The notes beneath the pieces were generated by a model. That model ran no database searches, was not told the origin of the DNA, and saw only the letters and a list, made by a program, of their open reading frames with translations. Below, one piece after another: positions 1-64,000 of a stretch of DNA of 64,000 nt. The translations under genes and the position numbers were made by a program. Position 1 is the first letter of the stretch. The number at the start of each line of letters is the position of its first letter. This stretch comes from an uncultured Candidatus Bathyarchaeia archaeon (GTDB taxonomy: Archaea; Thermoproteota; CALKCG01; B24): NCBI GenBank assembly GCA_964463005.1, contig CAYWZZ010000002.1, positions 27,939 through 91,938 of the forward strand. The letters are read 5' to 3'.

Positions 1-414
1 ATAAACTGCCCGTTTTAACGGGCTATAAAGCCGTAAATACGATAATAATCACAACTAAGAAGCTTGAAGTGGTAGGTTTGCTTATAGACACCGTCGTAGC
101 GAATGGCATTAATCGTATTGAAGGAGTATGGTTTTCCATCTCAAATGAACTTATGAACAGTGCTAGACTAACACTCATATCTATGGCCATTGAAGACGCT
201 AAACGTAAAGCTGAAGCTGCTCTAAAGCCTTTAAATATGTCGATCATTGACGTTAAAAAGCATAGAGGTTGTAGATATATCGGGGTATGAGGTAATTCAA
301 TACAAGCTCTCGGGTATGGTATCTGAAACAACTCCCATACTTCCAGGCGAAGTTGAAATCGCAGTGACTGTACGCGTAGTATTCTACATAGGTTAACCCC
401 ATATTTTTTCCAAC
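1..414 (+). pseudogene. DUF541/SIMPL-family protein, 5'-partial, interrupted by a frameshift near 256-262 (A5 run)
   Basis: Frame 3 reads ...TLISMAIEDAKRKAEAALKPLNMSIIDVK and stops at 288-290. Frame 1 continues SIEVVDISGYEVIQYKLSGMVSETTPILPGEVEIAVTVRVVFYIG*, a typical SIMPL C-terminus. Removing one A from the aaaaag run restores a single frame. Confidence 0.55.
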
Positions 415-486
415 CCTGTAAAATTGTAAAAGTTAAATAATCCCTAGCTCTACTCATATGATGTTTCATGGTGGTTATTGTGAGGG

Positions 487-1746
487 GTGACCGTTTTCCA
501 GAGTAGTAATGAAGAAGCTACTCAAGAGGTTGAATTAGAAGGTCATCTTATAGATTCTCTAATACTTCCAAAAATCTTCGATTTGATAATGGATCTCGGT
601 GGCGATTTCGAAGTATTGGAGTTTCGAATAGGTAGACGTAAAACGGAAACGAGCTATGCAAAGTTGCTGATTAAGGGTAGAAGTAGACGGCATCTTGAAA
701 CAATTCTGAAAGAAGTTTATCGCCTCGGAGCCGTCACACCTACTCCTGAAGAAGTTCAACTTAAAGCCGCTCCAGCCGATATGGTTTTGCCAGACGGCTT
801 CTACGTGACTACAAACCATCCAACATACGTGTACTTTAAAGGTAACTGGCTTGAAGTCGAAGGCATATGTATGGATAAGGTGATATCAATAGACCCCTCT
901 TCAGGTAGAGCTTACTGTAAATCCATAAGGGACGTTAAAGCCGGAGATTTAATAGTCGTAGGTGAGAAGGGAGTTAAAGTTAAACCTCCAGAATATCCTC
1001 GAGAAGGATCTGGAATATTTGAGTTTATGAGCAGTAGAAGCTCACCTGAGAAACCTTCAACCTCAATAATTAGAGTGATAGCTGAGGATATGGTTAAGAT
1101 CAAGAAATCTAATGGTAAAATCGTCGTAGTGGCTGGCCCAGCAGTCGTACATACAGGTGCTGATGAAGCTTTAGCTAAAATCATAAGAATGGGGTTTGTA
1201 GACGCTTTACTCTCGGGTAATGCTCTAGCCGTTCACGACATTGAGTACAACCTATTTGGGACATCTCTGGGGATGTCTGTGAAAAACGGTAGAACCATTG
1301 CCGGAAGCAATAGGAACCACCTCGCCGCCATAAACGAGGTTATGAAAGCCGGGTCTATAAAAGATGCCGTTGCTAAGGGTATTGTAAAATCAGGGATCTT
1401 CTACGAGTGTGTCGTAAACGGTGTCCCATACGTATTAGCCGGATCCATAAGAGACGACGGACCACTACCGGACGTCATTACAGACGTAGTAGAGGCTCAG
1501 AAGCTTTACAGGTCTTATCTTAAAGATGCGAATATGGTTATAATGCTCGCGACTATGTTACATTCCATAGCAGTGGGCAATATGCTACCCTCCACTGTTA
1601 AGGTCGTCTGTGTAGACATTAACCCGGCTACTTTGATTAAGCTTCTAGATAGAGGGTCTGCTCAAGCTTTAGGAGTAGTTTCAGACGTTGGAACGTTTCT
1701 GCCCATACTTGCGGAGGAGCTTGCGAAACTTAAAATAAGAGGATGA
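487..1746 (+). CDS. LOR/SDH-like TIGR00300-family protein (ornithine cyclodeaminase-like)
   Basis: 419-aa ORF. Overall similarity to the LOR/SDH conserved region found in archaeal OCD-like proteins (recalled from memory, not searched). Confidence 0.5.
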   Translation: MTVFQSSNEEATQEVELEGHLIDSLILPKIFDLIMDLGGDFEVLEFRIGRRKTETSYAKLLIKGRSRRHLETILKEVYRLGAVTPTPEEVQLKAAPADMVLPDGFYVTTNHPTYVYFKGNWLEVEGICMDKVISIDPSSGRAYCKSIRDVKAGDLIVVGEKGVKVKPPEYPREGSGIFEFMSSRSSPEKPSTSIIRVIAEDMVKIKKSNGKIVVVAGPAVVHTGADEALAKIIRMGFVDALLSGNALAVHDIEYNLFGTSLGMSVKNGRTIAGSNRNHLAAINEVMKAGSIKDAVAKGIVKSGIFYECVVNGVPYVLAGSIRDDGPLPDVITDVVEAQKLYRSYLKDANMVIMLATMLHSIAVGNMLPSTVKVVCVDINPATLIKLLDRGSAQALGVVSDVGTFLPILAEELAKLKIRG

Positions 1747-1762
1747 TTTAACTAAGTTATCG

Positions 1763-2305
1763 GTGATCCTTTTGAAGATAGCTCTTGCAGGTCAACTTGG
1801 AGCGGGATGTACTGAAGTGGCGGAGATAATAGCTAAAAAAACTGGGATTAAAATGTTCAATAGTGAATCTTTCATAAGGAGGCTTGTAGCGGAATCTGCC
1901 ATAAAATTCAGTAACTTTGAAGAATACATATCTTCTGGAGAAATTCGGATAGACCGTATTATTGAAGGAATGGTCTTAGACACTGTTAACCTAGAGGATA
2001 AAGTTATAGTTGAAGGTAGATCTGCCTTCTTCCTATTGAAGAAGGAGGGGATTTTCAAAGTTCTTCTTGTAGCAGACAATAATTTTAGAGCATCGAGAAT
2101 AGCTGAAAGAAGAGGCATATCGCTTGAAGAAGCTGAGGAGGAGATTGAACACAGCGATGAAGAGAGGGGGAATCTCGTAAAGAGGTTTTACGGTTTAAAC
2201 TGGCTAGACCCTAAAAACTACCACCTAGTGGTTAATACAAGCTTTAAGAAGATGGAAGATGTAGCTGAAATAGTTCTAGCGGCTTATAAGATTCTCTTTA
2301 AGTGA
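1763..2305 (+). CDS. archaeal-type cytidylate (CMP) kinase-like protein with degenerate Walker A (GAGCTE instead of GSGKTT)
   Basis: 180 aa, colinear with archaeal cmk (EGRSAFF..., VVNTS). The P-loop lysine is replaced by Cys (LAGQLGAGCTE). Confidence 0.55.
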   Translation: MILLKIALAGQLGAGCTEVAEIIAKKTGIKMFNSESFIRRLVAESAIKFSNFEEYISSGEIRIDRIIEGMVLDTVNLEDKVIVEGRSAFFLLKKEGIFKVLLVADNNFRASRIAERRGISLEEAEEEIEHSDEERGNLVKRFYGLNWLDPKNYHLVVNTSFKKMEDVAEIVLAAYKILFK

Positions 2306-2309
2306 GAGG

Positions 2310-3695
2310 CTACTTTCCAAGGTTAAACTCTCTATGTATCGCTCTCACCGCTTTTTCACAGTCTACGTCTTTGACGACGAACGATATGTTTAACTCAGAT
2401 GAGCCTTGAGCTATCATTCTAATGTTAACCCCCTCACTTGCTACTGCTTTGAATATCCTAGCAGCCGTCCCAGGCTTCCCCCTCATTCCACTCCCAATAA
2501 CAGCTACAACGGCTATATCCGACTCGTAACTTATACTTCTCACCAAATCCGTACCGAGTAACGCCGTTTCAAGAAGGGAGACGGCTTTCATAAGCGTTCT
2601 ACTAGGGACGATGACTGATATATTACTTTCGCTCACGGTTTGAGCAATCATCATTATGTTTATGTTTGCTTTTCCAAGAACTTGGAATATTCTAGCAGCC
2701 GTCCCAGGCGTTCCAACCATGCCGAAGCCCTGAACATTTATTAAACCTACATCTCTGGCTACTGTAACAGCTTTAACCACGTCTTTACTTTCCATCGGCT
2801 TTGACGTAATTAAAGTGCCTCGATTATCCGGGTTAAACGTGTTTCTAATTCTAACCGGTATGTTATCTACCATAGCTGGTTCTAAAGCCCTCGGATGCAT
2901 CCTTTTAACACCTAAAATAGCCATTTCAACAGCTTCTTCAAAACTAAGCTCTTCTATAGTCTTAGCAGATGGCTCTAATTTTGGATCCGCCGTCATGAGA
3001 CCATCCACATCCGTCCAAAGCCAGACTTCATCGGCTTTTAAAGCGGCAGCTATTAAAGTAGCAGTATAATCTGAGCCGCCTCTCCCCAGTGTTGTAATAG
3101 AGCCGTCTTGACTTTTAGCTATATAGCCTGTAACAATTGGGACGATGCCTTTATCGATCATCGGTTGAAGTTTACTCCTTAACTGGAGTTTACTCAATTC
3201 GATGAAAGGTCTAGCTTCTCCATAATTTGAGTCCGTAACTATCCCAGCATCCCAACCAGTTAGCCATTCGGCTTTAACGCCGATGCTGTTTAAACAACCC
3301 CATAGTATAGGCGTGGACATAAGCTCTCCGAACGATGCTACATAATCTCTAACCCTTGGCGTAACTTCTTTAACGTAATATATTCCATGTAGGAGCTTCT
3401 CAAGTTCACTCTTGAGGGAGTTTAAGATTTTAAGTACGCTGTCTAAATGCTCGCGACTCTCAATAGAGGCTTTAGCCATAGCAATATGTCTTTCAAACAG
3501 TGCGTTTACTCCATAGGCTATATACGTTTCGTCTTTAAGAGATTCCTCACACATGGTTAAAAGCTCATCTGTAACGCCTGATAAGGCTGAAGATACAACG
3601 ACTACCTTATACCCTCTTTGAACGTATTTACGGATTAAGTCTGCTACATGTTTAACGCTAGCGGCGTCTTCTAAGGAGGCCCCTCCAAACTTCAT
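2310..3695 (-). CDS. lysC: aspartate kinase
   Basis: KFGGASL start, VVVSSA motif, and two C-terminal ACT-like repeats. It is adjacent to hom, thrC and thrB. Confidence 0.85.
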   Translation of the reverse strand: MKFGGASLEDAASVKHVADLIRKYVQRGYKVVVVSSALSGVTDELLTMCEESLKDETYIAYGVNALFERHIAMAKASIESREHLDSVLKILNSLKSELEKLLHGIYYVKEVTPRVRDYVASFGELMSTPILWGCLNSIGVKAEWLTGWDAGIVTDSNYGEARPFIELSKLQLRSKLQPMIDKGIVPIVTGYIAKSQDGSITTLGRGGSDYTATLIAAALKADEVWLWTDVDGLMTADPKLEPSAKTIEELSFEEAVEMAILGVKRMHPRALEPAMVDNIPVRIRNTFNPDNRGTLITSKPMESKDVVKAVTVARDVGLINVQGFGMVGTPGTAARIFQVLGKANINIMMIAQTVSESNISVIVPSRTLMKAVSLLETALLGTDLVRSISYESDIAVVAVIGSGMRGKPGTAARIFKAVASEGVNIRMIAQGSSELNISFVVKDVDCEKAVRAIHREFNLGK

Positions 3696-4744
3696 AACAA
3701 CTTTAAAGGCAATCCCCCCAAACTACCCATTAGAAATCTCTTGACGATTATTAAATCTCTTACTATTGCTATTGCTGTTTCAGCCCCTCCAGCACCTTTA
3801 CCCACAATGGTTTCTGATCCAAGTTTCTCCATGTGAAAGGTCACAGCATTTAAGGTTCCCCAGACGCATAAGGGATCTGTCAAATCAACCTCTCTAGGTT
3901 GAACTCTTAGTGAGTTGTCTTCTCCATCAATAACGCCTAGGAGTTTGATCGTTTTGCCAGATTTAGCGAGCTCTCTGAGTTGATCACGGGTTACCCCCCT
4001 TATACCTCTGACTTCAACATCTTTAAGCGTAACTTTCAAACCCATAACGTAGTTAGCTATTATCACGAGTTTGCATGCCGTATCGAACCCTTCCACATCC
4101 ATGAAGGGGTCTTTCTCGGCATAACCAAACTTTTGAGCCTCAGTTAACGCCTCATTAAAGTCTAATCCATCGGCATACATTCTAGTTAGAATATAGTTTG
4201 TCGTCCCGTTTAAAATACCCTCAACTTTCACAACATCGTCTCCAGACTGACACATCCTCCCAAAATCGAGAACGGGTGTACCTCCACCAACCGTCCCGCT
4301 GAATCTAAGGATGGCCCCATTTCTATCCGCTATCTCCATGAGAGCCGGTAAGGCTAATGCCAGAGGACCCTTATTTGTGGTTACGACGCTTTTACCCATG
4401 GATAACGCCTTCCTTATATGGCTTAACCCCGGTTCTCCATTAACTATATTCGTAGGCGTTGTTTCCACCAGAACGTCGTAATCGAAGTTTTCAAGTAGCT
4501 CTTCTAGAGGGGCCTTCACGGTTCTATCAGGTAGGGCTTTAGCTAAATATCCATAATTCATCTTAGCTTCTAAAGCCTCCTTAACGTCAACCCCTCTTTC
4601 ATCAACTAAAGCCCCCGAGCTGTCAGCGATTGCTATAACTCTAGGTTTAAGACCAAACTTTGAGACTAGCTTATCTCTCTCGTACAGTATTTTCTCAGCT
4701 AAGGCTCTACCGACTACGCCAAACCCTATCATAAAAATCCTCAT
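3692..4744 (-). CDS. hom: homoserine dehydrogenase
   Basis: N-terminal GFGVVGRALAE Rossmann motif. Overall match to homoserine dehydrogenase. Operon context. Confidence 0.8.
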   Translation of the reverse strand: MRIFMIGFGVVGRALAEKILYERDKLVSKFGLKPRVIAIADSSGALVDERGVDVKEALEAKMNYGYLAKALPDRTVKAPLEELLENFDYDVLVETTPTNIVNGEPGLSHIRKALSMGKSVVTTNKGPLALALPALMEIADRNGAILRFSGTVGGGTPVLDFGRMCQSGDDVVKVEGILNGTTNYILTRMYADGLDFNEALTEAQKFGYAEKDPFMDVEGFDTACKLVIIANYVMGLKVTLKDVEVRGIRGVTRDQLRELAKSGKTIKLLGVIDGEDNSLRVQPREVDLTDPLCVWGTLNAVTFHMEKLGSETIVGKGAGGAETAIAIVRDLIIVKRFLMGSLGGLPLKLL

Positions 4745-4745
4745 A

Positions 4746-5996
4746 TCAGCTCAAACCTCCAAGGTAATTAAGGACGCTTTTAGAATCTGCTTCAACTTCA
4801 GCAGGTTTTTCGGAGAACATCATGGCAGTATCCGGATCTTTCAACCCGTTGCCAGTAGCTATGCATACTACAACATCATCAGCATCTATTAAACCATCAT
4901 CGCGATGCTTCATGAGGTAGGCGATTGGCACCGCTCCAGCGGGCTCTGTGAATATACCTTCAGTCTTAGCCAAAGCCTTCTGAGCTTCCACAATATCGTT
5001 ATCATCTACGTCTTCGAATAAACCGTTGGATTTTTTAACAGCCCTCATGGCTTTTTTCCAATTAACAGGATTCCCTATCCTAATGGCCGTTGCAACAGTT
5101 TCCACTTGCGTTAGAGGGATTAGGTCTCTATTATCCTTAAATGCCCTAACGAGGGGGTTGGCTCCTTTGGATTGGACACCGACCATCTTAGGCTTGAGTT
5201 CTGATAGACCTAGCAGTGCTAGTTCTTCAAACCCCTTCCAATATGCTGAGATATTGCCAGCGTTGCCGACTGGAATTATCAGCCAATCCGGAACTCTATT
5301 CCCTAACTGTTCGTATATTTCAAATGCTGCCGTCTTCTGACCCTCAAGCCTGTAAGGGTTTAGTGAATTTAAAAGGTAGAAGTCGGGTCTATTACTCAGC
5401 TCTACGACTATCCTTAGAGCATCGTCAAAATTCCCCCTAATCGCTATTACTTTAGCACCATAGATTAAGGCTTGAGCGAGTTTACCCAAAGCTATTTTAC
5501 CGGATGGTATTAAAACTATGCAGTTTAAACCTGCTCTAGCCGCGTAAGCCGCTAGAGAGCTACTGGTATTTCCAGTTGATGCACATATGAGATTTTTAAC
5601 TCCGAACTCTAACGCCTTTGTAACGCCGACGGTCATCCCCCTATCTTTAAATGAACCCGTCGGGTTACCGCCTTCATCTTTAACATATAGGTTTTTGAGT
5701 TTAAGTTTCTCACCGAGTCTTCTGCAGTGTATAAGCCTCGTACCTCCTTCACCTATCGATACTCTAAGCGTTTTATTTAAAACAGGTAGAAGTTCACTAT
5801 ACTTCCAAACGCTCAGTGGTCTATTAGACCACAATTTCTGAACAGTTTCAGCTAATGCATCATAGTCGTACTCTACATCCAGTAAGCCTCCACATTTTGG
5901 ACAAACGTAGACCTTATCCATGACTCCCACAAAGCTTCCACATTCTATACACCGTATCTTCAAAATGACCCCACCCTTAAACCCTACATACACCAT
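4746..5996 (-). CDS. thrC: threonine synthase with N-terminal zinc ribbon
   Basis: CxxC...CxxC N-terminus, PLP lysine motif (SFKDRG), and fold-type II PLP enzyme features. Confidence 0.8.
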   Translation of the reverse strand: MVYVGFKGGVILKIRCIECGSFVGVMDKVYVCPKCGGLLDVEYDYDALAETVQKLWSNRPLSVWKYSELLPVLNKTLRVSIGEGGTRLIHCRRLGEKLKLKNLYVKDEGGNPTGSFKDRGMTVGVTKALEFGVKNLICASTGNTSSSLAAYAARAGLNCIVLIPSGKIALGKLAQALIYGAKVIAIRGNFDDALRIVVELSNRPDFYLLNSLNPYRLEGQKTAAFEIYEQLGNRVPDWLIIPVGNAGNISAYWKGFEELALLGLSELKPKMVGVQSKGANPLVRAFKDNRDLIPLTQVETVATAIRIGNPVNWKKAMRAVKKSNGLFEDVDDNDIVEAQKALAKTEGIFTEPAGAVPIAYLMKHRDDGLIDADDVVVCIATGNGLKDPDTAMMFSEKPAEVEADSKSVLNYLGGLS

Positions 5997-6888
5997 TCCC
6001 AGGCTCGGTTTTATAAACCGTGTAACTTAAACCTAAGACTTTACAAACTTCTTTAAACGCATTATATAACTCATCGACTAAATGCTTCTCGATTAACCCA
6101 ATTACCGCAGGTCCAGCACCGCTTGCCGCAACACCAGCTCCAACCTTAACACCAACCTCCTTAAATAGCGTGAACCCTTTAAGTATACCTGCTTTAGCTC
6201 TAGCTGGCTCTATTACGCAATCGTTCATGCCCATTTTTATCAAGTCGATGTTCCCAGAGATGATTCCTGCAACGAGTGTTGAGGCGTAGGCTACGTTCTT
6301 AATCATGTGTTCAAGTGGGATATGTTTTGGAAGAACCTCTCTAGCAATTCTTGTAGAGCCTTTCTCAACGTGAGGTAGAGCTATGACGATACCGACTTCC
6401 GGCGGCTTGAAACATAGGACCTTCAAGGGTTTTCGAGAAGCTATTATCGTAAACCCTCCGTACAGCGCTGGTGCAACATTATCTGCATGTGCAACTCCAG
6501 CTGAAACAATTTCACCGAGTGAAGCGTATTCAACTAAAGCGTCTAAACTGAGGTTTAAGCGGTAGATTTCGTTGAGTGCGTATGCTACTCCAGCAGCTGT
6601 CGCAGCTGAGCTACCGAGCCCACTACCCGGTTTTATGCGTTTAATTATCTTAAGTTTGACGCCAGAGTTTAACATGAAGTCTCTGATCATCCTTAAGGCT
6701 ACGTAGCCTCCGGTATTTTCTTCAGGGTTTTTTGGGACATCGTAGCCTTCAACTTGTATTTCAATTCCACCGTCGGATTTTTCCACTTCAATTATATCGT
6801 AAGGTTCCTTCAAAGCTAGTCCAAATACGTCGAATCCGGCTCCTAGATTGGCTACCGTGGCCGGGCACTTCAATCTTATCGAGTTCAC
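5977..6888 (-). CDS. thrB: homoserine kinase (GHMP kinase)
   Basis: GHMP motif PxGSGLGSSAA and GAGFDVFGLAL. Operon context. Confidence 0.8.
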   Translation of the reverse strand: MNSIRLKCPATVANLGAGFDVFGLALKEPYDIIEVEKSDGGIEIQVEGYDVPKNPEENTGGYVALRMIRDFMLNSGVKLKIIKRIKPGSGLGSSAATAAGVAYALNEIYRLNLSLDALVEYASLGEIVSAGVAHADNVAPALYGGFTIIASRKPLKVLCFKPPEVGIVIALPHVEKGSTRIAREVLPKHIPLEHMIKNVAYASTLVAGIISGNIDLIKMGMNDCVIEPARAKAGILKGFTLFKEVGVKVGAGVAASGAGPAVIGLIEKHLVDELYNAFKEVCKVLGLSYTVYKTEPGNGVCRV

Positions 6889-6970
6889 GTAAATCCTCCT
6901 TGAAGTTAAGTAAGATTTATTTAAGCTTAGTAATTATTTTTTCCTTTCGTCTAGTTTAGGAGGTTTAGTT

Positions 6971-8221
6971 TTGTACGATAAGATTGTCAACGATTTGATA
7001 GATTATGTTAAAAAACACCACGAATATAGGTCTAAGTGTATAAACCTAATAGCTAGTGAAAATATCACAAGCCCGCAGGTAAGACTTGTTATGGGCTCTG
7101 ATCTGGGACATAGATATGCCATAGGCTTCCTGTATATGCGAATGTACAGGGGGTGTAAGTTTATAGACTCCATAGAGGAGCTTACTGGCTATTTGGCTAG
7201 AAAACTATTCAAGGTAGAGCATGTCAACTATATTCCAATAAGCGGCACGGTGGCTAACTTAGTTATGTTCAATGCTTTAACAAACCCAGGCGATTCTGTG
7301 GCCGCTTTAACTGTTCTCGATGGAGGGCACAGTAGCTTTAGAGAATGTAGCCGTGTAAGAGGTGTAGCTATGATCCCCCTACCGTTTAACCAGAAGGAAT
7401 ACAACGTGGACGTTGCAGAATCCGAACGCCTCATAAGAAGAGTTAAACCTAAAATAGTCCTCTTAGGTGCGTCAGATATACTCTTCCCACACCCCGTTAA
7501 AGAGCTTAGAGAGATCGTCGAAGAATATGGAGGAATACTAGCGTATGATGCTGCTCATGTTTTAGGGTTAATCGCAGGTGGAAAGTTTCAAGACCCATTG
7601 AGGGAGGGGGCGGAGGTCGTTACAGGTAGCACGCATAAGACTCTATTTGGGCCTCAAGGCGGTATAATACTATGCCGTAGAAAATACAGCTCTGCCATAG
7701 ATTTCTCAGCTTGGCAGATGGTCAATAACCATCATATCCATAGGGTGGCGGGTTTAGCTATAACGTTGTGTGAGTTTCTGGCGTTTGGTGAGAAATACGC
7801 TGATCAAGTTGTTAGAAATGCGAAAGCTCTAGCGGAGAACCTCTATAATAAGGGTTTAAAACCTTTATGTCCTGATAAAGGATTCACCGAATCTCACCAA
7901 GTCATAGTAGACGTAGGCAGTAACAGTGGTGTGGAGGCTAGTCTCAAGCTTGAAGAGGCAAACATAATAGTGAACCCGATGCCTCTACCTTGGGATCCAC
8001 AGGAAGATAAATGTTCGGGTATTAGGCTCGGCGTTCAAGAGGTTACTAGATTAGGTATGTGTGAATCTGAAATGGACTTCATAGCCGATAGAATAGCAAG
8101 TTTATTACTTGATAAAGAAACAGTGGAGGAGACGCGTAGAAAAGTGTCAGAGTTTATGGAAGGTTATCAAAAGATACACTACTGTTTCGACGACTGTGCA
8201 GAAGCCTACAGGTATCTCTAA
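6971..8221 (+). CDS. glyA: serine hydroxymethyltransferase
   Basis: LIASEN and GSTHKTLFGPQGG motifs. TTG start with GGAGG 8 nt upstream. Confidence 0.85.
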   Translation: MYDKIVNDLIDYVKKHHEYRSKCINLIASENITSPQVRLVMGSDLGHRYAIGFLYMRMYRGCKFIDSIEELTGYLARKLFKVEHVNYIPISGTVANLVMFNALTNPGDSVAALTVLDGGHSSFRECSRVRGVAMIPLPFNQKEYNVDVAESERLIRRVKPKIVLLGASDILFPHPVKELREIVEEYGGILAYDAAHVLGLIAGGKFQDPLREGAEVVTGSTHKTLFGPQGGIILCRRKYSSAIDFSAWQMVNNHHIHRVAGLAITLCEFLAFGEKYADQVVRNAKALAENLYNKGLKPLCPDKGFTESHQVIVDVGSNSGVEASLKLEEANIIVNPMPLPWDPQEDKCSGIRLGVQEVTRLGMCESEMDFIADRIASLLLDKETVEETRRKVSEFMEGYQKIHYCFDDCAEAYRYL

Positions 8222-8276
8222 CAACTCTAAGCAAAAGAAACATTTACCTAATTCCTCCCACTTAGTTTTCTTTAGA

Positions 8277-8498
8277 ATGGGTTTAGAGAAAATGGTTGAG
8301 AAGGCTGAGAAGCTCGTAAGGCAGAAGAGAGTGGTATATCTTGGAGGGGGCAGGTTTAGCGTTGTGGGAAATCATGGAACTTACGTCGTTCAACAGCTCC
8401 CTGACGGAAGATTAACCTGCACTTGTCAAGGTTTTCAAAAGCGGCGCGTATGCTCTCACGTAGCAGCCGTTACAATACTTCGAGAAATTAAACATTAG
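8277..8498 (+). CDS. small SWIM zinc-finger protein
   Basis: CTCQGF...CSHV matches the SWIM pattern CxCxnCxH. I chose the internal ATG at 8277 because the listed ORF start at 8109 overlaps the glyA 3' end. Confidence 0.5.
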   Translation: MGLEKMVEKAEKLVRQKRVVYLGGGRFSVVGNHGTYVVQQLPDGRLTCTCQGFQKRRVCSHVAAVTILREIKH

Positions 8499-8565
8499 AA
8501 GTTGAGGGACGAATCTTACCAGATTACATTGTTGAAATGAGATTGAATTTTGAAGAAAAAGGAGC

Positions 8566-9621
8566 TTAACGGACTTTAACTTCTTTTTTCATCTCAGCGG
8601 ATTTTAAGATAGCGTCGAGAGTTTCCTGTAGCATTATCATTTCCTCAGCCTTAGTAATGGGCTCTTCATCCTTCAAAATGCAATCTACTATGAAATGCCT
8701 CATCTCTACTAGATATGGGTCTTCTTTTTCCTCACATTCAATCTTCTTAGTAACGATTTTCCCCTTCTCCTCTGTTATTAAGTTCATAGCCGGATAGTCT
8801 AACCCACCAGCGTCACCTAAGAGGTGGACATAAAACTCAGCTTTGGGTGCAAAACTGGCCCATGCGGCCTCCAAGTAGACCGTAGCTCCACTCTCCATTC
8901 TTATGAGAGCTACACCGAGGTCTTCTACATCAAATGGCCCTCCTGGGACGGGTTTACCCCAGTCTCCGGCAGCCTTCCCCCTAGGTCCAAATTTAGCGTA
9001 CGTTGAGGCGTATACTGATTTGACTTTAAAATCATTCATAATCCAAAACGTCATGTCTAATGCGTGAACTCCTATGTCGAATACTGCTCCTGATCCAGCT
9101 AGAGACTTCGTAGTAAACCAGCTTCCCATGCCAGGTATACCAGTCCTTCTAAGATAGCCGCATTTAGCTAAATATACTTCACCTAATGCTCCATCTGCGA
9201 CGTATTTCCTCAGAACTCTCGTCGTATTGGAGAATCTTCTTGTCAAACCTATAACCAGCTTTCTACCAGCCTTCTTAGAAGTTGCAAACATATCTTTAAC
9301 CTGCTTAGCGTTTAAAGCCGGAGGCTTCTCACATAAGACGTGTTTTCCACTCTTCAAAGCATCAATGGTTACTGGTGCGTGGAGATAGTTCGGTAGGCTT
9401 ACTACAACGGCTTCGACGTCTTTCCTATCAAGTAAGTCATGGTAGTCAACGTAGAGATTTTCCACCTTAAACTTCTCCTTCACCTCTTTTAAAGCTTGTT
9501 CGTCTATATCACAGGCTGCTACGACTTTAGCCTCGCTGAGTTTAAGACATCTATCTATGTGATATTTCCCTATCGAGCCGCAACCTATAACTCCAACCCC
9601 TACAGTCCTCATGTGAATCAT
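8566..9621 (-). CDS. Gfo/Idh/MocA-family NAD(P)-dependent oxidoreductase
   Basis: N-terminal GVIGCGSIGKYH Rossmann motif. EKP motif typical of the family. Confidence 0.75.
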   Translation of the reverse strand: MIHMRTVGVGVIGCGSIGKYHIDRCLKLSEAKVVAACDIDEQALKEVKEKFKVENLYVDYHDLLDRKDVEAVVVSLPNYLHAPVTIDALKSGKHVLCEKPPALNAKQVKDMFATSKKAGRKLVIGLTRRFSNTTRVLRKYVADGALGEVYLAKCGYLRRTGIPGMGSWFTTKSLAGSGAVFDIGVHALDMTFWIMNDFKVKSVYASTYAKFGPRGKAAGDWGKPVPGGPFDVEDLGVALIRMESGATVYLEAAWASFAPKAEFYVHLLGDAGGLDYPAMNLITEEKGKIVTKKIECEEKEDPYLVEMRHFIVDCILKDEEPITKAEEMIMLQETLDAILKSAEMKKEVKVR

Positions 9622-9657
9622 TAATACGGTTTTACATAGGTGTATTTAAATATGATT

Positions 9658-10860
9658 TTAGAGTTGAACTTTCTCAAGCTGAGATAATGTTCGCCTACGT
9701 ATCTCCTCAACGTCCTCTTTAATCAATACTCTACCATTGTCCATGTACTTTCTAAGCATAGGCACTGTTTCCCCCCCACAGAACTTACATTTAGGCCGCT
9801 CTTCCCATTCAAGTCTAACGTAATCCGCTAGGCAATTTTCACATCTCCAAACCTGCTTCTTACCTGAAAGCTTACCCCTCTTAGCAATTGGTTTATCTTC
9901 AACGCACACGATGTCCATTGCAAAGTCTATGGTTGGAGCATTACTTATAGACGTGCCGACTCCAAAGCCGTCAGCTCCCGCCTCTACGAGGTCAGGAATA
10001 TTCTCATCATCAAGTCCTCCTGAAACTATGACTTTAACGTGATCATATCCCCTAGTCTTTAGCTCCCACTTAACTTCTCTAACTATCGCTGCGAAGTCTC
10101 CCTTCCTAGAGCCTGGAGTATCCAGTCTTACGCCATAAAGCCTATCGCCCAAGGCTTCAGCAGCCATAATGGCTTCTATCTTCTCATCGTAGAATGTATC
10201 CACTAAAGCTATTCTGGGAACATCTTTCTCGATAAACTCGTCAAAACTCTTCCAAGCTTTCACCTGGTCACCTAAGATTATTATGAGGGCGTGGGGCATA
10301 GTTCCCATAGGCCTCTTATTTATGGTTTCAGCGCCGATAATACTTGATACTCCATCCACACCACCTATGTAGCTTGCTCTGTCTATCATTGGAGCTAAAG
10401 CCGGATGCATTCTACGTATTCCAAATCCTATTACAAGCCTATCTTTAGCAACTTTTCTGATCCTGGCAGACATTGTAGCTATACCGGAGGCTTGACATAG
10501 TAGGCCAAGTAGAGGCGTTTCATATATGCAGAAGTCTCCATAGGGGCCTTCAACTGCCATAACGGGCACTCTTAAACCATCTACATCGAACGGTTTGAAA
10601 ATAGTTCCCTCAGGAAAGGAGAGGACGTTTACTGGAAGCCCCTCTAAAAGCGTTAAAACGTCCTCTAAACCGCAGAGTACCGCCCAGGGCCAATTTCTCG
10701 GTAATTTTCCAGTCGTAACTTCCATTACAACCTTCACTTTATCCATTTTAAGTGCGTCTAGAATTTTCTTCGTACGTATGAAATAGATGTCTGTAGTATA
10801 CCCCTTTTTAATCTCTTCAGGCAATGCTATATGGAAAGGTCTACCATTCATTAAGGTCAC
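9658..10860 (-). CDS. pncB: nicotinate phosphoribosyltransferase (archaeal type with C-terminal Zn ribbon)
   Basis: Colinear with archaeal NAPRTase. C-terminal CENC...CKFCGG ribbon. Confidence 0.75.
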   Translation of the reverse strand: MTLMNGRPFHIALPEEIKKGYTTDIYFIRTKKILDALKMDKVKVVMEVTTGKLPRNWPWAVLCGLEDVLTLLEGLPVNVLSFPEGTIFKPFDVDGLRVPVMAVEGPYGDFCIYETPLLGLLCQASGIATMSARIRKVAKDRLVIGFGIRRMHPALAPMIDRASYIGGVDGVSSIIGAETINKRPMGTMPHALIIILGDQVKAWKSFDEFIEKDVPRIALVDTFYDEKIEAIMAAEALGDRLYGVRLDTPGSRKGDFAAIVREVKWELKTRGYDHVKVIVSGGLDDENIPDLVEAGADGFGVGTSISNAPTIDFAMDIVCVEDKPIAKRGKLSGKKQVWRCENCLADYVRLEWEERPKCKFCGGETVPMLRKYMDNGRVLIKEDVEEIRRRTLSQLEKVQL

Positions 10861-10986
10861 TGACTCAATGCTACTTTCAGAGGATTGCGACCTTTAAGCT
10901 TTTCCAAGTTTTACTTTTAAACAACTTGCATGCTGACCGCTTTTGAAACATTTATAGATTTGTAGCAGTTTTACAATAATCTATAG

Positions 10987-12147
10987 ATGGTTACAAATCT
11001 CCCAGATAAAGCGAAGAGTAAATGGGCTGAAGTTGTGGCCGCTAGAGATATCGAGGATAAGATTAGACTTATGAGGGAATTCCTGTCTATCTGCCCGAAG
11101 CATAAGGGTACCGCTAAACTCATAATCAATGTTAAGAGGAAAATCTCGGCTTTAGAAGAGGAGCTTGAGGCTAAGAAGAGAAAGAGGAAGACGGCTAGAG
11201 ACTTATTCGCCGTCGAGAAGACGGGTGACGTGCAGATAGCGATAGCTGGTTTAACAAACGTCGGCAAAAGTAGCCTCCTATCGGCTTTAACAAACGCTGA
11301 ACCACTCATCAGTGATACACCATATACAACGAATCTTCCAATAGTAGGGACTTTCCATTATGAGGATGTGAATTTTCAGCTTGTAGAATTGCCAGCCTTG
11401 ATGGAGGGGTCTTCCGAGGGAAAGGGTCATGGTTTAAAAGTAATGAATATCATCAGAAATGCCGATGGTCTAATACTCATGATCGATGCTTCAAAAGATC
11501 CAATTAAACAGTGGCGAACACTTACAAGAGAACTTGAAAACTCAAGAATACTCATTAAAAAACCTAGGGGGCATGTAGAGATCTTACGTAAGCCGACCGG
11601 TGTTATAACCATAGGTGGTGGAGGGAGATTCATCGACTGCTCCTTTGAAGAAGTTAAAGAGCTTCTAGAAAGTTATGGTTTTAAATCGGTTTTCGTGAAG
11701 CTTACTGGAGAAGTATCCATGGACGATGTTGAGGACGCAATCTTCGGCATGTCCACCTACAAGCCTACAATAATCTTAGCCAATAAGATGGACCTACCGG
11801 GTTCTAGAGAGAACCTCGACGTACTACTGAACCTCGTCGGAGGATTGAAAGTCGTCCCAGTTTCATGCGTCACCGGAGTGGGATTAAATACCATTGGGGA
11901 AGCTCTTATCGAGACGTTGGAGTTGATAAGAGTATACACTAAACCTATTGGGAGCGTTAAACCAGATCCCAAACCCATAGTTTTGAAGAAAGGTGCTACA
12001 ATCGGTAGTGTTGCTAAGAGCATCCATGGTGAGCTGTATGAAAGGTTTAAGTACGCTAGGATTTGGGGTGGAAATGCCAGAGGTTTAAGGGTTGGTTTAA
12101 ATTATCCCGTTGAAGACGGCTACATAGTTGAAATCCATGTAAGATAG
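10987..12147 (+). CDS. DRG/OBG-family GTPase with C-terminal TGS domain
   Basis: G1 motif GLTNVGKSS, G4 motif NKMD, and a TGS-like C-terminus (IRVYTKP). Confidence 0.75.
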   Translation: MVTNLPDKAKSKWAEVVAARDIEDKIRLMREFLSICPKHKGTAKLIINVKRKISALEEELEAKKRKRKTARDLFAVEKTGDVQIAIAGLTNVGKSSLLSALTNAEPLISDTPYTTNLPIVGTFHYEDVNFQLVELPALMEGSSEGKGHGLKVMNIIRNADGLILMIDASKDPIKQWRTLTRELENSRILIKKPRGHVEILRKPTGVITIGGGGRFIDCSFEEVKELLESYGFKSVFVKLTGEVSMDDVEDAIFGMSTYKPTIILANKMDLPGSRENLDVLLNLVGGLKVVPVSCVTGVGLNTIGEALIETLELIRVYTKPIGSVKPDPKPIVLKKGATIGSVAKSIHGELYERFKYARIWGGNARGLRVGLNYPVEDGYIVEIHVR

Positions 12148-12161
12148 ACGAGGATAAACGT

Positions 12162-13427
12162 TCAGTTTAAAGCCAGTTCAGCACCCATTCGCATAACCAG
12201 TATCCTGCCATTTGGTTTTTCCTTTAGAGCTTCATCTACAGCCTCTTGTAGATCGTTGGCGTAATTGAAGCCGAGCTTGCAAGCTAAACTCTCACTCAAA
12301 CCATCTGAAACGATTATACATTTAGCTCTATCTAAGACCTCCCTAACCATGACTATGTGTGCGGCGGCTATGAGGTCGTCTATAGATCCATCTTCAACCA
12401 TCTTCTTCACAACTGGTATAGGTTGATAACCGAGTTCTTCAACTTCAGGGTGCTCCTTTGAAACACCCTCAGGACATGGTGTTAGAAAAACTATAATCCC
12501 ACCCTTCTTAACGGCTAAAGCCGCTGGAAATAGAGCTTTAACGGCTTGCCACATATCTAAATCAGCAGGGTGACTATCTACAACGACTATGTCAGCTTTC
12601 TCCTCCAACTTAAATTTATAAATCAAATCAACTGTTCTAACAGCCTCTCTATGGGCTTTTACATAATCTCCGAATACTACGTCAACTACTTCTCTATTCC
12701 GATTCAATACAGTGTTTACGATAGCATTTAAGCCGACTTTTGAAGCTATACGCTCCATTTCCCACCTAACAGGGTTTTCAACAACCCCTAAAACCTCCTC
12801 TATAGGTATTAAAGCCGCCTTCCAATGTGTTTCACCAGTGACCTCAGCTCCACATATACCCGGCTGGATTATTTTAGCACCACCGGAGTATCCTGAAACT
12901 CTATGTGGTATAACGTTGCCGATGCCTATTTTAAAGTCCGCCTCCACCACATGCTTATTGACTTTCACAGGAGTCCCTGAATCAGTTAGACCTACTTCAA
13001 CGAGCTCATCTTCATTCCTCCACATGTGGTTTATAACCTCATATTCTTCAACGACTTCTTTTCCAAGCTTATTTTCAAGCTCCTCCTTCGTCATGGGTCT
13101 ATGTGTTCCTAAGGCCACCACTATCTTAATATTTTCACGTTTAACACCAGCCTCCTCAAATTCAGCTAGAATGTGAGGTATTACTCTATCCACTGGACAT
13201 ACTCTTGTATTATCTTCCGATATTACGGCGATTGTCATATTCGGCTTAACGTAATCTCTGATTCTCACATACCCTATGGGCTTCATTAGAGATTCTTTAA
13301 CAGCTACGTCTAAATGCTTAACAGGTTTTACACGCCGCGGCTCTATAATCCCTAAGACTCTACCTTCATCTACTTCAAATTCTCTACTCTCAATGCCGTA
13401 GTGCATAGTTACAGTACGTTTTTGCAT
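12162..13427 (-). CDS. LarA-like (lactate racemase domain, DUF2088) nickel-pincer enzyme family protein
   Basis: Size (421 aa) and overall similarity to LarA N- and C-terminal domains. Confidence 0.6.
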   Translation of the reverse strand: MQKRTVTMHYGIESREFEVDEGRVLGIIEPRRVKPVKHLDVAVKESLMKPIGYVRIRDYVKPNMTIAVISEDNTRVCPVDRVIPHILAEFEEAGVKRENIKIVVALGTHRPMTKEELENKLGKEVVEEYEVINHMWRNEDELVEVGLTDSGTPVKVNKHVVEADFKIGIGNVIPHRVSGYSGGAKIIQPGICGAEVTGETHWKAALIPIEEVLGVVENPVRWEMERIASKVGLNAIVNTVLNRNREVVDVVFGDYVKAHREAVRTVDLIYKFKLEEKADIVVVDSHPADLDMWQAVKALFPAALAVKKGGIIVFLTPCPEGVSKEHPEVEELGYQPIPVVKKMVEDGSIDDLIAAAHIVMVREVLDRAKCIIVSDGLSESLACKLGFNYANDLQEAVDEALKEKPNGRILVMRMGAELALN

Positions 13428-13454
13428 TTAAACACCGCTCCATTAGGAAGAGTC

Positions 13455-13685
13455 TTAAGAGATTACTATAAGCGTTACCGTTGACTTTACACCTTCAATA
13501 CGTCTCAAACGGGTGGATATTACACTTCTAAGTTCTTCGAGATCTTCCGCCTCCACCTTTGCGATTATATCGTAGACGCCGTATACAATAAATGCCTCTT
13601 TAACATTCTTCGTCTTCTTCAATTTTTCAAGAATTGCTTCTTCAAATCCAGCTTCCGTATTAATGAGTACTAAAGCTATGTTCAT
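13455..13685 (-). CDS. stand-alone Lrp/AsnC ligand-binding (RAM) domain protein
   Basis: 76 aa with a beta-alpha-beta-beta-alpha-beta RAM-domain pattern (VLINTEAG..., IVYGVYDIIAKVEAEDLEEL). Confidence 0.6.
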   Translation of the reverse strand: MNIALVLINTEAGFEEAILEKLKKTKNVKEAFIVYGVYDIIAKVEAEDLEELRSVISTRLRRIEGVKSTVTLIVIS

Positions 13686-13747
13686 AACGGCTCAAGTATA
13701 CTTTAGTGTTAAAGAATTTATGAATTTTTATTCAGCACTTTTCTACG

Positions 13748-13775
13748 AATTTTACGAATACGCGTTCGTAAAATT
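13748..13775. promoter_or_regulatory. perfect 11-bp inverted repeat AATTTTACGAA-N6-TTCGTAAAATT in a divergent promoter region
   Basis: Read directly from the sequence. It lies between the Lrp-like gene (minus) and the ferredoxin/AOR locus (plus). Confidence 0.6.
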
Positions 13776-13832
13776 TTCTTATAGACCTCTACTTGAAAAA
13801 CTTAATAGCACTCGAAAGTAGATTTTGACTAT

Positions 13833-14243
13833 ATGTCTGCTAAAAGAGTATCTGTATTAGATAGTGACCGTTGTGTAGGCTGTCAGCTTTGCATGTTTGC
13901 ATGCAACAGAAGACTTGGATATAGTGGCTTAGGCCTTTCAGCCATACTTGTTAAATCTATAGGCGGTATCGAAAAGGGGTTTACAGTCATAGTATGTAGA
14001 GCTTGTCCAGATCCACCATGTCAGAAGGTATGTCCCACTGGGGCTTTAACTGTAAGGGTGGGCGGTGGAGTTAAATTAAACCCAGATAAATGTATTGGAT
14101 GTGGGCACTGTAGGGAGGCTTGTCCTTTTGGAGCTATATTTTGGAATTATGAGCTTAACAAGCCTATAGTATGTTTATACTGCGGCTACTGTGTAAAGTA
14201 CTGTCCTTATAAGATTCTAGCGTTTGAAGAGGTGAGAAGATGA
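13833..14243 (+). CDS. poly-[4Fe-4S] ferredoxin (AOR-associated electron-transfer subunit)
   Basis: Four Cys-rich cluster motifs (CVGCQLCMFAC, CRACPDPPC, CIGCGHCREACP, CLYCGYCVKYCP). Translationally coupled to the downstream AOR locus, with stop and start overlapping. Confidence 0.8.
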   Translation: MSAKRVSVLDSDRCVGCQLCMFACNRRLGYSGLGLSAILVKSIGGIEKGFTVIVCRACPDPPCQKVCPTGALTVRVGGGVKLNPDKCIGCGHCREACPFGAIFWNYELNKPIVCLYCGYCVKYCPYKILAFEEVRR

Positions 14244-15968
14244 CGTATGGGAAAGTCCTCAATATAGATTTATCTAGAAAACGGAGCTGGGTTGAAGATC
14301 GCTCTGAGCTCTTCGACAGTAGAATTGGAGGAGTCAGTGTCGGTATAAAGCTTTTAGAGGAAGAATTGCCTAAATCTGCAGACCCACTAGGACCCGAAAA
14401 CGTCATAGTCTTTACTGTTGGACTTCTCACAGGGGTATATCCTATGGCTTCGAAAACGATAGCATTATTTAAATCACCTTTAACTGGAAACCTCGGTGAA
14501 AGCCACGCTGGCGGTAGAAGCGCCGTAGCTATAAGGTCAGCAGGCTATGAAGCCATAGTTATCAAAGGTGCTAGTGAAACCCCAATATATGTAGCTATTC
14601 ACGGCGAGAGAGTCTTCTTTAGAGATGCTTCAGGTCTATGGAGTGTGGGTAGTAGTTTAACTGTTGGAAGAGTGATACGTGAAAGGGAGCCTGGTGCTGG
14701 TATTAGGTCGATAATGCGTATAGGAATTGCTGGTGAAAGATTGGTTAGGTATGCGTGTGTAACAACTGAAACCTATAGACATTTCGGTAGGCTTGGGTTG
14801 GGAGCGTATTCGGCAGTAAGAAGCTTAAAGCACTGGTGATATCGGGGGCGAGAACCATACCAGTTAAAGACGTTAAAACCTATAGAATGCTTTACGACGA
14901 GATATTTAACGCGGCTACTAGAACAGCGATTATGCGTAAGTATCATGACATAGGAACCTCTATGAATGTTTCCTCTAAATGAGATAGGAGGTCTTCCAAC
15001 TAGAAACCTCAAGGAGGCCAAGTTTGAAGGTGCTGAGAAAATCTCTGGTGAATTTCTCGTTGAGAACTATCTGGGACGTAGAGTCGCATGTAGCCACTGT
15101 CCAGTAGCCTGCATACATTTGGCAGCGTTAAGGGAACCGTATGAAGATGAACCGTACTTTTACAAGACGACTGTGAGCTTATTTACTCTTTAGGCTCTAT
15201 GCTCGGCATATCAGATACAGAGGGTATGCTTAGGCTTTTCCACGAAGTTGAAGTTTTAGGCGTAGACGCTATATCTACTGGTGTTGTTTTAGCGTGGATG
15301 ACTGAAGCATTTGAGAAGGGTTTAGTATCTGAAAGTGAGATGGCTGGTTTGAAGCCTAAATGGGGTGATTGGAAGACTTATCTTAAAGCAATGAGGTTTA
15401 TCGTAGAGCAACCAACGGAATTTTACAGAGACCTCGCTATGGGTGTAAAGCATGCCTCAAACAGGTATGGTGGAGCCGAGTATGCGCTGTCTTTCGGTGG
15501 GAATGAAATGCCGGGCTATCATACCGGTCCGGCTGCTCATCTAGGGTTTCTAACGGGTGCTAGACACAGCCATTTAGATTCAGCTGGTTATAGTTTAGAC
15601 CAGAAGATTTTAAAGGAGAACCGTAAACCATCTGTTGAAGAAGTGGTCGATTATCTACTTGAGGAAGAGTCTTGGCGTCAGATACTCTCGAGTTTAGTTG
15701 TCTGCTTCTTCGCTAGGGGTATATATAATCCTACGTTAACGGAGAATGCTCTGAAGACTGTCGGCTATGGGTTTAGCTCAGACGATCTTGTGAAGCTGGG
15801 GTTGAAATTCTCAGAGATAAAAACAGGTTTAAATTTAGAGAGGGGTTTAAGATTGAAGATTTAAAGATGGCTGAGAGAGTATATGAAACCATATCTCCTC
15901 TAGGTCCTATAGATAGGGAGTTTGTGAAGAAGGCCGTAGACCTATTCTATCTTAAAATTGGTCTATAA
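14240..15968 (+). pseudogene. aldehyde:ferredoxin oxidoreductase (AOR family) split into 5 frames by 4 single-base frameshifts
   Basis: The fragments 14240-14839, 14821-14982, 14966-15193, 15151-15864 and 15840-15968 align colinearly, with no gaps, to the intact AOR at 41476-43311 (GSKKLKALVISGART, GTSMNVFPLNEIGGLPTRN, DDCELIYSLGSMLGISD, PLGPIDREF...). Three of the four shifts are repaired by adding one base to a T4, T4 or G4 run. The C-terminus is about 25 aa shorter than the paralog. Confidence 0.7.
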
Positions 15969-17372
15969 GGCCTCGGCTATTTTAATCACTTTCAACGCTA
16001 CGTCTAAAGCATCCACTCCTAAGACGGTTATCATGGGTTCTTTGCCCCAATCCCCTTCATGATATATGATGTCTGGAACAGTTCCCTCTAAGGCTTTAAT
16101 CGCCTGCTCTGCACCCCAGCTTGTAGACAGCCCTTCCTTGCTTTTAATATCCATAGGCTCAAGCCTTCTATCGTAGCTTGAAATTTTAAAACCGAGCCTT
16201 CGGCAGGCTTCAAGTATATGCTTATCCATTTTTATGTTCATACCAGCTCTTATACTTGGATTGAACTTCATAGCCGTTAAGACTGTTGCGGCTACATGCC
16301 GTGAAACACCGTAGCTAGGCTCCATGACAGCCTTAACCTTATCTTGAACTTTAACTATTCTACCCGGTATTCCAGCCACTTCAGAGAAGTCTCTAGCATA
16401 ACTTAACGCCATAACTAAATTTGATGAAGTTTCAGGTATGAGCTTTGAAACCTTAGGGTTCTCCTCTAAAAGCTTAACCGCGGATCTAACGTTTACGATG
16501 ACATCCCATTTCTCAGAGTTCATGTACAGGGATGCCATTGGGTTGACTGGTTTAACGCCTAAGCCTATAGAATGGTGGTAGGTTATAGCCTTCTCCACGA
16601 AGTCTTTAGCTTTCTTGATTGCTTCTTGAACTGTTTGACCCTTCGCAAGCCAAGCCGCTATAGCGGCTGAGAAGCAACACCCAGCTCCGTGGAATACACC
16701 TTCAATTCTAGAGCCTGTTAATCTGATTATTTCCCCGTTGCAAAAGACCACATCTATGGGCTCTCCTCTCAAATGTCCACCTTTAACGACAACTGCTTTA
16801 GGACCGTAGGATGCTATCAATCTAGCCGCTTTCTCAGCGTCGCTGATGTTTTCGATTTTAAAACCAGCTATCTTGGAGGCTTCACCTATATTCGGTGTTA
16901 CAACCGTAGCTATCGGTATAAGCTTCTCAATAATGGTTTTATAAGCGTTTTCTGAAGCTAATTTAAAGCCTGTTCCAGCTATGTAAACCGGGTCTACCAC
17001 AATTGGTTTATCGGCTTTCTCAAGTAGTTTAACGACCTTGTCTACTATCGGTTTTGAAGGCAATAATCCGGTTTTAACGGAGTCGAAGCCTATATCTTCA
17101 AAAACTGCTTTATACTGGGCTTCGATGAGTTTTGAAGGTAGGGGGGTGACTCTGTATACGCCCATTGTATTCTGAGCCGTTATACAAGTGATAACGGTTA
17201 AACCGTAGACTCCTAGAGATGAAAAAGTCTTTAAATCTGCCTGTATCCCAGCACCAGCTGAACTGTCTGAGCCTGCTATGCTTAGAGCTCTGGGTTCCAG
17301 TTTACGCTTAGGCAACAGCTTCACCGCGCCATATACTTCCTCACGATTTTTAATGCACAGTATGGCCCGCAC
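15963..17372 (-). CDS. thiDN: bifunctional HMP/HMP-P kinase ThiD fused to archaeal thiamine-phosphate synthase ThiN
   Basis: N-terminal ThiD (SIAGSDSSAGAGIQADLKT) plus a C-terminal domain of about 200 aa of ThiN type. Confidence 0.75.
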   Translation of the reverse strand: MRAILCIKNREEVYGAVKLLPKRKLEPRALSIAGSDSSAGAGIQADLKTFSSLGVYGLTVITCITAQNTMGVYRVTPLPSKLIEAQYKAVFEDIGFDSVKTGLLPSKPIVDKVVKLLEKADKPIVVDPVYIAGTGFKLASENAYKTIIEKLIPIATVVTPNIGEASKIAGFKIENISDAEKAARLIASYGPKAVVVKGGHLRGEPIDVVFCNGEIIRLTGSRIEGVFHGAGCCFSAAIAAWLAKGQTVQEAIKKAKDFVEKAITYHHSIGLGVKPVNPMASLYMNSEKWDVIVNVRSAVKLLEENPKVSKLIPETSSNLVMALSYARDFSEVAGIPGRIVKVQDKVKAVMEPSYGVSRHVAATVLTAMKFNPSIRAGMNIKMDKHILEACRRLGFKISSYDRRLEPMDIKSKEGLSTSWGAEQAIKALEGTVPDIIYHEGDWGKEPMITVLGVDALDVALKVIKIAEAL

Positions 17373-18619
17373 ATGCTACATGCACCTGAAGGGGATTTAG
17401 CAAACCCGTGAATGGCTTCGGCTCTCTCAGGATTTACAGACAATTCTATTTGGGTTTTCCAATCTAGTTTAAGCCTAGCTTTAGCCATTTCCAAGTCTAA
17501 AGTTGAAGCCCTTTCACCGAGTTTAACTATATCAGCAGCATGTCCAGCTATCTTAGCGGCTATAACTCCCTCTTCTATGTCTTCAAGTCTTGGAAGTCCT
17601 AGGTGTTCGGCGGGTGTTACTACGCATAGAAAATCTGCGCCCGCTAAGGCTGCTACGGCTCCGCCGATTGCAGCTGCTATGTGGTCGTAAGACGATGCTA
17701 TGTCCGTCGGTATTGGGCCTAAAACGTAGTATGGGGCGCCCTTACATAAGTGCTTCTCCATTCTAACGTTGACTGGTATCTGGTCTAGAGGCATGTGTCC
17801 AGGTCCTTCAACCATACATTGAACACCCTTTCCCCTAGCTTCCTCCACCAGTCTGGCTACTATTAGAAGCTCCATATTCATCAAACTATCGAAGGAATCT
17901 GCTATGCAACCCGGCCTCAATGCGTCTCCCAGGCTTAAACACACGTCGTATTCTCTAGCGAGTTCAAGCAGGTAATGGAAGTTTTTATAAAGCGGATTTT
18001 CATCGTCTCTAGCAATCATCCACGCTGCGTGGAAGCATCCACCTCTACTGACGATCGGTAGGATCCTCCTGCTTTTAATCAAGAGCTTAACGGCTTCCAG
18101 CGTGATTCCGCAGTGTACGGTTATGAAGTCGACACCGTCTTTAAGGTGTTTCTCTATGGTGTTGAACATGTCATCTTCAGTTATATCTGGAATTTTCCTA
18201 TTCTTTCTAAGAGCTTCTATGAATGCCTGATATATGGGGACTGTACCCAAGGGCACATCCATCTCCTTCAGTATTCTACTCCTCACAACATCGAGTTCTC
18301 CACCAGTAGATAGATCCATTAAAGTATCTGAGCCAAGTTTAACCGCAAGCTTAGCCTTCTTCAATTCAAAATCGGGGTCGCAAAAGTCCTGCGACGTACC
18401 GATGTTTGTATTAATCTTAACGGTTAAGCCCTCTCCAATACCGACCGGCTTAGCCCTACGGGAGATGTTTCTTGGTATAACTATGAGACCTCTTGCAACA
18501 CGTTCTCTAACTTTTTCAGCCGTAATACGTTCTGCTTCAGCAACTGCTTTAACCTCTTCCGTAATAACTCCTCTTCTAGCGGCATCGACTAGCGTCCCCA
18601 AAAAGAGAGCAACCTCCAA
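17321..18619 (-). CDS. thiC: phosphomethylpyrimidine synthase
   Basis: ThiC core similarity. C-terminal CSMCGPYC Fe-S motif. Confidence 0.8.
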   Translation of the reverse strand: MEVALFLGTLVDAARRGVITEEVKAVAEAERITAEKVRERVARGLIVIPRNISRRAKPVGIGEGLTVKINTNIGTSQDFCDPDFELKKAKLAVKLGSDTLMDLSTGGELDVVRSRILKEMDVPLGTVPIYQAFIEALRKNRKIPDITEDDMFNTIEKHLKDGVDFITVHCGITLEAVKLLIKSRRILPIVSRGGCFHAAWMIARDDENPLYKNFHYLLELAREYDVCLSLGDALRPGCIADSFDSLMNMELLIVARLVEEARGKGVQCMVEGPGHMPLDQIPVNVRMEKHLCKGAPYYVLGPIPTDIASSYDHIAAAIGGAVAALAGADFLCVVTPAEHLGLPRLEDIEEGVIAAKIAGHAADIVKLGERASTLDLEMAKARLKLDWKTQIELSVNPERAEAIHGFAKSPSGACSMCGPYCALKIVRKYMAR

Positions 18620-18701
18620 GCCTAATTTAATGGCTTAACCGATAATTTAAACGTTACCAAAGATTATCCAGCCGACCGAAAATTTAAAATAAGAAATATA
18701 A

Positions 18702-18730
18702 TTTCAATAAAAAATGATTTCAATAAAAAC
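18702..18730 (+). promoter_or_regulatory. tandem direct repeat TTTCAATAAAAA x2 (TATA-like) immediately upstream of tRNA-Lys
   Basis: Read from the sequence (18702-18714 and 18718-18730). AT-rich TATA-like element 20-30 nt upstream of the tRNA 5' end. Confidence 0.35.
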
Positions 18731-18732
18731 TG

Positions 18733-18806
18733 GGGCCCGTAGCTCAGAACGGTAGAGCGGCAGGCTCTTAACCTGTTGGTCGGGGGTTCGATTCCCCCCG
18801 GGCCCG
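18733..18806 (+). tRNA. tRNA-Lys (anticodon CTT), no encoded CCA
   Basis: Folded by hand. Acceptor stem GGGCCCG/CGGGCCC, D-stem GCTC/GAGC, anticodon stem GCAGG/CCTGT, anticodon loop CTCTTAA, T-arm GGGGG-TTCGATT-CCCCC, discriminator G. Confidence 0.85.
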
Positions 18807-18907
18807 CTACCTTCCGGAAAACTGGGATTCGGTTTATTAGCATTGTGAAAAAATTAGGAGAATCAAATATAACTTAGTGTTCTAATATCATAGTTGAGGG
18901 TGTTTAT

Positions 18908-20485
18908 TTGCCGAGACTTGTAGAACGCAACACTATTGTTAAGGATTGGAGGAAAGTCCCTGTAAAGATTGCTCTCGTCTACCCTGGAGGCTATAGGGCT
19001 GGGATGACTGGTTTAACTGTTCAGCTTCTATACCATCTATTCAACATTAGAGACGACTGTCTATGCGAGAGGGTTTTCATAGATGGGTCTAAGCCTCCGC
19101 GTAGCATTGAATCTGGGAGAACTCTTGAAAAATTCGACGTAGTGGCTGCTACGATTTCGTATGAAGAAGGCTACGTTGAATTTCTTAAAGGACTTATGGA
19201 TTCCGGAATACCCTTACGCCGCGTAGATAGAGACGATAGGCATCCCCTTATCTTGGCTGGGGGAATCGTTCCAACATCGAATCCAACTGTTTTAGAGGAT
19301 TACATAGACGTTTTCACAATAGGTGATGCTGAACCTATCGTAAATCAGCTTGTAAAAGCCTACATGGAGCATCGTAACAAAAGCGGTAGACTTGAGGCTT
19401 TAAGTAGTATGACGGGTTTCTACGTGCCAAGTTTCTCTGAAGGTCTTGTGGAAAGGGTTTACGCTTCAAAACTCGAGGATGACCTGTATCCTACGGCTCA
19501 GGTGATTCCACTGGTTGATGAGAGCGACTCGCTTTGTCCAGTCTTCGGTTTGACGTTTAACCTCGAGGCGACGAGAGGATGTGGGAGGATGTGCCGCTTC
19601 TGTATAGCTAGTTGGGTTAATATGCCTGTGAGGCATAGGAGCTACGAATCTATGGTAGGTTTAATCGAGGATGGATTGAAGAGGACTGGTGTTAATAAGG
19701 TTTCACTTATCGGTGCTGGTATATCGGATAATAAGTGGCTTAAAGACGTCTGCGCGTATTTAACCTCTAAGGGTGTAAGTTTTTCAACGCCTTCTATTAG
19801 AATGGATTTGATTGATGGGGAGCTTATGAAGCTTATAGTTCAAGGTGGGCAGAGGACTCTCACTCTAGCTCCTGAGTCTGCTTCAGAGTACGTTAGAAAC
19901 CTCATAGGTAAACCTATACCGGATGACCGAATTTTAGAAGTTGCTGAGAACGCTTATGAATGTGGGTTTAAGAGGCTTAAACTATACTTTATGCTCGGTC
20001 TCCCTGGTGAAGACCGTGAATGTTTGGAGAGTATTGGAAGATTAACTGAAGCCTTCGCGAGAATGGGGTTCAACCAGATTCACATATCTATAAACCCTTT
20101 AATACCTAAGCCTCAGACGCCTTTCCAATGGCTACCCCTAGCTTCTAGGAAGTACTTGGAAGAAGCTTTTAAAGTCGTTAGGTCTAGTATGCCTAGAGCA
20201 CCTGTTTCCGTCGAAATGCTCAATCCCGCTGAAGCTGAGCTTCAGGCTCTACTCTCCCTTGGAGACCGCTCCGTCGGTAGAGTTGTTGAATACATGGCTG
20301 TACATGGTATGATGAACGTGAGGGGGGCTTCTAGAGCTGTTGGAGTAGACATCGATGGAATTGTTTATAAGGCTAGGGGCTTAGATAGCCCTCTACCGTG
20401 GGATAGGATACGTTCAGCTGATTTTAAAGCTCTCAGGGAACATTACTACGCGTTTGAGCGTGAGTTAAACCGTCAGCTCCGATAG
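18908..20485 (+). CDS. radical SAM protein with N-terminal B12-binding-like (Rossmann) domain
   Basis: CGRMCRFC is a CxxxCxxC motif. N-terminal KIALVYPGG... domain. TTG start with GAGGGTG upstream. Confidence 0.65.
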   Translation: MPRLVERNTIVKDWRKVPVKIALVYPGGYRAGMTGLTVQLLYHLFNIRDDCLCERVFIDGSKPPRSIESGRTLEKFDVVAATISYEEGYVEFLKGLMDSGIPLRRVDRDDRHPLILAGGIVPTSNPTVLEDYIDVFTIGDAEPIVNQLVKAYMEHRNKSGRLEALSSMTGFYVPSFSEGLVERVYASKLEDDLYPTAQVIPLVDESDSLCPVFGLTFNLEATRGCGRMCRFCIASWVNMPVRHRSYESMVGLIEDGLKRTGVNKVSLIGAGISDNKWLKDVCAYLTSKGVSFSTPSIRMDLIDGELMKLIVQGGQRTLTLAPESASEYVRNLIGKPIPDDRILEVAENAYECGFKRLKLYFMLGLPGEDRECLESIGRLTEAFARMGFNQIHISINPLIPKPQTPFQWLPLASRKYLEEAFKVVRSSMPRAPVSVEMLNPAEAELQALLSLGDRSVGRVVEYMAVHGMMNVRGASRAVGVDIDGIVYKARGLDSPLPWDRIRSADFKALREHYYAFERELNRQLR

Positions 20486-22417
20486 GTTTTTACACGCCTC
20501 ACAGATCCTGGCGGGCCGAGCTTTACGTATAGTTCTTCAGCCCAAGCGTACGTTTCAGGTCTAGGCCCTAGAAACACTAGGTTTGTCGGCCATATCAGCC
20601 CTGCTATGTATGGTAGATCTGTATATCTTGGGCAGTTTAACATCTCTAAAGCCGGTCCAGAACTATCTGGATTTGAAGTTAGGTTTTGAGAAGAAGGTGG
20701 ATTGTTCAGGATTAGCATGCATATACTTCTCTCGAGTAGAGCTGCGTATAGTGCAGGCACAGACATCTCACCACTACCCATAATGCCTATCCGCTTAACA
20801 TCAACCCAGTTTAGAGATTTCAAGGCTTCAATAGCCCTTAGAACGTCGTAAACCCTCATACTCGCAATCGTCCTCCCGGTTAATGGCGCGGCTCTACGTA
20901 TAAGCCACTGTAGGTCTGAAGCCCAAGATGTTTCACCTATCCCTCTAACTTTTAAGAATGCTCTAGCCCATGAACGGCTAAGTCCATTCACGAGAGGCTC
21001 TTCAACCCAGTAGAAGTTAAGAATTCTAGCAGACCTGTTCAATACGAGAAGTACTGGCGTAGGCTCAGGCGCATTTAAAGGCTTAAGGACCTGCATATGT
21101 AACCTCCAATCTTCTTCGGATGTGAAGTTCACCAGGTACCCTAGCCAGTTTTCACTCTTCTGTTTAAGCTCGACTTCCACGTTTAAACTGCAGGGTTTAC
21201 GTGGGAATGCTGAAAACGTCTTCTCCATAAGCGTTTCAATTAACCCTCTTCTGTAGGATTCAAGCTCTTCAACACTGTTTATCTCCGGCGGTTCTGCCGG
21301 TTTTATAAACCAGTTTTGAACAGTCGTCACTTTTTCATCGCTAGGTACTATATCGAAGACTTTTAGCGTTTCAACAGCTTCTTGAGATGGTGGAGATTCA
21401 TCTATGTCCCTGACTTCTTCGACGGAGACTTCCACACCTTTGAGGTGTTTTAAAAACCATTGGAGTATCGCTTTCCTAGAACCTTCAGTGTATCCGTGCC
21501 CTCCCGGTGTTTCAACTAAAGCTATGTTTTCAGGGCTTCCTAGAAGCTCATACAGTCTTTTAAGCTTCTTAAGTCTTATATATTAGTCTTACAGAGTCTA
21601 TGTCGAAAATCCAATCCCCCTCTGTTGAGGCTATGAGTAGAGGTCTTGGAGCTATTAAAGCACCTATGTCTGTTAAATCCCACATGTAGCTGTTTATCCA
21701 AAACATGCAGTCACAGTGTCCTTCGATTGTACGTTTACAGATGTGCGATTCTACGGTTGCTGTTCCACATACGGGTGCTACGGCTTTTACCCTCACATCA
21801 GCTGCCGCTGTGAACCAGCTCATCGCCCCACCGCTAGATATGCCTGTGACGCCTATATTGTTTAGGTCTACTTCTGGTCTAGACTGTAGTATGTCTAAGG
21901 CTTTCATGGCGTTCCAGACTTCGACGCCTGCGGGTGTATAGCCTAAACTGTACCAGTTGAACCATCCGTAGTGGTATGTGCCATGGTGATGCCCACGTAT
22001 TTCACCCTTCTGAATGGTCTCTATTATAAGGGTTGTGAAGCCCAACTGTGCGAATTTCCTCGGGTGGGCTTGGTAGGCATGCTTCTGGTTGAATGAATGA
22101 CCGCATAGGTATAAGATTGCTGGCGTAGGTTTGTCAAAGCTTTCAGGTACGTATAGATTTCCGGTTACGTATAGCCCTGGAAGACTCTGGTAGTAGAGCT
22201 TCTCGATTCTATAGCTTTTTCTATGGATTACGCCAGTTATAGTTGGTTTAACTGATTCACGCTTACTGTTGAAGTAGTCCGTTAAGCCCAACATGTCTAT
22301 GAATTTCCTACGCCTCTCATGGTTAGTTTTAACCCAGTAATCTCTATCCTTGAGATCGCTTAGAGATTGTTCAGTTATCCTCTTAGCCTCTCTACAAAGG
22401 TATGCGTAGATGTTCAT
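20473..22417 (-). pseudogene. two-domain CE7-like alpha/beta hydrolase (acetyl-esterase type) interrupted by a frameshift near 21570-21585
   Basis: The 282-aa ORF (21569-22417) has the GISSGG nucleophile elbow and the Asp, but stops 12 aa later. The catalytic His (ETPGGHGY) appears in the +1 frame. That frame runs uninterrupted into the 320-aa ORF (20473-21435), which is a second hydrolase-fold domain with a degenerate triad (Ser->Gly, His->Tyr). Confidence 0.6.
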
Positions 22418-22545
22418 TACGTTGTAAGTCTGCGGAGAAGCTTTAAAAGACTATTGCCTTAGAGTTTCACTCGTTGAAACGGTCTTCCCATTAGTGTCCT
22501 ATATAAGCTAGAAATTGCTAAGTTAAACTCGGTTAAAATCAGGAG

Positions 22546-23472
22546 GTGATGGGTTTGAAAAAGGCTCAGGTTTTAACGGCTGTGATGTTTACGCTACTAT
22601 TGACCACGCTGTTTGCGTCGCCTATGGTTATGGCCGACAACGATAATGAAGCTACAGACGAGTTGAAGAACAAGGCTGAAGTGATGCTTAAGCTTTTAGA
22701 GATTACGAGGAATAGGGCTAGCGAGACTTTAGAGCTTTTAAACAAAGCCACTGGGGAGATCCCAGACGATATTAGCGCTACGTATCAAGAGGCTTTAAGC
22801 CTCTACGATCAGAGCGTGGAGGCGTTTAAGGATGGAAACTACAGTAGATGCATAGTGCTCGGACGTATGGCTATGGCTAAATTCGAACTCTGCCTGAAGA
22901 ATGCCTGTAGGCTTCTCGTTAGAGAAGTTGAAGAGGTTATGGCTTGGAGGGGTCTTACAGTCGCCTTGGATAGGCTTAGAAGGTTTATAAATTGTGTTAA
23001 AGCCTTGAGGGATAAAGTGTATGAGGAATTTGGGGGGCTACAAGAAGCCATAGAGACAAATGTAGACCCGCTTATAAATGCGACTAACGATTTAGCTAAT
23101 GAAGCTGAATCGTATATAAGTAGTGGGGATTACGTCGATGCTTCTAAGGCTATCGGTGAGGGGCATGCTAAGGCTGCTCATGCTTTAGCTACTTTGAATA
23201 AACTTCTAAGGGGTAGAGCCGTGGCTATCGGTAGGGCTAAGCGTTACATAGAGAGGAATTTTGAGAAGTTTGGTGAACGTGTTAGGCAGAAGGCTAGGCA
23301 GATGGAGAGAATTAGGGCTAGGAATATTTTAAATAAGCTCGATCAGATAGCCAGTAAGCTTGAGGAGCTTAAAGGGTTTACCAGCGACGAAGAGGTTAGG
23401 GAGAGGCTTAGAGAGAGGCTTATGGAGATACAGAATATGCTGGAGGAGCTTTTGGAAGAGCTTGGGGATTGA
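22546..23472 (+). CDS. secreted all-helical protein (signal peptide, N-glycosylation sequons), unknown function
   Basis: N-terminal hydrophobic signal (LTAVMFTLLLTTLFASPMVMA), coiled-coil-like remainder, and sequons NYS and NAT. AGGAGG sits 3 nt before the ATG at 22549. Confidence 0.6.
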   Translation: MMGLKKAQVLTAVMFTLLLTTLFASPMVMADNDNEATDELKNKAEVMLKLLEITRNRASETLELLNKATGEIPDDISATYQEALSLYDQSVEAFKDGNYSRCIVLGRMAMAKFELCLKNACRLLVREVEEVMAWRGLTVALDRLRRFINCVKALRDKVYEEFGGLQEAIETNVDPLINATNDLANEAESYISSGDYVDASKAIGEGHAKAAHALATLNKLLRGRAVAIGRAKRYIERNFEKFGERVRQKARQMERIRARNILNKLDQIASKLEELKGFTSDEEVRERLRERLMEIQNMLEELLEELGD

Positions 23473-23514
23473 TCTATGGAAAAAGCTTTAAATAACTTCC
23501 TCACTTTTTAAAGT

Positions 23515-24564
23515 ATGAGTCTTCTCAGAGTTCTGCCAGTTTTATCCGTTATCCTTGTTTTCGCCTTAGCCTTTTCAGAGGCTTATTCTGAAGACTATAT
23601 CTACCGTATAGATTCTATGAATTTTACAGTTTATTTCGACGGCGTGGTTGATGTGAAGGCTAAACTTAGCGTAAATGGGACCTGTCTGTTTTTCAGCGTT
23701 GTTTTACCTGGCTCGCCCTTCGCGAATTTTATGGTTTACGATTCTTCAGGTGTGCCCGTGGACTTTGACGTTAACGATGATAATGTTACGGTCTACTGTT
23801 TCGGCGAAAGCCCCTTATACGTTGAGTATGAGACGTTGAATTTAACCTTTAAGGAGGGTGTTCTCTGGACCTTCAAAGTTAATTCTCCAGTAGACTTTTA
23901 CCTCATCCTGCCTTACAACGCTTCTATAACTGGTTTTTCAGACGTGCCTTTGAAGGCTACGGTGCTTAGTGATGGGAGGATTATGTTGAAGATGCCTAAA
24001 GGCTTACAGTACGTAAGCTACGTCATACCTCCGACCGTTGCAGAGTTTAGGTTAAAGGCTTTAAACGCTATTTCAAAGGCTCGTAAGGCTGTTGAAGATG
24101 CTAAAGCTGAAGGTAGAACTGAAGGTTTAAGAGAGGCTGAAAGTCTACTCAATGAGGCTGAAGAGCTTTTCAATAGAGGCGATTACCGTGGTGCTGAAGA
24201 TAGGGCTAATAGGGCTTACGAATTGGCTTTAAACGCTAAGAAGCCTCTATTTGGACTATTAGACTATCTGCCTTATATAGCCGCTTTGGCTGTTTTAGCA
24301 GTCGCTGTTTTCTTGTTCTTGAGGTTTAGACGTGGAGGATTGGCTAAACTTTTACGTGAAAACCCATGGCTTGACGAAGATGAAAAGAACATTTTAAAGG
24401 TTGTATGGGTTAAAGGTGGAGGTGCTTTTGAATCAGATATAAGAGAAGCTTTAGACTTACCTAAGACAACCGTCTGGAGGATTATTAAAAAGCTTGAAGA
24501 AAACGGACTTGTTAAAGTCGAGAAGATACGTGGAGAAAACTACGTTAAACTCACTAGACGTTAG
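23515..24564 (+). CDS. membrane-anchored transcription regulator: signal peptide + extracellular beta-rich domain + TM helix + cytoplasmic winged-HTH
   Basis: Signal peptide (LPVLSVILVFALAFSEA). Five N-x-S/T sequons in the N-terminal 200 aa. TM segment LPYIAALAVLAVAVFLFL. C-terminal DEDEKNILKVVWVKGGGAFESDIREALDLPKTTVWRIIKKLEENGLVKV is a MarR/TrmB-like wHTH. Confidence 0.6.
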   Translation: MSLLRVLPVLSVILVFALAFSEAYSEDYIYRIDSMNFTVYFDGVVDVKAKLSVNGTCLFFSVVLPGSPFANFMVYDSSGVPVDFDVNDDNVTVYCFGESPLYVEYETLNLTFKEGVLWTFKVNSPVDFYLILPYNASITGFSDVPLKATVLSDGRIMLKMPKGLQYVSYVIPPTVAEFRLKALNAISKARKAVEDAKAEGRTEGLREAESLLNEAEELFNRGDYRGAEDRANRAYELALNAKKPLFGLLDYLPYIAALAVLAVAVFLFLRFRRGGLAKLLRENPWLDEDEKNILKVVWVKGGGAFESDIREALDLPKTTVWRIIKKLEENGLVKVEKIRGENYVKLTRR

Positions 24565-24734
24565 AGTAAAATGCTTCTTCTAGTCTATCTCCCCTCAGTT
24601 CATCCATGATTTCCCTATGGAATTTTTCCATAAATTAGCTCCTCCCCATAATCTTTGACAATTCTTTAAAGCCTGAAAGATCGTACGTGCATTTAGAAAT
24701 GCTTTTATAATCCAGGTTCTTAAATTTCCTAGAT

Positions 24735-24899
24735 GGATAAAAGAGTTCTTGTGTCTGAAGAACTTCTAAAGATGTTGGCTGAAGGGAAGGTTAAATATGT
24801 TGAAGGCGCTAGGCTTAAACTCGGCAGGTGGGTTTTAGGTAGGAAGTTGGGTGAGTTTATTGGTTGTAAGGGTGAGGGTAAGGCTGAAGAGGTCGAGTA
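24735..24899 (+). CDS. hypothetical 55-aa protein
   Basis: Unlisted ATG ORF (MDKRVLVSEELLKMLAEGKVKYVEGARLKLGRWVLG...). There is no homology basis, so the call is weak. Confidence 0.25.
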
Positions 24900-25273
24900 A
24901 GGCCGTTGAGCTGAGGGTTCTTGCAAACGGTGGTGCTGAGAGCCCCAAACCTTGCGTGGTTGTCGACCCATCTTTGGTTGAGGCACTGGAAATTCAGCCT
25001 TTACATGGTGAGTTATACTCCGTAGAAGAGGCTTCTAGCGTAACCAAGGCCTATCTAATACCAGATGCCGTGACGCTCGAACTTCTAGATGAAAGTGGGA
25101 GTACACTGTCAAGTGTTAAAGCAGACTTAGTAGTTCAGGAGGGCCTACATGAACCACTTATAACGGACATCACCATAGACTCCCTTGGAATTCAGGTCTT
25201 AAGCTTCAGCAGAGGTTTGTGGAGGCATTTGAATGATCCACCTCAAATGGTCAGAAGAAGTGCGGAGACCTAG
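24851..25273 (+). CDS. hypothetical protein (possible retropepsin-like fold, DPS in place of DTG)
   Basis: 140-aa ORF with GTG start. It overlaps the 55-aa ORF in a different frame. LRVLANGG...CVVVDPSLVEAL weakly resembles clan-AA protease hairpins. Confidence 0.3.
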   Translation: MSLLVVRVRVRLKRSSKAVELRVLANGGAESPKPCVVVDPSLVEALEIQPLHGELYSVEEASSVTKAYLIPDAVTLELLDESGSTLSSVKADLVVQEGLHEPLITDITIDSLGIQVLSFSRGLWRHLNDPPQMVRRSAET

Positions 25274-25521
25274 TTGAGAGAATTAAATTGTATTCATTGA
25301 AGAACCTAGATTCCGTGTACGTGAAATGTAGATAGAGGTCTCACGATGTTAGGATTATTGCAAAGATCTAAATGTTTCCAGTATTATGTAGTAATCAGTT
25401 GGATGTGGTTGCAAGTTTAGAAATAAATTTTGAGCTCAATATTTTGAAGTCGCATCTCTACAGCACCATTCATAGCAATATGGATTCTAACGCTAAAGTT
25501 TAATAGGTAGCTATACTTCGG

Positions 25522-25553
25522 AAGCGACTTGCTATTCGCTTTAGTATAAAAAG
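25522..25553 (+). promoter_or_regulatory. hairpin (AAGCGA-N8-TCGCTT) followed by TATAAAAA box upstream of the MNT/HEPN operon
   Basis: Read from the sequence. The TATA-like element is about 40 nt upstream of the 25591 start. Confidence 0.3.
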
Positions 25554-25590
25554 GTAAACTTTAAGTATAATTTTTGATACTAATTTAAAC

Positions 25591-26355
25591 GTGTACGACG
25601 AATACTCGTATAGGATTTTGATAGCGTTAAGAGAAAAGAGTGTTGCTAGGTTTAAAGACCTCAAATCCATAGTAAGCAATTCTAGAATGCTTACAATAAA
25701 ATTGAAGAGGCTTAAAAGTTTAGAGCTTGTAGAAGTTAAGAATGGCTTTTACACTTTAACCTATAAAGGTCTCAAAGTGAGTAGAATACTTGAAGATTTA
25801 GATGAAGCTCTTCACCTCCATGAGCCGAAGGTAAAGAACTTAGAAAGAATCCCCCACTACCACTATACTCCTGTGGTAAAGAAGTATTGTGAACTATTAA
25901 TCGACACATTTGGAGAGAGGCTTGTGAGCATAATGCTCTTTGGCTCTATAGCTAGGGGGGATTGGAATTACGATAGCGATATAGATATACTCATAATCGC
26001 TAAAGGTTGGGAGGATAAGCCAGTTTGGTCTAGGATTAGAGAGGTTAGGAAGGTTAAGGAGAGGCTGGAGGTAAGTCCAGAATACTCAGAGGCTTTAAAG
26101 GCTGGCTACCATCCGATTATTCAAAACTATACACTGAGCGTTGAAGAGGCTAGGAAGTTTAATAGGATATACTTAGATGCCGTGATCGATGGTATTATCC
26201 TTTACGATAGAGACGAGTTTCTGAGTAGAATTCTCCAATCTGTGAGAAAGAGGTTGGAGGAGATGGGTTCGATTAGGATTACGTTTCCGAATAAAAGATT
26301 CTGCTGGGTTTTAAAGAGGGATTTTAAGGCTGGGGAGGTGATAGTACTTGGATAA
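25591..26355 (+). CDS. winged-HTH fused to minimal nucleotidyltransferase (MNT) domain
   Basis: GS-x9-13-DxD motif (FGSIARGDWNYDSDIDILII). N-terminal wHTH of about 90 aa. Confidence 0.75.
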   Translation: MYDEYSYRILIALREKSVARFKDLKSIVSNSRMLTIKLKRLKSLELVEVKNGFYTLTYKGLKVSRILEDLDEALHLHEPKVKNLERIPHYHYTPVVKKYCELLIDTFGERLVSIMLFGSIARGDWNYDSDIDILIIAKGWEDKPVWSRIREVRKVKERLEVSPEYSEALKAGYHPIIQNYTLSVEEARKFNRIYLDAVIDGIILYDRDEFLSRILQSVRKRLEEMGSIRITFPNKRFCWVLKRDFKAGEVIVLG

Positions 26356-26794
26356 CGTTACAAACGTAGACCTTGCGAAGTTGGCATTGAAGAGAAGTGG
26401 AAGATGGTTGAAGAGCGCATTGAGGGCTTTAGAGGATGAAAGATGGGATGATGTAGTCTATTCTTCGCAAATGGCTGTTGAACAGGCATCAAAAGCAGTT
26501 TTAATAGCGCTTGGAATAGAGTATCCTAAGGAGCATGATGTAAGCGTAGTCTTCAAGCAAATACAGGAGATAGAGAATATTCCAGCATGGTTTGTATCGA
26601 TGATTCCCGAGCTCGCTAATATCATTTCTGAGTTGGCCGAATTGAGGGGATTAGCCGGATACGGCTATGAGAAAGGTTTAGATGCAGATTACTTCAAAGA
26701 ATACGCACCTGAGGCGTACGAAATGGCCAGAAAACACCATGAAGCCTGCGCCAAGCTACTCTACCAGCTCTACGATATAGTTACTGAAAATTAA
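26348..26794 (+). CDS. HEPN domain protein (partner of MNT)
   Basis: 148-aa all-helical protein. It overlaps the MNT gene by 8 nt, which is the classic HEPN/MNT operon arrangement. Confidence 0.65.
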   Translation: MDNVTNVDLAKLALKRSGRWLKSALRALEDERWDDVVYSSQMAVEQASKAVLIALGIEYPKEHDVSVVFKQIQEIENIPAWFVSMIPELANIISELAELRGLAGYGYEKGLDADYFKEYAPEAYEMARKHHEACAKLLYQLYDIVTEN

Positions 26795-27175
26795 GCCCTC
26801 AGTCAGATACCACTCTTTCGATTTTGGAATGCATCCTTCACTCGATCTGCAGTAGGGTCACTAAAACCGTTTGGCGGATTTTTGACGATCTTTGAGAAAC
26901 AACCCATTAATTGTAGAAGGTTTTTCTAAATCTAATCACATACTGGTTCATTTAGGGTCGTCAAACTTCACTCTAGAACGTTTTAGAAGACTATCCTTAC
27001 GGTTAATGTTGTTAGAATCTTCCTGTTCCTTTGACTAGTATATGGTCTTCAAGCCCATAAGTACTTTATGAGGCACGGAAGTTGCCGTTTTAAAGGACGC
27101 GTTGAAGTCCCCATAGTCGGACCAAGGCTGAAAACGCTTAAATATAATTCTCCTAAAATTGTCTTAGTGAGGCGT

Positions 27176-27766
27176 ATGCGTAAATCTGTATTCATACCCG
27201 GTTTAGTCGTGTTGGTAATTGGAGCTTGCTTACTGGGATATGGGTTTAAATACGCGAGCGACTTGGATGCTTTAATCAAAGCTAGTGAGTGGGATGTAAC
27301 CTGGTATCGTGTTATAGACCCTTACGGGACTTGGGGAGACGTTATAGGGCGTTCAACTTTACCAGCTAGATTTGGACGTACAACTATAATTTACGAAGAC
27401 GTTTCTGAAGAGTTTGGGTTTAAAGCCACTATGACCATAGAGCTCCTAAGAGACGATACCGTAGTATTCCAAACCGGTAGTGACGACGGCATAATGCTTT
27501 ACGTAGATGGTGAACTCGTCATAAACAGTTGGATTTTAAGAGGTTACACGCTCGATAGCCCTGTGCACATTTCACTTAAGGCTGGAACTCACGCGCTAGA
27601 GCTTTGGTATTATGAATGGCACGGTGCGAATGAAGCATCCTTCGACATGCACGTTGAAGAGTATGAAATGGCTAGAAACATACAGACAGCAAGTGGAGGG
27701 ATACTATTCATAGGGATCGTAGTGACTATAGTAGGCTTTTTATTGAAGCCTAAAGTGAGGATTTAA
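27176..27766 (+). CDS. membrane-anchored PA14-domain protein
   Basis: GSDDGIMLYVDGELVINSW...LELWYYEWHGANEASF matches the PA14 signature. N-terminal and C-terminal TM segments. The internal ATG at 27176 is preferred over the listed 27068 start. Confidence 0.6.
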   Translation: MRKSVFIPGLVVLVIGACLLGYGFKYASDLDALIKASEWDVTWYRVIDPYGTWGDVIGRSTLPARFGRTTIIYEDVSEEFGFKATMTIELLRDDTVVFQTGSDDGIMLYVDGELVINSWILRGYTLDSPVHISLKAGTHALELWYYEWHGANEASFDMHVEEYEMARNIQTASGGILFIGIVVTIVGFLLKPKVRI

Positions 27767-27925
27767 GCGACGTTAAGAAGCTCTAGCGAGCGGTTTTAAA
27801 AATAGGGGACGCGTTTAACAACCGCCCTATTCACATAGAAGATGGGGATTAGCGAGTACACTGCTCACCCATATCGTCTTTCATGTCAAGGGACAATTGT
27901 AACTCAGTTTGTGGTTAGCAATAAG

Positions 27926-28798
27926 CTATAATTCTAGCTCTCTAATTATGTTCACGAGGTTTCTCATACATATTCTTGACGCTTCTAATCCTAGGTTTGA
28001 GTATTCAGCTCCTCCGGGCATTAGAACATTCGATTCATCTAGTTTGACTTTAGGCCTCCAGTGAGTTTCAAGCGATAAATACCCCCTGTATTTATCAAAG
28101 GCTAAGGCTTTCAACTGCTCTCTGTAGTTTACCTCTCCTTCGCCTATCGGGGTAAACTCATGACTTCCACTCGGCCCTTTCCTAACACCGTCTTTAACAT
28201 GCACGTGCACTATATCATTTCTGACATAGTTATATCCATCTGGGTATGGTATCTCGCCCTCTGGATCCCATATATCATTTCCAGGGTCCCAAACAACTTT
28301 AACAGTTTTCGAGCTAATTCTTCTGATAAACTTAGAAACACTTAAACCATTGCTTGCGTAAGTGGACGGTTCATTTTCAACTCCTAGTATAACTCCCTCA
28401 CTTTTAGCCACATCTATAAGCGGCTGGTAGAGTTCAACTATTTTATCAATAACCCGCTCAATACCATTCCTCCTCCAGAAAGTGAAGACTCGTATTATGT
28501 TCGTATCAAGGGTTTTAGCAAGTTCTACACAGCGTTTGAATATGTTTAAGTGTTGTCTGTACTCAGCTTCATCATCTATGCTTGATTTGAAAACCGGAGA
28601 TGCTACAGCTGAAACCTCTAAACCCTCCCTCCTTAGACTACTTCTAATCGACCCCGCCAATTCCACAAGCTCATGAGGTCTCTTATTGAATAAAGTTCTT
28701 ATCTCTAATCCGTCTAATGAAAACTCCCTAGCAAATGCTATCAAGTCTTTCAAGTCTTGTGAAACTTCATCCGATATAACAGATAGCTTAAATGTCAA
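27926..28798 (-). CDS. sugar phosphate isomerase/epimerase (xylose isomerase-like TIM barrel)
   Basis: Family-typical length and motifs (…LDGLEIR..., HVHVKD, E-x-H). Confidence 0.7.
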   Translation of the reverse strand: MTFKLSVISDEVSQDLKDLIAFAREFSLDGLEIRTLFNKRPHELVELAGSIRSSLRREGLEVSAVASPVFKSSIDDEAEYRQHLNIFKRCVELAKTLDTNIIRVFTFWRRNGIERVIDKIVELYQPLIDVAKSEGVILGVENEPSTYASNGLSVSKFIRRISSKTVKVVWDPGNDIWDPEGEIPYPDGYNYVRNDIVHVHVKDGVRKGPSGSHEFTPIGEGEVNYREQLKALAFDKYRGYLSLETHWRPKVKLDESNVLMPGGAEYSNLGLEASRICMRNLVNIIRELEL

Positions 28799-28812
28799 GA
28801 AAACGCCTCCTC

Positions 28813-29358
28813 TTAAACACCGATTCTAATCTTATCAAAATGTAGGAAGTCTTTAAAACCTCTTCTAGGTGGGCGACTGGGTGATTCTGCTGGGTAACCT
28901 ACGGGTATTATAGCTATGGGTCTTATGTAGTTTGGTGCCTCTATGACCTTTGAAACCATATCATCTCTAAAAGCTCCAACCCAACATGACCCCAAGCCTA
29001 AAGCCGCGGCTGCAAGCTCAAGATAAGTTGTAGCTATACTAGCATCATTTATCGAGTACAAGCTTTCACCTCTAGACCCATATCTAATGGCAGACCTACG
29101 CTTATTAGCACACACAACGAAGACAACAGGCGCTTCGGCGATAAACCATTGACCCCAAGCAGCTTCAGCCAAAGCCCTTTTACGGTTTTCATCCCTAACC
29201 ATGACTATCTCATATGCTTGTAAATTTCCGGCCGAAGGCGCTAAATCAACTGTTTCAAGAATCTTAAACAATTTTTCATCTTCAACAGGCTTAGATTGGA
29301 AGCTTCTAATAGACCTACGCCTTCTAACAGTTTCGAAAAAACTCAGCTCACTCATCAC
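28813..29358 (-). CDS. nitroreductase-family flavoprotein
   Basis: RRSIRSF N-terminal FMN-binding motif. About 180 aa. Confidence 0.75.
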   Translation of the reverse strand: MMSELSFFETVRRRRSIRSFQSKPVEDEKLFKILETVDLAPSAGNLQAYEIVMVRDENRKRALAEAAWGQWFIAEAPVVFVVCANKRRSAIRYGSRGESLYSINDASIATTYLELAAAALGLGSCWVGAFRDDMVSKVIEAPNYIRPIAIIPVGYPAESPSRPPRRGFKDFLHFDKIRIGV

Positions 29359-29512
29359 ATTATTTAAAGCGTTTATCGACTATAAGCTTTCCCACGTACA
29401 GTCGAACTTCACAGCGTAATCGTTTAAATAACAACCATAGCCTGTCTACGTTGAGTGGAGAGATGAATTAAATATTTAAGAATATTTGACGTTAAAGTAA
29501 TATCGAGGTTTT

Positions 29513-30292
29513 ATGGAAGCCATCATATTGGCTGCTGGTAAAGGAACACGTATGAAGCCGTATTCTAACGCTGTTAATAAGGAGATGTGCCTCATAGGAT
29601 ACTATCCCGTTATAGATTATGCCGTTAGAGGGTTAGCTTCAGCTGGTATTGTGAAGGTCTACGTGGTTTTAGGCGAGCATAAAAGTCAGATAATGGAGTA
29701 TTTGAGAGATGGCAGTTGGCTGGGCGTTAAGATAGCCTATCTATACCAAGATATGAGCCATGGCGCTGGAACAGCTAAGGCCGTTGAAGTAGCTGATGGT
29801 TGGGTTTCAGAGGACTTTATGGTTCTCTATGGAGATACATTCTTCCATCCGATGGACTTCTTTAAGAGTATGATCGAATTTCACGAGAAAACAAAGGCTC
29901 ACGTTACGGTGGGCGTGTATCCCATGAAATCCTACAGAGAGTATGGAATTGTCAAAGTGGATGACAGTGGGAGGATTTTAAATATTCTAGAAAAACCTTC
30001 TGAAGAAGAGGCTCGAGAGGCTATAGTAGACAACACGTATCTCGTAAACTCGGGGCCACTAATATTCAACTTAAAGGTATTTGAATACCTAAAGAAGACA
30101 CCTATATCCCCAGCCGGAGAATATTGGGTAACAGATACGATAAAGCTCATGATGAATGATGGGTTAAATGTTCTGGCATATAGGATACCGAAATCGGTAT
30201 TCTGGAGAGACATAGGAAGACCTGAAACGCGGATAGAAGCTGAAAAGTACGTACAAGAAATAGGGTTGGTAAAAATAAGTCTTCAACGATAA
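29513..30292 (+). CDS. sugar-1-phosphate nucleotidyltransferase
   Basis: N-terminal AIILAAGKGTRMKP motif. Confidence 0.75.
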   Translation: MEAIILAAGKGTRMKPYSNAVNKEMCLIGYYPVIDYAVRGLASAGIVKVYVVLGEHKSQIMEYLRDGSWLGVKIAYLYQDMSHGAGTAKAVEVADGWVSEDFMVLYGDTFFHPMDFFKSMIEFHEKTKAHVTVGVYPMKSYREYGIVKVDDSGRILNILEKPSEEEAREAIVDNTYLVNSGPLIFNLKVFEYLKKTPISPAGEYWVTDTIKLMMNDGLNVLAYRIPKSVFWRDIGRPETRIEAEKYVQEIGLVKISLQR

Positions 30293-30455
30293 CTTTTAAA
30301 ATCTAAGCAATTCTCCATATTTTAAAGAAAAAGAGAATTATCAGGTGAAAATTGAATTTACTTTAAACACGTCTTTGGAAATGTTTCACTGGTTAAATGG
30401 ATAGAAACTTTTTAAACTTGGAACGTTTTTATTTTTCAAGCTTGGAGGTTTTACT

Positions 30456-31304
30456 TTGGAGTATAGGGTTCTCGGTAGGACTGGTTTTAAGGCTTCCGTG
30501 ATAACGCTCGGTGGTTGTGGTGTTGGTTGGGTTGATCAGACGACTGCTGATAAGGCTGTTGAATACGTTTTAAGATGCGGTGTCAACATTATCGATGTGG
30601 CTCCCACTTACGGTGAGGCTGAGGCTAGGCTTAGATCTTGGGTTGGAAGGTTTAGAAGTAGACTGTTTTTAGCTGAGAAGACTCAGAAGAGGAATAGAGA
30701 TGGTGCTTGGAGTGAGCTTAAAGCGAGTATGGATAGGCTTGGTGTTAAGAATTTTGACCTTTATCAGATGCATGCGGTTTCAGATTTTGAAGACTTAAAC
30801 AGAGCATTAGGTGAAAACGGGGCTATAGAAGCCTTTAAGGAAGCTAGAGACGTTGGTCTTATAAAGTTTATAGGTGTAACTACACACGATGTGAGAGTTG
30901 CGCTTAAATCAATTGAGCTCTTCAACTTCGATACCATTATGATACCTGTAGGCTTATTCAGCCTAGTAAATCCTACGCCTCAAAGTGATTTTAGGCAAGT
31001 CCTCAAAGTCGCTAGAGATGAGGGTATAGGCGTCATAGCTATTAAGGCGATCGCTAGAAGACCTTGGAAAACTGAACGTAAATACGGGACGTGGTACGAG
31101 CCTTTAGAAGAGCAAGAGATGATAGACTTAGCTGTTTGGTTTACGTTATCGCAAGAGGGTGTTGTAACGTACTCACTACCATGCGATATTAGACTTTGGC
31201 CTAAGGTTTTAAACGCTGTTGAAAGGTTTAGAATACTTTCTGCTGAGGAGCAAGAGAAGGCTCTAGAGAAAGCACGGCTTGAAATGTTTGAGTATATATA
31301 CTGA
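30456..31304 (+). CDS. aldo/keto reductase
   Basis: MEYRVLGRTG...ITLGGCG N-terminus typical of AKR. TTG start with GGAGG upstream. Confidence 0.75.
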   Translation: MEYRVLGRTGFKASVITLGGCGVGWVDQTTADKAVEYVLRCGVNIIDVAPTYGEAEARLRSWVGRFRSRLFLAEKTQKRNRDGAWSELKASMDRLGVKNFDLYQMHAVSDFEDLNRALGENGAIEAFKEARDVGLIKFIGVTTHDVRVALKSIELFNFDTIMIPVGLFSLVNPTPQSDFRQVLKVARDEGIGVIAIKAIARRPWKTERKYGTWYEPLEEQEMIDLAVWFTLSQEGVVTYSLPCDIRLWPKVLNAVERFRILSAEEQEKALEKARLEMFEYIY

Positions 31305-31316
31305 AAACGTTGGAGA

Positions 31317-32330
31317 CTATGTTCGTCTATGCATCACTAAAAGCGATTTCTGACTGCTGGATTGAGCTAATGTACATAATGGATCTGGACTACGGAATGA
31401 ATTTGTAATGGCGTATACCCTAGCTTTACATCCCCCTCTGCATACCACGTTATACTTGCAATTTCTACACGCCTCAGGTATTGTTGAGAGCACATTCTTA
31501 ACTAATGGGCTCGCCAAATACTCCTTCCAAGCTTTAGAGATGCCAATCTTGACGTCTGTAACCTTTATCCTTAGAGAGTCGCAGAGCGGTATTGATCCGT
31601 CTGGGAGGATATCCCAAGCCCTATAGATCGGGCAATCGTTGACGTGGAAGTACTTCGTAGATTCTACTGAATGAAGGAATGGAGCGCACCAAATTGTCGC
31701 CTCAAAACCTAAGGAGTTTGCAGTATCTCTTAGGACTGTAACGCTGTTGAGAAGCTCTGAAGGATTGATGCTTAGTTGATGATTGTATTTAGCTCTTCCA
31801 ATAGGTATTACGGGTATGAAAGCCGCGTATGAAGCCTCGAGGTCTCTTGAAAGTCTAAGTATGTCCGTCAATGCGTGCAGATTTATTCCCGTGATTGTTG
31901 TAACGGTCGCAAACTTCAATCCGAATTCTCTAACCAATTTAAGACCATTCATTAGAGAATTCCAGCTTCCTAAACCCCTCAGTTTTTCATGAAGCTCTCT
32001 AGATGGCCCATCTAAACTCGTAAATATTGAGACTTCAAAGTCAGTGAAGAACTTAGCATAATCGCTATCCAGCAGTGAAAGGTTTGATTGAACGGATACC
32101 TCTATACTATGACTTTTAAGCAACTTTATTACACTACGTAATGGCTTCCAAAGTAGTGGTTCTCCACCAGTTATATCCACTGGCGTTGAAAAATTCGCTA
32201 AGTCTTCTGCAATCTTTAGAGCATATCCTTCAGTTAGTTCTCCAGCTACATCAGAAGTGTAACAGTGACTACACTTTAAATTACAACGGGAAGTCACAAG
32301 CCATATCGTAAAGTCGGGTTTGATGGGCAT
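31317..32330 (-). CDS. radical SAM / SPASM-domain protein (orphan maturase-like)
   Basis: CNLKCSHC cluster motif. Cys-rich C-terminal SPASM-like region (CRNCKYNVVCRGGC). Start placed at the internal ATG 32330, which has GAGGTGGG upstream. Confidence 0.65.
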   Translation of the reverse strand: MPIKPDFTIWLVTSRCNLKCSHCYTSDVAGELTEGYALKIAEDLANFSTPVDITGGEPLLWKPLRSVIKLLKSHSIEVSVQSNLSLLDSDYAKFFTDFEVSIFTSLDGPSRELHEKLRGLGSWNSLMNGLKLVREFGLKFATVTTITGINLHALTDILRLSRDLEASYAAFIPVIPIGRAKYNHQLSINPSELLNSVTVLRDTANSLGFEATIWCAPFLHSVESTKYFHVNDCPIYRAWDILPDGSIPLCDSLRIKVTDVKIGISKAWKEYLASPLVKNVLSTIPEACRNCKYNVVCRGGCKARVYAITNSFRSPDPLCTLAQSSSQKSLLVMHRRT

Positions 32331-32480
32331 TTTAGCCCACCTCACAAAACTAAAATGATACGTGAAGCTTTTAGAATTCGGCAAAAAAGAGAAAAATTTA
32401 AAACTCAGTAAAAAACTTTACCTAGAAACTCTTCGGGAGCTTTAAAAGTATGAGTGTGTCTCAGACGGACGCTGAGGTGT

Positions 32481-34280
32481 TCACTCTTCTTTAGAGGGAA
32501 TATAGTAGTATTCTCCTATAGACTTTTGATACCTATCAAGCCTAGACCCGTACTTGTTGACTCTAGGTCTACCTGTATCTGGGTCTCTTCTAAAAGTCAC
32601 TTCTAGCTGAGATAGAAAACTGTTCATTCCATCTCTTAGAGACATAGGTGTGGATGCGAACCCCTCTACGCCAGGCTTACCTGTGAATACTATAAGCTTG
32701 TCAGCTACGAAGTCTGCTACAGATAGATCGTGTTCTACTATGAACGCTGCTTTCCTAAGGTTCTCCACGATCCTTCTTACAACTTTAGTCATCGTAAACC
32801 GTTCCTCGACGTCCAGATAAGCGCTAGGCTCATCTAGAAGATATAGATCCGCATCTCTAGAGAGACATAGGGCTACTGCGACTTTTTGAAGTTCACCACC
32901 ACTTAAATTTGATAAATCTCTTTCAAATAGCTTGTAAATCCCCATGGGTTGGAGAAGCTCCTCGTCTAGAAAGCTCGATCCAAACCTATCCCCTAAAACT
33001 TTTCTAAAGAGTTGTTCAACAGTACCACTGTAGTTTTCAGCCGATAGATATTGAGGTTTATAGCTTATCTTCAGATGTTCTGGCTGTGAACTACCCTTAT
33101 CCGGTTTAAGTATGCCCGCTAGTATTTTGATAAACGTCGTCTTACCTATACCGTTTGGACCGAGTATTCCCACAACTTCTCCAAAGTGAACTTCACCAGG
33201 TTCAACTTTTAAAGTAAATTCTTCAAGGTTTTTAATCAAACTACTCCATTTGACCATTATGGGTGCATCTGAAACATATCCATCTATTGGAGGCTTAACG
33301 TGGAATTTTATCTCACTCCCTCTAAACCGTATATTTTCATCTGGAATATAACCCTTGAGAAATATATTTATTCCATCTCTGACGGAATGGGGATGAGAAA
33401 CCACGCCGTAAACGCCAGGCTCACCATATATGACGCAAACTTGATCTGAAAGATAGTCTAAAACCGCTAAATCGTGTTCACTCACTATCACCGTCTTACC
33501 GGATTCGCACAGCCTTCTTATGAGCCTAGCTACGGAAAGTCTCTGCTTCACATCAAGGTAACTTGAAGGCTCGTCAAATATGTATACATCTACGTCCTTA
33601 AGACAACAAGCGGCTATAGCTACCCTCTGAAGTTCACCACCGCTTAAAACGGACAACTCCCTATCTAAGACTTCATTAAGCTCGAGTTCGTCGCATATAG
33701 ACTTCATACGTCCTCCCTCATCCACTCTGGATAGAAGGTCTCCCACAATACCTTTATGAGCCATAGGTATTTTATCGACGTACTGAGGCTTATACGCAAC
33801 TTTGAGGGAGCCCGACTTTAAACCTTTAAAGTATTCTTGAAGTGGAGAACCTCCATAATAGCTTATTATTTCATCCCAGTCAGGCGGGTCATTAAACCTA
33901 CCTAAGTTAGGTTTTATAACACCAGCTAATATCATCAGGGAGGTGGATTTGCCTACACCATTTTTACCTACGAGCCCTGTAACTCTACCGGTTAGTGGTG
34001 TTGGAAGCCTATAAAGCTTAAAAGCATTCACACCAAACCTATGTGAACAATCTTCTTCTAATTCCTCGGGAAGATTTACTATGGATAATGCTTTGAAAGG
34101 ACACTTCCTAACGCATAAACCGCATCCTACACACAGCTTCTCATTCACAATAGGATAGCCGCTTTCAGATATTTTAATAGCGTCCAATTCATTCCGTACA
34201 GGGGGGCAGAATCTCATACAGACTAAACCACAATCCTTAGGTTTACATTTATCTCTATCTAGGACTGCTACTCTAACCAT
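32481..34280 (-). CDS. abcE1: ABCE1 (RNase L inhibitor / ribosome recycling factor)
   Basis: N-terminal di-cluster Fe-S domain plus twin ABC cassettes. Confidence 0.9.
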   Translation of the reverse strand: MVRVAVLDRDKCKPKDCGLVCMRFCPPVRNELDAIKISESGYPIVNEKLCVGCGLCVRKCPFKALSIVNLPEELEEDCSHRFGVNAFKLYRLPTPLTGRVTGLVGKNGVGKSTSLMILAGVIKPNLGRFNDPPDWDEIISYYGGSPLQEYFKGLKSGSLKVAYKPQYVDKIPMAHKGIVGDLLSRVDEGGRMKSICDELELNEVLDRELSVLSGGELQRVAIAACCLKDVDVYIFDEPSSYLDVKQRLSVARLIRRLCESGKTVIVSEHDLAVLDYLSDQVCVIYGEPGVYGVVSHPHSVRDGINIFLKGYIPDENIRFRGSEIKFHVKPPIDGYVSDAPIMVKWSSLIKNLEEFTLKVEPGEVHFGEVVGILGPNGIGKTTFIKILAGILKPDKGSSQPEHLKISYKPQYLSAENYSGTVEQLFRKVLGDRFGSSFLDEELLQPMGIYKLFERDLSNLSGGELQKVAVALCLSRDADLYLLDEPSAYLDVEERFTMTKVVRRIVENLRKAAFIVEHDLSVADFVADKLIVFTGKPGVEGFASTPMSLRDGMNSFLSQLEVTFRRDPDTGRPRVNKYGSRLDRYQKSIGEYYYIPSKEE

Positions 34281-34379
34281 TAAATCACCTTGAGGGCCCG
34301 TAGGTAGTCTATTTTAAAGTTGAGAATTAAGCCTTTCATAAAATCTTGATAAAAATAGGGGAGCGTTAAATTTGAGGAG

Positions 34380-34559
34380 CTACCATTCCTCTTCCTCTTC
34401 TTCCCACTCTTCCTCTGGTTCTTCTTCCTCCCACTCCCACTCTTCCTCTTCCTCCCACTCCTCTTCTGGCTCCTCTTCCTCTTCTCCCCATTCCTCCTCT
34501 TCCGGTTCTTCCTCCGACTCCTCTTCTTCCCACTTCAAACGTTTCTTGGTCAAGAACAT
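34380..34559 (-). CDS. 59-aa Glu/Trp-rich acidic mini-protein (MFLTKKRLKW + (E3-6 W/P/S/G) repeats)
   Basis: ATG with GAAGGAG 6 nt upstream. The GAR codon periodicity favours the Glu frame. Same strand as, and 100 bp upstream of, ABCE1. Confidence 0.4.
   Translation of the reverse strand: MFLTKKRLKWEEEESEEEPEEEEWGEEEEEPEEEWEEEEEWEWEEEEPEEEWEEEEEEW
34383..34550. repeat. imperfect GAR/CTY triplet-repeat tract (low complexity)
   Basis: ctcttcctcttcttcccactc... repeated. It translates as E/W-rich on the minus strand, S/H-rich on the plus strand, and R/G-rich in the third frame. Confidence 0.8.
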
Positions 34560-34697
34560 TCACACTCCTTCTTTCTTCAAGAAGCTTGGAATGTGATAAA
34601 GACTTATTTAAACTTAATTGTTTAGGAAGACCTTAAACTGCATAAATTCCACTAGAAAGTTTATGAAAAATGTGAAAAGTGTATGGGTAGTTTTAAG

Positions 34698-35426
34698 CTA
34701 GAGTTCTATCTTAAGATCTTCGGAAGTTAAAGCGACAGACTGCCTCTTTTCAGTACGCTCAATCATGCCATCTCTAATCCAAGCAATACGGTCTGAAACG
34801 TCTATCATTTTTAAGTCGTGGGTAGCACATATGACCGTAGTATTCCTCTCAACTTTAAGCCTATATAGTAGGTTGACGATTGCAAAACCTGTGTTTAAAT
34901 CCAGGTTTCCAGTAGGTTCATCGGCCAGAACGATTGAAGGATCGTTCGCCAATGCTCTAGCAATTGCGACTCTCTGTTGCTGCCCACCCGATAGTTCAGT
35001 AGGTCTATGGTAGAGCCTATCTCCAAGACCAACAGTCTTCAAAAGTTCTTCAGCCTTCTTAACCCTCTCATCTCTCCTCTTACCAGTGAAAACCATAGGT
35101 AGGGCTACGTTATCCAACGCCGTTAGCACGGGTATCAGGTTGAACGTCTGAAAGATGTAGCCGATCTTATGAGCTCTAAGCCAAGCCTTCTCCTTCCTAC
35201 TCATCTTAGCTATTTCTATTCCATCGATTAATACGGATCCTCCTGAAGGGTCATCGAGCCCACCTATCATGTTGAAAAGTGTAGTTTTTCCACTTCCAGA
35301 TGGACCCATTACTGACAGATATTCACCTCTCTCAACCGTTAGATCTATTCCTCTTAGAGCGTGAATAACTTCACCTCTAAGAATATACTGCTTTTTAAGC
35401 CCCTTAGTTTCGACGACTATCGACAT
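34698..35426 (-). CDS. ABC transporter ATP-binding protein (LolD/MacB-like), no adjacent permease
   Basis: Walker A GPSGSGKTT, LSGGQQQRVAIARAL signature, Walker B. Confidence 0.8.
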   Translation of the reverse strand: MSIVVETKGLKKQYILRGEVIHALRGIDLTVERGEYLSVMGPSGSGKTTLFNMIGGLDDPSGGSVLIDGIEIAKMSRKEKAWLRAHKIGYIFQTFNLIPVLTALDNVALPMVFTGKRRDERVKKAEELLKTVGLGDRLYHRPTELSGGQQQRVAIARALANDPSIVLADEPTGNLDLNTGFAIVNLLYRLKVERNTTVICATHDLKMIDVSDRIAWIRDGMIERTEKRQSVALTSEDLKIEL

Positions 35427-35512
35427 GAACTACCACAAATTAAGAAGATTGATTATTAACTTAAATTTTTCTATTACTACTTTATATAGAAATCTAGGAG
35501 GAAGACTGAATA

Positions 35513-36049
35513 ATGAACGGCTTTCTCAGAATCCTTACGGAGGACTTAAGACCGCTTCTCAAAAAGCCCGTCGGCATCTTAATCCGAGGAGGAGTCGATG
35601 AAACCGTGCATGAGCTTATAAAATTCATTAAATCAAAGGGAGGGGTTAAGCTTATAGTCGTTGGAGACGTTGTTTCAAAAACCATTACAACAATGGGTTT
35701 AAAAGCAGACTTGTATATAACGGATTCAAGAAGCTTAAGGATGCCGGTGGAAGAGCCTAAACTAACAAGCATTACTGAGGTGGTGTATAGAGTTCGTAAT
35801 CCACCCGGACATATTTCGTCTGAAGCTGAAGAGGCTGTTAAAATTGCTTTATCCAGCGGATGCCTGTCTTGGATAAAAGTCGAAGGAGAAGAGGATCTAT
35901 TAACCCTGGTAGCTATAGCAGAGGCTCCTTTAAACTCTATAGTACTATACGGTCAACCGAATGAAGGAGTAGTCGTAGTTCAAGTTGATGAAAAGATTAA
36001 ACAGTGGATTAAAAGCATCATAGATAGAATGCCTATCATTCAAACTTAA
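35513..36049 (+). CDS. GTP-dependent dephospho-CoA kinase (DUF359 family)
   Basis: About 178 aa. VVGDVVS and EGEEDL motifs typical of archaeal DPCK. Confidence 0.6.
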   Translation: MNGFLRILTEDLRPLLKKPVGILIRGGVDETVHELIKFIKSKGGVKLIVVGDVVSKTITTMGLKADLYITDSRSLRMPVEEPKLTSITEVVYRVRNPPGHISSEAEEAVKIALSSGCLSWIKVEGEEDLLTLVAIAEAPLNSIVLYGQPNEGVVVVQVDEKIKQWIKSIIDRMPIIQT

Positions 36050-36181
36050 ACTTCTTCCAATCCACCGCTTTACTTGAACGTTTTTCCAAGCGATATGACC
36101 ATAAGCTTTAGATCTGAAATATACGGTTGCGAATCAATAAAACATATGTAAGGCTATTCTGATAAGAAAGTTGGGGGGATT

Positions 36182-37627
36182 GTGGATAATTTTTCACCTG
36201 AATCTTCTAGAGATACGTATCCTCAGAAACTAATGGACGCTGCTAAAGAAGCAGCTAGATTCATAGAGGAAAAGTCTTCAGAAGGAGTCTCCGTTATTCT
36301 ATGCCACATAGATTGTGATGGATTAGCCTCTGGCGCCATAATGGGCAAGGCTTTAATGAGGATGGGGGTAACTTTTCAGATTAGAGCTATTAAACAGTTT
36401 GAAGAAGCCACATTAAGGGAGTGTCTGGCAAATGCCAGTGTAGTAGTTTTAACGGACATGGGATCTGGAAATTTAGATGTGATTTCAAATATAGATGGAA
36501 GTGAACGCGTAGTCATACTCGACCACCACCAGCCTACGTCAGAGTATGTTGAAAAGTTTAAAGGAGTTCACGTTAACCCGCACTTCTTCGGATTAAATGG
36601 TGCTAGCGATGTAAGCAGTTCAGGAGTAGCCTACATAACGGCTAAATCATTGAATCCGTTAAACGTAGACCTATCTCCCTTAGCAGTTGCAGGAGCTATT
36701 GGAGATATGCAGAATAAAAACGAAGAGAGAAGACTCCTAGGAGTTAACGAGGCGATAGTTGATGATGCTGTTAAGTCTGGGTTGTTGAAAATTGAAAGAG
36801 GGCTTATGCTATCTGGTAGAGAGACAAAACGTCTACATGAAGCGTTAGCATCAACGTTAACACCCTTTATACCAGGTATATCTGGAGAAGAGGATAAAGC
36901 CTTAGCCTTTTTAACGAGCATAGGTATACCAGTTAAGACTGGACATTTCTGGAGAACCCCTGCAGATTTAACTAAGGATGAAGAGGCGAAGTTACTGGAC
37001 AATTTAACTGCCTATATGGCTTCTAAAGGTATTGCTCAAGAAGAAATCATGCAACTCGTTGGAGACAACTACATACTCATCAATGAGCAAAGATTTACAC
37101 CATTACGTGAGTGTAGGGAATATTCTGCACTTTTAAATGCATGCGGTAGGTTAGGTAAACATGGGCTTGGAATAGCAATCGCAATGGGTGATAGAAGTAG
37201 GAGCTCATTGGACGAAGCGTATGCTACACTTGACGCGTATAGGAAAAACTTAGCCATGCTCATAGAGGGTGTTATTCAAAATCCATCTAGGCTTATAAAT
37301 GCTGATGAGTTAGTCATAATCAACGGTTCAGGTTTGATTCCTGAAGCTCTCTTAAGTACAGTAGCAAGTATACTTTCATCCAACTACATGAAGCCTTTAA
37401 TAGCTTTCACAGATACACCCGATGGAATGGTTAAAGTATCTGCAAGGGCGCCTAAAACTCTTACAAACGCTGGCGTTAACATGGCCCATATAATAGCTGA
37501 AGCAGCCAAATCTGTTGGTGGAACGGGAGGGGGGCACGACGTGGCCGCTGGAGCATTAATACCGATTGAAAGGAGAAGCGATTTCTTAAAACTTATTGCT
37601 AATCTTTTGGGAAAGCGACAGACGTAA
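36182..37627 (+). CDS. DHH/DHHA1 phosphoesterase, archaeal RecJ-like nuclease
   Basis: DHH motifs (ILCHIDCDG, LDHHQP) and a DHHA1-like C-terminus (GGGHDVAAG). Confidence 0.7.
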   Translation: MDNFSPESSRDTYPQKLMDAAKEAARFIEEKSSEGVSVILCHIDCDGLASGAIMGKALMRMGVTFQIRAIKQFEEATLRECLANASVVVLTDMGSGNLDVISNIDGSERVVILDHHQPTSEYVEKFKGVHVNPHFFGLNGASDVSSSGVAYITAKSLNPLNVDLSPLAVAGAIGDMQNKNEERRLLGVNEAIVDDAVKSGLLKIERGLMLSGRETKRLHEALASTLTPFIPGISGEEDKALAFLTSIGIPVKTGHFWRTPADLTKDEEAKLLDNLTAYMASKGIAQEEIMQLVGDNYILINEQRFTPLRECREYSALLNACGRLGKHGLGIAIAMGDRSRSSLDEAYATLDAYRKNLAMLIEGVIQNPSRLINADELVIINGSGLIPEALLSTVASILSSNYMKPLIAFTDTPDGMVKVSARAPKTLTNAGVNMAHIIAEAAKSVGGTGGGHDVAAGALIPIERRSDFLKLIANLLGKRQT

Positions 37628-37750
37628 GCCATTGCCCTGAAAGGGCTATGCAATTTTCCGCTCACAATGTTGAGATGAATCATTAAAGGCTTCTAAAAAC
37701 GGTGTTCCACCAGTACCAGTTAAACCTTTTATGAAGGAGTCTCTACTTTA

Positions 37751-38020
37751 ATGTTTAGGTATCCCATATTGGATGAAGTTGAACTAAAAATCCACTTAGA
37801 AGATCATTTTAAAGCAACGGTTTTCCTGAAGGCTTTAGAGCCAGATAATAAAGTTTTACCCGTAGGGCTCAAGATTAGAAGTGAGTTATCAAATTCAACG
37901 ATAATCATAAGGATTGAATCTAACGTTAAAATAGAAACTCTTCTCAACACGCTAGACGACTTATTAACATGTTTTTCGACTGCGGAAAAATGTCTCAGAG
38001 CTATTGAAGCTAAGGGTTAG
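37751..38020 (+). CDS. small protein, possibly KEOPS subunit Pcc1-like
   Basis: 89 aa. The pattern resembles Pcc1, but I could not verify the similarity. Confidence 0.3.
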   Translation: MFRYPILDEVELKIHLEDHFKATVFLKALEPDNKVLPVGLKIRSELSNSTIIIRIESNVKIETLLNTLDDLLTCFSTAEKCLRAIEAKG

Positions 38021-38184
38021 AATGATTAACATCTTCATCAACTCAGACGGCGATTTACCAGACTTCATAAATCCGCCGTGAGGCATTCTATCCCACGGTT
38101 ATTCTGTAGACCGTCATCGGTAAATGAATAGGTATCTGAGGGAAACGTTTAATTAAGAGATATTTCTTTGGAAAGCTGAAAACT

Positions 38185-38799
38185 ATGTCAAAGATGCGGC
38201 GAGCTAAAGATAAGTGGAAAACCAAAATATGGTATAGAGTCTATTCACCCAAATACTTTGGCGAAGTTGAACTACCACCCATACCGGTTACAGAGGGACA
38301 AAGCCCAGTGGGTAGGACTGTAGAGGCGACACTCTTTGATTTAACTCAAGATCCGGCTCATCAAACAATTATAATGCGCTTTAAAGTGCATGAAACTAAA
38401 GAACTTAAAGCTGATACATTCTTCAGTGGACATGAATACGCTAGAGATTTTTTAAGAAGCCTCGTACGTAGAGGTAGTTCTAAGGTGGACGCTATAATAG
38501 ACGTTAAAACCAAAGATGGGGCACTTTTAAGAGTCTACCCGATAGCTTGCACCGCCCATAGAATAAACTCCTCTCAGAAGAAAACCATAAGAATGCTTAT
38601 GTTTAAAATAATTGAGGAAAAGGCCAAGAATTTGAATTTCGATCAGTTTGTTCAGGAAATGATTTTAGGTAAAATAGCTTCAGACATATATAATGAGGCT
38701 AAACGTATAACTCCATTGAGGCACGTAGGGTTTAAGAAGTCTAAAGTCTTATCCATAGAGGGAGTATTGAAAACAAAAACTCCCGAGGCAGCTAGTTAA
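38185..38799 (+). CDS. rps3ae: 30S ribosomal protein S3Ae (eS1)
   Basis: N-terminal KDKWKTKIWYRVYSP and overall conservation. Confidence 0.85.
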   Translation: MSKMRRAKDKWKTKIWYRVYSPKYFGEVELPPIPVTEGQSPVGRTVEATLFDLTQDPAHQTIIMRFKVHETKELKADTFFSGHEYARDFLRSLVRRGSSKVDAIIDVKTKDGALLRVYPIACTAHRINSSQKKTIRMLMFKIIEEKAKNLNFDQFVQEMILGKIASDIYNEAKRITPLRHVGFKKSKVLSIEGVLKTKTPEAAS

Positions 38800-38802
38800 C
38801 AA

Positions 38803-40296
38803 TCACAGACGGCTTTCGCACGGTTTAAAGAAGTACTTGTATAAGTGGTCTGAAATAGCGCAGTATTTTTCAAACAGCTTAGAATATTTGATGCTATTCT
38901 CAAGAATAGGGTTAAAAACTCTAGTGAGTTTAACAGCGGAATTACAGGCGTCGCTTAAACCACTATAATAGCCTAGCGCTTTAGCCGCTAAAATAGCTGC
39001 ACCTAAAGCAGAGCTCTCCTCAGTAGATGTCAAGAATACAGGAGTTTGGAAAACATCCGCTTGGATTTGATTTAGAAGGCTCATTTTAGCCCCGCCTCCA
39101 CCTACTCTAATCTCCTTTATAGGAAGGACGTATTTCTCAAGGATCTTTTTGATGTGATTTAATGCAAATGCAACCCCCTCTAAAACGGCCCTAGAAATGT
39201 CGGATAATTTATGCTTTAAAGTTAAACCGTATAGGACAGCTTTAGCCGTGGAACACCAAAGCGGAGCCCTCTCCCCTAGGAGATAGGGTAGGAATATTAA
39301 ACCGTTGGCACCTGGTTTGGCTTTAGAAGCTTCAAATTCGACTCGATTAAGGTCTCCGTTGAAAAAGTTTTCTGCAAACCATTCAAAAGATAACCCAGCT
39401 GAGTTTATAGCACCACCTATACACCAGAGCCCTTCTGCTAAACTATGGCAGAAAAACCTCGCACTTCGTGATTTATCGAGCACGATGCGGTTAGAGGACA
39501 CTCTAATCGCTCCACTAGTCCCTATGTTTAGGGCCGCTACACCTTCTTTTAAGACACCTAAACCTATATTCTGAAGCATACCGTCTCCACCCCCACAGAT
39601 TACGGGAACTTTCTTAGAGAGACCGATCTCCTCTGCAGAACGCTCTTTAATATAGCCGACTATGGATTCTGCTTCAACGACTTCTGGAAGCTTATCAAAG
39701 TCTAAGCCAATTGCTTCAAGTATTTCGTGATCCCACTGATTCTTGCGTATATTGAAGAGTGCTGTAGCTGAAGCCAATATATTATCTGTAACGTAAATGT
39801 TCAAAAGCTTATATAGTACGTAGTCCTTTATCGATAAAACCTTATGAACTTTATTGAACACTTCGGGATAGTTTCTCCTAAACCAGAGGATTTTAGAAGC
39901 GGGCATGATGGGACTGATGTGGCATCCAGTTCTACGGTAGAGTTCATACACACCTATAGCCTTTGAAAGATCCGATGTCTCTGCGATGCTTCTAGAATCC
40001 ATCCAATTAAGTATGGGGCTTAAACAATCTCCATCCCTGTCAATGAATACCACACTGTACAATTGAGAACTAAAGGTTAAAGCCTCTACTTCACCCTTAA
40101 TGTTTTTGACGCAAGTCTTAATAGCTTCAACTACTGAACTTAAAACTTCATCAGGCTTCTGCTCAGCCCAACCTTCATTAGGTGTATATACCCTACATCG
40201 AACACTACTTTTAAAAACCTGCCTCCCTTCTAAATCAAAGGCCACAGCTTTAACATTGGTCGTACCTATATCTACACTAACTATGTAACCCGTCAA
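38803..40296 (-). CDS. FGGY-family carbohydrate kinase (gluconokinase/xylulokinase-like)
   Basis: DIGTTNVKA N-terminus. GGGA C-terminal ATP motif. Confidence 0.7.
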   Translation of the reverse strand: MTGYIVSVDIGTTNVKAVAFDLEGRQVFKSSVRCRVYTPNEGWAEQKPDEVLSSVVEAIKTCVKNIKGEVEALTFSSQLYSVVFIDRDGDCLSPILNWMDSRSIAETSDLSKAIGVYELYRRTGCHISPIMPASKILWFRRNYPEVFNKVHKVLSIKDYVLYKLLNIYVTDNILASATALFNIRKNQWDHEILEAIGLDFDKLPEVVEAESIVGYIKERSAEEIGLSKKVPVICGGGDGMLQNIGLGVLKEGVAALNIGTSGAIRVSSNRIVLDKSRSARFFCHSLAEGLWCIGGAINSAGLSFEWFAENFFNGDLNRVEFEASKAKPGANGLIFLPYLLGERAPLWCSTAKAVLYGLTLKHKLSDISRAVLEGVAFALNHIKKILEKYVLPIKEIRVGGGGAKMSLLNQIQADVFQTPVFLTSTEESSALGAAILAAKALGYYSGLSDACNSAVKLTRVFNPILENSIKYSKLFEKYCAISDHLYKYFFKPCESRL

Positions 40297-40433
40297 AACT
40301 TTTCGAGAGATGTGTATTTTCCAAGGTGGTTTTAAAGTTTTACAATACTGGGCAATTTTTTGGAGAATTCTCTGGGTAGAAATATTTTAAATGCTAATAC
40401 TATTGAACAAGATTAAGTAAAGAGGGGCTTATT

Positions 40434-41372
40434 TTGTTCGAAGAATTAGGGCTAGTTGGCAACTCACTTATTCTTCTAGTAGCACTGGTTATCCTCGATA
40501 AAGCAAGTGACTGGACGATATTAAACTCTGTTAGGGTTGCGGATATAACTGGTTTCGGAAAAACAACTATGTTTCATACTAGTCGCGTTTTCCACTTCCC
40601 TGCCCGAACTTTTCGTTTCAATTTTCGCAACGATGGGTGGAGAAAATATAGGCATAGCTATTGGAAACGTTTTAGGCTCAAACATTGCAAACATCTGCCT
40701 TATACTTGGCGTATGCTTCCTAATCGTAACACTGAAAAGCTCAGATATCATAGAACTTGCAGTAATAATGGCGAAGGAGGAAATAGGAACACTCTACTCT
40801 GGACTTTTTTGGGCCTCTATCATTCCGTTAGCGCTTCTTTACATTGGATATGCCAGTAGAATTATCGGTATAATTCTCCTATCGATTTTTATGTTCTACG
40901 TATACCGGCTTTCAAAAACGAAAAACATTAGGGATGAGGGAGCTTTAGGAGATGAACGTCGAAGACTCCCAGATACGTGCTCTTTACAATTTTAGGAGCC
41001 GTTTTGGTGGTTGTAAGTTCATATTTCATTGTAGACTCTGCTTCTAACATTGCTAAAGACCTAGGAGTCCCGAAGGTTGTTATAGGCGCTACGATAGTCG
41101 CCTTTGGAACAAGCTTGCCAGAACTAATGACAAGTATAAGTGCTACTCAGAAAGGGCATATAGACTTGACTTTGGGCAACATCGTTGGAAGTTGCTTCGT
41201 AAACATAACATGTATTTTAGGCGTTGCATTAGTACCTACAAGGTTAAGTGTCAACATGGCTGCATTTTCAAATTTGGTAACGTTTTCACTTATAGTAAAC
41301 CTCCTACTTTGGTATTTCCTATCTAGTGAAAGAGTGGGCTGGAGGGAGGGAGTGATGTTGCTTTTCCTGTAG
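40434..41372 (+). pseudogene. CaCA-family cation/Ca2+ antiporter (YrbG-like) broken by two frameshifts
   Basis: Both alpha-repeats (GTSLPEL) are present, but in three frames (40434-40560, 40549-40995, 40956-41372). The first shift is at an A5 run near 40556-40562. The total length equals one 313-aa protein. Confidence 0.6.
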
Positions 41373-41475
41373 TTAGTGTTTCTTGTAGTCAATTTTGGAG
41401 GTTACAGGATCTAGGAAACACTTTAAGTTTCCAATCGAAAATGTAAGTTTATGAAAATTTATCCTCTTATCACCG

Positions 41476-43311
41476 TTAATCCTCTAAGCTGATTATTAAG
41501 TCTAAGTTTAACCGTTTAATCGTCTCAGACTTCGGTATACCATTTTCATCCCATCCCCGTAGGATGTAGTACTCGTTTAACATTTTATCTAATTCGACTA
41601 TTGAGCCTTTAGCAGGCCCCTCTGGCATAGCTTCTTCTAAAAGCCTACGTGGTAAACAGTCGTCTCTCCGTCTAACGCCTTCCCTTACATTGAACAGACG
41701 CGTTAAATTGTATACTCTCTCACCAATAGTTCTCAACGTATCTGCTTCATTAAGCGGGAGGCCAGTGGCCGTAGCTAACATTTCACCTATTTCTCTAAAC
41801 GATAAGGCAAATGATGCGAAGAAGCATATGCCTGTAGAATCTATTAGTGCCTTTTCATTCTGGTAATCTACCACAAGCTTCGCTTTCCCATCCGCTTTAA
41901 CCGGGTCTACAGCTCCACCATATGCTAAAAGTTCTTTGTCAGCCGTATATGCTCTCAGATGACATGCACCTCTATCTGAAGTAGCGTATCCTAAACCCAT
42001 ACCTTTAGAGGCTCTAGGCTCATAACCTGGCATTTCTAAACCTTTAACATGCATAGCTATATCTTCGCAACCATATTTAACGCTCAGCTTCTTAACACCA
42101 AGTCTAAGTTCTTTTCCAACACCATCGCCCTTGCATATCTTCTCCACAAGCCTCAATAAAGCTTCACTACTACCCCACTTAGCATTGACTCCATCTAGGT
42201 CTTCGCTCTTGAGAATCTTTCTCTCGTAAAGCTCCATGACGAAGCTGACTATAACACCCGTACTTATCGTATCTACGCCATATGCATCGCATAGCCAGTT
42301 AGCGTAAACTATCGCCTCTTTATCTGAAACCCCACATAATGGTCCCAACGCCCATAACGTCTCATAATCCGGACCGTCAACTACATGAGCTAGTGTAAAT
42401 GTCAGTTTACTGCAAGCTATCGGACATCCGAAACAAGCTCTATCCTTCTTCCAAAGTTCCCTACGCCACTCATAACCGGATATCTTCCAAGTATCTTGGA
42501 AGACCCCTGTTTTAAAGTTTTTAGTCGGTAGTGCACCAGCTTCGTTTATAGTCTCGATTATGTTGACTGTACCATAGGTGGGTAAACTTCTGGCTGTAAC
42601 CTCATGCATTCTAATTCTCCTATGAGCTCTCCAACATGCTTTCTTAAAGCCATCTGGATCGTAAACGGTTATAGGCTTCTCCCCCCTAACAGCTATACTC
42701 TTGAGATTTTTAGAGCCCATGACTGCTCCGGCTCCCCCTCTCCCAGCGCAACGTTGATCTGTGAATATTCCAGCTATCGGTACTAATTCTTCACCAGCTG
42801 GACCTATTGTTAAAACTCTAAATTCTTCACCAAGCCTATCTTTCACCTTCTTTTCAGCCTCCATGGTTTTTAAACCCATCAGCCAGTTAGCATCTTCAAC
42901 GTACACGTCCCCATCATCTATAACGATCATCGATAACTGGCTAGCTTTTCCAGTAATCATAACGGCGTCAAAACCAGCTTTCTTAAGCTCAACTCCGAAG
43001 AAGCCTCCACAGTTAGAGTCTAAGAATAGACCAGTATGAGGGCTCTTGGTTACGATACTGAAGCGGCAACTTGAAGGAGCCAATGTTCCAGTTAAAGGTC
43101 CAGTTGCCAGTATTAGAGGATTTTCAGGACTTAGAGGATCTACACCTCTACGTGTAGAATTGTACAGTAGGAGAGACCCCAACCCCTTCCCTCCTAGAAC
43201 CATTAAGGCATCTTTTTGAGATAACACAGCCTTTTCCACTCTTCCAGACGAAAGATCTAGTTTAGCTATAGCTCCTGCATACCCTCTACCTGAAAGGCTC
43301 AAATTCACCAA
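41476..43311 (-). CDS. aor: tungsten-type aldehyde:ferredoxin oxidoreductase (AOR family), intact
   Basis: 611 aa. GRGGAGAVMGSKNLK, EYETLWALG and C-terminal YYILRGWDENG motifs. Confidence 0.85.
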   Translation of the reverse strand: MVNLSLSGRGYAGAIAKLDLSSGRVEKAVLSQKDALMVLGGKGLGSLLLYNSTRRGVDPLSPENPLILATGPLTGTLAPSSCRFSIVTKSPHTGLFLDSNCGGFFGVELKKAGFDAVMITGKASQLSMIVIDDGDVYVEDANWLMGLKTMEAEKKVKDRLGEEFRVLTIGPAGEELVPIAGIFTDQRCAGRGGAGAVMGSKNLKSIAVRGEKPITVYDPDGFKKACWRAHRRIRMHEVTARSLPTYGTVNIIETINEAGALPTKNFKTGVFQDTWKISGYEWRRELWKKDRACFGCPIACSKLTFTLAHVVDGPDYETLWALGPLCGVSDKEAIVYANWLCDAYGVDTISTGVIVSFVMELYERKILKSEDLDGVNAKWGSSEALLRLVEKICKGDGVGKELRLGVKKLSVKYGCEDIAMHVKGLEMPGYEPRASKGMGLGYATSDRGACHLRAYTADKELLAYGGAVDPVKADGKAKLVVDYQNEKALIDSTGICFFASFALSFREIGEMLATATGLPLNEADTLRTIGERVYNLTRLFNVREGVRRRDDCLPRRLLEEAMPEGPAKGSIVELDKMLNEYYILRGWDENGIPKSETIKRLNLDLIISLED

Positions 43312-44549
43312 CCCCCTTCTACTCTTAAAGCATTTCTAGAACACCATTTCACACACTCTGGCAGACCATCACAGAGGTCGCATAGGAGAAGTCTTCCATT
43401 TATAAGCTTTAAGACTTTTACTGGACAAGAGTCAACGCAAACGCCGCAACCTTGACATAGCTCTGGTGAAACTTCCACAGCTCCTGTTCTACTATTCACT
43501 CTAAGCGCCCCATTTGGACAGGCGTTCACACAAGAATAACATAGATTACAAACATATGGGATGAAGGCTTTTCCATCTTCAGAAACTTTAACCCTCAATC
43601 TTGCTAATGAAGAGTTGAAAACCTTCTCATGAGAGAAACTGCATGCGAGCTCGCATATACGGCAACCACTACATCTCTCAACGTCGACTAGTATCCTAAC
43701 AGGAGGTTTGATTCTCTCTCTAAGAATGTCTGTTACTGTTTCCTTTCCATGAATTATCCTCCTCATAAGTCTAACGGCTTCATCTGGATTCGGATCTTGA
43801 ACTACATTCCTACCGAAGACCACCCCAACTGCACCAACATCTAAAACTTCAGATATAACCTCTAGAGAGTCCCTTATACTTAACGCCTTATAACCTCCTA
43901 AAACTAAAACTGGAACACCTGAGGATGCTTCAACAACCTCCTTAAACGAATATGGATCACCTGTATACGGAACCTTCAACGCATCAGCTCCAAGCTCTAC
44001 GGCCTTTTCAACAGCCTTCCTAACCATGTCGACGTAATTCGCCTTAGTAACCCTAGGACCCATGGGGAGCGGCTCTATGATCAAAGGCATGCTCCAAGTT
44101 TTACATTCGCTTGAAAACTCTTCAACCATCGCTATGTGATCATTCTCCCCCTCAAAACCTAGGAAAAGATATGTTACCACACCTGAAGCCCCAACCTTAA
44201 CAGCCTCCTTAACCGTAGCAACCTTGTTGAACTGTATGCTTCTAGCTGGTAACGTATACGTTTTATCTCTAAACGCATTGGTCCAGTCTACTCTGACGAG
44301 CATAGCTGGAGCGCCTTTACCTGTGAATAAGTGACTGAGCTTTCTAGCCTGACCTAGGCTTACTAGAATAGCGTCTGGTCCACCTGCTATGACCTTTCTA
44401 AGTGTCGCTTCTAAGTCTACAACACCCTTTATAGGTCCAAGCATTAAACCGTGATCCGCCGCTACGACTAAGCTTCTACCATCAGATGGATCTATAATCT
44501 TACTTAATCTGACAAGTTTGCCAAAGCTCAATTCAATCGAGCCTCCCAT
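43305..44549 (-). CDS. class-I (archaeal FbaB/DhnA-type) aldolase fused to C-terminal poly-[4Fe-4S] ferredoxin domain
   Basis: ELGADALKVPYTGD...PVLVLGGYK...VVFGRNVVQ matches the Thermoproteus-type class-I FBP aldolase, including the Schiff-base Lys. The C-terminal 140 aa carry 3-4 CxxCxxCxxxC(P) motifs. Confidence 0.7.
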   Translation of the reverse strand: MGGSIELSFGKLVRLSKIIDPSDGRSLVVAADHGLMLGPIKGVVDLEATLRKVIAGGPDAILVSLGQARKLSHLFTGKGAPAMLVRVDWTNAFRDKTYTLPARSIQFNKVATVKEAVKVGASGVVTYLFLGFEGENDHIAMVEEFSSECKTWSMPLIIEPLPMGPRVTKANYVDMVRKAVEKAVELGADALKVPYTGDPYSFKEVVEASSGVPVLVLGGYKALSIRDSLEVISEVLDVGAVGVVFGRNVVQDPNPDEAVRLMRRIIHGKETVTDILRERIKPPVRILVDVERCSGCRICELACSFSHEKVFNSSLARLRVKVSEDGKAFIPYVCNLCYSCVNACPNGALRVNSRTGAVEVSPELCQGCGVCVDSCPVKVLKLINGRLLLCDLCDGLPECVKWCSRNALRVEGGW

Positions 44550-45297
44550 GAACTATCGACAACACATCTGTCAGGAGATCGACTGGATTTCCGATGTTAA
44601 GAGATCTGCCTAAGACTATACCGTTTAATCCAATGTCAAGAACGCTTAGTAAAATATCTGAAAGGTTCTGTTGCATCTTTTCAATTACGAGCTTGGAAGA
44701 TGGATCCATGAGAAGCGTATAGGTCTTAACAGACTCTATGACGTTTTTCAAATCCTCGATGTTCTTAAGAGGCGGTACAGCTACTATGGAGGCACCTACT
44801 TCAACAGCCATTCTAGCAGCTAAGCCAACACTTTCACTATAATTTTCACTACTTACCCTTTCACCGAAGGGCACGGCTTCAACTATGAACGGCAATTCAT
44901 AATCGTAGCAAACGTCGGAAAGTATTGCTATAAGCTTCACGCTGTTAGAATCTATACGTTCATCTTCATGGCCTATCGTAAGGGTGGAAATGACCGCTGA
45001 AAAATCCATTCGTAAAGCTTCAACAACAAGTTCTTCAATGTTAGCCTTAGGGTTTGAAGACTGTAAAACTTCAGAGTTGACTCTCAAAATGTAGGATGGT
45101 GATCTTCTACCTAGAAACACATGCTTATTTTTAATTATAGACTCCGCATCCGCTACAATTAAACCGTCAAGTCTCTTAATGATACCAGTATCTGTTGCAA
45201 TAATCTTCTGGAAGGCAAAGTCATCACTACAATCGACTAAAACACACCTTAAATCCGTTGGATTCAAGATCCGCCCTATACGGATAGTAAACGTCAT
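44533..45297 (-). CDS. class-I aldolase-like paralog lacking the Schiff-base lysine (pseudo-enzyme or regulatory subunit?)
   Basis: Colinear with the aldolase domain, but the catalytic-Lys position reads ASIVAVPP instead of ADALKVPY. It overlaps the fusion gene by 17 nt. Confidence 0.55.
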   Translation of the reverse strand: MTFTIRIGRILNPTDLRCVLVDCSDDFAFQKIIATDTGIIKRLDGLIVADAESIIKNKHVFLGRRSPSYILRVNSEVLQSSNPKANIEELVVEALRMDFSAVISTLTIGHEDERIDSNSVKLIAILSDVCYDYELPFIVEAVPFGERVSSENYSESVGLAARMAVEVGASIVAVPPLKNIEDLKNVIESVKTYTLLMDPSSKLVIEKMQQNLSDILLSVLDIGLNGIVLGRSLNIGNPVDLLTDVLSIVHGRLD

Positions 45298-45339
45298 ATT
45301 CTAGTTTAATAATTTTGAGTTGGTCTATTTAAAGCTCTT

Positions 45340-46641
45340 TCATGACAATCCCTCAATAATAACGCCGCCGACGATTGTAGCTTCAACTTTAACGTTGAAG
45401 CACCCCGGCGCACCTTCAACCCTCAGCACTGTCAGATCCGCCTTCATTCCTTTTTCAATAACTCCTCTATCTGTCAACCCCTCCAATTTCGCTTGATTAG
45501 ATGATGTCAACATTGAGACTAATCTAATGGACTCGTCTAGGCTTCTAGAATCGACATCTATCATAAAACCAGAGTGGTTAACTGTGAACATGTTTAAGAG
45601 GTTTTGAAAAGCCCTATCCATAGTTAGCAAACTTGAGCATAGCGTATTTGGAGGCGCTGGCTTCACCTCTTCACCATCGAAGTACCCCTTTACCACTAGA
45701 ACGTCTTCAACGGGATGTTTGCAACATATCGTTGAAAATATTCTAAATTCCCCGACTGGAACTTCCCTTTTAATCGGAAATGCAGAGTCCGTTATAGCTA
45801 TGACTTCATGAGGTCTATTTTTACGAATTCTCCTCTCAATTATATCCGAGACGTAGCGGAAGTCTACATGATACCCGTCTACGATTATCTCCACGTATAA
45901 TGGTAGAGTTAACGCCGCTTCATACGTACCTCCACCGTCGAAGGGCTTGAAAGACTGGCCCATAGCTCCATTGGTTATGTGGACTATAAACTTTAACCCC
46001 AAGTTGAAGGCCTCTTCCACCTTTTTAGCTGAGGCTTTTGTATGTCCACATCCAACTATAACACCTTTAGATACTGCATACTTTATAAGATCAACCCCAA
46101 AATCTGGGACTATATTGACAAACTTAACAACACCAGTCTCCAACATGGAATCAAGCATGTGTTTCGCTCTGGGAGAATTAGGAGGAATTATGTAATCTTT
46201 GGGTTGAGCACCTGCACATTCAACGTTTATGAAAGTACCCTCTACATAAGCACCTTCAAATCTAGCACCTTCAACACCGTTCTCGTAAGATTCCATGTAG
46301 GTTTTACACGTTTTCAAATACGTTAAGAGGTCTTCAAACGGCATGGCTACGGTGGCTAAATGAAAAGCCGTAACCCCTTGACCTGCTAAAGCCTTCGAAA
46401 CCCTACTTATTCTATCAGGGTTTGTCAGAAATTTAGTTAAACCGATGATATCGTGCGTATGTTGTTCTCTAAAACCTGGAACAACATAACAGCCGTCGCA
46501 ATCAAAAACCTCCCCTTTAGATCTAACAGAGACACCTATATTACTGATATAGCCGTTCTCAACGACCAAGTTCCCCTTTAAAACACCTCTAGGTGTAACT
46601 ATCAAACCGTTTTTAAGAGTTAGACTCATGGCGATTATCAT
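45340..46641 (-). CDS. NagA-family amidohydrolase (N-acetylglucosamine-6-phosphate deacetylase-like)
   Basis: PGFREQHTHD, GCGHT, ITDS and SSLTMD motifs align with NagA. Confidence 0.65.
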   Translation of the reverse strand: MIIAMSLTLKNGLIVTPRGVLKGNLVVENGYISNIGVSVRSKGEVFDCDGCYVVPGFREQHTHDIIGLTKFLTNPDRISRVSKALAGQGVTAFHLATVAMPFEDLLTYLKTCKTYMESYENGVEGARFEGAYVEGTFINVECAGAQPKDYIIPPNSPRAKHMLDSMLETGVVKFVNIVPDFGVDLIKYAVSKGVIVGCGHTKASAKKVEEAFNLGLKFIVHITNGAMGQSFKPFDGGGTYEAALTLPLYVEIIVDGYHVDFRYVSDIIERRIRKNRPHEVIAITDSAFPIKREVPVGEFRIFSTICCKHPVEDVLVVKGYFDGEEVKPAPPNTLCSSLLTMDRAFQNLLNMFTVNHSGFMIDVDSRSLDESIRLVSMLTSSNQAKLEGLTDRGVIEKGMKADLTVLRVEGAPGCFNVKVEATIVGGVIIEGLS

Positions 46642-46703
46642 AATTCATTAAAACTCTTAGAGTTTTAATCTTACTATCAAGTAAACTGGTCGGTTAGAGA
46701 ATG

Positions 46704-47711
46704 CTAATATCTTCTCTCAACTATGAACTCCGTCAAAGCCTCTAGAAGGTCTCTAGCTTCTGTTTTAGGAAGCAATGTTAAAGCCTTTTTCGCCTTTGAA
46801 GAGTATTGATGGGCGAGTTTTTTGACGTACTCCACAGCTCCCGAAGACTCTATGAGCTCTATGGCTTCTAATATATGCTCCTTAGAAGCAGACCTATTAC
46901 CTAAAATCTCCATAAGTCTGCGTCTTCCACGGTCGTCAAGTCTATTTAAGGCTTCGAGTACAACTATGGTCTTCTTCCCCTCCCTTATATCACTTCCAAC
47001 AGGTTTACCCAGCTCTTCTTCAACGCCAGAAACCCCGAGTATGTCATCCACCATTTGAAAAGCGATACCAGAGTAAAATCCGTAGTTTTTCAAAGCTTCG
47101 ATCTTATTTGGAGACGCTTCAGCTATAAGCCCACCTATCTCTGCAGAAACCATATACAACCTAGCCGTCTTAAGGCCGATCATCTTCATGTAATCTTCCA
47201 CAGTCACGCTACGTACTGGCTTTTCAGCTAAAGCCATATCCATGGTTTGTCCTGCGCATATATCTATTAGAGCCTCAGAGAATCTTTCAATGACGCTCAC
47301 TATGACAGATTCTTTAACGCCCTCGGACTTCAGGTTTTTAGATAAAACTTTGAAGACTAATGCAAAAAGCATATCGCCTGATATTATGGCTTGAGGAGTA
47401 CCCCAGAGAACATGAACTGTTGGAACACCCCTCCTAGTTTCATCACGGTCAATGATATCATCGTGGATCAACGTAAACGTATGTAGAATTTCAACCGCCA
47501 CAGCAACGGGATACGGTTTGAAGCCAGTTCCACCACACGCTTCATAAGACTTCACAAGCATAAATGGTCTAAGCCGCTTACCGCCAGCTTTTAAAAGGTG
47601 GTAGCTGGATTCACGTAGAACATTGGGAATATCAAGCTCTTTCATAATTCTAGATAATTCGCTGGAAATGTTCTCCGAAATTTTAGATATTTCACCCATG
47701 AGATTTACCAT
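46704..47711 (-). CDS. idsA: geranylgeranyl diphosphate synthase (trans-prenyltransferase)
   Basis: FARM motif LIHDDIIDRD and SARM motif DDILG. Confidence 0.85.
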   Translation of the reverse strand: MVNLMGEISKISENISSELSRIMKELDIPNVLRESSYHLLKAGGKRLRPFMLVKSYEACGGTGFKPYPVAVAVEILHTFTLIHDDIIDRDETRRGVPTVHVLWGTPQAIISGDMLFALVFKVLSKNLKSEGVKESVIVSVIERFSEALIDICAGQTMDMALAEKPVRSVTVEDYMKMIGLKTARLYMVSAEIGGLIAEASPNKIEALKNYGFYSGIAFQMVDDILGVSGVEEELGKPVGSDIREGKKTIVVLEALNRLDDRGRRRLMEILGNRSASKEHILEAIELIESSGAVEYVKKLAHQYSSKAKKALTLLPKTEARDLLEALTEFIVERRY

Positions 47712-47714
47712 TAC

Positions 47715-48791
47715 TCACACCCTAACCTTCAACTTTCTAAATGTGGCCCACTCTCTGACAAAACCAGTTAGAATATACGGTTTCCTTTTAAGATCTTCTA
47801 TTCTCTCAGAGCCTGTTAAAACCATAGCCAACTTTAATTCTCCACATATCTTTTTTAAGAGTTTTAATACGCTTTCCCAACTTTCCATAGCAGGTTTGAG
47901 TAGAGGCAGTGCTAAACCAGCTAAATCCGCTCCTAAAACTAGAGCTTTAGCAACATCTAAACCGCTTCGAATACCTCCAGATGCCACTAATGGAATGTCT
48001 ACAGCAGTCCTCACCTCAAGTATGGAAATGGCCGTGGGTATCCCCCAATCCCAGAAAGTCTTAGAGAGCTCAGCCCTCTCCCAATCACCAGCTTCCATAC
48101 TTCTATAGTATTCTACGCCAGCCCAGCTTGTTCCACCCGCTCCAGACGCTTCAAGCGCATCGACTCCTGCGGATGCTAAAAGTTCAGCGTCTTCTCTACA
48201 TATGCCGGATCCAACTTCCTTAACTATTATTGGAAATTCAACTCTCGACTTCAACTCCCTGAGCTTATTTAGAACGCCTCTGAATATACGCGTCCCATCG
48301 TGTTGGAGGAATTCATGGAGGGGGTTTAAATGGATGGTTAAAGCATCTGCTTCAACCATTTCGACGAGCTTCTTCAATTCACCATATGGATAGGTTAAAA
48401 GCTCTTGAAAACCTATGTTAGCTGAAATGAATATGTGCTTCGCATTCTCCCTTGCAATTTTAAAGGAGTACGTGCAACTGGGGTTTTCAAGACACGCTCT
48501 ACCACTTCCAAGACACATACCTATACCAAGTTCCTCAGCGGCTTTAGCTAGATTTGCGTTTATCTTAGCCGCTTCAGCCATTCCACCAGTCATAGCGGAA
48601 ATGATCATCGGAGCTTTAAACCTAAACCCTAGAAACTCAACAGAGAGGTCTAGTTTTTCAAACTCAACCTCTGGGAGGCATCTGTGGATTAAATGTACGT
48701 TTTCAAAACCCGTTGTGATGTTTTTGACTTCAACCATCTTTTCAGAGCATATCCGTACATGGTCGCTCTTCCTTTTACTAGTAGAATCCAT
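47715..48791 (-). CDS. fni: isopentenyl-diphosphate isomerase type 2 (FMN-dependent)
   Basis: Overall IDI-2 similarity (…MTGG...). Operon context. Confidence 0.8.
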   Translation of the reverse strand: MDSTSKRKSDHVRICSEKMVEVKNITTGFENVHLIHRCLPEVEFEKLDLSVEFLGFRFKAPMIISAMTGGMAEAAKINANLAKAAEELGIGMCLGSGRACLENPSCTYSFKIARENAKHIFISANIGFQELLTYPYGELKKLVEMVEADALTIHLNPLHEFLQHDGTRIFRGVLNKLRELKSRVEFPIIVKEVGSGICREDAELLASAGVDALEASGAGGTSWAGVEYYRSMEAGDWERAELSKTFWDWGIPTAISILEVRTAVDIPLVASGGIRSGLDVAKALVLGADLAGLALPLLKPAMESWESVLKLLKKICGELKLAMVLTGSERIEDLKRKPYILTGFVREWATFRKLKVRV

Positions 48792-49588
48792 TATCGAACA
48801 CCTTTTATCAACGTGCCTCTAACCTTTTCACCCTTAAGAGCCTTAAAAAGCCTACCGGGTTTCAATCCATTGATTATATGGACGTCTATACCCATACTCG
48901 CTATCTTACAGGCCTGTTCGAGTTTAAAGCGCATTCCTCCAGTAGCATTAGACGATTTGAAACTTAATCTATTTAAGAGAGAATTTACTTCAGCGACGGA
49001 GGTCTCATCTATAAGTTCAACATTGGAATTGTACTTAGGATCTGCTGGGTACAACCCATCAACGTCAATCGTGAATATGACTTTTAAAGGTTTAATTTTA
49101 CGTGAGAGTTCGAACATCAATAGATCGCCAGATACTATCGAAAAACCTTTATCGAGATCAAATGCAACATCTCCAAAAGTTACAGGCGTTAAATTCATGT
49201 TTAAAGCGTTTATAAAAGGCTCATAGAATATTTTCTTTAAAATACCGGATGTTAAGATTGCAAAGGCTAGAGGGGGGAACGGGACAGCCTTCAATCCCTT
49301 ACGCTCTAACGCTTTTAGAACTTCTTCGTTTAGTTTAAGCATAGCTCTATGCGTGGCAATGAAGCCTCCAATCTGCTCTTCCAAACCCATAAATCTCTCA
49401 TTAAGCTTATACTTTAAAGCTAAGGGATGGCCAAAAGACCCCCCTCCATGCACTATTACGATCTTCTTCAAGTTGGAAGCTGAAACTTCAGCCGCAAGCC
49501 TATTTAGGGCTCTACGGTTGACACTCATAGGCTTATTTTTAATCGTTATAACGCTACCGCCGAGTTTAATTATAGCCTCAGCTCTCAT
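48791..49588 (-). CDS. ipk: isopentenyl phosphate kinase
   Basis: Amino-acid-kinase fold (KLGGSVIT..., HGGGSFGH). Confidence 0.8.
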   Translation of the reverse strand: MRAEAIIKLGGSVITIKNKPMSVNRRALNRLAAEVSASNLKKIVIVHGGGSFGHPLALKYKLNERFMGLEEQIGGFIATHRAMLKLNEEVLKALERKGLKAVPFPPLAFAILTSGILKKIFYEPFINALNMNLTPVTFGDVAFDLDKGFSIVSGDLLMFELSRKIKPLKVIFTIDVDGLYPADPKYNSNVELIDETSVAEVNSLLNRLSFKSSNATGGMRFKLEQACKIASMGIDVHIINGLKPGRLFKALKGEKVRGTLIKGVR

Positions 49589-50501
49589 ATGTTACACCAG
49601 TTCTAGATATTGGAGCAATTATAGGTTCTCCTCCAGCTTGCCTTATGGCTTCTACGATCGATTTTAAACGTTCCCTAGGTGCTAGAGCTATGATGCAACC
49701 CCCTCCACCGCCTCCGGTTAATTTAGCTCCTAAAGCCCCAGCTTCTCTAGACGCATATACGAGTTTATTGATCTTGAAATTTGAAACGCCTATGGCTTCA
49801 AGTAAACCGTGGTTTACATTCATGAGTAAACCCAGTTCTTCAAGGTCTCCCTTTTCAAGTGCTTCCAAGGCTCTTGAAACTATGGATGAGCACGTTTTTC
49901 TAAGACCATCCATAATATCTCTCCTCTTCTCGGCGAAGACTCTGACCTTTTCAACCATAGCTCCGGTAGACCTACTTTCTCCAGTATTTCCTATTATGAG
50001 TGTAAATTCTCCTCCCAACTTCACTGGTTTAATTCCTACTCCACGCTGGTATAGTACAGCTCCGCCATTGACGGATACGGCTGGGTCTATGCCCGAAGGA
50101 TTTACGTGAACCGTTTTCTCGCATTCTAAAGCCATTTTGAAAAGCTCATCTCTGGACAATTCAACTCCAAATAAACCCGTTATTGCTGCTATGACGGCTA
50201 AAGCCGTGGCTGCCGAGGAACCTAAGCCGACAGACACTGGCAAGTTGGACTCTATTTTCACACGTATGTTTCTATCCTTTGAGTTTACAGCCTTTAAGGC
50301 AACGTCTATGGCTTTATCGATTAGAGCCGTTCTAGAGCCTTCGATAAATGTAGATTGAGACCTGTAAGCGGTTACTTTAACTCTGAGGTTCAGTGCTACA
50401 GCTATCGCTGGCTCACCGTAAACTACAAAGTGCTCTCCGAAAAGTATGACTTTACCCGGCGCTGAAGCGCTACAGAAAGTCTTCATTTCAAACACGCTCA
50501 A
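49578..50501 (-). CDS. mvk: mevalonate kinase (GHMP)
   Basis: SAPGKVILFGEH and GLGSSAA motifs. Confidence 0.8.
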   Translation of the reverse strand: MSVFEMKTFCSASAPGKVILFGEHFVVYGEPAIAVALNLRVKVTAYRSQSTFIEGSRTALIDKAIDVALKAVNSKDRNIRVKIESNLPVSVGLGSSAATALAVIAAITGLFGVELSRDELFKMALECEKTVHVNPSGIDPAVSVNGGAVLYQRGVGIKPVKLGGEFTLIIGNTGESRSTGAMVEKVRVFAEKRRDIMDGLRKTCSSIVSRALEALEKGDLEELGLLMNVNHGLLEAIGVSNFKINKLVYASREAGALGAKLTGGGGGGCIIALAPRERLKSIVEAIRQAGGEPIIAPISRTGVTYES

Positions 50502-51358
50502 AAACTATGGAAGCGTAGCCTACGACAGCGGAGTAATCTCCAGTCACGTCTCCACTCGTCCTATGACTTAGGAGCACCGCTTTGAACCGCCCAAGCCTTT
50601 TTAACGCTACTATCATCGTGGCTACTGGTCCAGGTCCACACATGCTAACGCCTTCATCTACGGCTTTAAATAAAGCCTCTTCATCCATTTTAAGGATAGC
50701 GTCTATAACGCGTCTATCTTTCTTAAGCGTTCTTTCATGAGATTCATAGTGGTTTAAATCTGTAGAGGCTATCATGACTGCATCTACGTCTTTTAGAACT
50801 GTTGCCAAAGCTTCTCCAAGTTCCCTAGAGGTCTCCAAATCTTGCATAAGCATGCATATAGGTACTATCCTATGGGAGCCGTAGAGGTATTGAAGGAATG
50901 GAATCTGTACTTCTATGGAGTGTTCGTAAATATGGCTCCTCTCGTCAATATCAACTAATTTTGAAACATCAATTAGTTTCCTACATATCTGAGAGTCTAC
51001 TTCAACGTCTCCAAGCGGCGTCCTCCAGACCCCTTCAACTGGATACGTGGAAATACCGCTTCCCAATCCCGTGTGGTTCGGACCCAATATTATAAATACA
51101 CTTGGTGTACCGTCTTCAGCCAGCTTACAATAACCGTGCGCCGCCACGGGCCCTGAGTACATATACCCTGCGTGAGGTGATACTAAGCCACATATCTTTC
51201 TAACGCCTTCGCCAGCGGGTTTAACCTTAGGTATGTATCCAGGTCCCAGTCTATGTCTAAAGCACTCTTCTATCTGTTTGATGAGCCCTTCTCGGCTTCC
51301 ACTATAGAATGCTCCAGCTTGAGCTGGATATCTAACTTTGAAAGCCCATCACCTCTAA
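50488..51358 (-). CDS. Memo1-like protein (AmmeMemoRadiSam system protein B family); 5' end disturbed by a 1-nt indel in a G run
   Basis: The listed ORF starts at the internal MYSGPVAAHGY. The upstream frame is open and reads (M)AFKVRYPAQAGAFYSGS...SPHAGY, the conserved Memo N-terminus. There is no in-frame start unless one G is removed at about 51352-51355. The ATG at 51356-51358 has GAGGTG adjacent. Confidence 0.6.
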
Positions 51359-51434
51359 TAGTATAGAGCATGGGGTGGGGTATTTATATTCTCCCTAGAA
51401 GACTCTAAATACTTCTTATTATCCTTTAAAAATT

Positions 51435-52541
51435 ATGGTGTATCGTTTGAATTCTATAGGCCGTAGCCTTCAGATGACCGTTTTCGGTGAAAGTCACGGT
51501 GAGGTTGTAGGTGTCATTTTAGATGGATGCCCAGCTGGACTGCCTCTAAGCTCCGAGGATATTCAAAGAGAGGTTGATAAGAGGAGGCCTGGCGGTGATT
51601 TATCCACAACCAGAGTAGAAGTAGATAAGGTTGAACTTAAATCTGGAGTTTTCCGTGGATATACAACTGGCGCGCCGATATGCATGGTTATAAGAAATTT
51701 AGACGTAGATTCAGCGGTCTATGAAGAGTTTAGATTCAAACCTAGACCTGGCCACGCTGACTATACGGCCTACGTGAGATACGGTGGATTTAACGACTAT
51801 AGAGGTGGGGGGATGTTTTCAGGACGTATGACTGCGGCTTATGTTATGGCTGGAGCCGTAGCTAAGAAGCTACTCTCGACAATAGGTGTTGAAGTTTACG
51901 CTCATACTGTTCAAATAGGACGTGTTAAATTCGAAGGCGAAGTGAGCTTGGAAAAGCTTAGAACGAGGGTTTATGCTAGCCGTGTCAGATGTATAGATGA
52001 GAAGGTTTCCGAGGAAATGGAGCGCGTTATAATGGAGGCTGTGGCTAAATCGGATAGCGTTGGAGGGGTTGTCGAAGGTTTAGCATTCAACGTTCCCGCT
52101 GGTCTAGGAGACCCACTATTTGGAAGCCTCGATGGAGATATCGCCCATTTAATGTTCAATATTCCTGCAGTTAAAGCTGTGGAGTTTGGGGTTGGCGTTA
52201 AAGCGGCATACATGATGGGATCTGAATTTAACGACCAGTACATTTATAGAAACGGTAAAGTGGAGACTTTGACTAATAATTCAGGTGGTATTTTGGGAGG
52301 ATTGTCTAACGGTATGCCCATAGTGGTTAGAGTAACCTTTAAACCAACTCCCTCAATAGCTAAGAGGCAGAAGACTGTCGACCTTCTTAAAAGGGAGGAT
52401 ACCTTCATAGAGATTAAGGGTAGATATGACCCCTGTGTGGTTCCGCGGGCAGTACCAGTTGTCGAAGCTTGCTTAGCATTTGTAATAGCAGACCACTGTT
52501 TAACGTTGGGATTGATACCAAAAGTTTTTGAGAACGCTTAG
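51435..52541 (+). CDS. aroC: chorismate synthase
   Basis: GESHG and overall AroC similarity. Confidence 0.85.
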   Translation: MVYRLNSIGRSLQMTVFGESHGEVVGVILDGCPAGLPLSSEDIQREVDKRRPGGDLSTTRVEVDKVELKSGVFRGYTTGAPICMVIRNLDVDSAVYEEFRFKPRPGHADYTAYVRYGGFNDYRGGGMFSGRMTAAYVMAGAVAKKLLSTIGVEVYAHTVQIGRVKFEGEVSLEKLRTRVYASRVRCIDEKVSEEMERVIMEAVAKSDSVGGVVEGLAFNVPAGLGDPLFGSLDGDIAHLMFNIPAVKAVEFGVGVKAAYMMGSEFNDQYIYRNGKVETLTNNSGGILGGLSNGMPIVVRVTFKPTPSIAKRQKTVDLLKREDTFIEIKGRYDPCVVPRAVPVVEACLAFVIADHCLTLGLIPKVFENA

Positions 52542-53673
52542 GAAGAGAAAGAATGTACTAACCACAGTCTGGTTAAAGGTGAATATCTCATTGGAAATAG
52601 AAGAGTTGAGGAAACGTATAGATCAAGTGGATTTAGAATTGCTTAAACTCCTCAAAGAGAGGACTAAATTAGCCAGTGAAATTCTAGAAGTTAAGAAGAA
52701 GCTGGGTCTACCGTTTAAAGACGTTAAACGTGAGAAGGAGATACTTGAGAGGGTAAAAGCTAAAGCTATTGAACTTTCCCTAGACCCCACTCTTACAGAA
52801 GATATTTTTAAAAGAATAATAGGCTTATCTATGTCGTTTTACCGTGACATTAGCATAGCATACTTGGGACCAAAAGGTTCGTTTACGGAGGCCGCCGCTA
52901 TGAAGTTTCTAAACGAGGCAAATGTACGGTACGTACCAAAACCAACTATACGTGAAGTCTTTAGAAGCGTTGAATCGGGAGACGTAAATATGGGGGTAGT
53001 GCCAATTGAGAATTCCATTGAAGGTTCTGTAAATATCACATTAGACCTTCTCTTAGATACACCTCTGAAAATTTATGGTGAAGTGGAGCTTAGAGTGGAC
53101 CACTGTCTACTTGTAAGTCCAGGGTCTACTATGGAAGACATACGGGTTATCTTTTCCCATCCACAGGCTATAGCCCAGTGCAGAGCATTTCTAGAAACAG
53201 TAATACCTCACGCCGAAATAGTAGAAGTAAATAGTACCTCTAAAGCCGCTGAAATCGTCAGAAACCTAAGGGGGGCTGCAGCCATAGCGTCTGAGCACAC
53301 AGCATCCATATATGGTTTAGAGGTTTTAGCAAAATCCATACAAGATTACCATGACAATTACACGAGGTTTATAGTTTTAAGCTTGAACGAACACCCACCC
53401 ACTGGCTTCGATAAAACATCACTCATCTTTTCGGTACCAAATAAACCCGGCGCCTTATATAACGCGTTAGAGCCGTTTGCTTTGAAAAACGTAAATTTAA
53501 CTAAAATAGAGTCTAGACCTACTAGGGGTAAACCTTGGGATTACGTGTTCTACATGGATATGGAAGGGCATAAGCTTGACAGTAACGTTAAGGAGGCCAT
53601 AAGCGAGCTTGAAGCAAGGGCAAGTTTTCTAAAGGTTTTAGGGAGTTATCCGATGGCAAAAAGGAGGTCTTAA
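52528..53673 (+). CDS. pheA: bifunctional chorismate mutase / prephenate dehydratase
   Basis: N-terminal CM helix (LRKRIDQVDLELLKLL), PDT domain, and C-terminal ACT. Confidence 0.8.
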   Translation: MRTLRKRKNVLTTVWLKVNISLEIEELRKRIDQVDLELLKLLKERTKLASEILEVKKKLGLPFKDVKREKEILERVKAKAIELSLDPTLTEDIFKRIIGLSMSFYRDISIAYLGPKGSFTEAAAMKFLNEANVRYVPKPTIREVFRSVESGDVNMGVVPIENSIEGSVNITLDLLLDTPLKIYGEVELRVDHCLLVSPGSTMEDIRVIFSHPQAIAQCRAFLETVIPHAEIVEVNSTSKAAEIVRNLRGAAAIASEHTASIYGLEVLAKSIQDYHDNYTRFIVLSLNEHPPTGFDKTSLIFSVPNKPGALYNALEPFALKNVNLTKIESRPTRGKPWDYVFYMDMEGHKLDSNVKEAISELEARASFLKVLGSYPMAKRRS

Positions 53674-53674
53674 A

Positions 53675-54934
53675 TTGCTTAGAATGTTCTTAGAGGGTGT
53701 TGAAACCGTTTACGTGGACGATGAGATAGATCCAGATTATGGTTTTACGGAATACCTTAATAAGGTAGATGTCCCAGTGGTATTTAGAAGAGTAAAGGGA
53801 TATCCAAGTTTAAACGTAGTGGGGAACTTATGTAGCTCTAGAAGGCTGATATCTAAAGCCTTGAAAGTGCCATATGAACGCCTTCAAGAAGCCTGGGCAA
53901 ATGCTTTAGAGCACCCCAAACCCTACGAATACACGGATCACGCCGAATTCATGGAAAATGTTTACGAAAAGCCGGATATTATGAAATACTTGCCATTTCC
54001 AATATTCTATAGGGGTCTTAAACGGCGTTACGCGACTGGAACGATAGTTTTGGCTAGAGACCCTGAAACTGGCAGAATGAATGCATCTTTTCATAGACTT
54101 ATGCTAATTGAGAAGAATAGGCTGGCCATAAGAATTGTTCCGAGGGATCTTTACAAGTTCTATATCCTCAATCGTGAATCTGGGAGAGATACAAAAGTCG
54201 CCGTCATATCTGGCGTCCACCCGGCCATATGCCTGGCCGCCGCCACCTCATACCCAGACTTAAACGAGTTACAGATCGCGGAAGTCTTCCACGAATTTAA
54301 ATGCGTAAACTTAGATGGGCTTGATGTACCTGCTGAAGCTGAAATAGTTATGGTTGGTAGAATTCTTAAAGATGAAGAGGCTGAAGAAGGGCCATTTGTA
54401 GACCTTACCGGAACCATCGATGCGGTTAGAAGACAGCCTATTTTAGAAATCGATAAACTCTACATGAAGAGTAAACCTATGTGGCACGTAATTCTACCTG
54501 GTGGTTTGGAGCATAAACACCTAATGGGTATTCCACAGGAAGCTAGAATGCTTAAGATAATCAGAAACGCCGTACCGACTGTCAAAAAAGTACATCTTAC
54601 AATCGGCGGCTGTTGCTGGCTTCACGCGGTCGTAGCAATTAGGAAGATGAGTGAAGGTGATGGTAAAAATGCAGGCTTAGCCGCTTTAGCGGCTCATCCA
54701 AGCCTGAAGATGGTGGTGGTTGTAGACGATGACATAGATGTTGAAAACCCCAACGACGTTGAATGGGCTTTAGCGACAAGGCTACAGCCCGATAAAGGTG
54801 TTGTGATAATTCCAGGTGCTAGAGGCTCAAGTCTAGATCCATCTCAGGGGAAGACGGGCTTAACGTCTAAATGGATCATCGATGCTACTATCCCCCTAGA
54901 GGCTGGCGTAAACTCTTTCAGGAGGGTCGTCTAA
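53675..54934 (+). CDS. UbiD-family decarboxylase (candidate trans-anhydromevalonate-5-phosphate decarboxylase of the archaeal MVA pathway)
   Basis: UbiD-fold similarity. Immediately upstream of the AcnX large and small subunits. Divergently linked to mvk-ipk-fni. Confidence 0.65.
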   Translation: MLRMFLEGVETVYVDDEIDPDYGFTEYLNKVDVPVVFRRVKGYPSLNVVGNLCSSRRLISKALKVPYERLQEAWANALEHPKPYEYTDHAEFMENVYEKPDIMKYLPFPIFYRGLKRRYATGTIVLARDPETGRMNASFHRLMLIEKNRLAIRIVPRDLYKFYILNRESGRDTKVAVISGVHPAICLAAATSYPDLNELQIAEVFHEFKCVNLDGLDVPAEAEIVMVGRILKDEEAEEGPFVDLTGTIDAVRRQPILEIDKLYMKSKPMWHVILPGGLEHKHLMGIPQEARMLKIIRNAVPTVKKVHLTIGGCCWLHAVVAIRKMSEGDGKNAGLAALAAHPSLKMVVVVDDDIDVENPNDVEWALATRLQPDKGVVIIPGARGSSLDPSQGKTGLTSKWIIDATIPLEAGVNSFRRVV

Positions 54935-54937
54935 ATT

Positions 54938-56134
54938 TTGCATCTGACTAGTGAAGAGGAGCGTATTCTCAAGGGTGAAGAGGGATACGGTAGACAGAAG
55001 GCTATGGAGATTCTCACGGTTTTAGGAGACATATACGGTGCTGAGAGGCTTATACCTATATCCTCAGCTCAAATCGCAGGTGTAAGCTATACATCTTTGG
55101 GAGATGAGGGTATAGAGTGGCTTGAATCTTTGCAAGATTGTCGTGTAACAGTACCAGCTATGCTTAATCCGGCGAGCATAGACCTTGAAAATTGGAGAGA
55201 GATGGGCATATCATACGATTATGCCTGTAAACAACTTAAAATAATAGACCTGTATAGGCAGTTGGGTGTTAAACCTGTATGTTCTTGCACACCATACCTC
55301 GTGGGTCTAGTCCCCAGATTTGGTGAACATATAGCTTGGTCTGAGTCTTCAGCTGTATGTTATGCAAATTCAGTTTTAGGTGCTAGAACGAACCGTGAAG
55401 GTGGGCCTTCAGCGTTGGCATCAGCCATAGTTGGTAAAACCCCCGAATACGGATATCACTTGGATGAGCAACGTAGGGCTACTATTTTGATCGACGTAAA
55501 CGTTAAACTTGAAACGTTGAGTGACTACAGTGCTATGGGCTATTGGGTTGGTAAAATCGTGAGCTCAGGTGTTCCATATTTTCGGGGTTTAAAACCACGT
55601 CTTAATGAAGAACTCAAAGCCTTAGGGGCTGGTTTGGGAACAGCAGGTAGCATTGCTCTGTATCATGTTGAAAACGTGACGCCTGAGTATCATAGAGCGT
55701 TAAACGGTCAAATTGAAAAATTGAACTTCACGGATAAGGATCTTAGAGAAGTTTACTGCGATTACTTTAAACCAGTAGATGAGCCTGTAGACCTAGTAGC
55801 TTTAGGTTGTCCACATATGTCCCTGATGGAGTTTGAAGAAGCGGCTAAACTCCTCAAAAATAGACGTGTGAAGAAGGGGTGTAAACTCTGGCTTTTCACA
55901 TCGATAGCCGTTAAAAGTTTAGCTGAAAAATGCGGTTTCCTTGATATCATAAGGAGGGCTGGTGGGGAGGTGTACGTGGATTGTTGTATGGCATTGGCTC
56001 CGCTTAGAAGTTTAGGCGTTGAAAATGTCGCCGTAGATAGTGCTAAAGCGGCCTTCTACACCCATCTATTAGCGCATGTAAACGTGTTTTTTGGAAATAT
56101 TAAAAGTTGCATATACGCAATCACGGAGGGATGA
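54938..56134 (+). CDS. aconitase-X family large subunit (DUF521; candidate phosphomevalonate dehydratase large subunit)
   Basis: AcnX catalytic-domain similarity. Context. Confidence 0.65.
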   Translation: MHLTSEEERILKGEEGYGRQKAMEILTVLGDIYGAERLIPISSAQIAGVSYTSLGDEGIEWLESLQDCRVTVPAMLNPASIDLENWREMGISYDYACKQLKIIDLYRQLGVKPVCSCTPYLVGLVPRFGEHIAWSESSAVCYANSVLGARTNREGGPSALASAIVGKTPEYGYHLDEQRRATILIDVNVKLETLSDYSAMGYWVGKIVSSGVPYFRGLKPRLNEELKALGAGLGTAGSIALYHVENVTPEYHRALNGQIEKLNFTDKDLREVYCDYFKPVDEPVDLVALGCPHMSLMEFEEAAKLLKNRRVKKGCKLWLFTSIAVKSLAEKCGFLDIIRRAGGEVYVDCCMALAPLRSLGVENVAVDSAKAAFYTHLLAHVNVFFGNIKSCIYAITEG

Positions 56135-56529
56135 GGACGATTATAAAATGTAGACGCATATCTGGAGGATATGGGGAAGGCTATGCTTTAGTATCTCCTG
56201 AACCTATAAGCTTCTTCGGTCAGATAGATAGAGCTACTGGTGTTGTGTGTGATGAAAAGCATCCGCTATATGGTGAGTCTATAGCTGGTAAGGTTTTGGT
56301 CTTCCATAGCGGTAGAGGCTCAACTGTAGGCTCGTACGTTATCTACGGTTTAGCGAAAAGGGGAAAAGCACCCTCAGCCATGATATGTATGGAAGCGGAG
56401 CCTATAGTTGCAGTTGGAGCTGTAATCGCAGGTATACCTATGGTCGATAGACCTGAGAAGAATGTATTCAGAAATGGTGTTTTTGTGAAGGTTTATGCTG
56501 ACAGAGGCCTCGTAGAGGTTTTAGACTAG
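56131..56529 (+). CDS. aconitase-X swivel-domain small subunit (DUF126; candidate phosphomevalonate dehydratase small subunit)
   Basis: About 130 aa swivel-domain pattern. ATGA overlap with the large subunit. Start placed at the internal ATG 56131. Confidence 0.6.
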   Translation: MRTIIKCRRISGGYGEGYALVSPEPISFFGQIDRATGVVCDEKHPLYGESIAGKVLVFHSGRGSTVGSYVIYGLAKRGKAPSAMICMEAEPIVAVGAVIAGIPMVDRPEKNVFRNGVFVKVYADRGLVEVLD

Positions 56530-56533
56530 CTCT

Positions 56534-57115
56534 CTAACGGTTTATGCGCGTCATAAGAGCGTGTGAGATATCTAAAATAGACTCTGTCAATCTTCTACCA
56601 TCTAAACCGTAGAAGGCTATATCTAACTTTTCAGATAACGCTAACTTCTCCAGCAACTCCATAAAGATTCCTCTGCCTGCGACTCTAACACTAGCTTCTG
56701 AAATTTTATGCGAGGTGAATTCTACTCCACAGGATGGACTTCCTTCAATACCTATAATCGCTAGAATTTCCAATCTAGGTTTGATGGAAAGCTCTTTGAA
56801 AGCCTTCAATTCCCGTATGACATTTTCAGCTAAAATCCTACAATGGTTTACAAACCCGGGAAAAGTCTCATATTCATCACGGGTCATGGGCTTTCTAGGA
56901 TTTCCCAATAAGTTGAACTCTGGACACGGAAGTTGGTATAAGCCAATACCAATCGGTTTAAGCTTTTCAAGGAAATCCAACATAAAGCCTTCTGTCCAAG
57001 TACCTGAACAACCATTCCAAAACCATCTTGTCGTCTGATTAAGTATGCAGTGAGCTACGGCTACTATATATTTCGAATGTATGCAATTCTTCAAATTTTT
57101 GGTTTGAGTATGCAT
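56534..57115 (-). CDS. DUF523-family protein (TudS-like [4Fe-4S] thiouracil desulfidase family)
   Basis: Three spaced Cys (AHCIL, LPCPEF, SPSCGV) in DUF523-like spacing. Confidence 0.45.
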   Translation of the reverse strand: MHTQTKNLKNCIHSKYIVAVAHCILNQTTRWFWNGCSGTWTEGFMLDFLEKLKPIGIGLYQLPCPEFNLLGNPRKPMTRDEYETFPGFVNHCRILAENVIRELKAFKELSIKPRLEILAIIGIEGSPSCGVEFTSHKISEASVRVAGRGIFMELLEKLALSEKLDIAFYGLDGRRLTESILDISHALMTRINR

Positions 57116-57240
57116 AAGTCTACCCCGTAATCAACTTATCAAATAGCCGTATATCATGATCGTGTGAAGTGTGTATAGCTTTCCAAAGACCTTCAACGAA
57201 TTAATTGGGGAGTTAAGTATGGGTAATCATTAACTACCCT

Positions 57241-60200
57241 CTACTTGTCCAGAATCCTGTTTATTCCTATTAACAGTTCTTCTCCATCCAGGCTCCAGAT
57301 TTTACTATATTCCGTTTTAGGTATTTCATCTAATGTAAATATTAACTTCTTAGCTCTCACTTCACCAGTTATGTAGGCTTTTGTTTCCTCTAGAAGGTCT
57401 AATGTTTCCCTGTTTGAAACTTTTACATAAACCTCTATGTAAGCGTCTACGGGGAGGTCCATTTCTTTACGCATATACTGAATCCTCCTAACTACATCTC
57501 TACTTAAACCTTCAGCTTGGAGCGTTCTGTCGATTCTAACATCTAGGTACAATACTCCATTCACCAGCTCCGCATAGGCGAAGCCTTCAACTAACTTTGA
57601 CTTAATAGAGACGTGTTCAGGTTTAATATCTAGAAGTTCCCCTCCAACTTTAAGTGTACATTTTTGACGGTTGATTAACTCGTTAATTTGATCACTTGAC
57701 ATTTTTCTAATGGCTTCAGCCACAACTGGAGTTTTAGACTTGAACTCCTTACCTATCGTGCTCATATTTGGCTCAGCTATCTTAACCCATAGTTTTTCAT
57801 CCTCACCAGCTTTAAGGAAAAACAGCTCTTTAACATTCACTTGCTCTTTTAACACATTAGTTAAAGGTTTAAGTTTACTTGCTAACTCATCCGGAATTTT
57901 TAGAAGTGCGCATTTTAAAGGTTGTCTAAGCTTTAACCCAGCCTCTTGCCTAACTTTAGCTGATGCTTCAACTATGTCTTTAACAATATCCATAGCCTCT
58001 TCAAGCTCAGTATTTCTCCAAGACCTGTCTAATTGAGGCCATTTATGCATATGTATGCTTTCAGGTTGGTTTGGCTCTGCAAACCTGAAGACGTATTGGT
58101 AGATTGATTCACACGTGAAAGGTATTATTGGAGCTGATAGTAGTAGGAATATCTTTAAAACGTGATATAGTGTGCTGTAAGATGCTAGTTTCTCGGGAGC
58201 TTCTTCCTCGATCCACATCTTACGTCTTATAAGTCTTATATACCATCTACTGACATCTTCAACCATGAAGTCTCTGAGCAGTTTAACAGCATTATGCAGG
58301 TGGTAATTTTCAAAAGCCTCTGTAACCTTCTCTACAAGATGTTGGGTTTTTGATAGAATCCATAAGTCTTCCGGAGACATGAAGCCTTTAACTTGCTCAA
58401 TATTCCACCTCAATGGATTAAACCTATCAAGGTTCATGTAAGTGGATGCAAATACGTAAACGTTCCAGAGGATATTCATAAATGAAAATACTTCGGCTAC
58501 ACCTTTCCATGAAAACCTTAAATCTTCCCATAAGGTATGTTGAAGTTCGTAAAACCTCAATACATCTCTACCATACTTTTCTATGACTTCCTCAGGCGCT
58601 ATGTAATTGCCCCATGATTTATGCATCTCTCTACCAGTTTCATCGAGGACGAAGCCATGCATTGCAACGCATTTGTAAGGCGCTGAGTTGAATACCAACG
58701 TAGAGCATGCTAGTAGAGAGTAGAACCATCCCCTAGTCTGGTCATGACCTTCAACTATGAAGTCTATTGGATACCATTCTTTGAACTCCATATCGTCAGA
58801 TGGGTATCCTAGCGACGCCCAAGAGGCGGATCCAGAATCCATCCAAACGTCTATGACGTCTGCAACCCTATGCATATCTCCGCCACATTCACACTTTAAA
58901 ATCAATTTATCAACCCATGGTCTATGCAATTTAATTTCTTTGACGTTACAGGCTTCTAGAAGCTCTTTCTTAGACCCGATAACTCTACGCTTTCCACATT
59001 TTTCACATATCCATATGGGCAGTGGAACACCCCAGTACCTCTGTCTAGATATGACCCAATCCGATACCTCTACAAGCCAGTTTCCAAACCTACTTTTACC
59101 AGCCCATTCTGGAACCCATTTAACTTTCTCATTTTCCTTGATTAGGTTTTCTTTAAGCTTGCTCATACGTATAACCCACTGTTTAGTGGCTCTAAGCAGT
59201 AGTGGAGTTTTACACCTCCAACAATGTGGATATCGATGCACCACTGTTCCACTCCAGAGGAGGAGGCCTTTCTTCTGAAGATCTTCTATGATGATTTTAT
59301 TAGCCTCTTTGATGTACATTCCCACGTATTTACCAGCTTCGGATGTAAACCTGCCAGAGTGGTCTACGGGTGAAAATACTGGTAGGTTGTATTTTAAACC
59401 AACTTCAAAGTCTTCCTCACCATGTCCAGGTGCTGAATGAACTAGACCTGTACCCTCGGTTAAGCGTACGAATTCTTCAGATAAAACCACCATATGGGCG
59501 TTTTTAAACTCATTTTGAATGGGAACTTCTTCAGCAAGTGGATGTTTATATTTTAAGCCTTCGAGTTGCCTGCCTTCAAACTCCTCAATTATTTCAAATT
59601 CAACTCCAACTTCCTCAAAAACTGGTTTAACCCTTTCTTTAGCTAAAATACACACGTCAGCTCCGACTTTAACTCGCACATAGGTGTAATTCGGATGAGC
59701 CATAACGGCGATATTCGCCGGGATAGTCCATGGCGTAGTCGTCCATATGAGCAGATATTCGTTCTCCCTGCCTTCTAAGGGAAACTTCACGTATATCGAT
59801 GGATCTTCTACATCCCTATACTCTTGTGAAACTTCATATCCTGCAGCTAAAGCCGTTTCACATCTCGGACACCAGTGGGTAACCCTTAAAACGTTTTCTA
59901 GAAGCCCAAGTTCTTCAGACTTCTTAACCACAAGCCATGTGGCCTCTATATACTCGTCTTTAATGGTCATGTACGGGTTATCCCAATCCATCCAAACGCC
60001 TAGGTTTTTAAACTGCTCTGTAAGAATCTTTAGGTTTCTCAGTGCAAAGCGTTCGCATTCTTCAACGAAACGGTCAATACCTATACGGTTTTCTATCTCC
60101 TTCTTACTTCCTATATTTAATAGACGTTCAACCATGACTTCTATTGGTAAACCATGCATATCAAATCCGGGTCTATCTCTAACCTTAAACCCCCTCATTC

Positions 60201-60420
60201 TTCTGTAGCGGAGAATGCTATCTTTGATTATCTTATTCCAAGCGGTTCCAAGGTGAATGGAGCTTGTCACATACGGTGGTCCATCTAAGAAATAGAACTT
60301 CTCACCATGCTCGGAAAGCTTTTTAACCTTTTCATATATCTTGTTTTCAGCCCACAGTTTAGAGACTTCATCTTCAATCTTCTTAGGTTCATATGTTTTA
60401 GGTAAGAGGCCGACATGCAT
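57241..60420 (-). CDS. ileS: isoleucyl-tRNA synthetase
   Basis: Class-I HIGH-like motif (HLGTAWN), KMSKS-like motif, editing domain, C-terminal Zn motifs. Start placed at the internal ATG (MHVGLLPKTYEPKKIEDE...). Confidence 0.85.
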   Translation of the reverse strand: MHVGLLPKTYEPKKIEDEVSKLWAENKIYEKVKKLSEHGEKFYFLDGPPYVTSSIHLGTAWNKIIKDSILRYRRMRGFKVRDRPGFDMHGLPIEVMVERLLNIGSKKEIENRIGIDRFVEECERFALRNLKILTEQFKNLGVWMDWDNPYMTIKDEYIEATWLVVKKSEELGLLENVLRVTHWCPRCETALAAGYEVSQEYRDVEDPSIYVKFPLEGRENEYLLIWTTTPWTIPANIAVMAHPNYTYVRVKVGADVCILAKERVKPVFEEVGVEFEIIEEFEGRQLEGLKYKHPLAEEVPIQNEFKNAHMVVLSEEFVRLTEGTGLVHSAPGHGEEDFEVGLKYNLPVFSPVDHSGRFTSEAGKYVGMYIKEANKIIIEDLQKKGLLLWSGTVVHRYPHCWRCKTPLLLRATKQWVIRMSKLKENLIKENEKVKWVPEWAGKSRFGNWLVEVSDWVISRQRYWGVPLPIWICEKCGKRRVIGSKKELLEACNVKEIKLHRPWVDKLILKCECGGDMHRVADVIDVWMDSGSASWASLGYPSDDMEFKEWYPIDFIVEGHDQTRGWFYSLLACSTLVFNSAPYKCVAMHGFVLDETGREMHKSWGNYIAPEEVIEKYGRDVLRFYELQHTLWEDLRFSWKGVAEVFSFMNILWNVYVFASTYMNLDRFNPLRWNIEQVKGFMSPEDLWILSKTQHLVEKVTEAFENYHLHNAVKLLRDFMVEDVSRWYIRLIRRKMWIEEEAPEKLASYSTLYHVLKIFLLLSAPIIPFTCESIYQYVFRFAEPNQPESIHMHKWPQLDRSWRNTELEEAMDIVKDIVEASAKVRQEAGLKLRQPLKCALLKIPDELASKLKPLTNVLKEQVNVKELFFLKAGEDEKLWVKIAEPNMSTIGKEFKSKTPVVAEAIRKMSSDQINELINRQKCTLKVGGELLDIKPEHVSIKSKLVEGFAYAELVNGVLYLDVRIDRTLQAEGLSRDVVRRIQYMRKEMDLPVDAYIEVYVKVSNRETLDLLEETKAYITGEVRAKKLIFTLDEIPKTEYSKIWSLDGEELLIGINRILDK

Positions 60421-60571
60421 AAAATCACATCCATTCGGACTCGAGCTTCCACAATTTGGCTTAGCGGTTTTAGAGCTTAATTTTACACTCACCCATAGTC
60501 CTCAAGGTCATATTAACCTCGAAAGTCAGTATTTAAAAGTTACGTTACGTATTGTTTACAGTGATAGAAAT

Positions 60572-61336
60572 TTGTCAAGTAGGATTACGCTGGAGAAGCC
60601 CAGTCTAGAGGAGAGTTTAGAAGTGTTTAAACTTGGAATTAGCAATAGGAGAACGATCATAGTTGTAGGGGAATGTAGGATTGACTATTTTGGTAGAGGA
60701 CACTCTGAACTCGATTATGGAGATAGAGTTGTGATGATTAAAAGTGATGGAGCTTTAATGATACATAGACCCTTCGGTTTGGAACCCGTGAACTGGCAAC
60801 CCCTGGGAAGCATGTACAGAGTGTACATTGAAAATGGAAATCTAATTGTAGAAGCCTATAGGAGAAGCCCTGAGGAGAAAATCATAATGACTTTTAAGAG
60901 AATACTATTTCTTACATCTCTAAGTCTTAAAGACGATGCCTCATTCAGGCTTTATACGAGCGAAGAAGTAATGAAGAAAGCATTTATTAAACGTCCTGAA
61001 ATCGTCGAAAAAGGTCTTAGAGTGGTCTCAGAAGAGAAGAAAATTAAAAGCGGTTTAGTGGATTGCCTCTGCGTAGATTTAAACGGAAGAATTGTCGTCC
61101 TCGAGTTTAAGAGGAATAGGGCTGGTGTTGACGCAGTTGAACAGCTCTCGAACTATGTTCAAGAATTAAGAGCTGGCGGCTCAGAAGTTAGGGGAGTGTT
61201 GGTAGCACCTTCCTTGACTAGAGAAGCTTACGATAAATTGAAGAGTTTAAAATTGGAATTTAAAAGGCTTAGCGTTGAGAAGTTTATTGAAGTTTTAGAG
61301 TCTATAAGGGAGCGTCTAAGATTTCAGACTTCATAA
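60572..61336 (+). CDS. nucS: endonuclease NucS (EndoMS)
   Basis: LEKPSLEESLEV...GECRIDYFGRG...IKSDGALMIH...PVNWQP N-terminal domain. RecB-like C-terminus with D...EFK motif. Probable TTG start at 60572. Confidence 0.75.
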   Translation: MSSRITLEKPSLEESLEVFKLGISNRRTIIVVGECRIDYFGRGHSELDYGDRVVMIKSDGALMIHRPFGLEPVNWQPLGSMYRVYIENGNLIVEAYRRSPEEKIIMTFKRILFLTSLSLKDDASFRLYTSEEVMKKAFIKRPEIVEKGLRVVSEEKKIKSGLVDCLCVDLNGRIVVLEFKRNRAGVDAVEQLSNYVQELRAGGSEVRGVLVAPSLTREAYDKLKSLKLEFKRLSVEKFIEVLESIRERLRFQTS

Positions 61337-61375
61337 GCTAGCTTTAAATTTTCGTTTTAGAAATAAAAGTTTGAG

Positions 61376-61627
61376 ATGGATGGTTTAGTAGCCGTGGGTT
61401 TGACCGTATTTATAATTGGAGTCGCCTTGATCTTTATAGGATTTTTACTGGAGTTTCTAAAATGCTTGAGGAAGACGGGTAAAGTGAAGACAGCTGGAGC
61501 TGTTTTAATAGGACCATTTCCCATAGTATTTGGAGATAAGGATCTTGTAAAGTATTCGGTGGTTCTTTTAGTCTTGATGACTGCTTTAATTATAGTTTTA
61601 ATCATCGTATCAGGTGTTTTAATATGA
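61376..61627 (+). CDS. small integral membrane protein (2 TM)
   Basis: 83 aa, hydrophobic. Confidence 0.4.
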   Translation: MDGLVAVGLTVFIIGVALIFIGFLLEFLKCLRKTGKVKTAGAVLIGPFPIVFGDKDLVKYSVVLLVLMTALIIVLIIVSGVLI

Positions 61628-62052
61628 CCATCAAATGTGAAATCTGCGGCATCCGTAGTGCTAAGTATGTGTGTCAAAATTGTGGGTCTAGAGTATGCAC
61701 TTCATGCTTCGACTTAAGCTTAGAATTCTGCATAAAATGCGCAGAGAAAAGCCCTATTGAAGGGAGGTTAAAATACGGAGTTGGTTTTAAGATAATGGTT
61801 TTAGGCTTCGTCTTGAGTTTTCTAGGGATGCTTGTTATGATTATGTCAGCCATTTTCTCTGGAGAATTAAGCGGTTTAAGCTTTATAATCTTACTCCTAC
61901 CGATACCCATTGGCGTTGCAGCTGGTCCTTATGGTGGCATTCTACTGATTTTAGCTTTAGTTTTAACAGTTATCTTTATAACGATTCTAATATTAACAGG
62001 TAGAAGATACTTAAGACAGCGCCCTCCAGAAGGGTTGGCGAAAGGTGTTTAA
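61624..62052 (+). CDS. zinc-ribbon + 2-TM membrane protein
   Basis: CEICG...CQNCG...CTSC...CIKC ribbon, followed by hydrophobic helices. Confidence 0.45.
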   Translation: MTIKCEICGIRSAKYVCQNCGSRVCTSCFDLSLEFCIKCAEKSPIEGRLKYGVGFKIMVLGFVLSFLGMLVMIMSAIFSGELSGLSFIILLLPIPIGVAAGPYGGILLILALVLTVIFITILILTGRRYLRQRPPEGLAKGV

Positions 62053-62718
62053 ATGGCTGAAAAAGGTTTACTTAAAGAGTGGTTGACGAGAAGAAGACGT
62101 AATAGAAGCATCGAGCTCGCCTATAAGCAGATGAAAAGCTCAGTTGAGACGGTTGTGGAACTTAGAAGATGTTTAACGGCTATTATAGACGGGGATTTTA
62201 CGGAAGCTGAGAAAAGTATTGGAAGGCTTTTCCTTATGGAGATGGATGTGGATGAGCTTAGAAGGAAGGTTCTCATCGAGTTGGCTAAGGAGGAGCCTTC
62301 TAAATTTAGAGAAGATTTTACACATTTGGTTCAAGGATTGGATGTAATGGCTGACCATGTTAAAGATTCTGCTAGAAGCCTCCTAGTTCTTTTAAGAAAG
62401 AAGAAAATCGTGCCTAGGGAAGTCTGGGTAAGCTACCTTAACCTCGTAGACAATATCGTCCTGTGTACCAGAGCTCTTTTAAGAGCAATTGAAGAATTAA
62501 CCGACAAGAGTGAAGAAGTTATGCGCTACGTTATCGAAGTCGATAGGCTTGAAAATATTATAGATGAGCAGTATATATCAATTATGGAGACGCTTGTAGG
62601 ATCTGAAGAACTTAAACCCGGTGTTCTTATGACTTTGAAAAGCCTTTTAGAGTTTTTGGAGAATGCTGCTGATACTTGTGCTGGAACTGCTGAGTATATT
62701 AGAGTCCTCCTAGGCTGA
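62053..62718 (+). CDS. DUF47 (PhoU-like, TIGR00153) family protein
   Basis: Length and helical pattern typical of DUF47. Confidence 0.55.
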   Translation: MAEKGLLKEWLTRRRRNRSIELAYKQMKSSVETVVELRRCLTAIIDGDFTEAEKSIGRLFLMEMDVDELRRKVLIELAKEEPSKFREDFTHLVQGLDVMADHVKDSARSLLVLLRKKKIVPREVWVSYLNLVDNIVLCTRALLRAIEELTDKSEEVMRYVIEVDRLENIIDEQYISIMETLVGSEELKPGVLMTLKSLLEFLENAADTCAGTAEYIRVLLG

Positions 62719-62771
62719 ATGTGAAAAATTTATCAAAAGAAGAAGATAGTTTATGTATAACTTGAGGAAGT

Positions 62772-64000
62772 TTGACGATTTTAAAGTTCTATCTTTTAGA
62801 CATCGATAGCCGTTTTAGAGAAGGGGAGGTTGAAGTTAGACTTTGGGGTTTAACAGAAGATGATAGATGTGTTGTCCTATTAGATAATACGTTAAAGCCG
62901 TATTTTTATGCCGTTGCGGAAAACGTTGAATTATTGGAAAAGCGTTTAAGAACGATTAAAGATGTTAAAGGGTTTGAGTTGAAAGAGGCTAGAGTTTTCG
63001 GAAAACCAGTTAAAGCTTTTAAAGTTTACGTTTTAGACCCGGATAAGGTAGATTCTACGGCGGAGGTTGTTTCAAAACTTGAAGGTTGTGGAGGAGTCTA
63101 CGATGACGATTTAAGACATACTCAGCATTATCTTCTAGACTACGACGTTCAACCATGTGGATGGCATATAGTTGAAGTTGAGCCTACGGATAGGGAGGGT
63201 ATTAGGGTAGACGAGGCCTATAGACTTTTGAAGCCGCCAACTGCTATCGAATATCAGAGGAGTGCAACTTTCCGAGTCTTAGCTTTCTACATGATCCCGC
63301 TACCTTCCAAAGGTTCACCTAAGCCTGAGAGGGATAAGATTGCCTGTCTAGCTTTTAGAACGAGTGAAGGACACGCAGAGGTTTTAAACTCAGAGGACTT
63401 GACTGAAAGAACTTTGATTGAAAAGTTTATGGATTTAATTGAAAAGTTTAACCCAGACATCATAGTAGGCTATGGTACAAATGCTAGAGATTGGAGCTAT
63501 TTATCTAAAAGGGCTGAAGTTAACGGCTTGAGACTTAAGGTTGGTAGGGATGGGTCTGAACCACACAGAAGCCTTTATGGTCATATTTCAGTAGCTGGTA
63601 GAATAGCTCTAGATCTTTATGATTACGCTGAAGATATAGCAGATATAAAGATTAAGACCTTGGAAAACCTCGCCGCCTATCTAGGTGTTAAAGTAAAAGA
63701 AGAACCCATAGAGGAGTATGAAATATCAAAGTTATGGTCGTCGCGCGATGGAAGACGGAGGGTGCTAGACTATGCATTAGACAGGTGTAGAGTTATTATG
63801 GAGTGCTTCAGAGAATTTATTGAGTATGGTTGTCAACTTTCGAATCTAGTTTGCATACCTTTGGATCACGTATGTACGGCGGCCGTTGGATTTAGAGTTG
63901 AATCGTATCTCATGAAGTGTAGTAGGAAGTTTGGCGAAATAATACCTAAACGTGTTGAAAAGCCATACCAGCCCTACGCTGGAGCGATAGTCTTAGAGCC
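62772..64000 (+). CDS. polB: family-B DNA polymerase, N-terminal and exonuclease-like region (3'-partial, continues beyond window)
   Basis: The open frame from TTG 62772 to the window end reads (M)TILKFYLLDIDSRF...VRLWGLTEDD...KPYFYAV, the archaeal PolB N-terminus. The Exo I region reads LAFYMIPL instead of FDIET. Confidence 0.7.
   Translation, partial: MTILKFYLLDIDSRFREGEVEVRLWGLTEDDRCVVLLDNTLKPYFYAVAENVELLEKRLRTIKDVKGFELKEARVFGKPVKAFKVYVLDPDKVDSTAEVVSKLEGCGGVYDDDLRHTQHYLLDYDVQPCGWHIVEVEPTDREGIRVDEAYRLLKPPTAIEYQRSATFRVLAFYMIPLPSKGSPKPERDKIACLAFRTSEGHAEVLNSEDLTERTLIEKFMDLIEKFNPDIIVGYGTNARDWSYLSKRAEVNGLRLKVGRDGSEPHRSLYGHISVAGRIALDLYDYAEDIADIKIKTLENLAAYLGVKVKEEPIEEYEISKLWSSRDGRRRVLDYALDRCRVIMECFREFIEYGCQLSNLVCIPLDHVCTAAVGFRVESYLMKCSRKFGEIIPKRVEKPYQPYAGAIVLE

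What the first reader, a model, noticed from the sequence alone, without database searches (positions are those of the whole stretch)
22546..24564. Secreted helical protein plus ToxR-like membrane-anchored wHTH regulator with sequon-rich extracellular domain
23515-24564 encodes a signal peptide, then an extracellular beta-rich domain of about 200 aa with five N-x-S/T sequons, then a helical stalk, one TM helix and a cytoplasmic MarR/TrmB-like winged helix. This architecture predicts a one-component transmembrane signalling regulator, which is rare in archaea. The co-directional upstream gene is a secreted coiled-coil protein, a possible ligand or co-sensor. It has a TATA box at about 22492-22500.
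Basis: seen in the sequence. Interest (0 to 1): 0.65.

Follow-up and report, generated by a model that had tools for sequence, protein, structure and literature searches.

The report
Membrane-anchored archaeal regulator with secreted partner
A Bathyarchaeia gene pair encodes a secreted helical protein and a single-pass membrane protein with an outside sensor-like domain and an inside DNA-binding domain; this kind of membrane-tethered regulator is common but unstudied in archaea, and the partner gene carries a conserved promoter element that makes the circuit testable.

Summary
Both ORFs exist exactly as described. ORF2 (23515-24564) has a signal peptide, a roughly 145-aa beta-sandwich with five N-x-S/T sequons, a three-helix stalk, one TM helix and a C-terminal winged helix (DUF7343/TrmB/MarR-like). 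The positive-inside rule and the sequon partition place the wHTH in the cytoplasm, in this protein and in 111 of 118 family representatives. ORF1 (22546-23472) is a Sec-type secreted all-helical bundle.

The interpretation as a transmembrane one-component regulator is reasonable, but the claim "rare in archaea" is wrong. ORF2 belongs to a large uncharacterised Thermoproteota family (1620 cluster representatives at E<=1e-3), and a published census finds about four such regulators per archaeal genome. "ToxR-like" holds only by analogy: the polarity is reversed and the wHTH class differs.

New findings:
- ORF1-ORF2 linkage persists down to 22% ORF1 identity, but only in one Bathyarchaeia sub-clade.
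- ORF2 has its own BRE/TATA and is probably leaderless.
- The ORF1 promoter carries TGAAACG half-sites phased about 10 bp apart just upstream of its TATA box. This is the only 7-mer shared across all deep lineages.

I infer, without having shown it, a sensor-regulator that activates its secreted partner. This is a new member of a known kind, of moderate interest.

The parts
22464..22481 (.). Inverted repeat GTTTCA-N5-TGAAAC(G), a candidate upstream activating or operator element of the ORF1 promoter. The half-sites start 35 and 24 nt upstream of the TATA box.
   Evidence: TGAAACG is the only strand-collapsed 7-mer shared by the 130 nt upstream of ORF1 in all four deep lineages and in all seven promoters. 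Shuffles share any 7-mer in 70 of 40000 trials, and random real segments in 49 of 20000. Half-sites fall in slots at -45, -35, -25 and -15 relative to the TATA box. The spacer varies (CTCGT versus CCTAT) while the half-sites are kept. It is the only intergenic copy among the 13 TGAAACG sites in the window.
22500..22506 (+). TATA box (TATATAA) of the ORF1 promoter
   Evidence: Conserved as CTATATAAG, CGTATATAT, CGTATAAAT or CTATATCC, 40-47 nt before the ORF1 start in all lineages.
22542..22550 (+). Shine-Dalgarno-like GGAGGTGAT ahead of the probable TTG start (22555) of ORF1
   Evidence: Read directly from the sequence. Database copy P0011 (305 aa, 100% identical) starts at TTG 22555.
22546..23472 (+). 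ORF1: a secreted all-helical bundle protein (308 aa from GTG). The Sec-type signal peptide covers residues 1-30 and ends in VMA. It has an invariant G-N-Y-[ST] sequon hairpin at residues 97-100 and a second G-D-Y hairpin at 194-196.
   Evidence: No Pfam or NCBIfam family matches and there is no PDB fold match with E<0.1. Homologues occur only in Bathyarchaeia.
23483..23495 (+). BRE/TATA (AAGCTTTAAATAA) of ORF2's own promoter. There is no Shine-Dalgarno sequence, so the mRNA is probably leaderless.
   Evidence: A TATA-like element lies 20-32 nt before the ORF2 ATG in the window, L001, L002, L006-L009 and L013. In L006 a roughly 1.2-kb insertion separates ORF1 from ORF2 and both genes remain intact.
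23515..24564 (+). ORF2: a type-I single-pass membrane protein with a cytoplasmic C-terminal winged helix (349 aa)
23515..23583 (+). ORF2 signal peptide (residues 1 to about 23, with predicted cleavage after SEA)
   Evidence: Hydropathy peak over residues 1-25. This segment is a low-pLDDT N-terminal helix in the model and is present in most family members.
23596..24030 (+). ORF2 extracellular beta-sandwich domain (residues 28-172) with five N-x-S/T sequons and the conserved motif Y105-x-T-x-x-L-T-x-K-x-G-x-x-W118
   Evidence: The model has pLDDT 83-95 here. Foldseek aligns it to the N-terminal beta domain of M1 aminopeptidases (best E=6.6e-6, TMq 0.26-0.30, 7-15% identity). No Pfam model covers it in any of 47 members. 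Conserved columns are listed.
24037..24231 (+). ORF2 extracellular three-helix stalk (residues 175-239) containing a G-D-Y hairpin
   Evidence: Weak matches to DUF4398, PaREP1 and HEPN-like helical hairpins. hhalign against the ORF1 family hits residues 177-205 (probability 63%) and 80-111 (36%). The stalk is duplicated in the 410-440-aa relatives.
24259..24324 (+). ORF2 transmembrane helix (residues about 249-270), followed by RFRR
   Evidence: The Kyte-Doolittle 19-residue window peaks at 2.45. The flanks hold 5 K/R on the C-side and 2 on the N-side.
24367..24558 (+). ORF2 cytoplasmic winged helix-turn-helix (residues 285-348). The recognition helix is K317-TTVWRIIKKLEE.
   Evidence: Pfam TrmB, HTH_24, HTH_27 and DUF7343. 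DUF7343 matches 38 of 47 family members. The model shows a1-b1-a2-a3-b2-b3 topology. The LPK[TS][TS]xWR...RLE signature is conserved across the family.

Best explanation
ORF2 is a member of a large, uncharacterised, Thermoproteota-wide family of type-I single-pass transmembrane transcription regulators. The shown or strongly predicted features are these. A signal peptide exports an N-glycosylatable beta-sandwich domain and a three-helix stalk. One TM helix follows. A minimal DUF7343/TrmB/MarR-type winged helix stays in the cytoplasm, about 15 residues from the membrane. ORF1 is a Sec-secreted helical-bundle protein that is genetically linked to ORF2 in one Bathyarchaeia sub-clade. The two genes have separate promoters. 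ORF2 is probably leaderless and transcribed from its own BRE/TATA. The ORF1 promoter carries a conserved array of TGAAACG half-sites, phased about 10 bp apart, directly upstream of its BRE/TATA.

The mechanism itself is inferred. The ectodomain senses an envelope or extracellular cue, possibly through ORF1 docking on the stalk, since both carry G-[DN]-Y helical hairpins. This changes the pairing of the membrane-tethered winged helices. The winged helices then bind the phased half-sites and, given their position upstream of BRE/TATA, activate ORF1 transcription. The result would be a local sensor-plus-secreted-partner feedback loop acting from the membrane.
For: Architecture and topology:
- ORFs, hydropathy, sequons and charge bias.
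- wHTH family matches.
- A confident model with canonical wHTH topology.
- Family-wide positive-inside bias in 111 of 118 representatives, and a nine-fold sequon excess outside.

Family size and range:
- 1620, 714 and 283 cluster representatives at E<=1e-3, 1e-10 and 1e-30.
- Members occur in Bathyarchaeia, Nitrososphaeraceae, Geothermarchaeota and Methanomethylicota.
- Membrane-tethered regulators are an accepted class in archaea (PMC10269533).

Linkage:
- An ORF1 homologue lies directly upstream of ORF2 in L001 (ORF2 56% identical, ORF1 34%) and in L002-L004 (32% and 22%).
- It lies 2.4 kb upstream in L005.
- No other neighbouring gene is conserved.

Separate promoters.

Cis element:
- It is the only 6- or 7-mer shared across deep lineages upstream of ORF1, and none is shared upstream of ORF2.
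- The chance of any shared 7-mer is about 0.002.
- Half-sites sit at -45, -35, -25 and -15 from the TATA box.
- The spacer mutates while the half-sites are kept.
- It is the only paired site in each adjacent-pair locus (the window has a second, inside a coding sequence) and the only intergenic copy in the window.

Shared hairpin motif between the stalk and ORF1.
Against: - No experiment exists for any family member, and DNA binding by this wHTH is unproven.
- Nothing links the TGAAACG element to ORF2 specifically. Another factor could bind it.
- The element is absent near ORF2's own promoter and near family members that lack an ORF1 neighbour.
- The recognition helix is nearly invariant across very divergent members. 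That is unusual for a family of specific regulators with different targets.
- The ORF1 partner is missing in most of the family, for example Nitrososphaeraceae locus L011, so it cannot be essential to the family's mechanism.
- The stalk-ORF1 similarity is weak (hhalign probability 63% and 36%).
- The half-site arrangement (inverted, direct or everted) is not constant between lineages.
- The tether between the TM helix and the wHTH is short, which requires DNA to lie at the membrane surface.
- A complex prediction could not be run.
Confidence: 0.5

Rival explanations
1. ORF2 is a latent transcription factor that is activated by proteolysis. A signal at the ectodomain triggers site-1 cleavage and then intramembrane cleavage, which releases the soluble wHTH to act on distant promoters (SREBP, ATF6, RsiV or TcpP-like regulated intramembrane proteolysis). 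ORF1 would protect the ectodomain from cleavage, as TcpH and ToxS do for their partners.
For: The architecture has a single TM helix and a small cytoplasmic wHTH on a short tether, so release would solve the problem of reaching DNA. In bacterial co-component systems the partner inhibits proteolysis of the regulator (PMC10269533).
Against: No site-2 protease, rhomboid or other protease gene is conserved near the pair in any locus. The only helix-breaking residue in the TM helix (P253) is not conserved among homologues. A monomeric 65-aa wHTH without a dimerisation module would bind DNA poorly once released.
Confidence: 0.12
2. The wHTH is not a gene-specific regulator. ORF2 would then be a cell-envelope protein whose cytoplasmic winged helix binds a conserved partner. 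That partner could be a protein, or DNA bound without sequence specificity (nucleoid-to-membrane tethering, or coupling envelope assembly to a cytoplasmic machine). ORF1 would be an envelope-associated structural partner.
For: The recognition-helix signature LPK[TS][TS]xWR..RLE is almost invariant from Bathyarchaeia to Nitrososphaeraceae, even though overall identity is about 21%. The ectodomain also has invariant residues (W118, P133, P145 and others). Both points suggest one conserved partner on each side rather than diversified ligands and operators. Most family members have no conserved neighbouring target gene. The wHTH scores sit only around the Pfam thresholds. Winged helices are known to serve as protein-binding modules (my own knowledge).
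Against: The closest sequence matches of the wHTH are all DNA-binding regulators: TrmB, MarR, IclR, Lrp/AsnC, MntR and Csa3. Conserved basic and polar residues sit in the recognition helix and the wing. A conserved phased cis element lies beside the linked gene.
Confidence: 0.2
3. ORF1 and ORF2 are functionally linked at the cell surface, but the TGAAACG array is bound by a different, soluble transcription factor. ORF2 would regulate other, unlinked genes, or only itself.
For: No TGAAAC sites occur at ORF2 promoters or near homologues that lack ORF1. The motif follows ORF1, not ORF2. In L005 it sits upstream of ORF1, 3.4 kb from ORF2. Archaeal genomes encode many soluble wHTH regulators, several of them in these very loci.
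Against: No other regulator gene is conserved across the loci. ORF2 is the only DNA-binding protein that co-varies with ORF1. Half-sites whose orientation varies but whose helical phase is fixed would suit two flexibly tethered wHTH domains better than a rigid soluble dimer. This last point is inference.
Confidence: 0.25

Closest known systems
Transmembrane transcription regulators (TTRs) as defined by Demey et al. 2023 (PMC10269533)
   Same: ORF2 has a predicted DNA-binding domain plus a TM region in one polypeptide. It is single-pass, as are 56% of TTRs, and it has no recognisable sensory Pfam domain, as is the case for about 57% of TTRs. The class is reported as widespread in archaea and enriched in Thermoproteota.
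   Different: That census is a class definition, not a homologous family. This particular family (beta-sandwich, stalk, TM helix, DUF7343-type wHTH) has not been described or tested, as far as the searchable literature shows.
Bacterial co-component systems ToxR/ToxS, TcpP/TcpH and VtrA/VtrC
   Same: These also combine a single-pass membrane regulator carrying a cytoplasmic winged helix and an extracytoplasmic domain with a neighbouring gene for an extracytoplasmic partner protein. They act on promoters from the membrane.
   Different: The polarity is reversed. ToxR-type proteins are N-in with an N-terminal OmpR-type wHTH and no signal peptide. ORF2 is N-out with a cleavable signal peptide and a C-terminal DUF7343/TrmB/MarR-type wHTH. 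The bacterial partners are membrane-anchored and often lipocalin-like beta-barrels, whereas ORF1 is a soluble secreted all-alpha bundle. The archaeal genes have separate promoters. There is no sequence homology.
ArnR and ArnR1 of Sulfolobus acidocaldarius, the only characterised archaeal membrane-bound regulators (cited in PMC10269533, refs 6 and 7)
   Same: They are archaeal (Thermoproteota) one-component regulators that stay in the membrane and activate a promoter.
   Different: From my own knowledge of the cited papers, ArnR has an N-terminal HTH and C-terminal TM helices with essentially no extracellular domain. ORF2 has a large exported N-terminal domain and a C-terminal wHTH. I did not compare the sequences directly.
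Pfam DUF7343 (PF24034), a winged-helix domain of unknown function
   Same: It is the best consistent Pfam match to the C-terminal domain across the family, hitting 38 of 47 members with a best E-value of 4.8e-8.
   Different: The window protein scores 24.4 bits, below the 27.6 cut-off. The Pfam model covers only the wHTH and not the ectodomain or the overall architecture, and it has no assigned function.
N-terminal beta domain of M1 aminopeptidases (APN, ERAP1/2, IRAP)
   Same: There is fold-level resemblance to the ectodomain beta-sandwich: Foldseek best E=6.6e-6, about 180-250 aligned columns, TMq 0.26-0.30.
   Different: Identity is 7-15% and there is no sequence-profile match. The catalytic and C-terminal domains are absent. 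This is a resemblance of fold only, and it does not imply peptidase-related function.

Membership tests
Transmembrane transcription regulator (TTR, Demey et al. 2023) | At least one predicted transmembrane region | tested here: met
   A hydropathy peak of 2.45 over residues about 249-270. The model has a long helix at 249-282. The feature is conserved across the family.
Transmembrane transcription regulator (TTR, Demey et al. 2023) | A predicted DNA-binding domain in the same polypeptide, on the cytoplasmic side | tested here: met
   TrmB, HTH_24 and HTH_27 score at or above their gathering scores. The model has wHTH topology. Positive-inside bias and sequon partition support the cytoplasmic location.
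Transmembrane transcription regulator (TTR, Demey et al. 2023) | Actual sequence-specific DNA binding and transcriptional control from the membrane | not testable with these tools
   There is only an indirect lead: the conserved phased TGAAACG array at the linked ORF1 promoter.
ToxR-like / co-component systems (ToxRS, TcpPH, VtrAC) | N-terminal cytoplasmic OmpR/PhoB-type winged helix (Trans_reg_C) | tested here: not met
   There is no Trans_reg_C match. The wHTH is C-terminal and of the TrmB/MarR/DUF7343 type.
ToxR-like / co-component systems (ToxRS, TcpPH, VtrAC) | Type-II (N-in, C-out) topology without a signal peptide | tested here: not met
   ORF2 has an N-terminal signal peptide, and its exported domain lies N-terminal to the TM helix.
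ToxR-like / co-component systems (ToxRS, TcpPH, VtrAC) | An adjacent gene for an extracytoplasmic partner protein | tested here: met
   An ORF1 homologue is adjacent in the window, L001, L002-L004, L008, L009 and L013-L016, and is linked at 2.4 kb in L005. The partner is all-alpha and has no membrane anchor, and it is absent in other clades.
MarR family | A wHTH flanked by N- and C-terminal dimerisation helices in a soluble protein of about 140-150 aa | tested here: not met
   MarR and MarR_2 score below their cut-offs (18.9 against 24.6, and 20.2 against 27). Only the core wHTH of about 65 aa is present after the TM helix.
TrmB family | An N-terminal TrmB wHTH plus a C-terminal effector (sugar)-binding domain | tested here: not met
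   The TrmB wHTH model only just passes (25.9 against 25.6). No TrmB effector-binding domain is present, and the wHTH is C-terminal.
Pfam DUF7343 (PF24034) | Score at or above the gathering threshold of the model | tested here: inconclusive
   The window protein scores 24.4 bits against a 27.6 cut-off. Of 47 diverse relatives, 38 match at E<=0.01 with a best E-value of 4.8e-8. Some relatives carry a precomputed PF24034 hit.
M1 aminopeptidase N-terminal domain | Sequence-profile membership and association with the zinc-peptidase catalytic domain | tested here: not met
   No Peptidase_M1 or M1_N Pfam hit occurs in any of 47 members. Only Foldseek fold similarity at 7-15% identity is seen. No catalytic domain is present.

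The most novel reading that the evidence does not exclude
The family could be a Thermoproteota-specific solution for signalling across the membrane without two-component systems. In this reading, two flexibly tethered minimal winged helices, dimerised only through the TM helix and stalk, read arrays of half-sites that are fixed in helical phase but free in orientation, directly upstream of BRE/TATA. In the Bathyarchaeia sub-clade this would drive a self-contained loop in which the regulator controls the secreted protein that binds its own stalk (an autocrine or quorum-like, or envelope-integrity, circuit). Alternatively, the near-invariant recognition helix could mean that the whole family tethers one conserved chromosomal or protein target to the membrane.
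Probability: 0.15. Interest if true: 0.7.

Novelty: new member of a known kind. Interest (0 to 1): 0.42.

Why it matters
Archaea of the TACK/Thermoproteota group have few classical two-component systems, and how they sense the outside is poorly understood. Only ArnR and ArnR1 have been studied as membrane-bound archaeal regulators. This locus gives a compact, testable example from a very large and entirely uncharacterised family. It offers a defined ectodomain, a candidate secreted partner, and a candidate DNA target: phased TGAAACG half-sites at 22464-22481. That target can be tested with a 75-residue domain and a 90-bp probe, even though Bathyarchaeia are uncultured. It also corrects the impression that such regulators are rare in archaea.

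Tried and rejected
- The Foldseek search of the ORF1 model against the PDB gave nothing below E=0.15, only generic helical bundles and designed proteins.
The ORF2-anchored scans returned only close relatives.
- Literature searches for DUF7343, COG2512 and membrane-anchored archaeal winged-helix regulators found nothing specific.
- I considered and rejected a type-IV-pilin-like (class III) signal peptide in ORF1. The K-A-Q-V-L-T stretch fits the pattern as I recall it, but it is not conserved in homologues, whereas an A-x-A-like Sec cleavage site is.
- The second GTTTCA-N-TGAAAC pair in the window (16429-16451) lies inside a ThiD-like coding sequence and was set aside as chance.
- PADLOC hits were only to the Csa3/CasR-type wHTH and to coiled-coil noise. 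There is no evidence for a defence system.
- No paralogue of either protein occurs elsewhere in the window.
- A shared operon promoter was rejected, because ORF2 has its own BRE/TATA and tolerates an insertion between the two genes.
Full report
**Observation.** Both reading frames are present at the stated coordinates. ORF1 lies at 22546-23472 (+, 308 aa from GTG) and ORF2 at 23515-24564 (+, 349 aa).

My hydropathy, sequon and charge analysis shows the following.
- ORF1 has one N-terminal hydrophobic segment ending in VMA, which is a Sec-type signal peptide, and no other TM segment.
- ORF2 has an N-terminal signal peptide and a single TM helix at about residues 249-270, followed by RFRR.
- All five N-x-S/T sequons of ORF2 (N36, N54, N90, N109, N135) lie in the N-terminal domain.

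The C-terminus of ORF2 matches winged-helix models at or around their curated thresholds: TrmB 25.9 bits (cut-off 25.6), HTH_24 24.9 (21.9), HTH_27 23.7 (22.2) and DUF7343 24.4 (27.6). NCBIfam and PADLOC see the same region as Csa3, Lrs14 or Sta1-type wHTH.

An AlphaFold2 model built on 11 homologues has mean pLDDT 82.6. It gives:
- a 14-strand beta domain (residues 30-170, pLDDT mostly 83-95);
- three helices (175-239);
- a long helix through the membrane (249-282);
- a canonical a1-b1-a2-a3-b2-b3 winged helix (288-346).

The beta domain is about 145 aa, not 200. The ORF1 TATA box is at 22500-22506. ORF1 models as a helical bundle (pLDDT 78) rather than a demonstrable coiled coil.

**Topology.** That condition is not met.
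- In ORF2 the 15 residues after the TM helix hold 5 K/R, against 2 before it.
- Of 149 family representatives, 118 have a last TM helix followed by a 60-110-aa tail. In 111 of those 118 the C-flank is the more positive (mean difference +3.6 K/R).
- In those 118, sequons occur at 1.26 per 100 aa on the N-side and 0.14 per 100 aa on the C-side. Composition alone predicts 0.77 and 0.22.

This is what an exported, N-glycosylated ectodomain and a cytoplasmic wHTH would look like.

**What the family is.** Source names place the window in Bathyarchaeia.

An exhaustive HMMER profile search of 1.84 billion cluster representatives found 1620 proteins at E<=1e-3, 714 at E<=1e-10 and 283 at E<=1e-30. Most of the best 150 share the full architecture. 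Variants include:
- proteins of 280-310 aa without the stalk;
- proteins of 410-470 aa with a duplicated or extended stalk;
- a few with CARDB domains.

Named members come from Bathyarchaeia, Nitrososphaeraceae, Geothermarchaeota and Methanomethylicota. They are annotated only as 'hypothetical', 'uncharacterized membrane protein', 'winged helix-turn-helix' or 'MarR family transcriptional regulator'.

The wHTH is best described as DUF7343-type, matching 38 of 47 diverse members. No Pfam model covers the ectodomain in any member.

Foldseek aligns the ectodomain to the N-terminal beta domain of M1 aminopeptidases (best E=6.6e-6, TMq 0.26-0.30, 7-15% identity). This is a resemblance of fold, not evidence of homology or of peptidase function.

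The wHTH carries a strikingly conserved signature, E-IR...LPK[TS][TS]xWR..RLE..G....G.QN. It is kept even in Nitrososphaeraceae proteins that are about 21% identical overall.

**'Rare in archaea' is contradicted.** Demey et al. 2023 surveyed 404 archaeal species. They found TM-plus-DNA-binding-domain regulators in 367 of them, about 4 per genome, with enrichment in Thermoproteota. Only ArnR is listed as characterised in archaea (PMC10269533).

'ToxR-like' holds only as a functional analogy. ToxR-type proteins are N-in with an N-terminal OmpR-type wHTH. ORF2 is N-out with a signal peptide and a C-terminal wHTH of a different class.

**The partner gene.** ORF1 has no Pfam or NCBIfam family, no PDB fold match, and homologues only in Bathyarchaeia.

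Its linkage to ORF2 survives deep divergence.
- It is immediately upstream of ORF2 in L001 and L009 (ORF2 52-56% identical, ORF1 34-39%).
- It is immediately upstream in L002-L004 (ORF2 32%, ORF1 22%; BLASTP E=2e-12).
- In L005 it is 2.4 kb upstream, with two unrelated genes in between (ORF1 27%, E=3e-28). L012 shows the same inserted genes, but its contig ends before ORF1 could be confirmed.
- No other neighbouring gene is conserved across these loci.
- The Nitrososphaeraceae homologue has no such partner; a topoisomerase gene lies upstream.

The partnership is therefore specific to one clade.

ORF1 has an invariant G-N-Y-[ST] hairpin, which is also a conserved sequon, and a second G-D-Y hairpin. 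The ORF2 stalk has a G-D-Y hairpin as well. Profile-profile comparison aligns the stalk hairpin to both ORF1 hairpins, but weakly (probability 63% and 36%). This is a lead for a stalk-ORF1 interaction or a common origin, not a demonstration.

**Promoters.** ORF2 has its own BRE/TATA (AAGCTTTAAATAA, 23483-23495) ending 20 nt before the ATG, and no Shine-Dalgarno sequence. A TATA-like element occupies the same position in every lineage. This indicates a separate, probably leaderless transcript. In L006 a roughly 1.2-kb insertion carrying two ORFs sits between intact ORF1 and ORF2 homologues.

ORF1, by contrast, has a TATA box 40-47 nt before its start and a strong Shine-Dalgarno sequence.

**A conserved cis element.** An unbiased k-mer comparison covered the 130 nt upstream of ORF1 in four deep lineages (window, L001, L002, L005) and in seven promoters overall.
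- The only shared strand-collapsed 6-mers are GTTTCA and CGTTTC, and the only shared 7-mer is TGAAACG.
- The regions upstream of ORF2 in the same loci share none.
- Any shared 7-mer arises in 70 of 40000 shuffles and in 49 of 20000 draws of random real segments, about 0.2%.
- The half-sites (TGAAAC, GTTTCA, or the variants TGGAAC and GTTCCA) begin at about -45, -35/-36, -24/-26 and -15 relative to the TATA box. They are thus one helical turn apart, though their orientation differs between lineages (inverted, direct or everted). The single exception is a degenerate TGAAAT at -19 in L005.
- Between close relatives the 5-nt spacer changes from CTCGT to CCTAT while both half-sites are kept.
- In each locus where the pair is adjacent, the only paired site in 9-14 kb is at the ORF1 promoter.
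- The window has one other pair, inside a ThiD-like coding sequence.
- Of the 13 TGAAACG copies in the window, only the one at 22475-22481 is intergenic.
- The element is absent from ORF2 promoters and from the surroundings of family members that lack ORF1.

**Mechanism.** The shown or strongly predicted features are an exported glycosylatable ectodomain and stalk, one TM helix, a cytoplasmic wHTH, a linked secreted helical partner, separate promoters, and a conserved phased element directly upstream of the ORF1 BRE/TATA.

The rest is inferred. ORF2 would act as a transmembrane one-component regulator. Its two flexibly tethered winged helices would bind the phased half-sites and activate ORF1, since a position upstream of BRE/TATA is typical of archaeal activators (my own knowledge). 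ORF1 would feed back on the ectodomain or stalk.

I give about 0.85 to the architecture and topology. I give about 0.5-0.55 to a genuine transcription-regulator role. I give about 0.3 to ORF2 being the factor that reads the TGAAACG array.

**Rivals.**
- Proteolytic release of the wHTH. No protease gene is linked, and the TM helix has no conserved helix-breaking residue.
- A non-transcriptional role for the wHTH. The near-invariant recognition helix and the conserved ectodomain across very divergent members fit one conserved partner on each side better than diversified operators.
- A different, soluble factor binding the ORF1 element.

**Verdict.** The finding is real, and the architectural reading is right. 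The claimed rarity is wrong. The protein is a new, uncharacterised member of an already recognised class, the transmembrane transcription regulators.

What this analysis adds is fourfold:
- the size and taxonomic range of the family;
- the clade-specific conserved partnership with ORF1;
- the separate promoters;
- a statistically supported, phased cis element that turns the hypothesis into a simple binding experiment.

Interest is moderate.

Noticed in passing
window 20473-22417 (-): The AXE1/Abhydrolase_7-like esterase that is divergent from ORF1 is split into two ORFs (282 and 320 aa). In L001, L013 and L014 it is one gene of 644-647 aa. tblastn shows a switch from frame -1 to frame -2 at about 21570-21575, so this is a frameshift, either a pseudogene or an assembly error.
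   Followed up: partly
window 14240-15864 (+): A gene that I recognise by eye as aldehyde:ferredoxin-oxidoreductase-like is broken into three consecutive ORFs (199, 75 and 221 aa), two in one frame and one in another. This may be a second disrupted gene in this window.
   Followed up: no
window 24733-25273 (+): Two ORFs downstream of ORF2 (55 aa and 140 aa, the latter with no Pfam hit) overlap by 50 nt in different frames. The same arrangement appears to be present in the 91%-identical relative L017. This is either one gene with a conserved frameshift or two overlapping small genes.
   Followed up: no
window 25591-26794 (+): A wHTH-plus-nucleotidyltransferase (MNT) gene overlaps a HEPN-domain gene by 8 nt. 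This is a HEPN/MNT toxin-antitoxin-like pair (NTP_transf_2 E=5.9e-10, HEPN E=5.4e-17).
   Followed up: no
window 27068-27766 (+): A 232-aa protein with a PA14 domain (E=2.4e-6) flanked by N- and C-terminal hydrophobic segments. It is another probable surface protein close to the locus.
   Followed up: no
L006 968-2100: An insertion of about 1.2 kb with two ORFs (240 and 137 aa) lies between the ORF1 and ORF2 homologues of this relative. It may be a mobile element, but it was not identified.
   Followed up: partly
window, whole: TGAAACG is over-represented in the window as a whole: 13 copies against 5.9 expected, with 0 of 100 shuffles reaching 13. Twelve of the 13 copies lie inside coding sequence, three of them in the 3' half of the frameshifted esterase. 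This is unexplained and may reflect codon or peptide bias.
   Followed up: partly
window 22436-22449: A second BRE/TATA-like element (AAGCTTTAAAAGA; on the other strand it reads TCTTTTAAAGCTT) lies about 20-30 nt from the ATG (22417) of the divergent esterase gene. It is probably that gene's leaderless promoter rather than part of the ORF1 promoter.
   Followed up: no

What the first reader, a model, noticed from the sequence alone, without database searches (positions are those of the whole stretch)
34380..34559. Unlisted 59-aa Glu/Trp-rich hyper-acidic mini-protein with a strong SD, between an orphan ABC ATPase and ABCE1
The minus-strand ATG at 34559 is preceded by GAAGGAG at -6. It encodes MFLTKKRLKW followed by (E3-6 W/P/S/G) repeats, about 40 Glu and 8 Trp, ending in W. 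The ORF fell below the 60-aa ORF-track cutoff. Two other frames of the same GAR tract are listed ORFs but give implausible S/H-rich or R/G-rich products. Periodic W within poly-Glu is unusual. The polypeptide could bind cations, or mimic nucleic acid.
Basis: seen in the sequence. Interest (0 to 1): 0.6.

Follow-up and report, generated by a model that had tools for sequence, protein, structure and literature searches.

The report
Conserved Glu/Trp microprotein next to ABCE1
A tiny unannotated gene encoding a peptide made almost entirely of glutamate, with regularly spaced tryptophans and a tryptophan at the very end, is real and strongly conserved across a major branch of archaea, usually sitting just in front of the gene for the ribosome-recycling enzyme ABCE1, which points to an unrecognised small partner or regulator in protein synthesis.

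Summary
The ORF exists as described (34380-34559, minus strand, 59 aa; 38 Glu and 7 Trp, not about 40 and 8). It is a real gene, not a chance ORF in a purine tract. The same kind of ORF lies upstream of ABCE1 in 19 of 41 informative archaeal species loci (Bathyarchaeia, Desulfurococcales-type Thermoprotei). A DNA-pattern scan of metagenomes that ignored ABCE1 found at least 114 more copies (94 distinct peptides, 19-54 aa, 67% Glu, 17% Trp). Of 105 informative loci, 67 are followed by ABCE1 within 600 nt.

Every indel is a multiple of three. Substitutions are almost all GAA/GAG third positions, and peptides stay identical where ABCE1 is only 84-87% identical. A TATA-like box, a Shine-Dalgarno sequence and a T-run after the stop mark an independent transcription unit.

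No database family, PDB chain or paper matches it, and gene callers miss it.

My best reading (inferred) is a trans-acting, hyper-acidic docking peptide with Trp anchors and a free C-terminal Trp that acts on ABCE1 or ribosome recycling, like the acidic tail of stalk protein aP1. The main rival is a cis-acting, hard-to-translate leader ORF. Expression and partner are untested.

The parts
34380..34559 (-). E/W microprotein ORF (59 aa from the ATG; stop TAG at 34382-34380). The expanded Bathyarchaeia version of a family that is 19-59 aa long.
   Evidence: Searches give the sequence. Searches show conservation of frame, 3n indels, synonymous-only change and W-stop.
34551..34553 (-). Alternative TTG start, conserved across the clade (57-aa product). 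The ATG at 34559-34557 is specific to this window.
   Evidence: L098 has AGG and L001/L002 have no ATG at the window's ATG position. All keep the TTG.
34565..34571 (-). Shine-Dalgarno-like GAAGGAG. GGAG ends 5 nt before the ATG and 11 nt before the TTG.
   Evidence: Across the family, an SD 5-mer lies within 18 nt of the start in 59 of 111 copies against a 5.8% background.
34605..34612 (-). Archaeal TATA-like box TTTAAATA, 45 nt upstream of the ATG. This predicts a leader of about 20 nt that contains the SD.
   Evidence: The box is conserved in L001, L002, L004 and L098. TATA-like motifs peak 35-55 nt upstream of family starts. The promoter role is inferred, not measured.
34351..34355 (-). T5 run 24 nt after the stop codon, a probable archaeal oligo-T terminator for the microgene.
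   Evidence: The run is conserved in L001, L002, L004 and L098. Across the family, T5+ occurs within 60 nt after the stop in 76 of 112 copies against a 9.3% background.
34310..34319 (-). TATA-like box CTTTAAAATA, 29 nt upstream of the ABCE1 start. It is probably ABCE1's own promoter.
   Evidence: Comparable A/T boxes lie about 40 nt upstream of ABCE1 in family loci. Inferred.
32481..34280 (-). ABCE1 (ribosome-recycling twin-ABC ATPase with an N-terminal 4Fe-4S domain). It is the conserved downstream neighbour, 99 nt after the microgene.
   Evidence: Pfam; PDB homologues at E 1e-213; synteny.

Best explanation
This is a genuine, independently transcribed protein-coding microgene that annotation pipelines miss. 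Its product is an intrinsically polyanionic peptide. In this window it has a short basic N-terminus followed by E3-6 runs separated by single W (or P, S, G). Family-wide it is about 67% Glu and 17% Trp, carries 3-7 Trp with a modal W-to-W spacing of 5, and ends in ...E-E-W-COOH.

Shown here: the reading frame, the Trp positions and the terminal Trp are under strong purifying selection across Bathyarchaeia and Desulfurococcales-type Thermoprotei. The gene is physically linked to ABCE1.

Inferred: the peptide acts in trans as a free, 'tail-only' docking ligand. The Glu carboxylates would track a basic surface. The Trp side chains and the terminal carboxylate would plug hydrophobic pockets on a partner in the ABCE1 / ribosome-recycling pathway. 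The most economical partner is the peptide-binding patch on ABCE1 NBD1, which is known to accept the acidic, hydrophobic-ended C-terminal tail of stalk protein aP1 and the N-terminus of eIF3j. Binding there would modulate ABCE1's ATPase cycle or its access to the ribosome.

Sub-confidences: real coding gene about 0.9; peptide acts in trans about 0.6; the partner is ABCE1 or the recycling machinery about 0.4.
For: Coding:
- All indels are multiples of 3.
- 207 of 225 (Desulfurococcales-type) and 124 of 202 (window clade) pairwise differences fall at codon position 3.
- L029, L031 and L036 encode identical peptides despite 5-12 GAA/GAG differences, while their ABCE1 proteins are 84-87% identical and their 3' flanks 65-71% identical.
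- A 6-nt in-frame indel separates the window from its 96%-ABCE1 relative L098.
- 20 of 21 ABCE1-anchored copies end in W-stop.

Independent transcription unit:
- TATA-like box, SD, and a T-run after the stop (76 of 112 against 9.3% background; SD in 59 of 111 against 5.8%).

Linkage to ABCE1:
- 19 of 41 informative species loci have the ORF directly upstream of ABCE1.
- In an ABCE1-blind pattern scan, 67 of 105 informative metagenome loci have the ABCE1 start 4-592 nt downstream on the same strand, and 8 more have ABCE1 within a few kb.

Trans action:
- The peptide stays conserved where no gene lies downstream in cis. L033 plus 11 loci have a convergent Cgi121-like gene ending 2-14 nt after the stop. 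Three loci are divergent from ABCE1. Thirty have no ABCE1 nearby.

Precedent:
- The aP1 C-terminal 18-mer binds a cavity on archaeal ABCE1 NBD1 through L103, L106 and F107 (PMC6125642).
- The eIF3j N-terminus binds the same 'multivalent interaction patch' (PMC7780240).
- The cavity motif is present in this window's ABCE1: P164, Y166, I170, A173, V219, A220 and A223 are identical, with L169K, V174H, A224C and R227K.
Against: - There are no expression data of any kind. Promoter, terminator and SD are sequence inferences only.
- The partner is inferred from synteny and analogy.
- No ABCE1 residue pattern distinguishes genomes with and without the microgene. That comparison was confounded by phylogeny and by NBD1/NBD2 motif duplication.
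- About 30% of pattern-found copies are not near ABCE1. Recurrent neighbours also include Cgi121, and Pcc1 lies 3 kb away in the window, so the partner could be elsewhere in translation or tRNA biology.
- W spacing varies from 4 to 8, so there is no fixed binding geometry.
- N-terminal D/E runs are reported to abort translation in bacteria and eukaryotes (PMC9718836). Efficient synthesis of such a peptide therefore cannot be assumed.
Confidence: 0.4

Rival explanations
1. The ORF is a cis-acting leader or sensor. What matters is the act of translating an extremely acidic nascent chain, not the released peptide. N-terminal D/E runs destabilise translating ribosomes (intrinsic ribosome destabilisation). 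Whether ribosomes finish the ORF and reach the stop codon would decide read-through of the T-run or re-initiation at ABCE1. That would give the ribosome-splitting factor a feedback sensor of ribosome stability or recycling capacity.
For: - The composition is the most IRD-prone imaginable, with Glu starting at codons 2-11. IRD is documented in bacteria and eukaryotes (PMC9718836, PMC12673854).
- The ORF lies on the same strand, 4-592 nt (mostly 50-135) upstream of ABCE1 in 67 of 105 loci.
- ABCE1 starts are often preceded by GGTG-type SD motifs typical of internal cistrons.
- The T-run sits 20-35 nt after the stop, the distance at which a terminating ribosome would abut a paused RNA polymerase (the coupling idea is inference).
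- Amino-acid-level conservation is also expected for nascent-chain effectors.
Against: - A terminator-like T-run follows the ORF in 68% of copies, and ABCE1 has its own TATA-like box.
- At least 12 loci have a convergent gene immediately after the ORF. Three are divergent from ABCE1. Three have another gene between the ORF and ABCE1. Thirty have no ABCE1 nearby. The peptide is conserved in all of these.
- Variable W spacing and length (19-59 aa) are unlike the rigid geometry of known arrest peptides.
Confidence: 0.2
2. The peptide is a generic polyanion: a cation or polyamine buffer, a nucleic-acid mimic, or a chaperone for very basic proteins (ribosomal or chromatin proteins), in the manner of DSS1/Sem1. 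The position next to ABCE1 would reflect only co-regulation with housekeeping translation genes.
For: - Net charge is about -20 to -35, and the peptide is predicted to be non-globular. AF2 on the single sequence gives one long helix with mean pLDDT 72.
- Acidic and aromatic composition resembles DSS1-type mimics (my own knowledge).
- Neighbouring genes are housekeeping: eS1, Pcc1, Cgi121.
Against: - Bulk charge would not require identical Trp placement, an obligatory C-terminal Trp, or near-zero amino-acid change over saturated synonymous sites.
- The specific and repeated adjacency to ABCE1 is left unexplained.
Confidence: 0.2
3. The peptide is an Fe-S maturation adaptor for ABCE1. Its free C-terminal Trp would dock on an Fe-S delivery protein, as the C-terminal Trp of eukaryotic Lto1 or the [LIM]-[DES]-[WF]-COOH signal docks on the CIA targeting complex. 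The acidic body would hold apo-ABCE1's basic Fe-S domain.
For: - ABCE1 carries two 4Fe-4S clusters.
- Eukaryotic ABCE1/Rli1 needs the Yae1-Lto1 adaptor, whose C-terminal Trp is essential (PMC4523923).
- The recognition signal is [LIM]-[DES]-[WF]-COO- (PMC10245660). The aromatic side chain and the carboxylate dominate binding, and the pocket lies on Cia2 (bioRxiv 10.64898/2026.04.06.716496).
- The family ends in E-E-W-COOH.
Against: - The antepenultimate residue is Glu, not aliphatic.
- There is no deca-GX3 motif.
- No Fe-S assembly gene lies in the neighbourhood of the window or the related loci examined.
- Cia1 and Met18 are, to my knowledge, eukaryotic.
- Internal W repeats are unnecessary for such a signal.
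Confidence: 0.08
4. The ORF is not a gene. It would be a chance ORF in a polypurine tract or a non-coding element (a purine-rich RNA, an anti-SD sponge, or a DNA-level element), or else one of the other two frames is the real one.
For: - The tract is low-complexity.
- Homology searches return nothing.
- GGAGG-like strings are frequent in GAR repeats.
Against: - Third-position-only substitution, 3n indels, a conserved start and a conserved W-stop.
- The GAA/GAG choice, and hence the positions of GGAGG strings, is free to vary.
- RNA folding is no better than shuffles (z = +0.41), and there is no Rfam hit.
- The alternative frames have inconsistent starts and ends.
Confidence: 0.03
5. The peptide is a precursor (RiPP) modified by the radical SAM enzyme encoded just downstream of ABCE1, for example by Trp-Glu cross-linking.
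For: - A radical SAM protein with a Cys-rich C-terminus lies at 31317-32384 on the same strand.
- Repetitive aromatic-X-X motifs are typical substrates of such enzymes (my own knowledge).
Against: The radical SAM gene accompanies the microgene only in the window, L001 and L002. It is absent from L004 and from all more distant carriers.
Confidence: 0.02

Closest known systems
C-terminal tail of archaeal ribosomal stalk protein aP1 (eukaryotic P1/P2), which binds NBD1 of ABCE1 and the translational GTPases
   Same: It is an acidic, flexible peptide whose few hydrophobic or aromatic residues at the extreme C-terminus dock into a cavity on ABCE1 (PMC6125642). It acts in the same pathway as the microgene's conserved neighbour, and it works in multiple copies.
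   Different: The aP1 tail is part of a ribosomal protein with a folded N-terminal domain and ends in L-x-x-L-F-G. The E/W peptide is a free-standing gene product of 19-59 aa with 3-7 Trp, ends in E-E-W, and shows no sequence similarity. Binding to ABCE1 is untested.
DSS1/Sem1 (eukaryotic, about 70-90 aa, acidic Trp/Phe-containing disordered protein; DNA mimic and subunit of several complexes)
   Same: It is small, disordered and hyper-acidic, with conserved Trp or Phe used as anchors in basic grooves.
   Different: There is no Pfam match even at E <= 10. The E/W peptides are shorter, far more extreme in composition (two residue types make up 84%), archaeal, and end in Trp. The resemblance is compositional and recalled from my own knowledge.
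C-terminal [LIM]-[DES]-[WF]-COOH targeting signal of CIA clients and the C-terminal Trp of Lto1, the adaptor for Rli1/ABCE1
   Same: A terminal aromatic residue plus a free carboxylate serves as the docking determinant, and there is a direct functional link to ABCE1 (PMC4523923, PMC10245660).
   Different: The antepenultimate residue is Glu. There is no deca-GX3 domain. The receptor complex is not known in archaea. Internal repeats are not part of that signal.
Acidic, IRD-type leader peptides and N-terminal D/E runs that destabilise translating ribosomes (for example MgtL in bacteria; D/E-rich N-termini in yeast and human)
   Same: An N-terminal run of acidic residues in a very short ORF placed upstream of a gene.
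   Different: Here there is a terminator-like T-run and a separate promoter between the ORF and ABCE1. Many copies have no downstream cis target. Trp positions and the C-terminal Trp are conserved, which IRD itself does not require.

Membership tests
Ribosomal stalk P1/aP1 C-terminal tail | Belongs to a protein with an N-terminal dimerisation / aP0-binding domain | tested here: not met
   The ORF is 19-59 aa and consists only of the E/W tract, with or without a short N-terminal leader.
Ribosomal stalk P1/aP1 C-terminal tail | Acidic stretch ending in a conserved hydrophobic motif (L-x-x-L-F-G) | tested here: not met
   The family ends in E-E-W (89 of 94 pattern-found peptides; 20 of 21 ABCE1-anchored copies end in W). 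It is analogous in kind, not in sequence.
Ribosomal stalk P1/aP1 C-terminal tail | Binds the NBD1 cavity of ABCE1 | not testable with these tools
The cavity motif is present in this ABCE1.
DSS1/Sem1 | Match to the DSS1/SEM1 family profile | tested here: not met
   Pfam scan of four family members at E <= 10 gave no family. NCBIfam gave none. PDB sequences gave none.
CIA targeting signal / Lto1-type adaptor | C-terminal tripeptide [LIM]-[DES]-[WF]-COOH | tested here: inconclusive
   The last two positions fit (E-W). The antepenultimate residue is E instead of L, I or M. The literature says the aromatic residue and the carboxylate dominate binding.
CIA targeting signal / Lto1-type adaptor | deca-GX3 domain pairing with Yae1; presence of a Cia1-Cia2-Met18 receptor | tested here: not met
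   The peptide contains no GX3 repeats. Presence of the receptor in the host was not tested, because only 64 kb is available.
IRD-type / attenuator leader peptide | Short ORF with an N-terminal D/E run | tested here: met
   Glu runs start at residues 2-11.
IRD-type / attenuator leader peptide | Lies in the 5' leader of the regulated gene, on the same transcript | tested here: inconclusive
   The ORF is on the same strand upstream of ABCE1 in 67 of 105 loci. However, a T-run follows the stop in 68% of copies, ABCE1 has its own TATA-like box, and more than 40 copies have no ABCE1 downstream. Transcript ends are unknown.
IRD-type / attenuator leader peptide | Translation of the ORF aborts or stalls and changes downstream expression | not testable with these tools
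   This needs in vitro translation or reporters.
RiPP precursor with radical SAM maturase | Conserved co-occurrence of the precursor gene and the maturase gene | tested here: not met
   tblastn with the window's radical SAM protein hits only L001 and L002 among 47 archaeal ABCE1 loci.
Structured non-coding RNA | Stable or conserved secondary structure, or a known RNA family | tested here: not met
   Fold z-score is +0.41 against shuffles. There is no Rfam match in the window or in related loci apart from tRNAs.

The most novel reading that the evidence does not exclude
The microgene is a built-in 'hard-to-translate' probe. It would be a hyper-acidic ORF whose completion or abortion by the ribosome (intrinsic ribosome destabilisation, with the bulky Trp acting as tunnel anchors) reports ribosome stability or recycling capacity. 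By read-through of the T-run or by re-initiation, that outcome would set the level of the ribosome-splitting factor ABCE1. This would be an archaeal, nascent-chain-based feedback loop for ribosome recycling. A variant of equal novelty is that the released peptide is a gene-encoded free mimic of the stalk tail that gates the ABCE1 ATPase off the ribosome.
Probability: 0.15. Interest if true: 0.9.

Novelty: categorically new. Interest (0 to 1): 0.78.

Why it matters
ABCE1 is universal and essential in archaea and eukaryotes, yet no dedicated small partner or cis-regulator of it is known in archaea. This study finds a family of 19-59-aa peptides built from essentially two residue types. The family is more conserved than ABCE1 itself between genomes, it is invisible to gene callers (many copies are below 30 codons), and composition-filtered homology searches cannot see it. 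It is genetically tied to ABCE1 across Bathyarchaeia and Thermoprotei.

If it is a trans-acting ligand, it would be the first free 'tail-only' regulator of a ribosome-recycling factor. It would also offer a simple reagent, a synthetic peptide, to probe the multivalent patch on ABCE1. If it is a cis sensor, it would bring nascent-chain-dependent ribosome destabilisation, so far shown in bacteria and eukaryotes, into archaeal gene regulation. That would be notable because proteomes are reported to avoid N-terminal acidic runs.

Either way, the result shows that conserved microgenes can be recovered by synteny plus codon-position analysis where profile searches fail.

Tried and rejected
- **Protein homology searches.** None of these gave a usable hit, because low complexity defeats them:
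  - Pfam at E <= 10.
  - NCBIfam, where the only hit was a meaningless E 0.6 match to HmcF.
  - PDB sequences.
  - A profile search of 5.8 billion clusters, in which 8000 word candidates were collected and none scored.
  - phmmer against 1.8 billion representatives, with 0 hits.
  - Exact look-up of ten family members, where only one 49-aa call is on record, unnamed.
- **RiPP idea.** The neighbouring radical SAM gene is not co-conserved. Rejected.
- **Structured RNA or known RNA family.** Fold z = +0.41 and no Rfam hit. Rejected.
- **Structure prediction of peptide plus ABCE1.**
  - The shared frame is not conserved in other loci.
- **ABCE1 residues that track presence of the microgene at the aP1-binding cavity.** No clear signature appeared. 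The comparison was confounded by NBD1/NBD2 motif duplication and by phylogeny.
- **Viral copies.** None found.
- **Literature searches** for E/W-rich peptides or a small ORF next to ABCE1 or Cgi121 found nothing relevant. The library covers only open-access papers and bioRxiv.
- **Bacterial promoter/terminator scan.** Uninformative for an archaeon.
- **Cgi121 in the window.** Not found by tblastn.
Full report
**1. The observation**

On the minus strand, 34559..34380 reads ATG...TGG TAG and encodes MFLTKKRLKWEEEESEEEPEEEEWGEEEEEPEEEWEEEEEWEWEEEEPEEEWEEEEEEW. The peptide is 59 aa, with 38 Glu, 7 Trp, 3 Pro and 3 Lys.

GAAGGAG lies at 34571-34565, so GGAG ends 5 nt before the ATG. The other two frames give the listed R/G-rich and S/H-rich ORFs. 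The neighbours are a single-NBD ABC ATPase (34698-35426, minus) and ABCE1 (32481-34280, minus; Pfam ABC_tran x2, Fer4 and Fer4_RLI; PDB ABCE1 structures at E 1e-213).

This is the only tract with at least 80% purine in the window.

**2. Organism and relatives**

ABCE1-anchored retrieval from one genome per species returned 47 archaeal loci. The window is a Bathyarchaeia archaeon. Its ABCE1 is 94% identical to L001, 89% to L002 and 78% to L004 ('Bathyarchaeota B24').

I translated the region upstream of ABCE1 in every locus. An E/W-rich mini-ORF lies on the same strand, 57-276 nt before ABCE1, in 19 of the 41 loci that have enough upstream sequence.
- Bathyarchaeia: L001, L002, L004, L007, L008, L010, L014, and L046 (Hecatellales).
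- Thermoprotei of the Desulfurococcales/Ignisphaera type: L018, L024 (Zestosphaera tikiterensis), L026, L028, L029, L031, L034, L035 (Ignisphaera aggregans), L036, L044, L045. An example is MFEEEWWEEEEEEWWEEEEEEWEEEEW*.

L033 carries a copy 3.2 kb away from ABCE1. Twenty of these 21 copies end in Trp-stop. The exception is L024. The Asgard, Nitrososphaeria, Methanomethylicia, Culexarchaeia and Baldrarchaeia loci lack it at this position.

**3. Is it coding?**

Seven Desulfurococcales-type copies were compared.
- All alignment gaps are 3, or 15, nt.
- 207 of 225 pairwise differences are at codon position 3. The remainder are an end-of-alignment artefact of L026.
- L029, L031 and L036 encode identical peptides despite 5-12 GAA/GAG differences. 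That is near saturation for a two-state site.
- Their ABCE1 proteins are only 84-87% identical, and the 100 nt after the stop is 65-71% identical.

In the window's own clade, all gap runs are 3n (3, 6, 21, 30, 42), and 124 of 202 differences are at position 3. The nearest relative is L098, a 141-kb metagenome contig with ABCE1 96% identical. It differs by one 6-nt in-frame indel plus mostly synonymous changes.

The alternative frames have no conserved start or end. Because GAA/GAG choice is free, the positions of GGAGG-like strings are not conserved. That argues against an RNA-level 'SD sponge'. The transcript region folds no better than shuffles (z = +0.41), and Rfam finds nothing here.

One correction concerns the start. 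The window's ATG is AGG in L098 and missing in L001 and L002. The conserved start candidate is the TTG two codons downstream, at 34553-34551.

**4. Transcription-unit anatomy (sequence inference only)**

In the window:
- TTTAAATA at 34612-34605, 45 nt before the ATG.
- The SD.
- The ORF.
- A T5 run at 34355-34351, 24 nt after the stop.
- A second TATA-like box (34319-34310), 29 nt before the ABCE1 start.

The same layout is conserved in L001, L002, L004 and L098, and, with different sequences, in the Desulfurococcales set. There it reads cTTATATATT about 31 nt before the ATG, with a small hairpin plus T5-6 after the stop.

Across the pattern-found family, T5+ occurs within 60 nt after the stop in 76 of 112 copies, against 9.3% of random windows. 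An SD 5-mer lies within 18 nt of the start in 59 of 111, against 5.8%.

**5. An ABCE1-blind test of the linkage**

I scanned the metagenome collection with TGG(GAR)4-N0-15-TGG(GAR)3-N0-9-TGG-TRR. The same pattern has 0 matches in 2.9 million viral contigs and 0 in shuffles of the window.

Of the 120 loci, 114-117 are true E/W ORFs.
- There are 94 distinct peptides of 19-54 aa.
- Composition is 67% Glu and 17% Trp, with 3-7 Trp per peptide.
- The modal W-to-W spacing is 5.
- Start codons are ATG 92, TTG 16 and GTG 5.
- All three stop codons are used.

Of 105 loci with enough flanking sequence:
- 67 have the ABCE1 start 4-592 nt downstream on the same strand, mostly 50-135 nt.
- 5 have ABCE1 elsewhere on the same strand.
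- 3 are divergent from ABCE1.
- 30 have no ABCE1 within reach.

Eleven of the non-ABCE1 loci, plus L033, have a convergent ORF of about 162 aa that ends 2-14 nt after the E/W stop. A profile-profile comparison makes it a probable divergent Cgi121 (hhalign probability 54%, E 1.3e-4; no Pfam hit). Bona fide Cgi121 genes lie just upstream of the microgene in L007, L008, L018, L024, L028 and L035. The ancestral cluster thus looks like Cgi121 - E/W - (Zn-ribbon) - ABCE1. In the window a Pcc1 homologue, another KEOPS subunit, lies 3.2 kb away.

Caveats: the loci are not phylogenetically independent, and the terminal EEW in this set is partly imposed by the pattern.

**6. Is it known?**

- No Pfam or NCBIfam family matches, even at E <= 10.
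- No PDB sequence matches.
- A profile search and a phmmer search of billions of predicted proteins scored nothing.
- Of ten exact family sequences, only one 49-aa call exists in a 15-billion-protein collection, and it is unnamed.

Many copies are shorter than 30 codons, which is below common gene-caller limits (my own knowledge). Full-text searches found no description, within the limits of the open-access library.

**7. How it most likely works**

The selection pattern is on the amino-acid sequence, so the peptide matters, either released or nascent. It does not act as RNA or DNA.

Three observations favour a trans-acting product:
- It has its own promoter-like and terminator-like signals.
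- ABCE1 has its own promoter-like box.
- The peptide is equally conserved where the next gene is convergent, divergent or unrelated.

The invariant features are long Glu runs, interspersed Trp, and a free C-terminal Trp. This is the grammar of acidic docking tails.

The best-matching precedent concerns the neighbour itself. The acidic C-terminal 18-mer of stalk protein aP1 binds a surface cavity of archaeal ABCE1 NBD1 through L103, L106 and F107 and is needed for ATPase activation (PMC6125642). The eIF3j N-terminus occupies the same 'multivalent interaction patch' in eukaryotes (PMC7780240). The cavity motif is present in this ABCE1, with two positions turned basic (L169K, V174H).

I therefore propose a free, multivalent, tail-only ligand of ABCE1 or of the recycling machinery. 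This step is inference. I could not model the complex, and I found no ABCE1 signature that tracks the microgene. AF2 on the peptide alone gives one long helix (residues 17-58, mean pLDDT 72), which I treat as weak evidence.

**8. Rivals**

- **(a) A cis-acting sensor ORF.** N-terminal D/E runs abort translation in bacteria and eukaryotes, and proteomes avoid them (PMC9718836, PMC12673854). A conserved ORF consisting of little else, placed in front of the ribosome-splitting factor, is a striking coincidence. The reading is weakened by the T-run, by ABCE1's own promoter-like box, and by more than 40 copies without a downstream ABCE1.
- **(b) A generic polyanion.** It is possible, but it does not explain the Trp conservation or the synteny.
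- **(c) An Lto1/TCR-like Fe-S adaptor using the C-terminal Trp** (PMC4523923, PMC10245660, bioRxiv 10.64898/2026.04.06.716496). It is attractive because ABCE1 is the Lto1 client. However, the antepenultimate residue does not fit, and no Fe-S assembly genes are nearby.
- **(d) A RiPP precursor for the adjacent radical SAM enzyme.** Rejected, because that gene is not co-conserved.
- **(e) Not a gene.** Rejected by section 3.

**9. Verdict**

The window's copy is an expanded member (7 Trp, Pro-interrupted, basic N-terminus) of a previously undescribed microprotein family. The family is genetically linked to ABCE1, and secondarily to Cgi121, in Thermoproteota. Function and expression remain to be shown. 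Cultured carriers exist for testing.

Noticed in passing
L029 ~3894-3947, L045 ~3894-3947, L031 ~3891-3945, L044 ~274-326, L024 ~3828-3877 (strand opposite to ABCE1); also L016, L056, L085, L091, L128, L131, L139, L143: A probable C/D-box sRNA lies in the spacer between the microgene and ABCE1 in Desulfurococcales-type loci. It has a C box RATGATGA, a conserved 11-12-nt guide GTGGTGACGGC, a D'-like box, a variable second guide and a D box CTGA, about 54 nt in all. There is no Rfam match, and it is absent from the window. The target of the conserved guide was not identified.
   Followed up: partly
L013 3666-3956, L032 2621-2908, L006 183-470, L015 3541-3852, L037 3651-3941; L054, L066 and L069 spacers; L085 1405-1701: A protein of about 95 aa with an RPB9-N-type zinc ribbon (Pfam PF02150) and an acidic/aromatic C-terminal tail sits directly upstream of ABCE1 in loci that lack the E/W gene there. 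In some loci it lies between the E/W gene and ABCE1. It looks like a second small conserved ABCE1 neighbour of unknown role.
   Followed up: partly
window 34698-35426 (-): The 'orphan' single-NBD LolD/MacB-like ABC ATPase has no permease gene beside it. It is itself syntenic with ABCE1: copies 60-70% identical lie 1.5-2 kb upstream of ABCE1 in Methanomethylicia, Culexarchaeia, Nitrososphaerota and Thermoprotei loci (L013, L015, L017, L037, L038).
   Followed up: partly
window 37751-38020 (+) and 38185-38799 (+): An 89-aa ORF matches Pfam Pcc1, a KEOPS subunit (E 3e-4, 21.6 bits against a cut-off of 20.9), next to ribosomal protein eS1. Another KEOPS subunit, Cgi121, is the recurrent upstream or convergent neighbour of the E/W gene in other lineages. 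No Cgi121 was found in the window by tblastn.
   Followed up: partly
window 31317-32384 (-): A radical SAM protein with a Cys-rich C-terminal region lies immediately downstream of ABCE1. It is present only in the window, L001 and L002, so it is not part of the conserved E/W-ABCE1 module. Its substrate is unknown.
   Followed up: partly
A TTG two codons downstream (34553-34551) is the conserved start candidate. Many ORFs in this genome appear to use TTG or GTG starts.
   Followed up: yes
L024 3584-3724 (Zestosphaera tikiterensis NZ3): This is the only ABCE1-anchored copy that does not end in Trp (it ends ...WEEEEE*). It could be a real variant, a 3-nt deletion or an assembly error.
   Followed up: no
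window 32481-34559 (-): The microgene and ABCE1 are in the same reading frame in the window (starts 279 nt apart, two stops between). This is not conserved in other loci (frame offsets 0, 1 and 2 all occur), so it is probably coincidental.
   Followed up: yes
window 25591-26794 (+): A nucleotidyltransferase (NTP_transf_2) gene overlaps a HEPN-domain gene, a typical MNT-HEPN toxin-antitoxin-like pair.
   Followed up: no
L058, L083, L102, L124, L060, L084 (upstream of E/W); L009, L019, L020 (upstream of ABCE1): An Asparaginase_2 (Ntn-hydrolase) gene recurs next to either the E/W gene or ABCE1 in different lineages. This is another sign of a conserved but shuffled gene cluster.
   Followed up: no

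What the first reader, a model, noticed from the sequence alone, without database searches (positions are those of the whole stretch)
41476..46641. Overlapping operon NagA-like / Lys-less aldolase paralog / aldolase::poly-ferredoxin fusion / tungsten AOR - candidate undescribed aldolase-AOR aldehyde-oxidation module
Four minus-strand genes are packed with overlapping stops and starts (45340-46641, 44533-45297, 43305-44549, 41476-43311). AORs normally partner with a separate small poly-ferredoxin; the other AOR locus in this window (13833-14243 ferredoxin + AOR) shows that arrangement. Here the ferredoxin module is fused to the C-terminus of a class-I FBP-aldolase-type TIM barrel that retains its Schiff-base Lys. 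A second aldolase paralog that lacks this Lys, and a NagA-type deacetylase, sit upstream. This is a Rosetta-stone fusion. It implies an aldol cleavage that produces an aldehyde, which the AOR then oxidises with intramolecular electron hand-off to the ferredoxin domain, possibly in sugar or amino-sugar catabolism. I do not know of a characterised aldolase-ferredoxin fusion.
Basis: partly seen in the sequence, partly recalled or inferred. Interest (0 to 1): 0.85.

Follow-up and report, generated by a model that had tools for sequence, protein, structure and literature searches.

The report
Aldolase-ferredoxin fusion partnered with tungsten-type AOR
A sugar-splitting enzyme fused to an iron-sulfur "wire", its catalytically dead twin, and an aldehyde-oxidising enzyme form a three-gene unit that I found conserved in at least 80 uncultured archaeal and bacterial genomes, and that I could not find described in any paper or solved structure.

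Summary
All four minus-strand ORFs exist at the stated coordinates. The 414-aa protein is a DhnA-type class I aldolase barrel that keeps the Schiff-base Lys (K192). It is fused to a polyferredoxin with 16 Cys, enough for four [4Fe-4S] clusters, that resembles the AOR partner subunits WOR5-beta and AorA. The 254-aa paralog lacks the Lys. The 611-aa protein is an AOR with all cofactor and catalytic residues.

The order dead paralog, then aldolase::Fd, then AOR recurs in all 77 related loci that have downstream sequence. These come from about ten archaeal and bacterial phyla and are all MAGs. Gene junctions are a few nucleotides. Across loci, the fusion always keeps the Lys (85/85), the paralog never has it (0/81), and the AORs form their own clade.

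The NagA-like gene occurs only in the closest Bathyarchaeia and is not part of the core. Flanking genes vary but are mostly sugar kinases, isomerases and LarA homologs.

The most likely function is a complex that cleaves a ketose phosphate and directly oxidises the released aldehyde, passing electrons through the fused clusters to ferredoxin. The substrate and the direction of the reaction are unknown. Eight literature searches and the PDB turned up no description. I rate it a new variant of AOR complexes. Interest is about 0.72.

The parts
44533..45297 (-). Catalytically dead DhnA-type aldolase paralog (pseudo-aldolase, 254 aa); first gene of the conserved three-gene core
   Evidence: PF01791 31 bits and PRK07226 E=5e-16 over residues 4-252. 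PDB hit MJ0400 1.5e-9, with Ala at the Schiff-base Lys position. Across 81 paralogs, 0 have the Lys, and the beta1 Asp and both phosphate-binding motifs are lost. The paralogs keep the family-specific LVRxDWTNAxR..LP insertion. They form one clade, sister to the fusion barrels.
43719..44549 (-). Aldolase domain of the fusion protein (residues 1 to about 277; the true start is probably TTG 44531)
   Evidence: PF01791 119 bits. Best PDB hit is MJ0400 ADH synthase, 2e-36. AF2 model pLDDT 89; Foldseek TM 0.90 to 2qjg and 0.88 to T. tenax FBPA. D32, H33, K192, G218-G219 and G246-R247 are invariant in 85/85 homologs. R86, D88, R94, Y127 and E159 are family-specific invariants. The catalytic Tyr position is L/M/I/V.
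43305..43697 (-). Polyferredoxin domain of the fusion protein (residues about 285-414), with 16 Cys in four CxxCxxCxxxC-type motifs, enough for four [4Fe-4S] clusters
   Evidence: Fer4 family hits. Closest solved chains are AOR partner subunits: WOR5 Fe-S subunit 6x6u_B (1e-26, 42% id), AorA 8c0z_C (2e-22) and 9mqx_E. Of the 16 Cys, 15 are invariant and C337 is Cys in 81 of 83 full-length homologs.
41476..43311 (-). AOR-family (tungsto/molybdopterin) aldehyde:ferredoxin oxidoreductase, 611 aa; start TTG 43311 or GTG 43308 (a GTGA overlap with the fusion stop)
   Evidence: AFOR_N + AFOR_C. 43% identity to P. furiosus AOR 1aor (510 bits). Four cluster Cys (C293, C296, C300, C496), E317, H451 and D347 are conserved in 68-69 of 69 module AORs. 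Module AORs form one NJ clade apart from solved AORs and from other AORs on the same contigs.
45298..45339 (-). 42-nt spacer with a TATA-like TTTAAATA (45333-45326) about 28 nt upstream of the paralog ATG; a possible own promoter for the three-gene core
   Evidence: The T/A core is invariant in the window and four relatives, L005, L006, L008 and L010. Promoter function is inferred, not shown.
45340..46641 (-). NagA-family amidohydrolase (probable start ATG 46629); lineage-specific neighbour, not part of the conserved core
   Evidence: TIGR00221 118.8 bits, below the 225.65 cut-off. HxH, Glu, His, His motifs align with B. subtilis NagA 2vhl. Present next to the module only in L005, L006, L008 and L010 among the 84 loci.
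38803..40296 (-). FGGY-family sugar kinase (xylulokinase-like); a possible accessory gene of the module in this lineage
   Evidence: TIGR01312 XylB 390 bits, just above the 380.25 cut-off. In relative L006 it follows the AOR directly on the same strand. FGGY kinases lie within 10 kb of the module in roughly 15-17 of the 84 loci, 13 of them in one sequence cluster.

Best explanation
The three genes encode one enzyme complex. The AOR binds the polyferredoxin domain of the fusion protein, as AorB binds AorA and as WOR5-alpha binds WOR5-beta. The aldolase barrel fused to that domain forms a hetero-oligomer with its catalytically dead paralog.

Proposed reaction sequence:
1. The active barrel forms a Schiff base (K192) with a phosphorylated ketose. 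The substrate is most likely a ketose 1-phosphate or 1,n-bisphosphate derived from a sugar.
2. The barrel cleaves it to DHAP plus an aldehyde.
3. The aldehyde passes directly to the AOR and is oxidised to the acid, probably a 2-hydroxy acid.
4. The two electrons leave through the AOR cluster and the four clusters of the fused domain to a soluble ferredoxin.

Oxidising the aldehyde would pull the unfavourable aldol cleavage forward and would avoid free reactive aldehyde.

Shown here: the architecture, the conserved catalytic and cofactor residues, the strict synteny and the tight gene junctions. Inferred: complex formation, the direction of the reaction, channeling and the class of substrate.
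For: 1. Strict linkage. The paralog-fusion-AOR order on the same strand is found in 77/77 loci that extend beyond the fusion gene. These come from Bathyarchaeia, Brockarchaeota, Hadarchaeota, Thermoproteota, Asgard archaea, KSB1, Chloroflexota, Bacteroidota/Ignavibacteriota, Aminicenantes, Planctomycetota and others. Median junctions are +6 nt and -7 nt.
2. The fused ferredoxin is the kind that partners AORs. Its best solved relatives are WOR5-beta, AorA and 9mqx_E. All 16 Cys are conserved.
3. Catalysis looks selected for in the fused barrel. K192, D32, H33 and both phosphate-binding motifs are invariant in 85/85 sequences down to 38% identity.
4. The AOR keeps all cluster, pterin and catalytic residues. 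Module AORs form a clade of their own, so they are inherited together with the aldolase pair.
5. An aldehyde is the only metabolite that a DHAP-type aldolase and an AOR have in common. This rests on established knowledge of both families.
6. Flanking genes are mostly sugar-related: FGGY and PfkB kinases, xylose-isomerase-like TIM barrels, fucose-isomerase-like and lyxose-isomerase proteins, glycosidases and LacI. LarA-type 2-hydroxyacid racemases and GlcD-like oxidases also occur and could handle a 2-hydroxy-acid product.
7. The AF2 model of the fusion is confident as a two-domain unit (pLDDT 89, pTM 0.83).
Against: - There is no biochemical, expression or interaction data. No cultured host was found.
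- The catalytic Tyr and the adjacent Arg of the nearest characterised enzymes (MJ0400, T. tenax FBPA) are absent. All NCBIfam equivalog cut-offs are missed. The chemistry may therefore differ from a simple FBPA-type cleavage.
- Several loci already carry another, apparently competent aldolase beside a kinase. Chloroflexi operons have a class II PF01116 aldolase. L021, L030 and L085 have a third, Lys-containing DhnA-type aldolase. So the module's own aldolase is not obviously needed to make the aldehyde.
- Flanking genes differ between lineages, so no single sugar pathway emerges.
- No conserved gene for using the acid product was found.
- The trees are NJ without support values.
Confidence: 0.5

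Rival explanations
1. The complex is the same, but it runs in the reductive, anabolic direction. Reduced ferredoxin drives AOR-catalysed reduction of a carboxylic acid to the aldehyde, and the aldolase immediately condenses that aldehyde with DHAP. The favourable aldol condensation pulls the very unfavourable acid reduction. The result is carbon assimilation from organic acids into sugar phosphates.
For: AORs are reported to reduce non-activated acids with low-potential donors (abstract of PMC9295118). The same synteny, fusion and conserved residues fit equally well. The hosts are anaerobes from sediments and hot springs, where reduced ferredoxin is plausible (record titles).
Against: The neighbours are mainly catabolic: glycosidases, sugar kinases, isomerases and LacI repressors. 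No gene for acid uptake or activation is conserved. Nothing in the sequence indicates direction.
Confidence: 0.12
2. The module is a glycolytic shunt. The barrel is an FBP (or other bisphosphate) aldolase, and the AOR acts like GAPOR, oxidising glyceraldehyde 3-phosphate to 3-phosphoglycerate. Together they bypass GAPDH and PGK.
For: The barrel's nearest families include archaeal class I FBP aldolase (NF040816, 151 bits; TM 0.88 to T. tenax FBPA). Two invariant Arg (R86, R94) could bind a distal anionic group. GAPOR-type glycolysis is established in hyperthermophilic archaea (own knowledge).
Against: The AOR belongs with AOR sensu stricto (43% id to 1aor). It matches the GAPOR model only over its N-terminus, at 60 bits against a cut-off of 1300. 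The FBPA catalytic Tyr and Arg are missing. R86, D88 and R94 are also kept in the dead paralog, which suggests a structural role. The module sits in variable accessory sugar operons rather than with core glycolysis genes.
Confidence: 0.12
3. The aldolase barrels serve mainly as an oligomeric scaffold or a regulatory, ligand-sensing module for a general aldehyde-detoxifying AOR. Their own catalysis is not coupled to the AOR reaction.
For: One of the two barrels is demonstrably non-catalytic yet universally retained. DhnA aldolases form large oligomers: the PDB entries for MJ0400, T. tenax FBPA and LsrF hold 10-20 chains each. Extra aldolases are present in some operons.
Against: A pure scaffold would not be expected to keep the Schiff-base Lys, the beta1 Asp-His and both phosphate-binding loops unchanged in 85/85 sequences across two domains of life, while the paralog lost exactly these residues.
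Confidence: 0.13
4. The genes are co-transcribed neighbours with independent functions. The fusion protein would be an aldolase that uses its Fe-S domain for some other redox or sensing purpose, and there would be no physical or metabolic coupling to the AOR.
For: Only sequence and synteny evidence is available.
Against: Linkage is 77/77 across about ten phyla, with overlapping junctions. The Fe-S domain is homologous specifically to AOR-binding subunits. The AORs form a dedicated clade.
Confidence: 0.05

Closest known systems
AOR complexes with a separate polyferredoxin subunit: AorAB(C) of Aromatoleum aromaticum (PDB 8c0z) and WOR5/ASOR alpha-beta of Pyrococcus furiosus (PDB 6x6u, 6x1o)
   Same: A catalytic AOR-family subunit is encoded next to a partner carrying four [4Fe-4S] clusters. 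The window's Fd domain is homologous to these partners (1e-26 to 6x6u_B, 2e-22 to 8c0z_C). The AOR is 42-43% identical to AorB and to P. furiosus AOR.
   Different: Here the polyferredoxin is the C-terminal domain of a class I aldolase. A dead aldolase paralog is a third conserved component. There is no FAD subunit (AorC) and no HydABC-like module. The 2025 review of tungsten enzymes lists accessory subunits but never mentions an aldolase.
DhnA-type class I aldolases: ADH synthase MJ0400 (2qjg), Thermoproteus tenax FBP aldolase (1ojx), LsrF (4p2v)
   Same: The (beta-alpha)8 fold (TM 0.90, 0.88 and 0.80), the Schiff-base Lys on beta6, the beta1 Asp-His, and the GG and GR phosphate-binding loops.
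   Different: Only 27-30% identity. The catalytic Tyr (MJ0400 position 153) and the following Arg are replaced. There is a family-specific insertion, VRxDWTNAFR..LP, and an invariant Glu159 on beta5. The protein is fused to an Fe-S domain and paired with a dead paralog. All equivalog cut-offs are missed.
Aldolase-dehydrogenase channeling complexes DmpFG / BphI-BphJ (own knowledge)
   Same: The concept is the same: an aldolase releases a toxic aldehyde that passes directly to a bound aldehyde-oxidising enzyme encoded next to it.
   Different: The proteins are unrelated. Those systems use a class II metal aldolase and an NAD/CoA-dependent acylating dehydrogenase. No Pfam hit to those families was seen here. 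Here the acceptor is an Fe-S chain leading to ferredoxin, and the product would be a free acid.
Non-catalytic aldolase partner subunits GatZ/KbaZ of the class II tagatose-bisphosphate aldolases GatY/KbaY (own knowledge)
   Same: A second subunit of the aldolase is kept without doing catalysis itself.
   Different: A different fold family (class II). GatZ is not known to be linked to a redox enzyme.
Non-phosphorylative Entner-Doudoroff branch of archaea: KD(P)G aldolase followed by glyceraldehyde oxidation by an AOR-family enzyme (own knowledge)
   Same: The metabolic logic is aldol cleavage of a sugar derivative followed by ferredoxin-linked oxidation of the aldehyde.
   Different: There the enzymes are separate, unlinked proteins. 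The aldolase is a DHDPS/NAL-type pyruvate aldolase, not a DhnA/DHAP-type barrel.

Membership tests
DhnA-type class I aldolase (PF01791; class IA FBP aldolase / ADH synthase group) | (beta-alpha)8 barrel of the DeoC/DhnA family | tested here: met
   PF01791 119 bits. Foldseek TM 0.90 to 2qjg and 0.88 to 1ojx.
DhnA-type class I aldolase (PF01791; class IA FBP aldolase / ADH synthase group) | Schiff-base Lys on strand beta6 (GAD-x-x-K) | tested here: met
   K192 aligns with the MJ0400 Lys (position 184 of 2qjg_A). It is invariant in 85/85 fusion homologs. In the paralog it is absent in 81/81.
DhnA-type class I aldolase (PF01791; class IA FBP aldolase / ADH synthase group) | Phosphate-binding loops (GG after beta7, GR after beta8) and the beta1 Asp | tested here: met
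   D32, G218-G219 and G246-R247 are invariant in 85/85.
DhnA-type class I aldolase (PF01791; class IA FBP aldolase / ADH synthase group) | Catalytic Tyr two residues after beta5 (T. tenax Y146 / MJ0400 Y153; roles recalled from the literature) and the adjacent Arg | tested here: not met
   Position 161 is L/M/I/V, and position 163 is V/Y/M, in the 85 fusion homologs. MJ0400 has Y and R there.
DhnA-type class I aldolase (PF01791; class IA FBP aldolase / ADH synthase group) | Score above the curated equivalog cut-off for FBP aldolase or ADH synthase | tested here: not met
   NF040816 151.5 against 430. TIGR01949 167.6 against 299.45. PRK07226 203.5 against 241.
DhnA-type class I aldolase (PF01791; class IA FBP aldolase / ADH synthase group) | Aldol cleavage or condensation activity with a DHAP-type donor | not testable with these tools
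   Needs an enzyme assay or borohydride trapping.
AOR family (tungsto/molybdopterin aldehyde:ferredoxin oxidoreductases) | AFOR_N plus AFOR_C domains | tested here: met
   233.7 and 450.9 bits. 510 bits to 1aor.
AOR family (tungsto/molybdopterin aldehyde:ferredoxin oxidoreductases) | Four Cys ligands of the [4Fe-4S] cluster, the pterin-binding DxxGxD motif, and the catalytic Glu and His (P. furiosus E313, H448; roles recalled) | tested here: met
   C293, C296, C300, E317, H451 and D347 are conserved in 69/69 module AORs, and C496 in 68/69 (the other is X). They align to the 1aor motifs.
AOR family (tungsto/molybdopterin aldehyde:ferredoxin oxidoreductases) | Tungsten (rather than molybdenum) in the cofactor | not testable with these tools
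   The metal cannot be read from the sequence. 'Tungsten' in the finding's title is an assumption.
AorA / WOR5-beta type polyferredoxin subunit of AOR complexes | Four Cys motifs (16 Cys) for four [4Fe-4S] clusters | tested here: met
   C293...C403. Fifteen are invariant, and C337 is Cys in 81 of 83 full-length homologs.
AorA / WOR5-beta type polyferredoxin subunit of AOR complexes | Sequence and fold homology to solved AOR partner subunits, and a gene adjacent to an AOR gene | tested here: met
   6x6u_B 1e-26 (42% id, TM 0.70), 8c0z_C 2e-22 and 9mqx_E 9e-15. The AOR lies directly downstream in 77/77 loci, with one extra ORF in between in L047 and L051.
AorA / WOR5-beta type polyferredoxin subunit of AOR complexes | Physical binding to the AOR subunit, and cluster-to-cluster distances that allow electron transfer | not testable with these tools
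   Needs a multimer structure prediction, co-purification or cryo-EM.
NagA (N-acetylglucosamine-6-phosphate deacetylase) | Amidohydrolase metal and catalytic motifs (HxH, Glu, His, His) | tested here: met
   These motifs align with B. subtilis NagA 2vhl.
NagA (N-acetylglucosamine-6-phosphate deacetylase) | Score above the equivalog cut-off | tested here: not met
   TIGR00221 118.8 against 225.65. PRK11170 70.4 against 483.
Aldolase-dehydrogenase channeling complexes (DmpFG/BphIJ) | Homology to the HMGL-type aldolase and the acylating acetaldehyde dehydrogenase | tested here: not met
   No such Pfam families were hit by any of the module proteins. The resemblance is functional only.

The most novel reading that the evidence does not exclude
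A previously unrecognised three-subunit enzyme machine (dead aldolase, aldolase::polyferredoxin and an AOR) couples C-C cleavage of a sugar phosphate directly to ferredoxin reduction. It would define a new AOR subfamily whose physiological substrate is dictated by its built-in aldolase. It would also be a ferredoxin-dependent branch of sugar fermentation, widespread in uncultured archaea (Bathyarchaeia, Brockarchaeota, Hadarchaeota, Asgard) and bacteria (Chloroflexota, KSB1, Ignavibacteriota and others).
Probability: 0.45. Interest if true: 0.8.

Novelty: new variant of a known kind. Interest (0 to 1): 0.72.

Why it matters
The physiological substrates of most AOR-family enzymes are unknown, because the enzymes oxidise many aldehydes in vitro. 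Here the partner aldolase is physically fused to the AOR's electron-transfer subunit. That should reveal which aldehyde this AOR clade sees in the cell, so the question can be tested with a defined panel of ketose phosphates.

If confirmed, this would be the first class I aldolase wired to an Fe-S chain. It would be a tungsten/ferredoxin counterpart of the DmpFG-type aldolase-dehydrogenase channeling complexes. It would also be a clear example of a retained pseudo-enzyme subunit.

There is a practical consequence for annotation. The fusion protein is currently named 'class I fructose-bisphosphate aldolase' or '4Fe-4S binding protein' in hundreds of MAGs. Metabolic reconstructions of Bathyarchaeia, Chloroflexota and others that count it as a glycolytic FBP aldolase would need correcting. 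A coupled aldolase and acid/aldehyde redox module could also be useful in biocatalysis.

Tried and rejected
1. Unfused versions as independent Rosetta-stone support.
- P0094/L085 looked like aldolase plus a separate ferredoxin plus AOR. Its aldolase C-terminus turns into Arg-rich nonsense after 'RDALEV', which is a frameshift artefact of a fused gene.
- P0096/L086 and P0101/L087 are stand-alone DhnA aldolases in unrelated contexts without an AOR.
- No true split variant was found.

2. NagA-like gene as part of the module. Rejected: it is present in only 4 of 84 loci, all close Bathyarchaeia.

3. ADH synthase of archaeal aromatic amino-acid biosynthesis. This is the best NCBIfam hit, but it falls below the cut-off and the catalytic Tyr is missing. 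The module also occurs in many bacteria and sits among sugar-catabolic genes.

4. Sulfoquinovose (sulfo-EMP) aldolase plus sulfolactaldehyde oxidation. The idea came from TauE exporters downstream in about 8 Chloroflexi loci. TauE is generic, and YihT-type aldolases are only distant structural matches (TM 0.66 or less). Left as an untested possibility.

5. Moco/Wco or other riboswitch upstream. No Rfam hit in 7 bacterial loci. The window holds only a tRNA.

6. A cultured host. Three database searches with archaeal, Chloroflexi and Ignavibacteriales queries returned only metagenome or MAG proteins.

7. Literature. Eight full-text searches combining aldolase, AOR, polyferredoxin, DhnA, 4Fe-4S, Bathyarchaeota, lactaldehyde, glycolaldehyde and Cgl0159 gave nothing relevant.

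8. Pinning down the sugar from neighbours. Flanks are heterogeneous and no single pathway emerged.

9. The sigma-70 promoter scanner was not used, because the window is archaeal.

Full report
**1. The observation**

Pfam and NCBIfam give the following:
- 41476-43311: an AOR-family protein, AFOR_N 234 bits plus AFOR_C 451 bits.
- 43305-44549: a DeoC/DhnA aldolase barrel (PF01791, 119 bits, residues 28-251) followed by several 4Fe-4S models (residues 286-410).
- 44533-45297: a weak but full-length DhnA relative (PF01791 31 bits; PRK07226 E=5e-16 over residues 4-252).
- 45340-46641: a NagA-family amidohydrolase, below the equivalog cut-off (118.8 against 225.65).

Neighbouring genes show that the window is archaeal: GGPP synthase, type 2 IPP isomerase, isopentenyl-phosphate kinase and mevalonate kinase at 46704-50501. 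The closest relatives of the fusion protein are Bathyarchaeia MAGs, at 83-93% identity.

Reading the junctions directly:
- The AOR can start at TTG 43311 or at GTG 43308. The GTG forms a GTGA overlap with the fusion stop, and GAAGGGGG lies just upstream.
- The fusion most likely starts at TTG 44531, not ATG 44549. That gives 408 aa like P0002-P0004, places GGGAGG upstream, and begins 1 nt after the paralog stop.
- The NagA-like gene is separated from the paralog by 42 nt. This spacer contains TTTAAATA (45333-45326), whose T/A core is invariant in five relatives. The three-gene core may therefore have its own archaeal promoter. This is an inference.

**2. Anatomy of the fusion protein**

The closest solved relatives of the barrel are M. 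jannaschii ADH synthase MJ0400 (2e-36), T. tenax FBP aldolase and LsrF. The closest solved relatives of the C-terminal domain are the Fe-S partner subunits of AOR enzymes: WOR5 6x6u_B (1e-26, 42% id), AorA 8c0z_C (2e-22) and 9mqx_E.

An AlphaFold2 model built from a 19-sequence alignment is confident (pLDDT 89, pTM 0.83). It has one disordered loop, residues 95-102. Foldseek reproduces the sequence result: TM 0.90 to 2qjg, 0.88 to 1ojx and 0.70 to 6x6u_B. No PDB chain covers both domains.

K192 aligns with the Lys at position 184 of MJ0400, which I recall to be the Schiff-base residue. Entry 2qjh is described as ADH synthase covalently bound to DHAP.

Conservation across 85 fusion homologs, down to 38% identity:
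- Invariant: D32, H33, K192, G218-G219 and G246-R247.
- Family-specific and also invariant: R86, D88, R94 (in an insertion absent from MJ0400), Y127 and E159.
- Not conserved as in the reference enzymes: the catalytic Tyr of MJ0400 and T. tenax FBPA and the Arg after it. These positions are hydrophobic here.

The barrel therefore looks catalytic, but its active site is remodelled. It is not an orthodox FBP aldolase or ADH synthase.

The ferredoxin domain has 16 Cys in four motifs. Fifteen are invariant in 83 full-length homologs, and C337 is Cys in 81 of them. That corresponds to four [4Fe-4S] clusters, as in AorA and WOR5-beta.

**3. The paralog**

Against both MJ0400 and T. tenax FBPA, the Lys position is Ala. 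Across 81 paralogs from related loci:
- None has the Lys (A/I/V/L instead).
- The beta1 Asp is mostly Ser or Thr.
- Both phosphate-binding loops are gone.
- No alternative conserved Lys exists in the barrel.
- The family-specific LVRxDWTNAxR..LP segment is retained.

In an NJ tree rooted on MJ0400, the 85 fusion barrels and the 79 paralogs are reciprocally monophyletic. The paralogs are more divergent (mean distance 0.71 against 0.44). The window's paralog finds only 124 relatives at E<=1e-3 among 1.84 billion representatives.

Reading: one ancient duplication took place inside this subfamily. One copy then lost catalysis but was kept everywhere, as a pseudo-enzyme subunit.

**4. The AOR**

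It is 43% identical to P. furiosus AOR and 42% to AorB. It matches the GAPOR model only weakly (60 bits against a 1300 cut-off). The four cluster Cys, the pterin motif Asp, and the Glu and His that align with P. furiosus E313 and H448 are conserved in 68-69 of 69 full-length module AORs.

In an NJ tree, the module AORs form one clade. It is separate from four solved AORs and from five other AORs encoded on the same contigs. The tree has no support values. W against Mo cannot be decided from the sequence.

**5. Conservation of the module**

Database searches returned fused proteins only from metagenomes and MAGs:
- about 92 full-length fusion clusters with the window query,
- 544 clusters at E<=1e-60 with a Chloroflexi query,
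- 412 clusters at E<=1e-100 with an Ignavibacteriales query.

Sources name them '4Fe-4S binding protein', 'class I fructose-bisphosphate aldolase', 'DhnA family.../Fe-S-cluster-containing hydrogenase component' or 'Cgl0159 family protein'.

A scan of one genome per GTDB species gave 148 positive stretches. The best 80 all cover both domains. Together with four contigs from exact look-ups, I analysed 84 loci:
- An AOR follows the fusion on the same strand in 77 loci. The other 7 contigs end at the fusion gene.
- L047 and L051 have one extra ORF in between.
- A paralog precedes the fusion in 77 loci. In three Sigynarchaeota loci it follows the AOR instead.
- Projected junctions are tight: median +6 nt (68/77 within 30 nt) and -7 nt (66/77 within 30 nt).

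The lineages include Bathyarchaeia, Brockarchaeota, Thermoproteota, Hadarchaeota, Asgard archaea, KSB1, Calditrichaeota, Zhuqueibacterota, Planctomycetota, Bacteroidota/Ignavibacteriota, Aminicenantes, Thermotogaceae and many Chloroflexota.

**6. Surroundings**

The NagA-like gene accompanies the module only in L005, L006, L008 and L010. Elsewhere the flanks vary, but sugar metabolism is over-represented:
- FGGY kinases, about 13 loci in one cluster. One follows the AOR directly in L006, and one precedes the module directly in several Anaerolineae.
- LarA-type NPN-dependent 2-hydroxyacid racemase homologs, 15 loci.
- Xylose-isomerase-like TIM barrels.
- PfkB kinases and DUF4432.
- Fucose-isomerase-like and D-lyxose-isomerase proteins.
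- Alpha- and beta-galactosidases.
- LacI regulators.
- GlcD-like FAD oxidases.
- MtaA/URO-D-like proteins.
- TauE exporters (Chloroflexi).

Some operons also carry another complete aldolase. Chloroflexi have a class II PF01116 aldolase. L021, L030 and L085 have a third, Lys-containing DhnA-type aldolase beside the FGGY kinase. This complicates a simple 'the module makes its own aldehyde' picture.

**7. Mechanism**

The only metabolite shared by a DHAP-type aldolase and an AOR is an aldehyde. The Fe-S domain fused to the aldolase is the type that docks onto AOR catalytic subunits.

The best-supported model is a hetero-oligomeric complex with these steps:
1. The active barrel cleaves a ketose phosphate to DHAP plus an aldehyde.
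2. The AOR oxidises the aldehyde to the acid.
3. Electrons leave through five clusters to ferredoxin.

The LarA and GlcD-like neighbours fit a 2-hydroxy-acid product such as lactate, glycerate or glycolate. That link is weak.

Rivals:
- the reverse reaction (acid reduction pulled by aldol condensation),
- an FBP aldolase/GAPOR-like shunt,
- a mainly structural role of the barrels,
- mere co-transcription without coupling.

The conservation pattern argues against a pure scaffold, because exactly the catalytic residues are kept in one copy and lost in the other. The AOR's affinity with AOR sensu stricto, and the missing FBPA residues, argue against the GAPOR-like version. Direction cannot be decided from sequence.

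**8. What is known**

Eight full-text searches found no paper linking a class I aldolase or DhnA protein to an AOR or to a ferredoxin fusion. The 2025 review of obligately tungsten-dependent enzymes describes AOR complexes with polyferredoxin, FAD and HydABC-like partners, but does not contain the word aldolase. The PDB holds no chain with both domains.

The closest known systems are:
- AorABC and WOR5 (same AOR plus polyferredoxin pairing),
- MJ0400 and T. tenax FBPA (same barrel),
- DmpFG-type aldolase-dehydrogenase complexes (same logic, unrelated proteins),
- GatZ/KbaZ (non-catalytic aldolase partner).

I file the module as a new variant of AOR complexes. It is not a member of any characterised aldolase equivalog.

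**9. Limits**

- ORF calling in the loci was mechanical.
- Flanks were 10 kb at most.
- Trees are NJ without bootstraps, so long-branch effects on the paralog clade are possible.
- Family counts are lower bounds set by word- and pattern-based prefilters.
- Residue roles in the reference enzymes are recalled from the literature, not re-derived here.
- No expression, interaction or activity data exist.

Noticed in passing
window 13833-15864 (+): The window's second AOR locus has an intact 136-aa ferredoxin with 16 Cys (13833-14243). The AOR that follows changes reading frame at least three times (0, 2, 0, 2) between 14240 and 15864. It is either a pseudogene or the product of indel errors in the assembly.
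   Followed up: partly
window 40434-41372 (+): A membrane-protein gene lies between the module AOR and the FGGY kinase. From its translation (my reading) it looks Na+/Ca2+-exchanger-like. It is split over three reading frames. In relative L006 this gene is absent and the FGGY kinase follows the AOR directly.
   Followed up: partly
window 12162-13427 (-): A 421-aa ORF that by eye resembles LarA-type (Lar_N) racemases lies divergently next to the second ferredoxin/AOR locus. It was not run through the family searches. LarA homologs confirmed by Pfam and NCBIfam also sit directly upstream of the aldolase-AOR module in several Anaerolineae loci (for example L067, L071, L072 and L076). This may point to a recurrent AOR-LarA association.
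   Followed up: partly
L085:4354-7141: The contig appears to encode the aldolase and the ferredoxin as separate genes. The aldolase C-terminus is frameshifted nonsense, so the 'split' is an artefact. The same contig has a divergent FGGY kinase plus a third, Lys-containing DhnA/Cgl0159-like aldolase. L021 and L030 show the same arrangement.
   Followed up: yes
L063, L065, L083 (about 5.5-10 kb) and L067, L071, L072, L076: There are two recurrent Chloroflexota operon types around the module. (I) CCG/Fer4 protein, AP_endonuc_2, UPF0261, creatininase-like, LarA, [module], TauE, UPF0261, PEP-hydrolase-like. (II) Fucose-isomerase-like, class II aldolase (PF01116), FGGY kinase, (DUF4432), [module], LacI.
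   Followed up: partly
L003, L004, L043 (Sigynarchaeota); L047, L051 (Cytophagia-labelled): These are order variants of the module. In Sigynarchaeota the dead paralog follows the AOR instead of preceding the fusion. In L047 and L051 an extra ORF (375 aa and 102 aa, no family assigned) sits between the fusion and the AOR.
   Followed up: no
L032 (JBLNEM010000034.1): A contig carrying the module is titled 'MAG: Mycobacterium leprae isolate MAG73'. That label is implausible for this anaerobe-type gene set and is probably a taxonomic mislabel in the record.
   Followed up: no
window 43305-44549, residues 95-102 of the fusion: The family-specific insertion after the invariant R94 is the only internal segment with pLDDT below 50 in the AF2 model. 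The RxDW...R motif around it is also kept in the dead paralog. It may be an interface or a lid that orders only in the complex.
   Followed up: no
window 46704-50501 (-): A compact run of archaeal isoprenoid genes lies immediately upstream of the NagA-like gene: GGPP synthase, then ORFs that by eye look like type 2 IPP isomerase, isopentenyl-phosphate kinase and mevalonate kinase. The GGPP-synthase/NagA-like/module order is shared with L006, L008 and L010 (and L005, where the contig cuts the synthase gene).
   Followed up: partly
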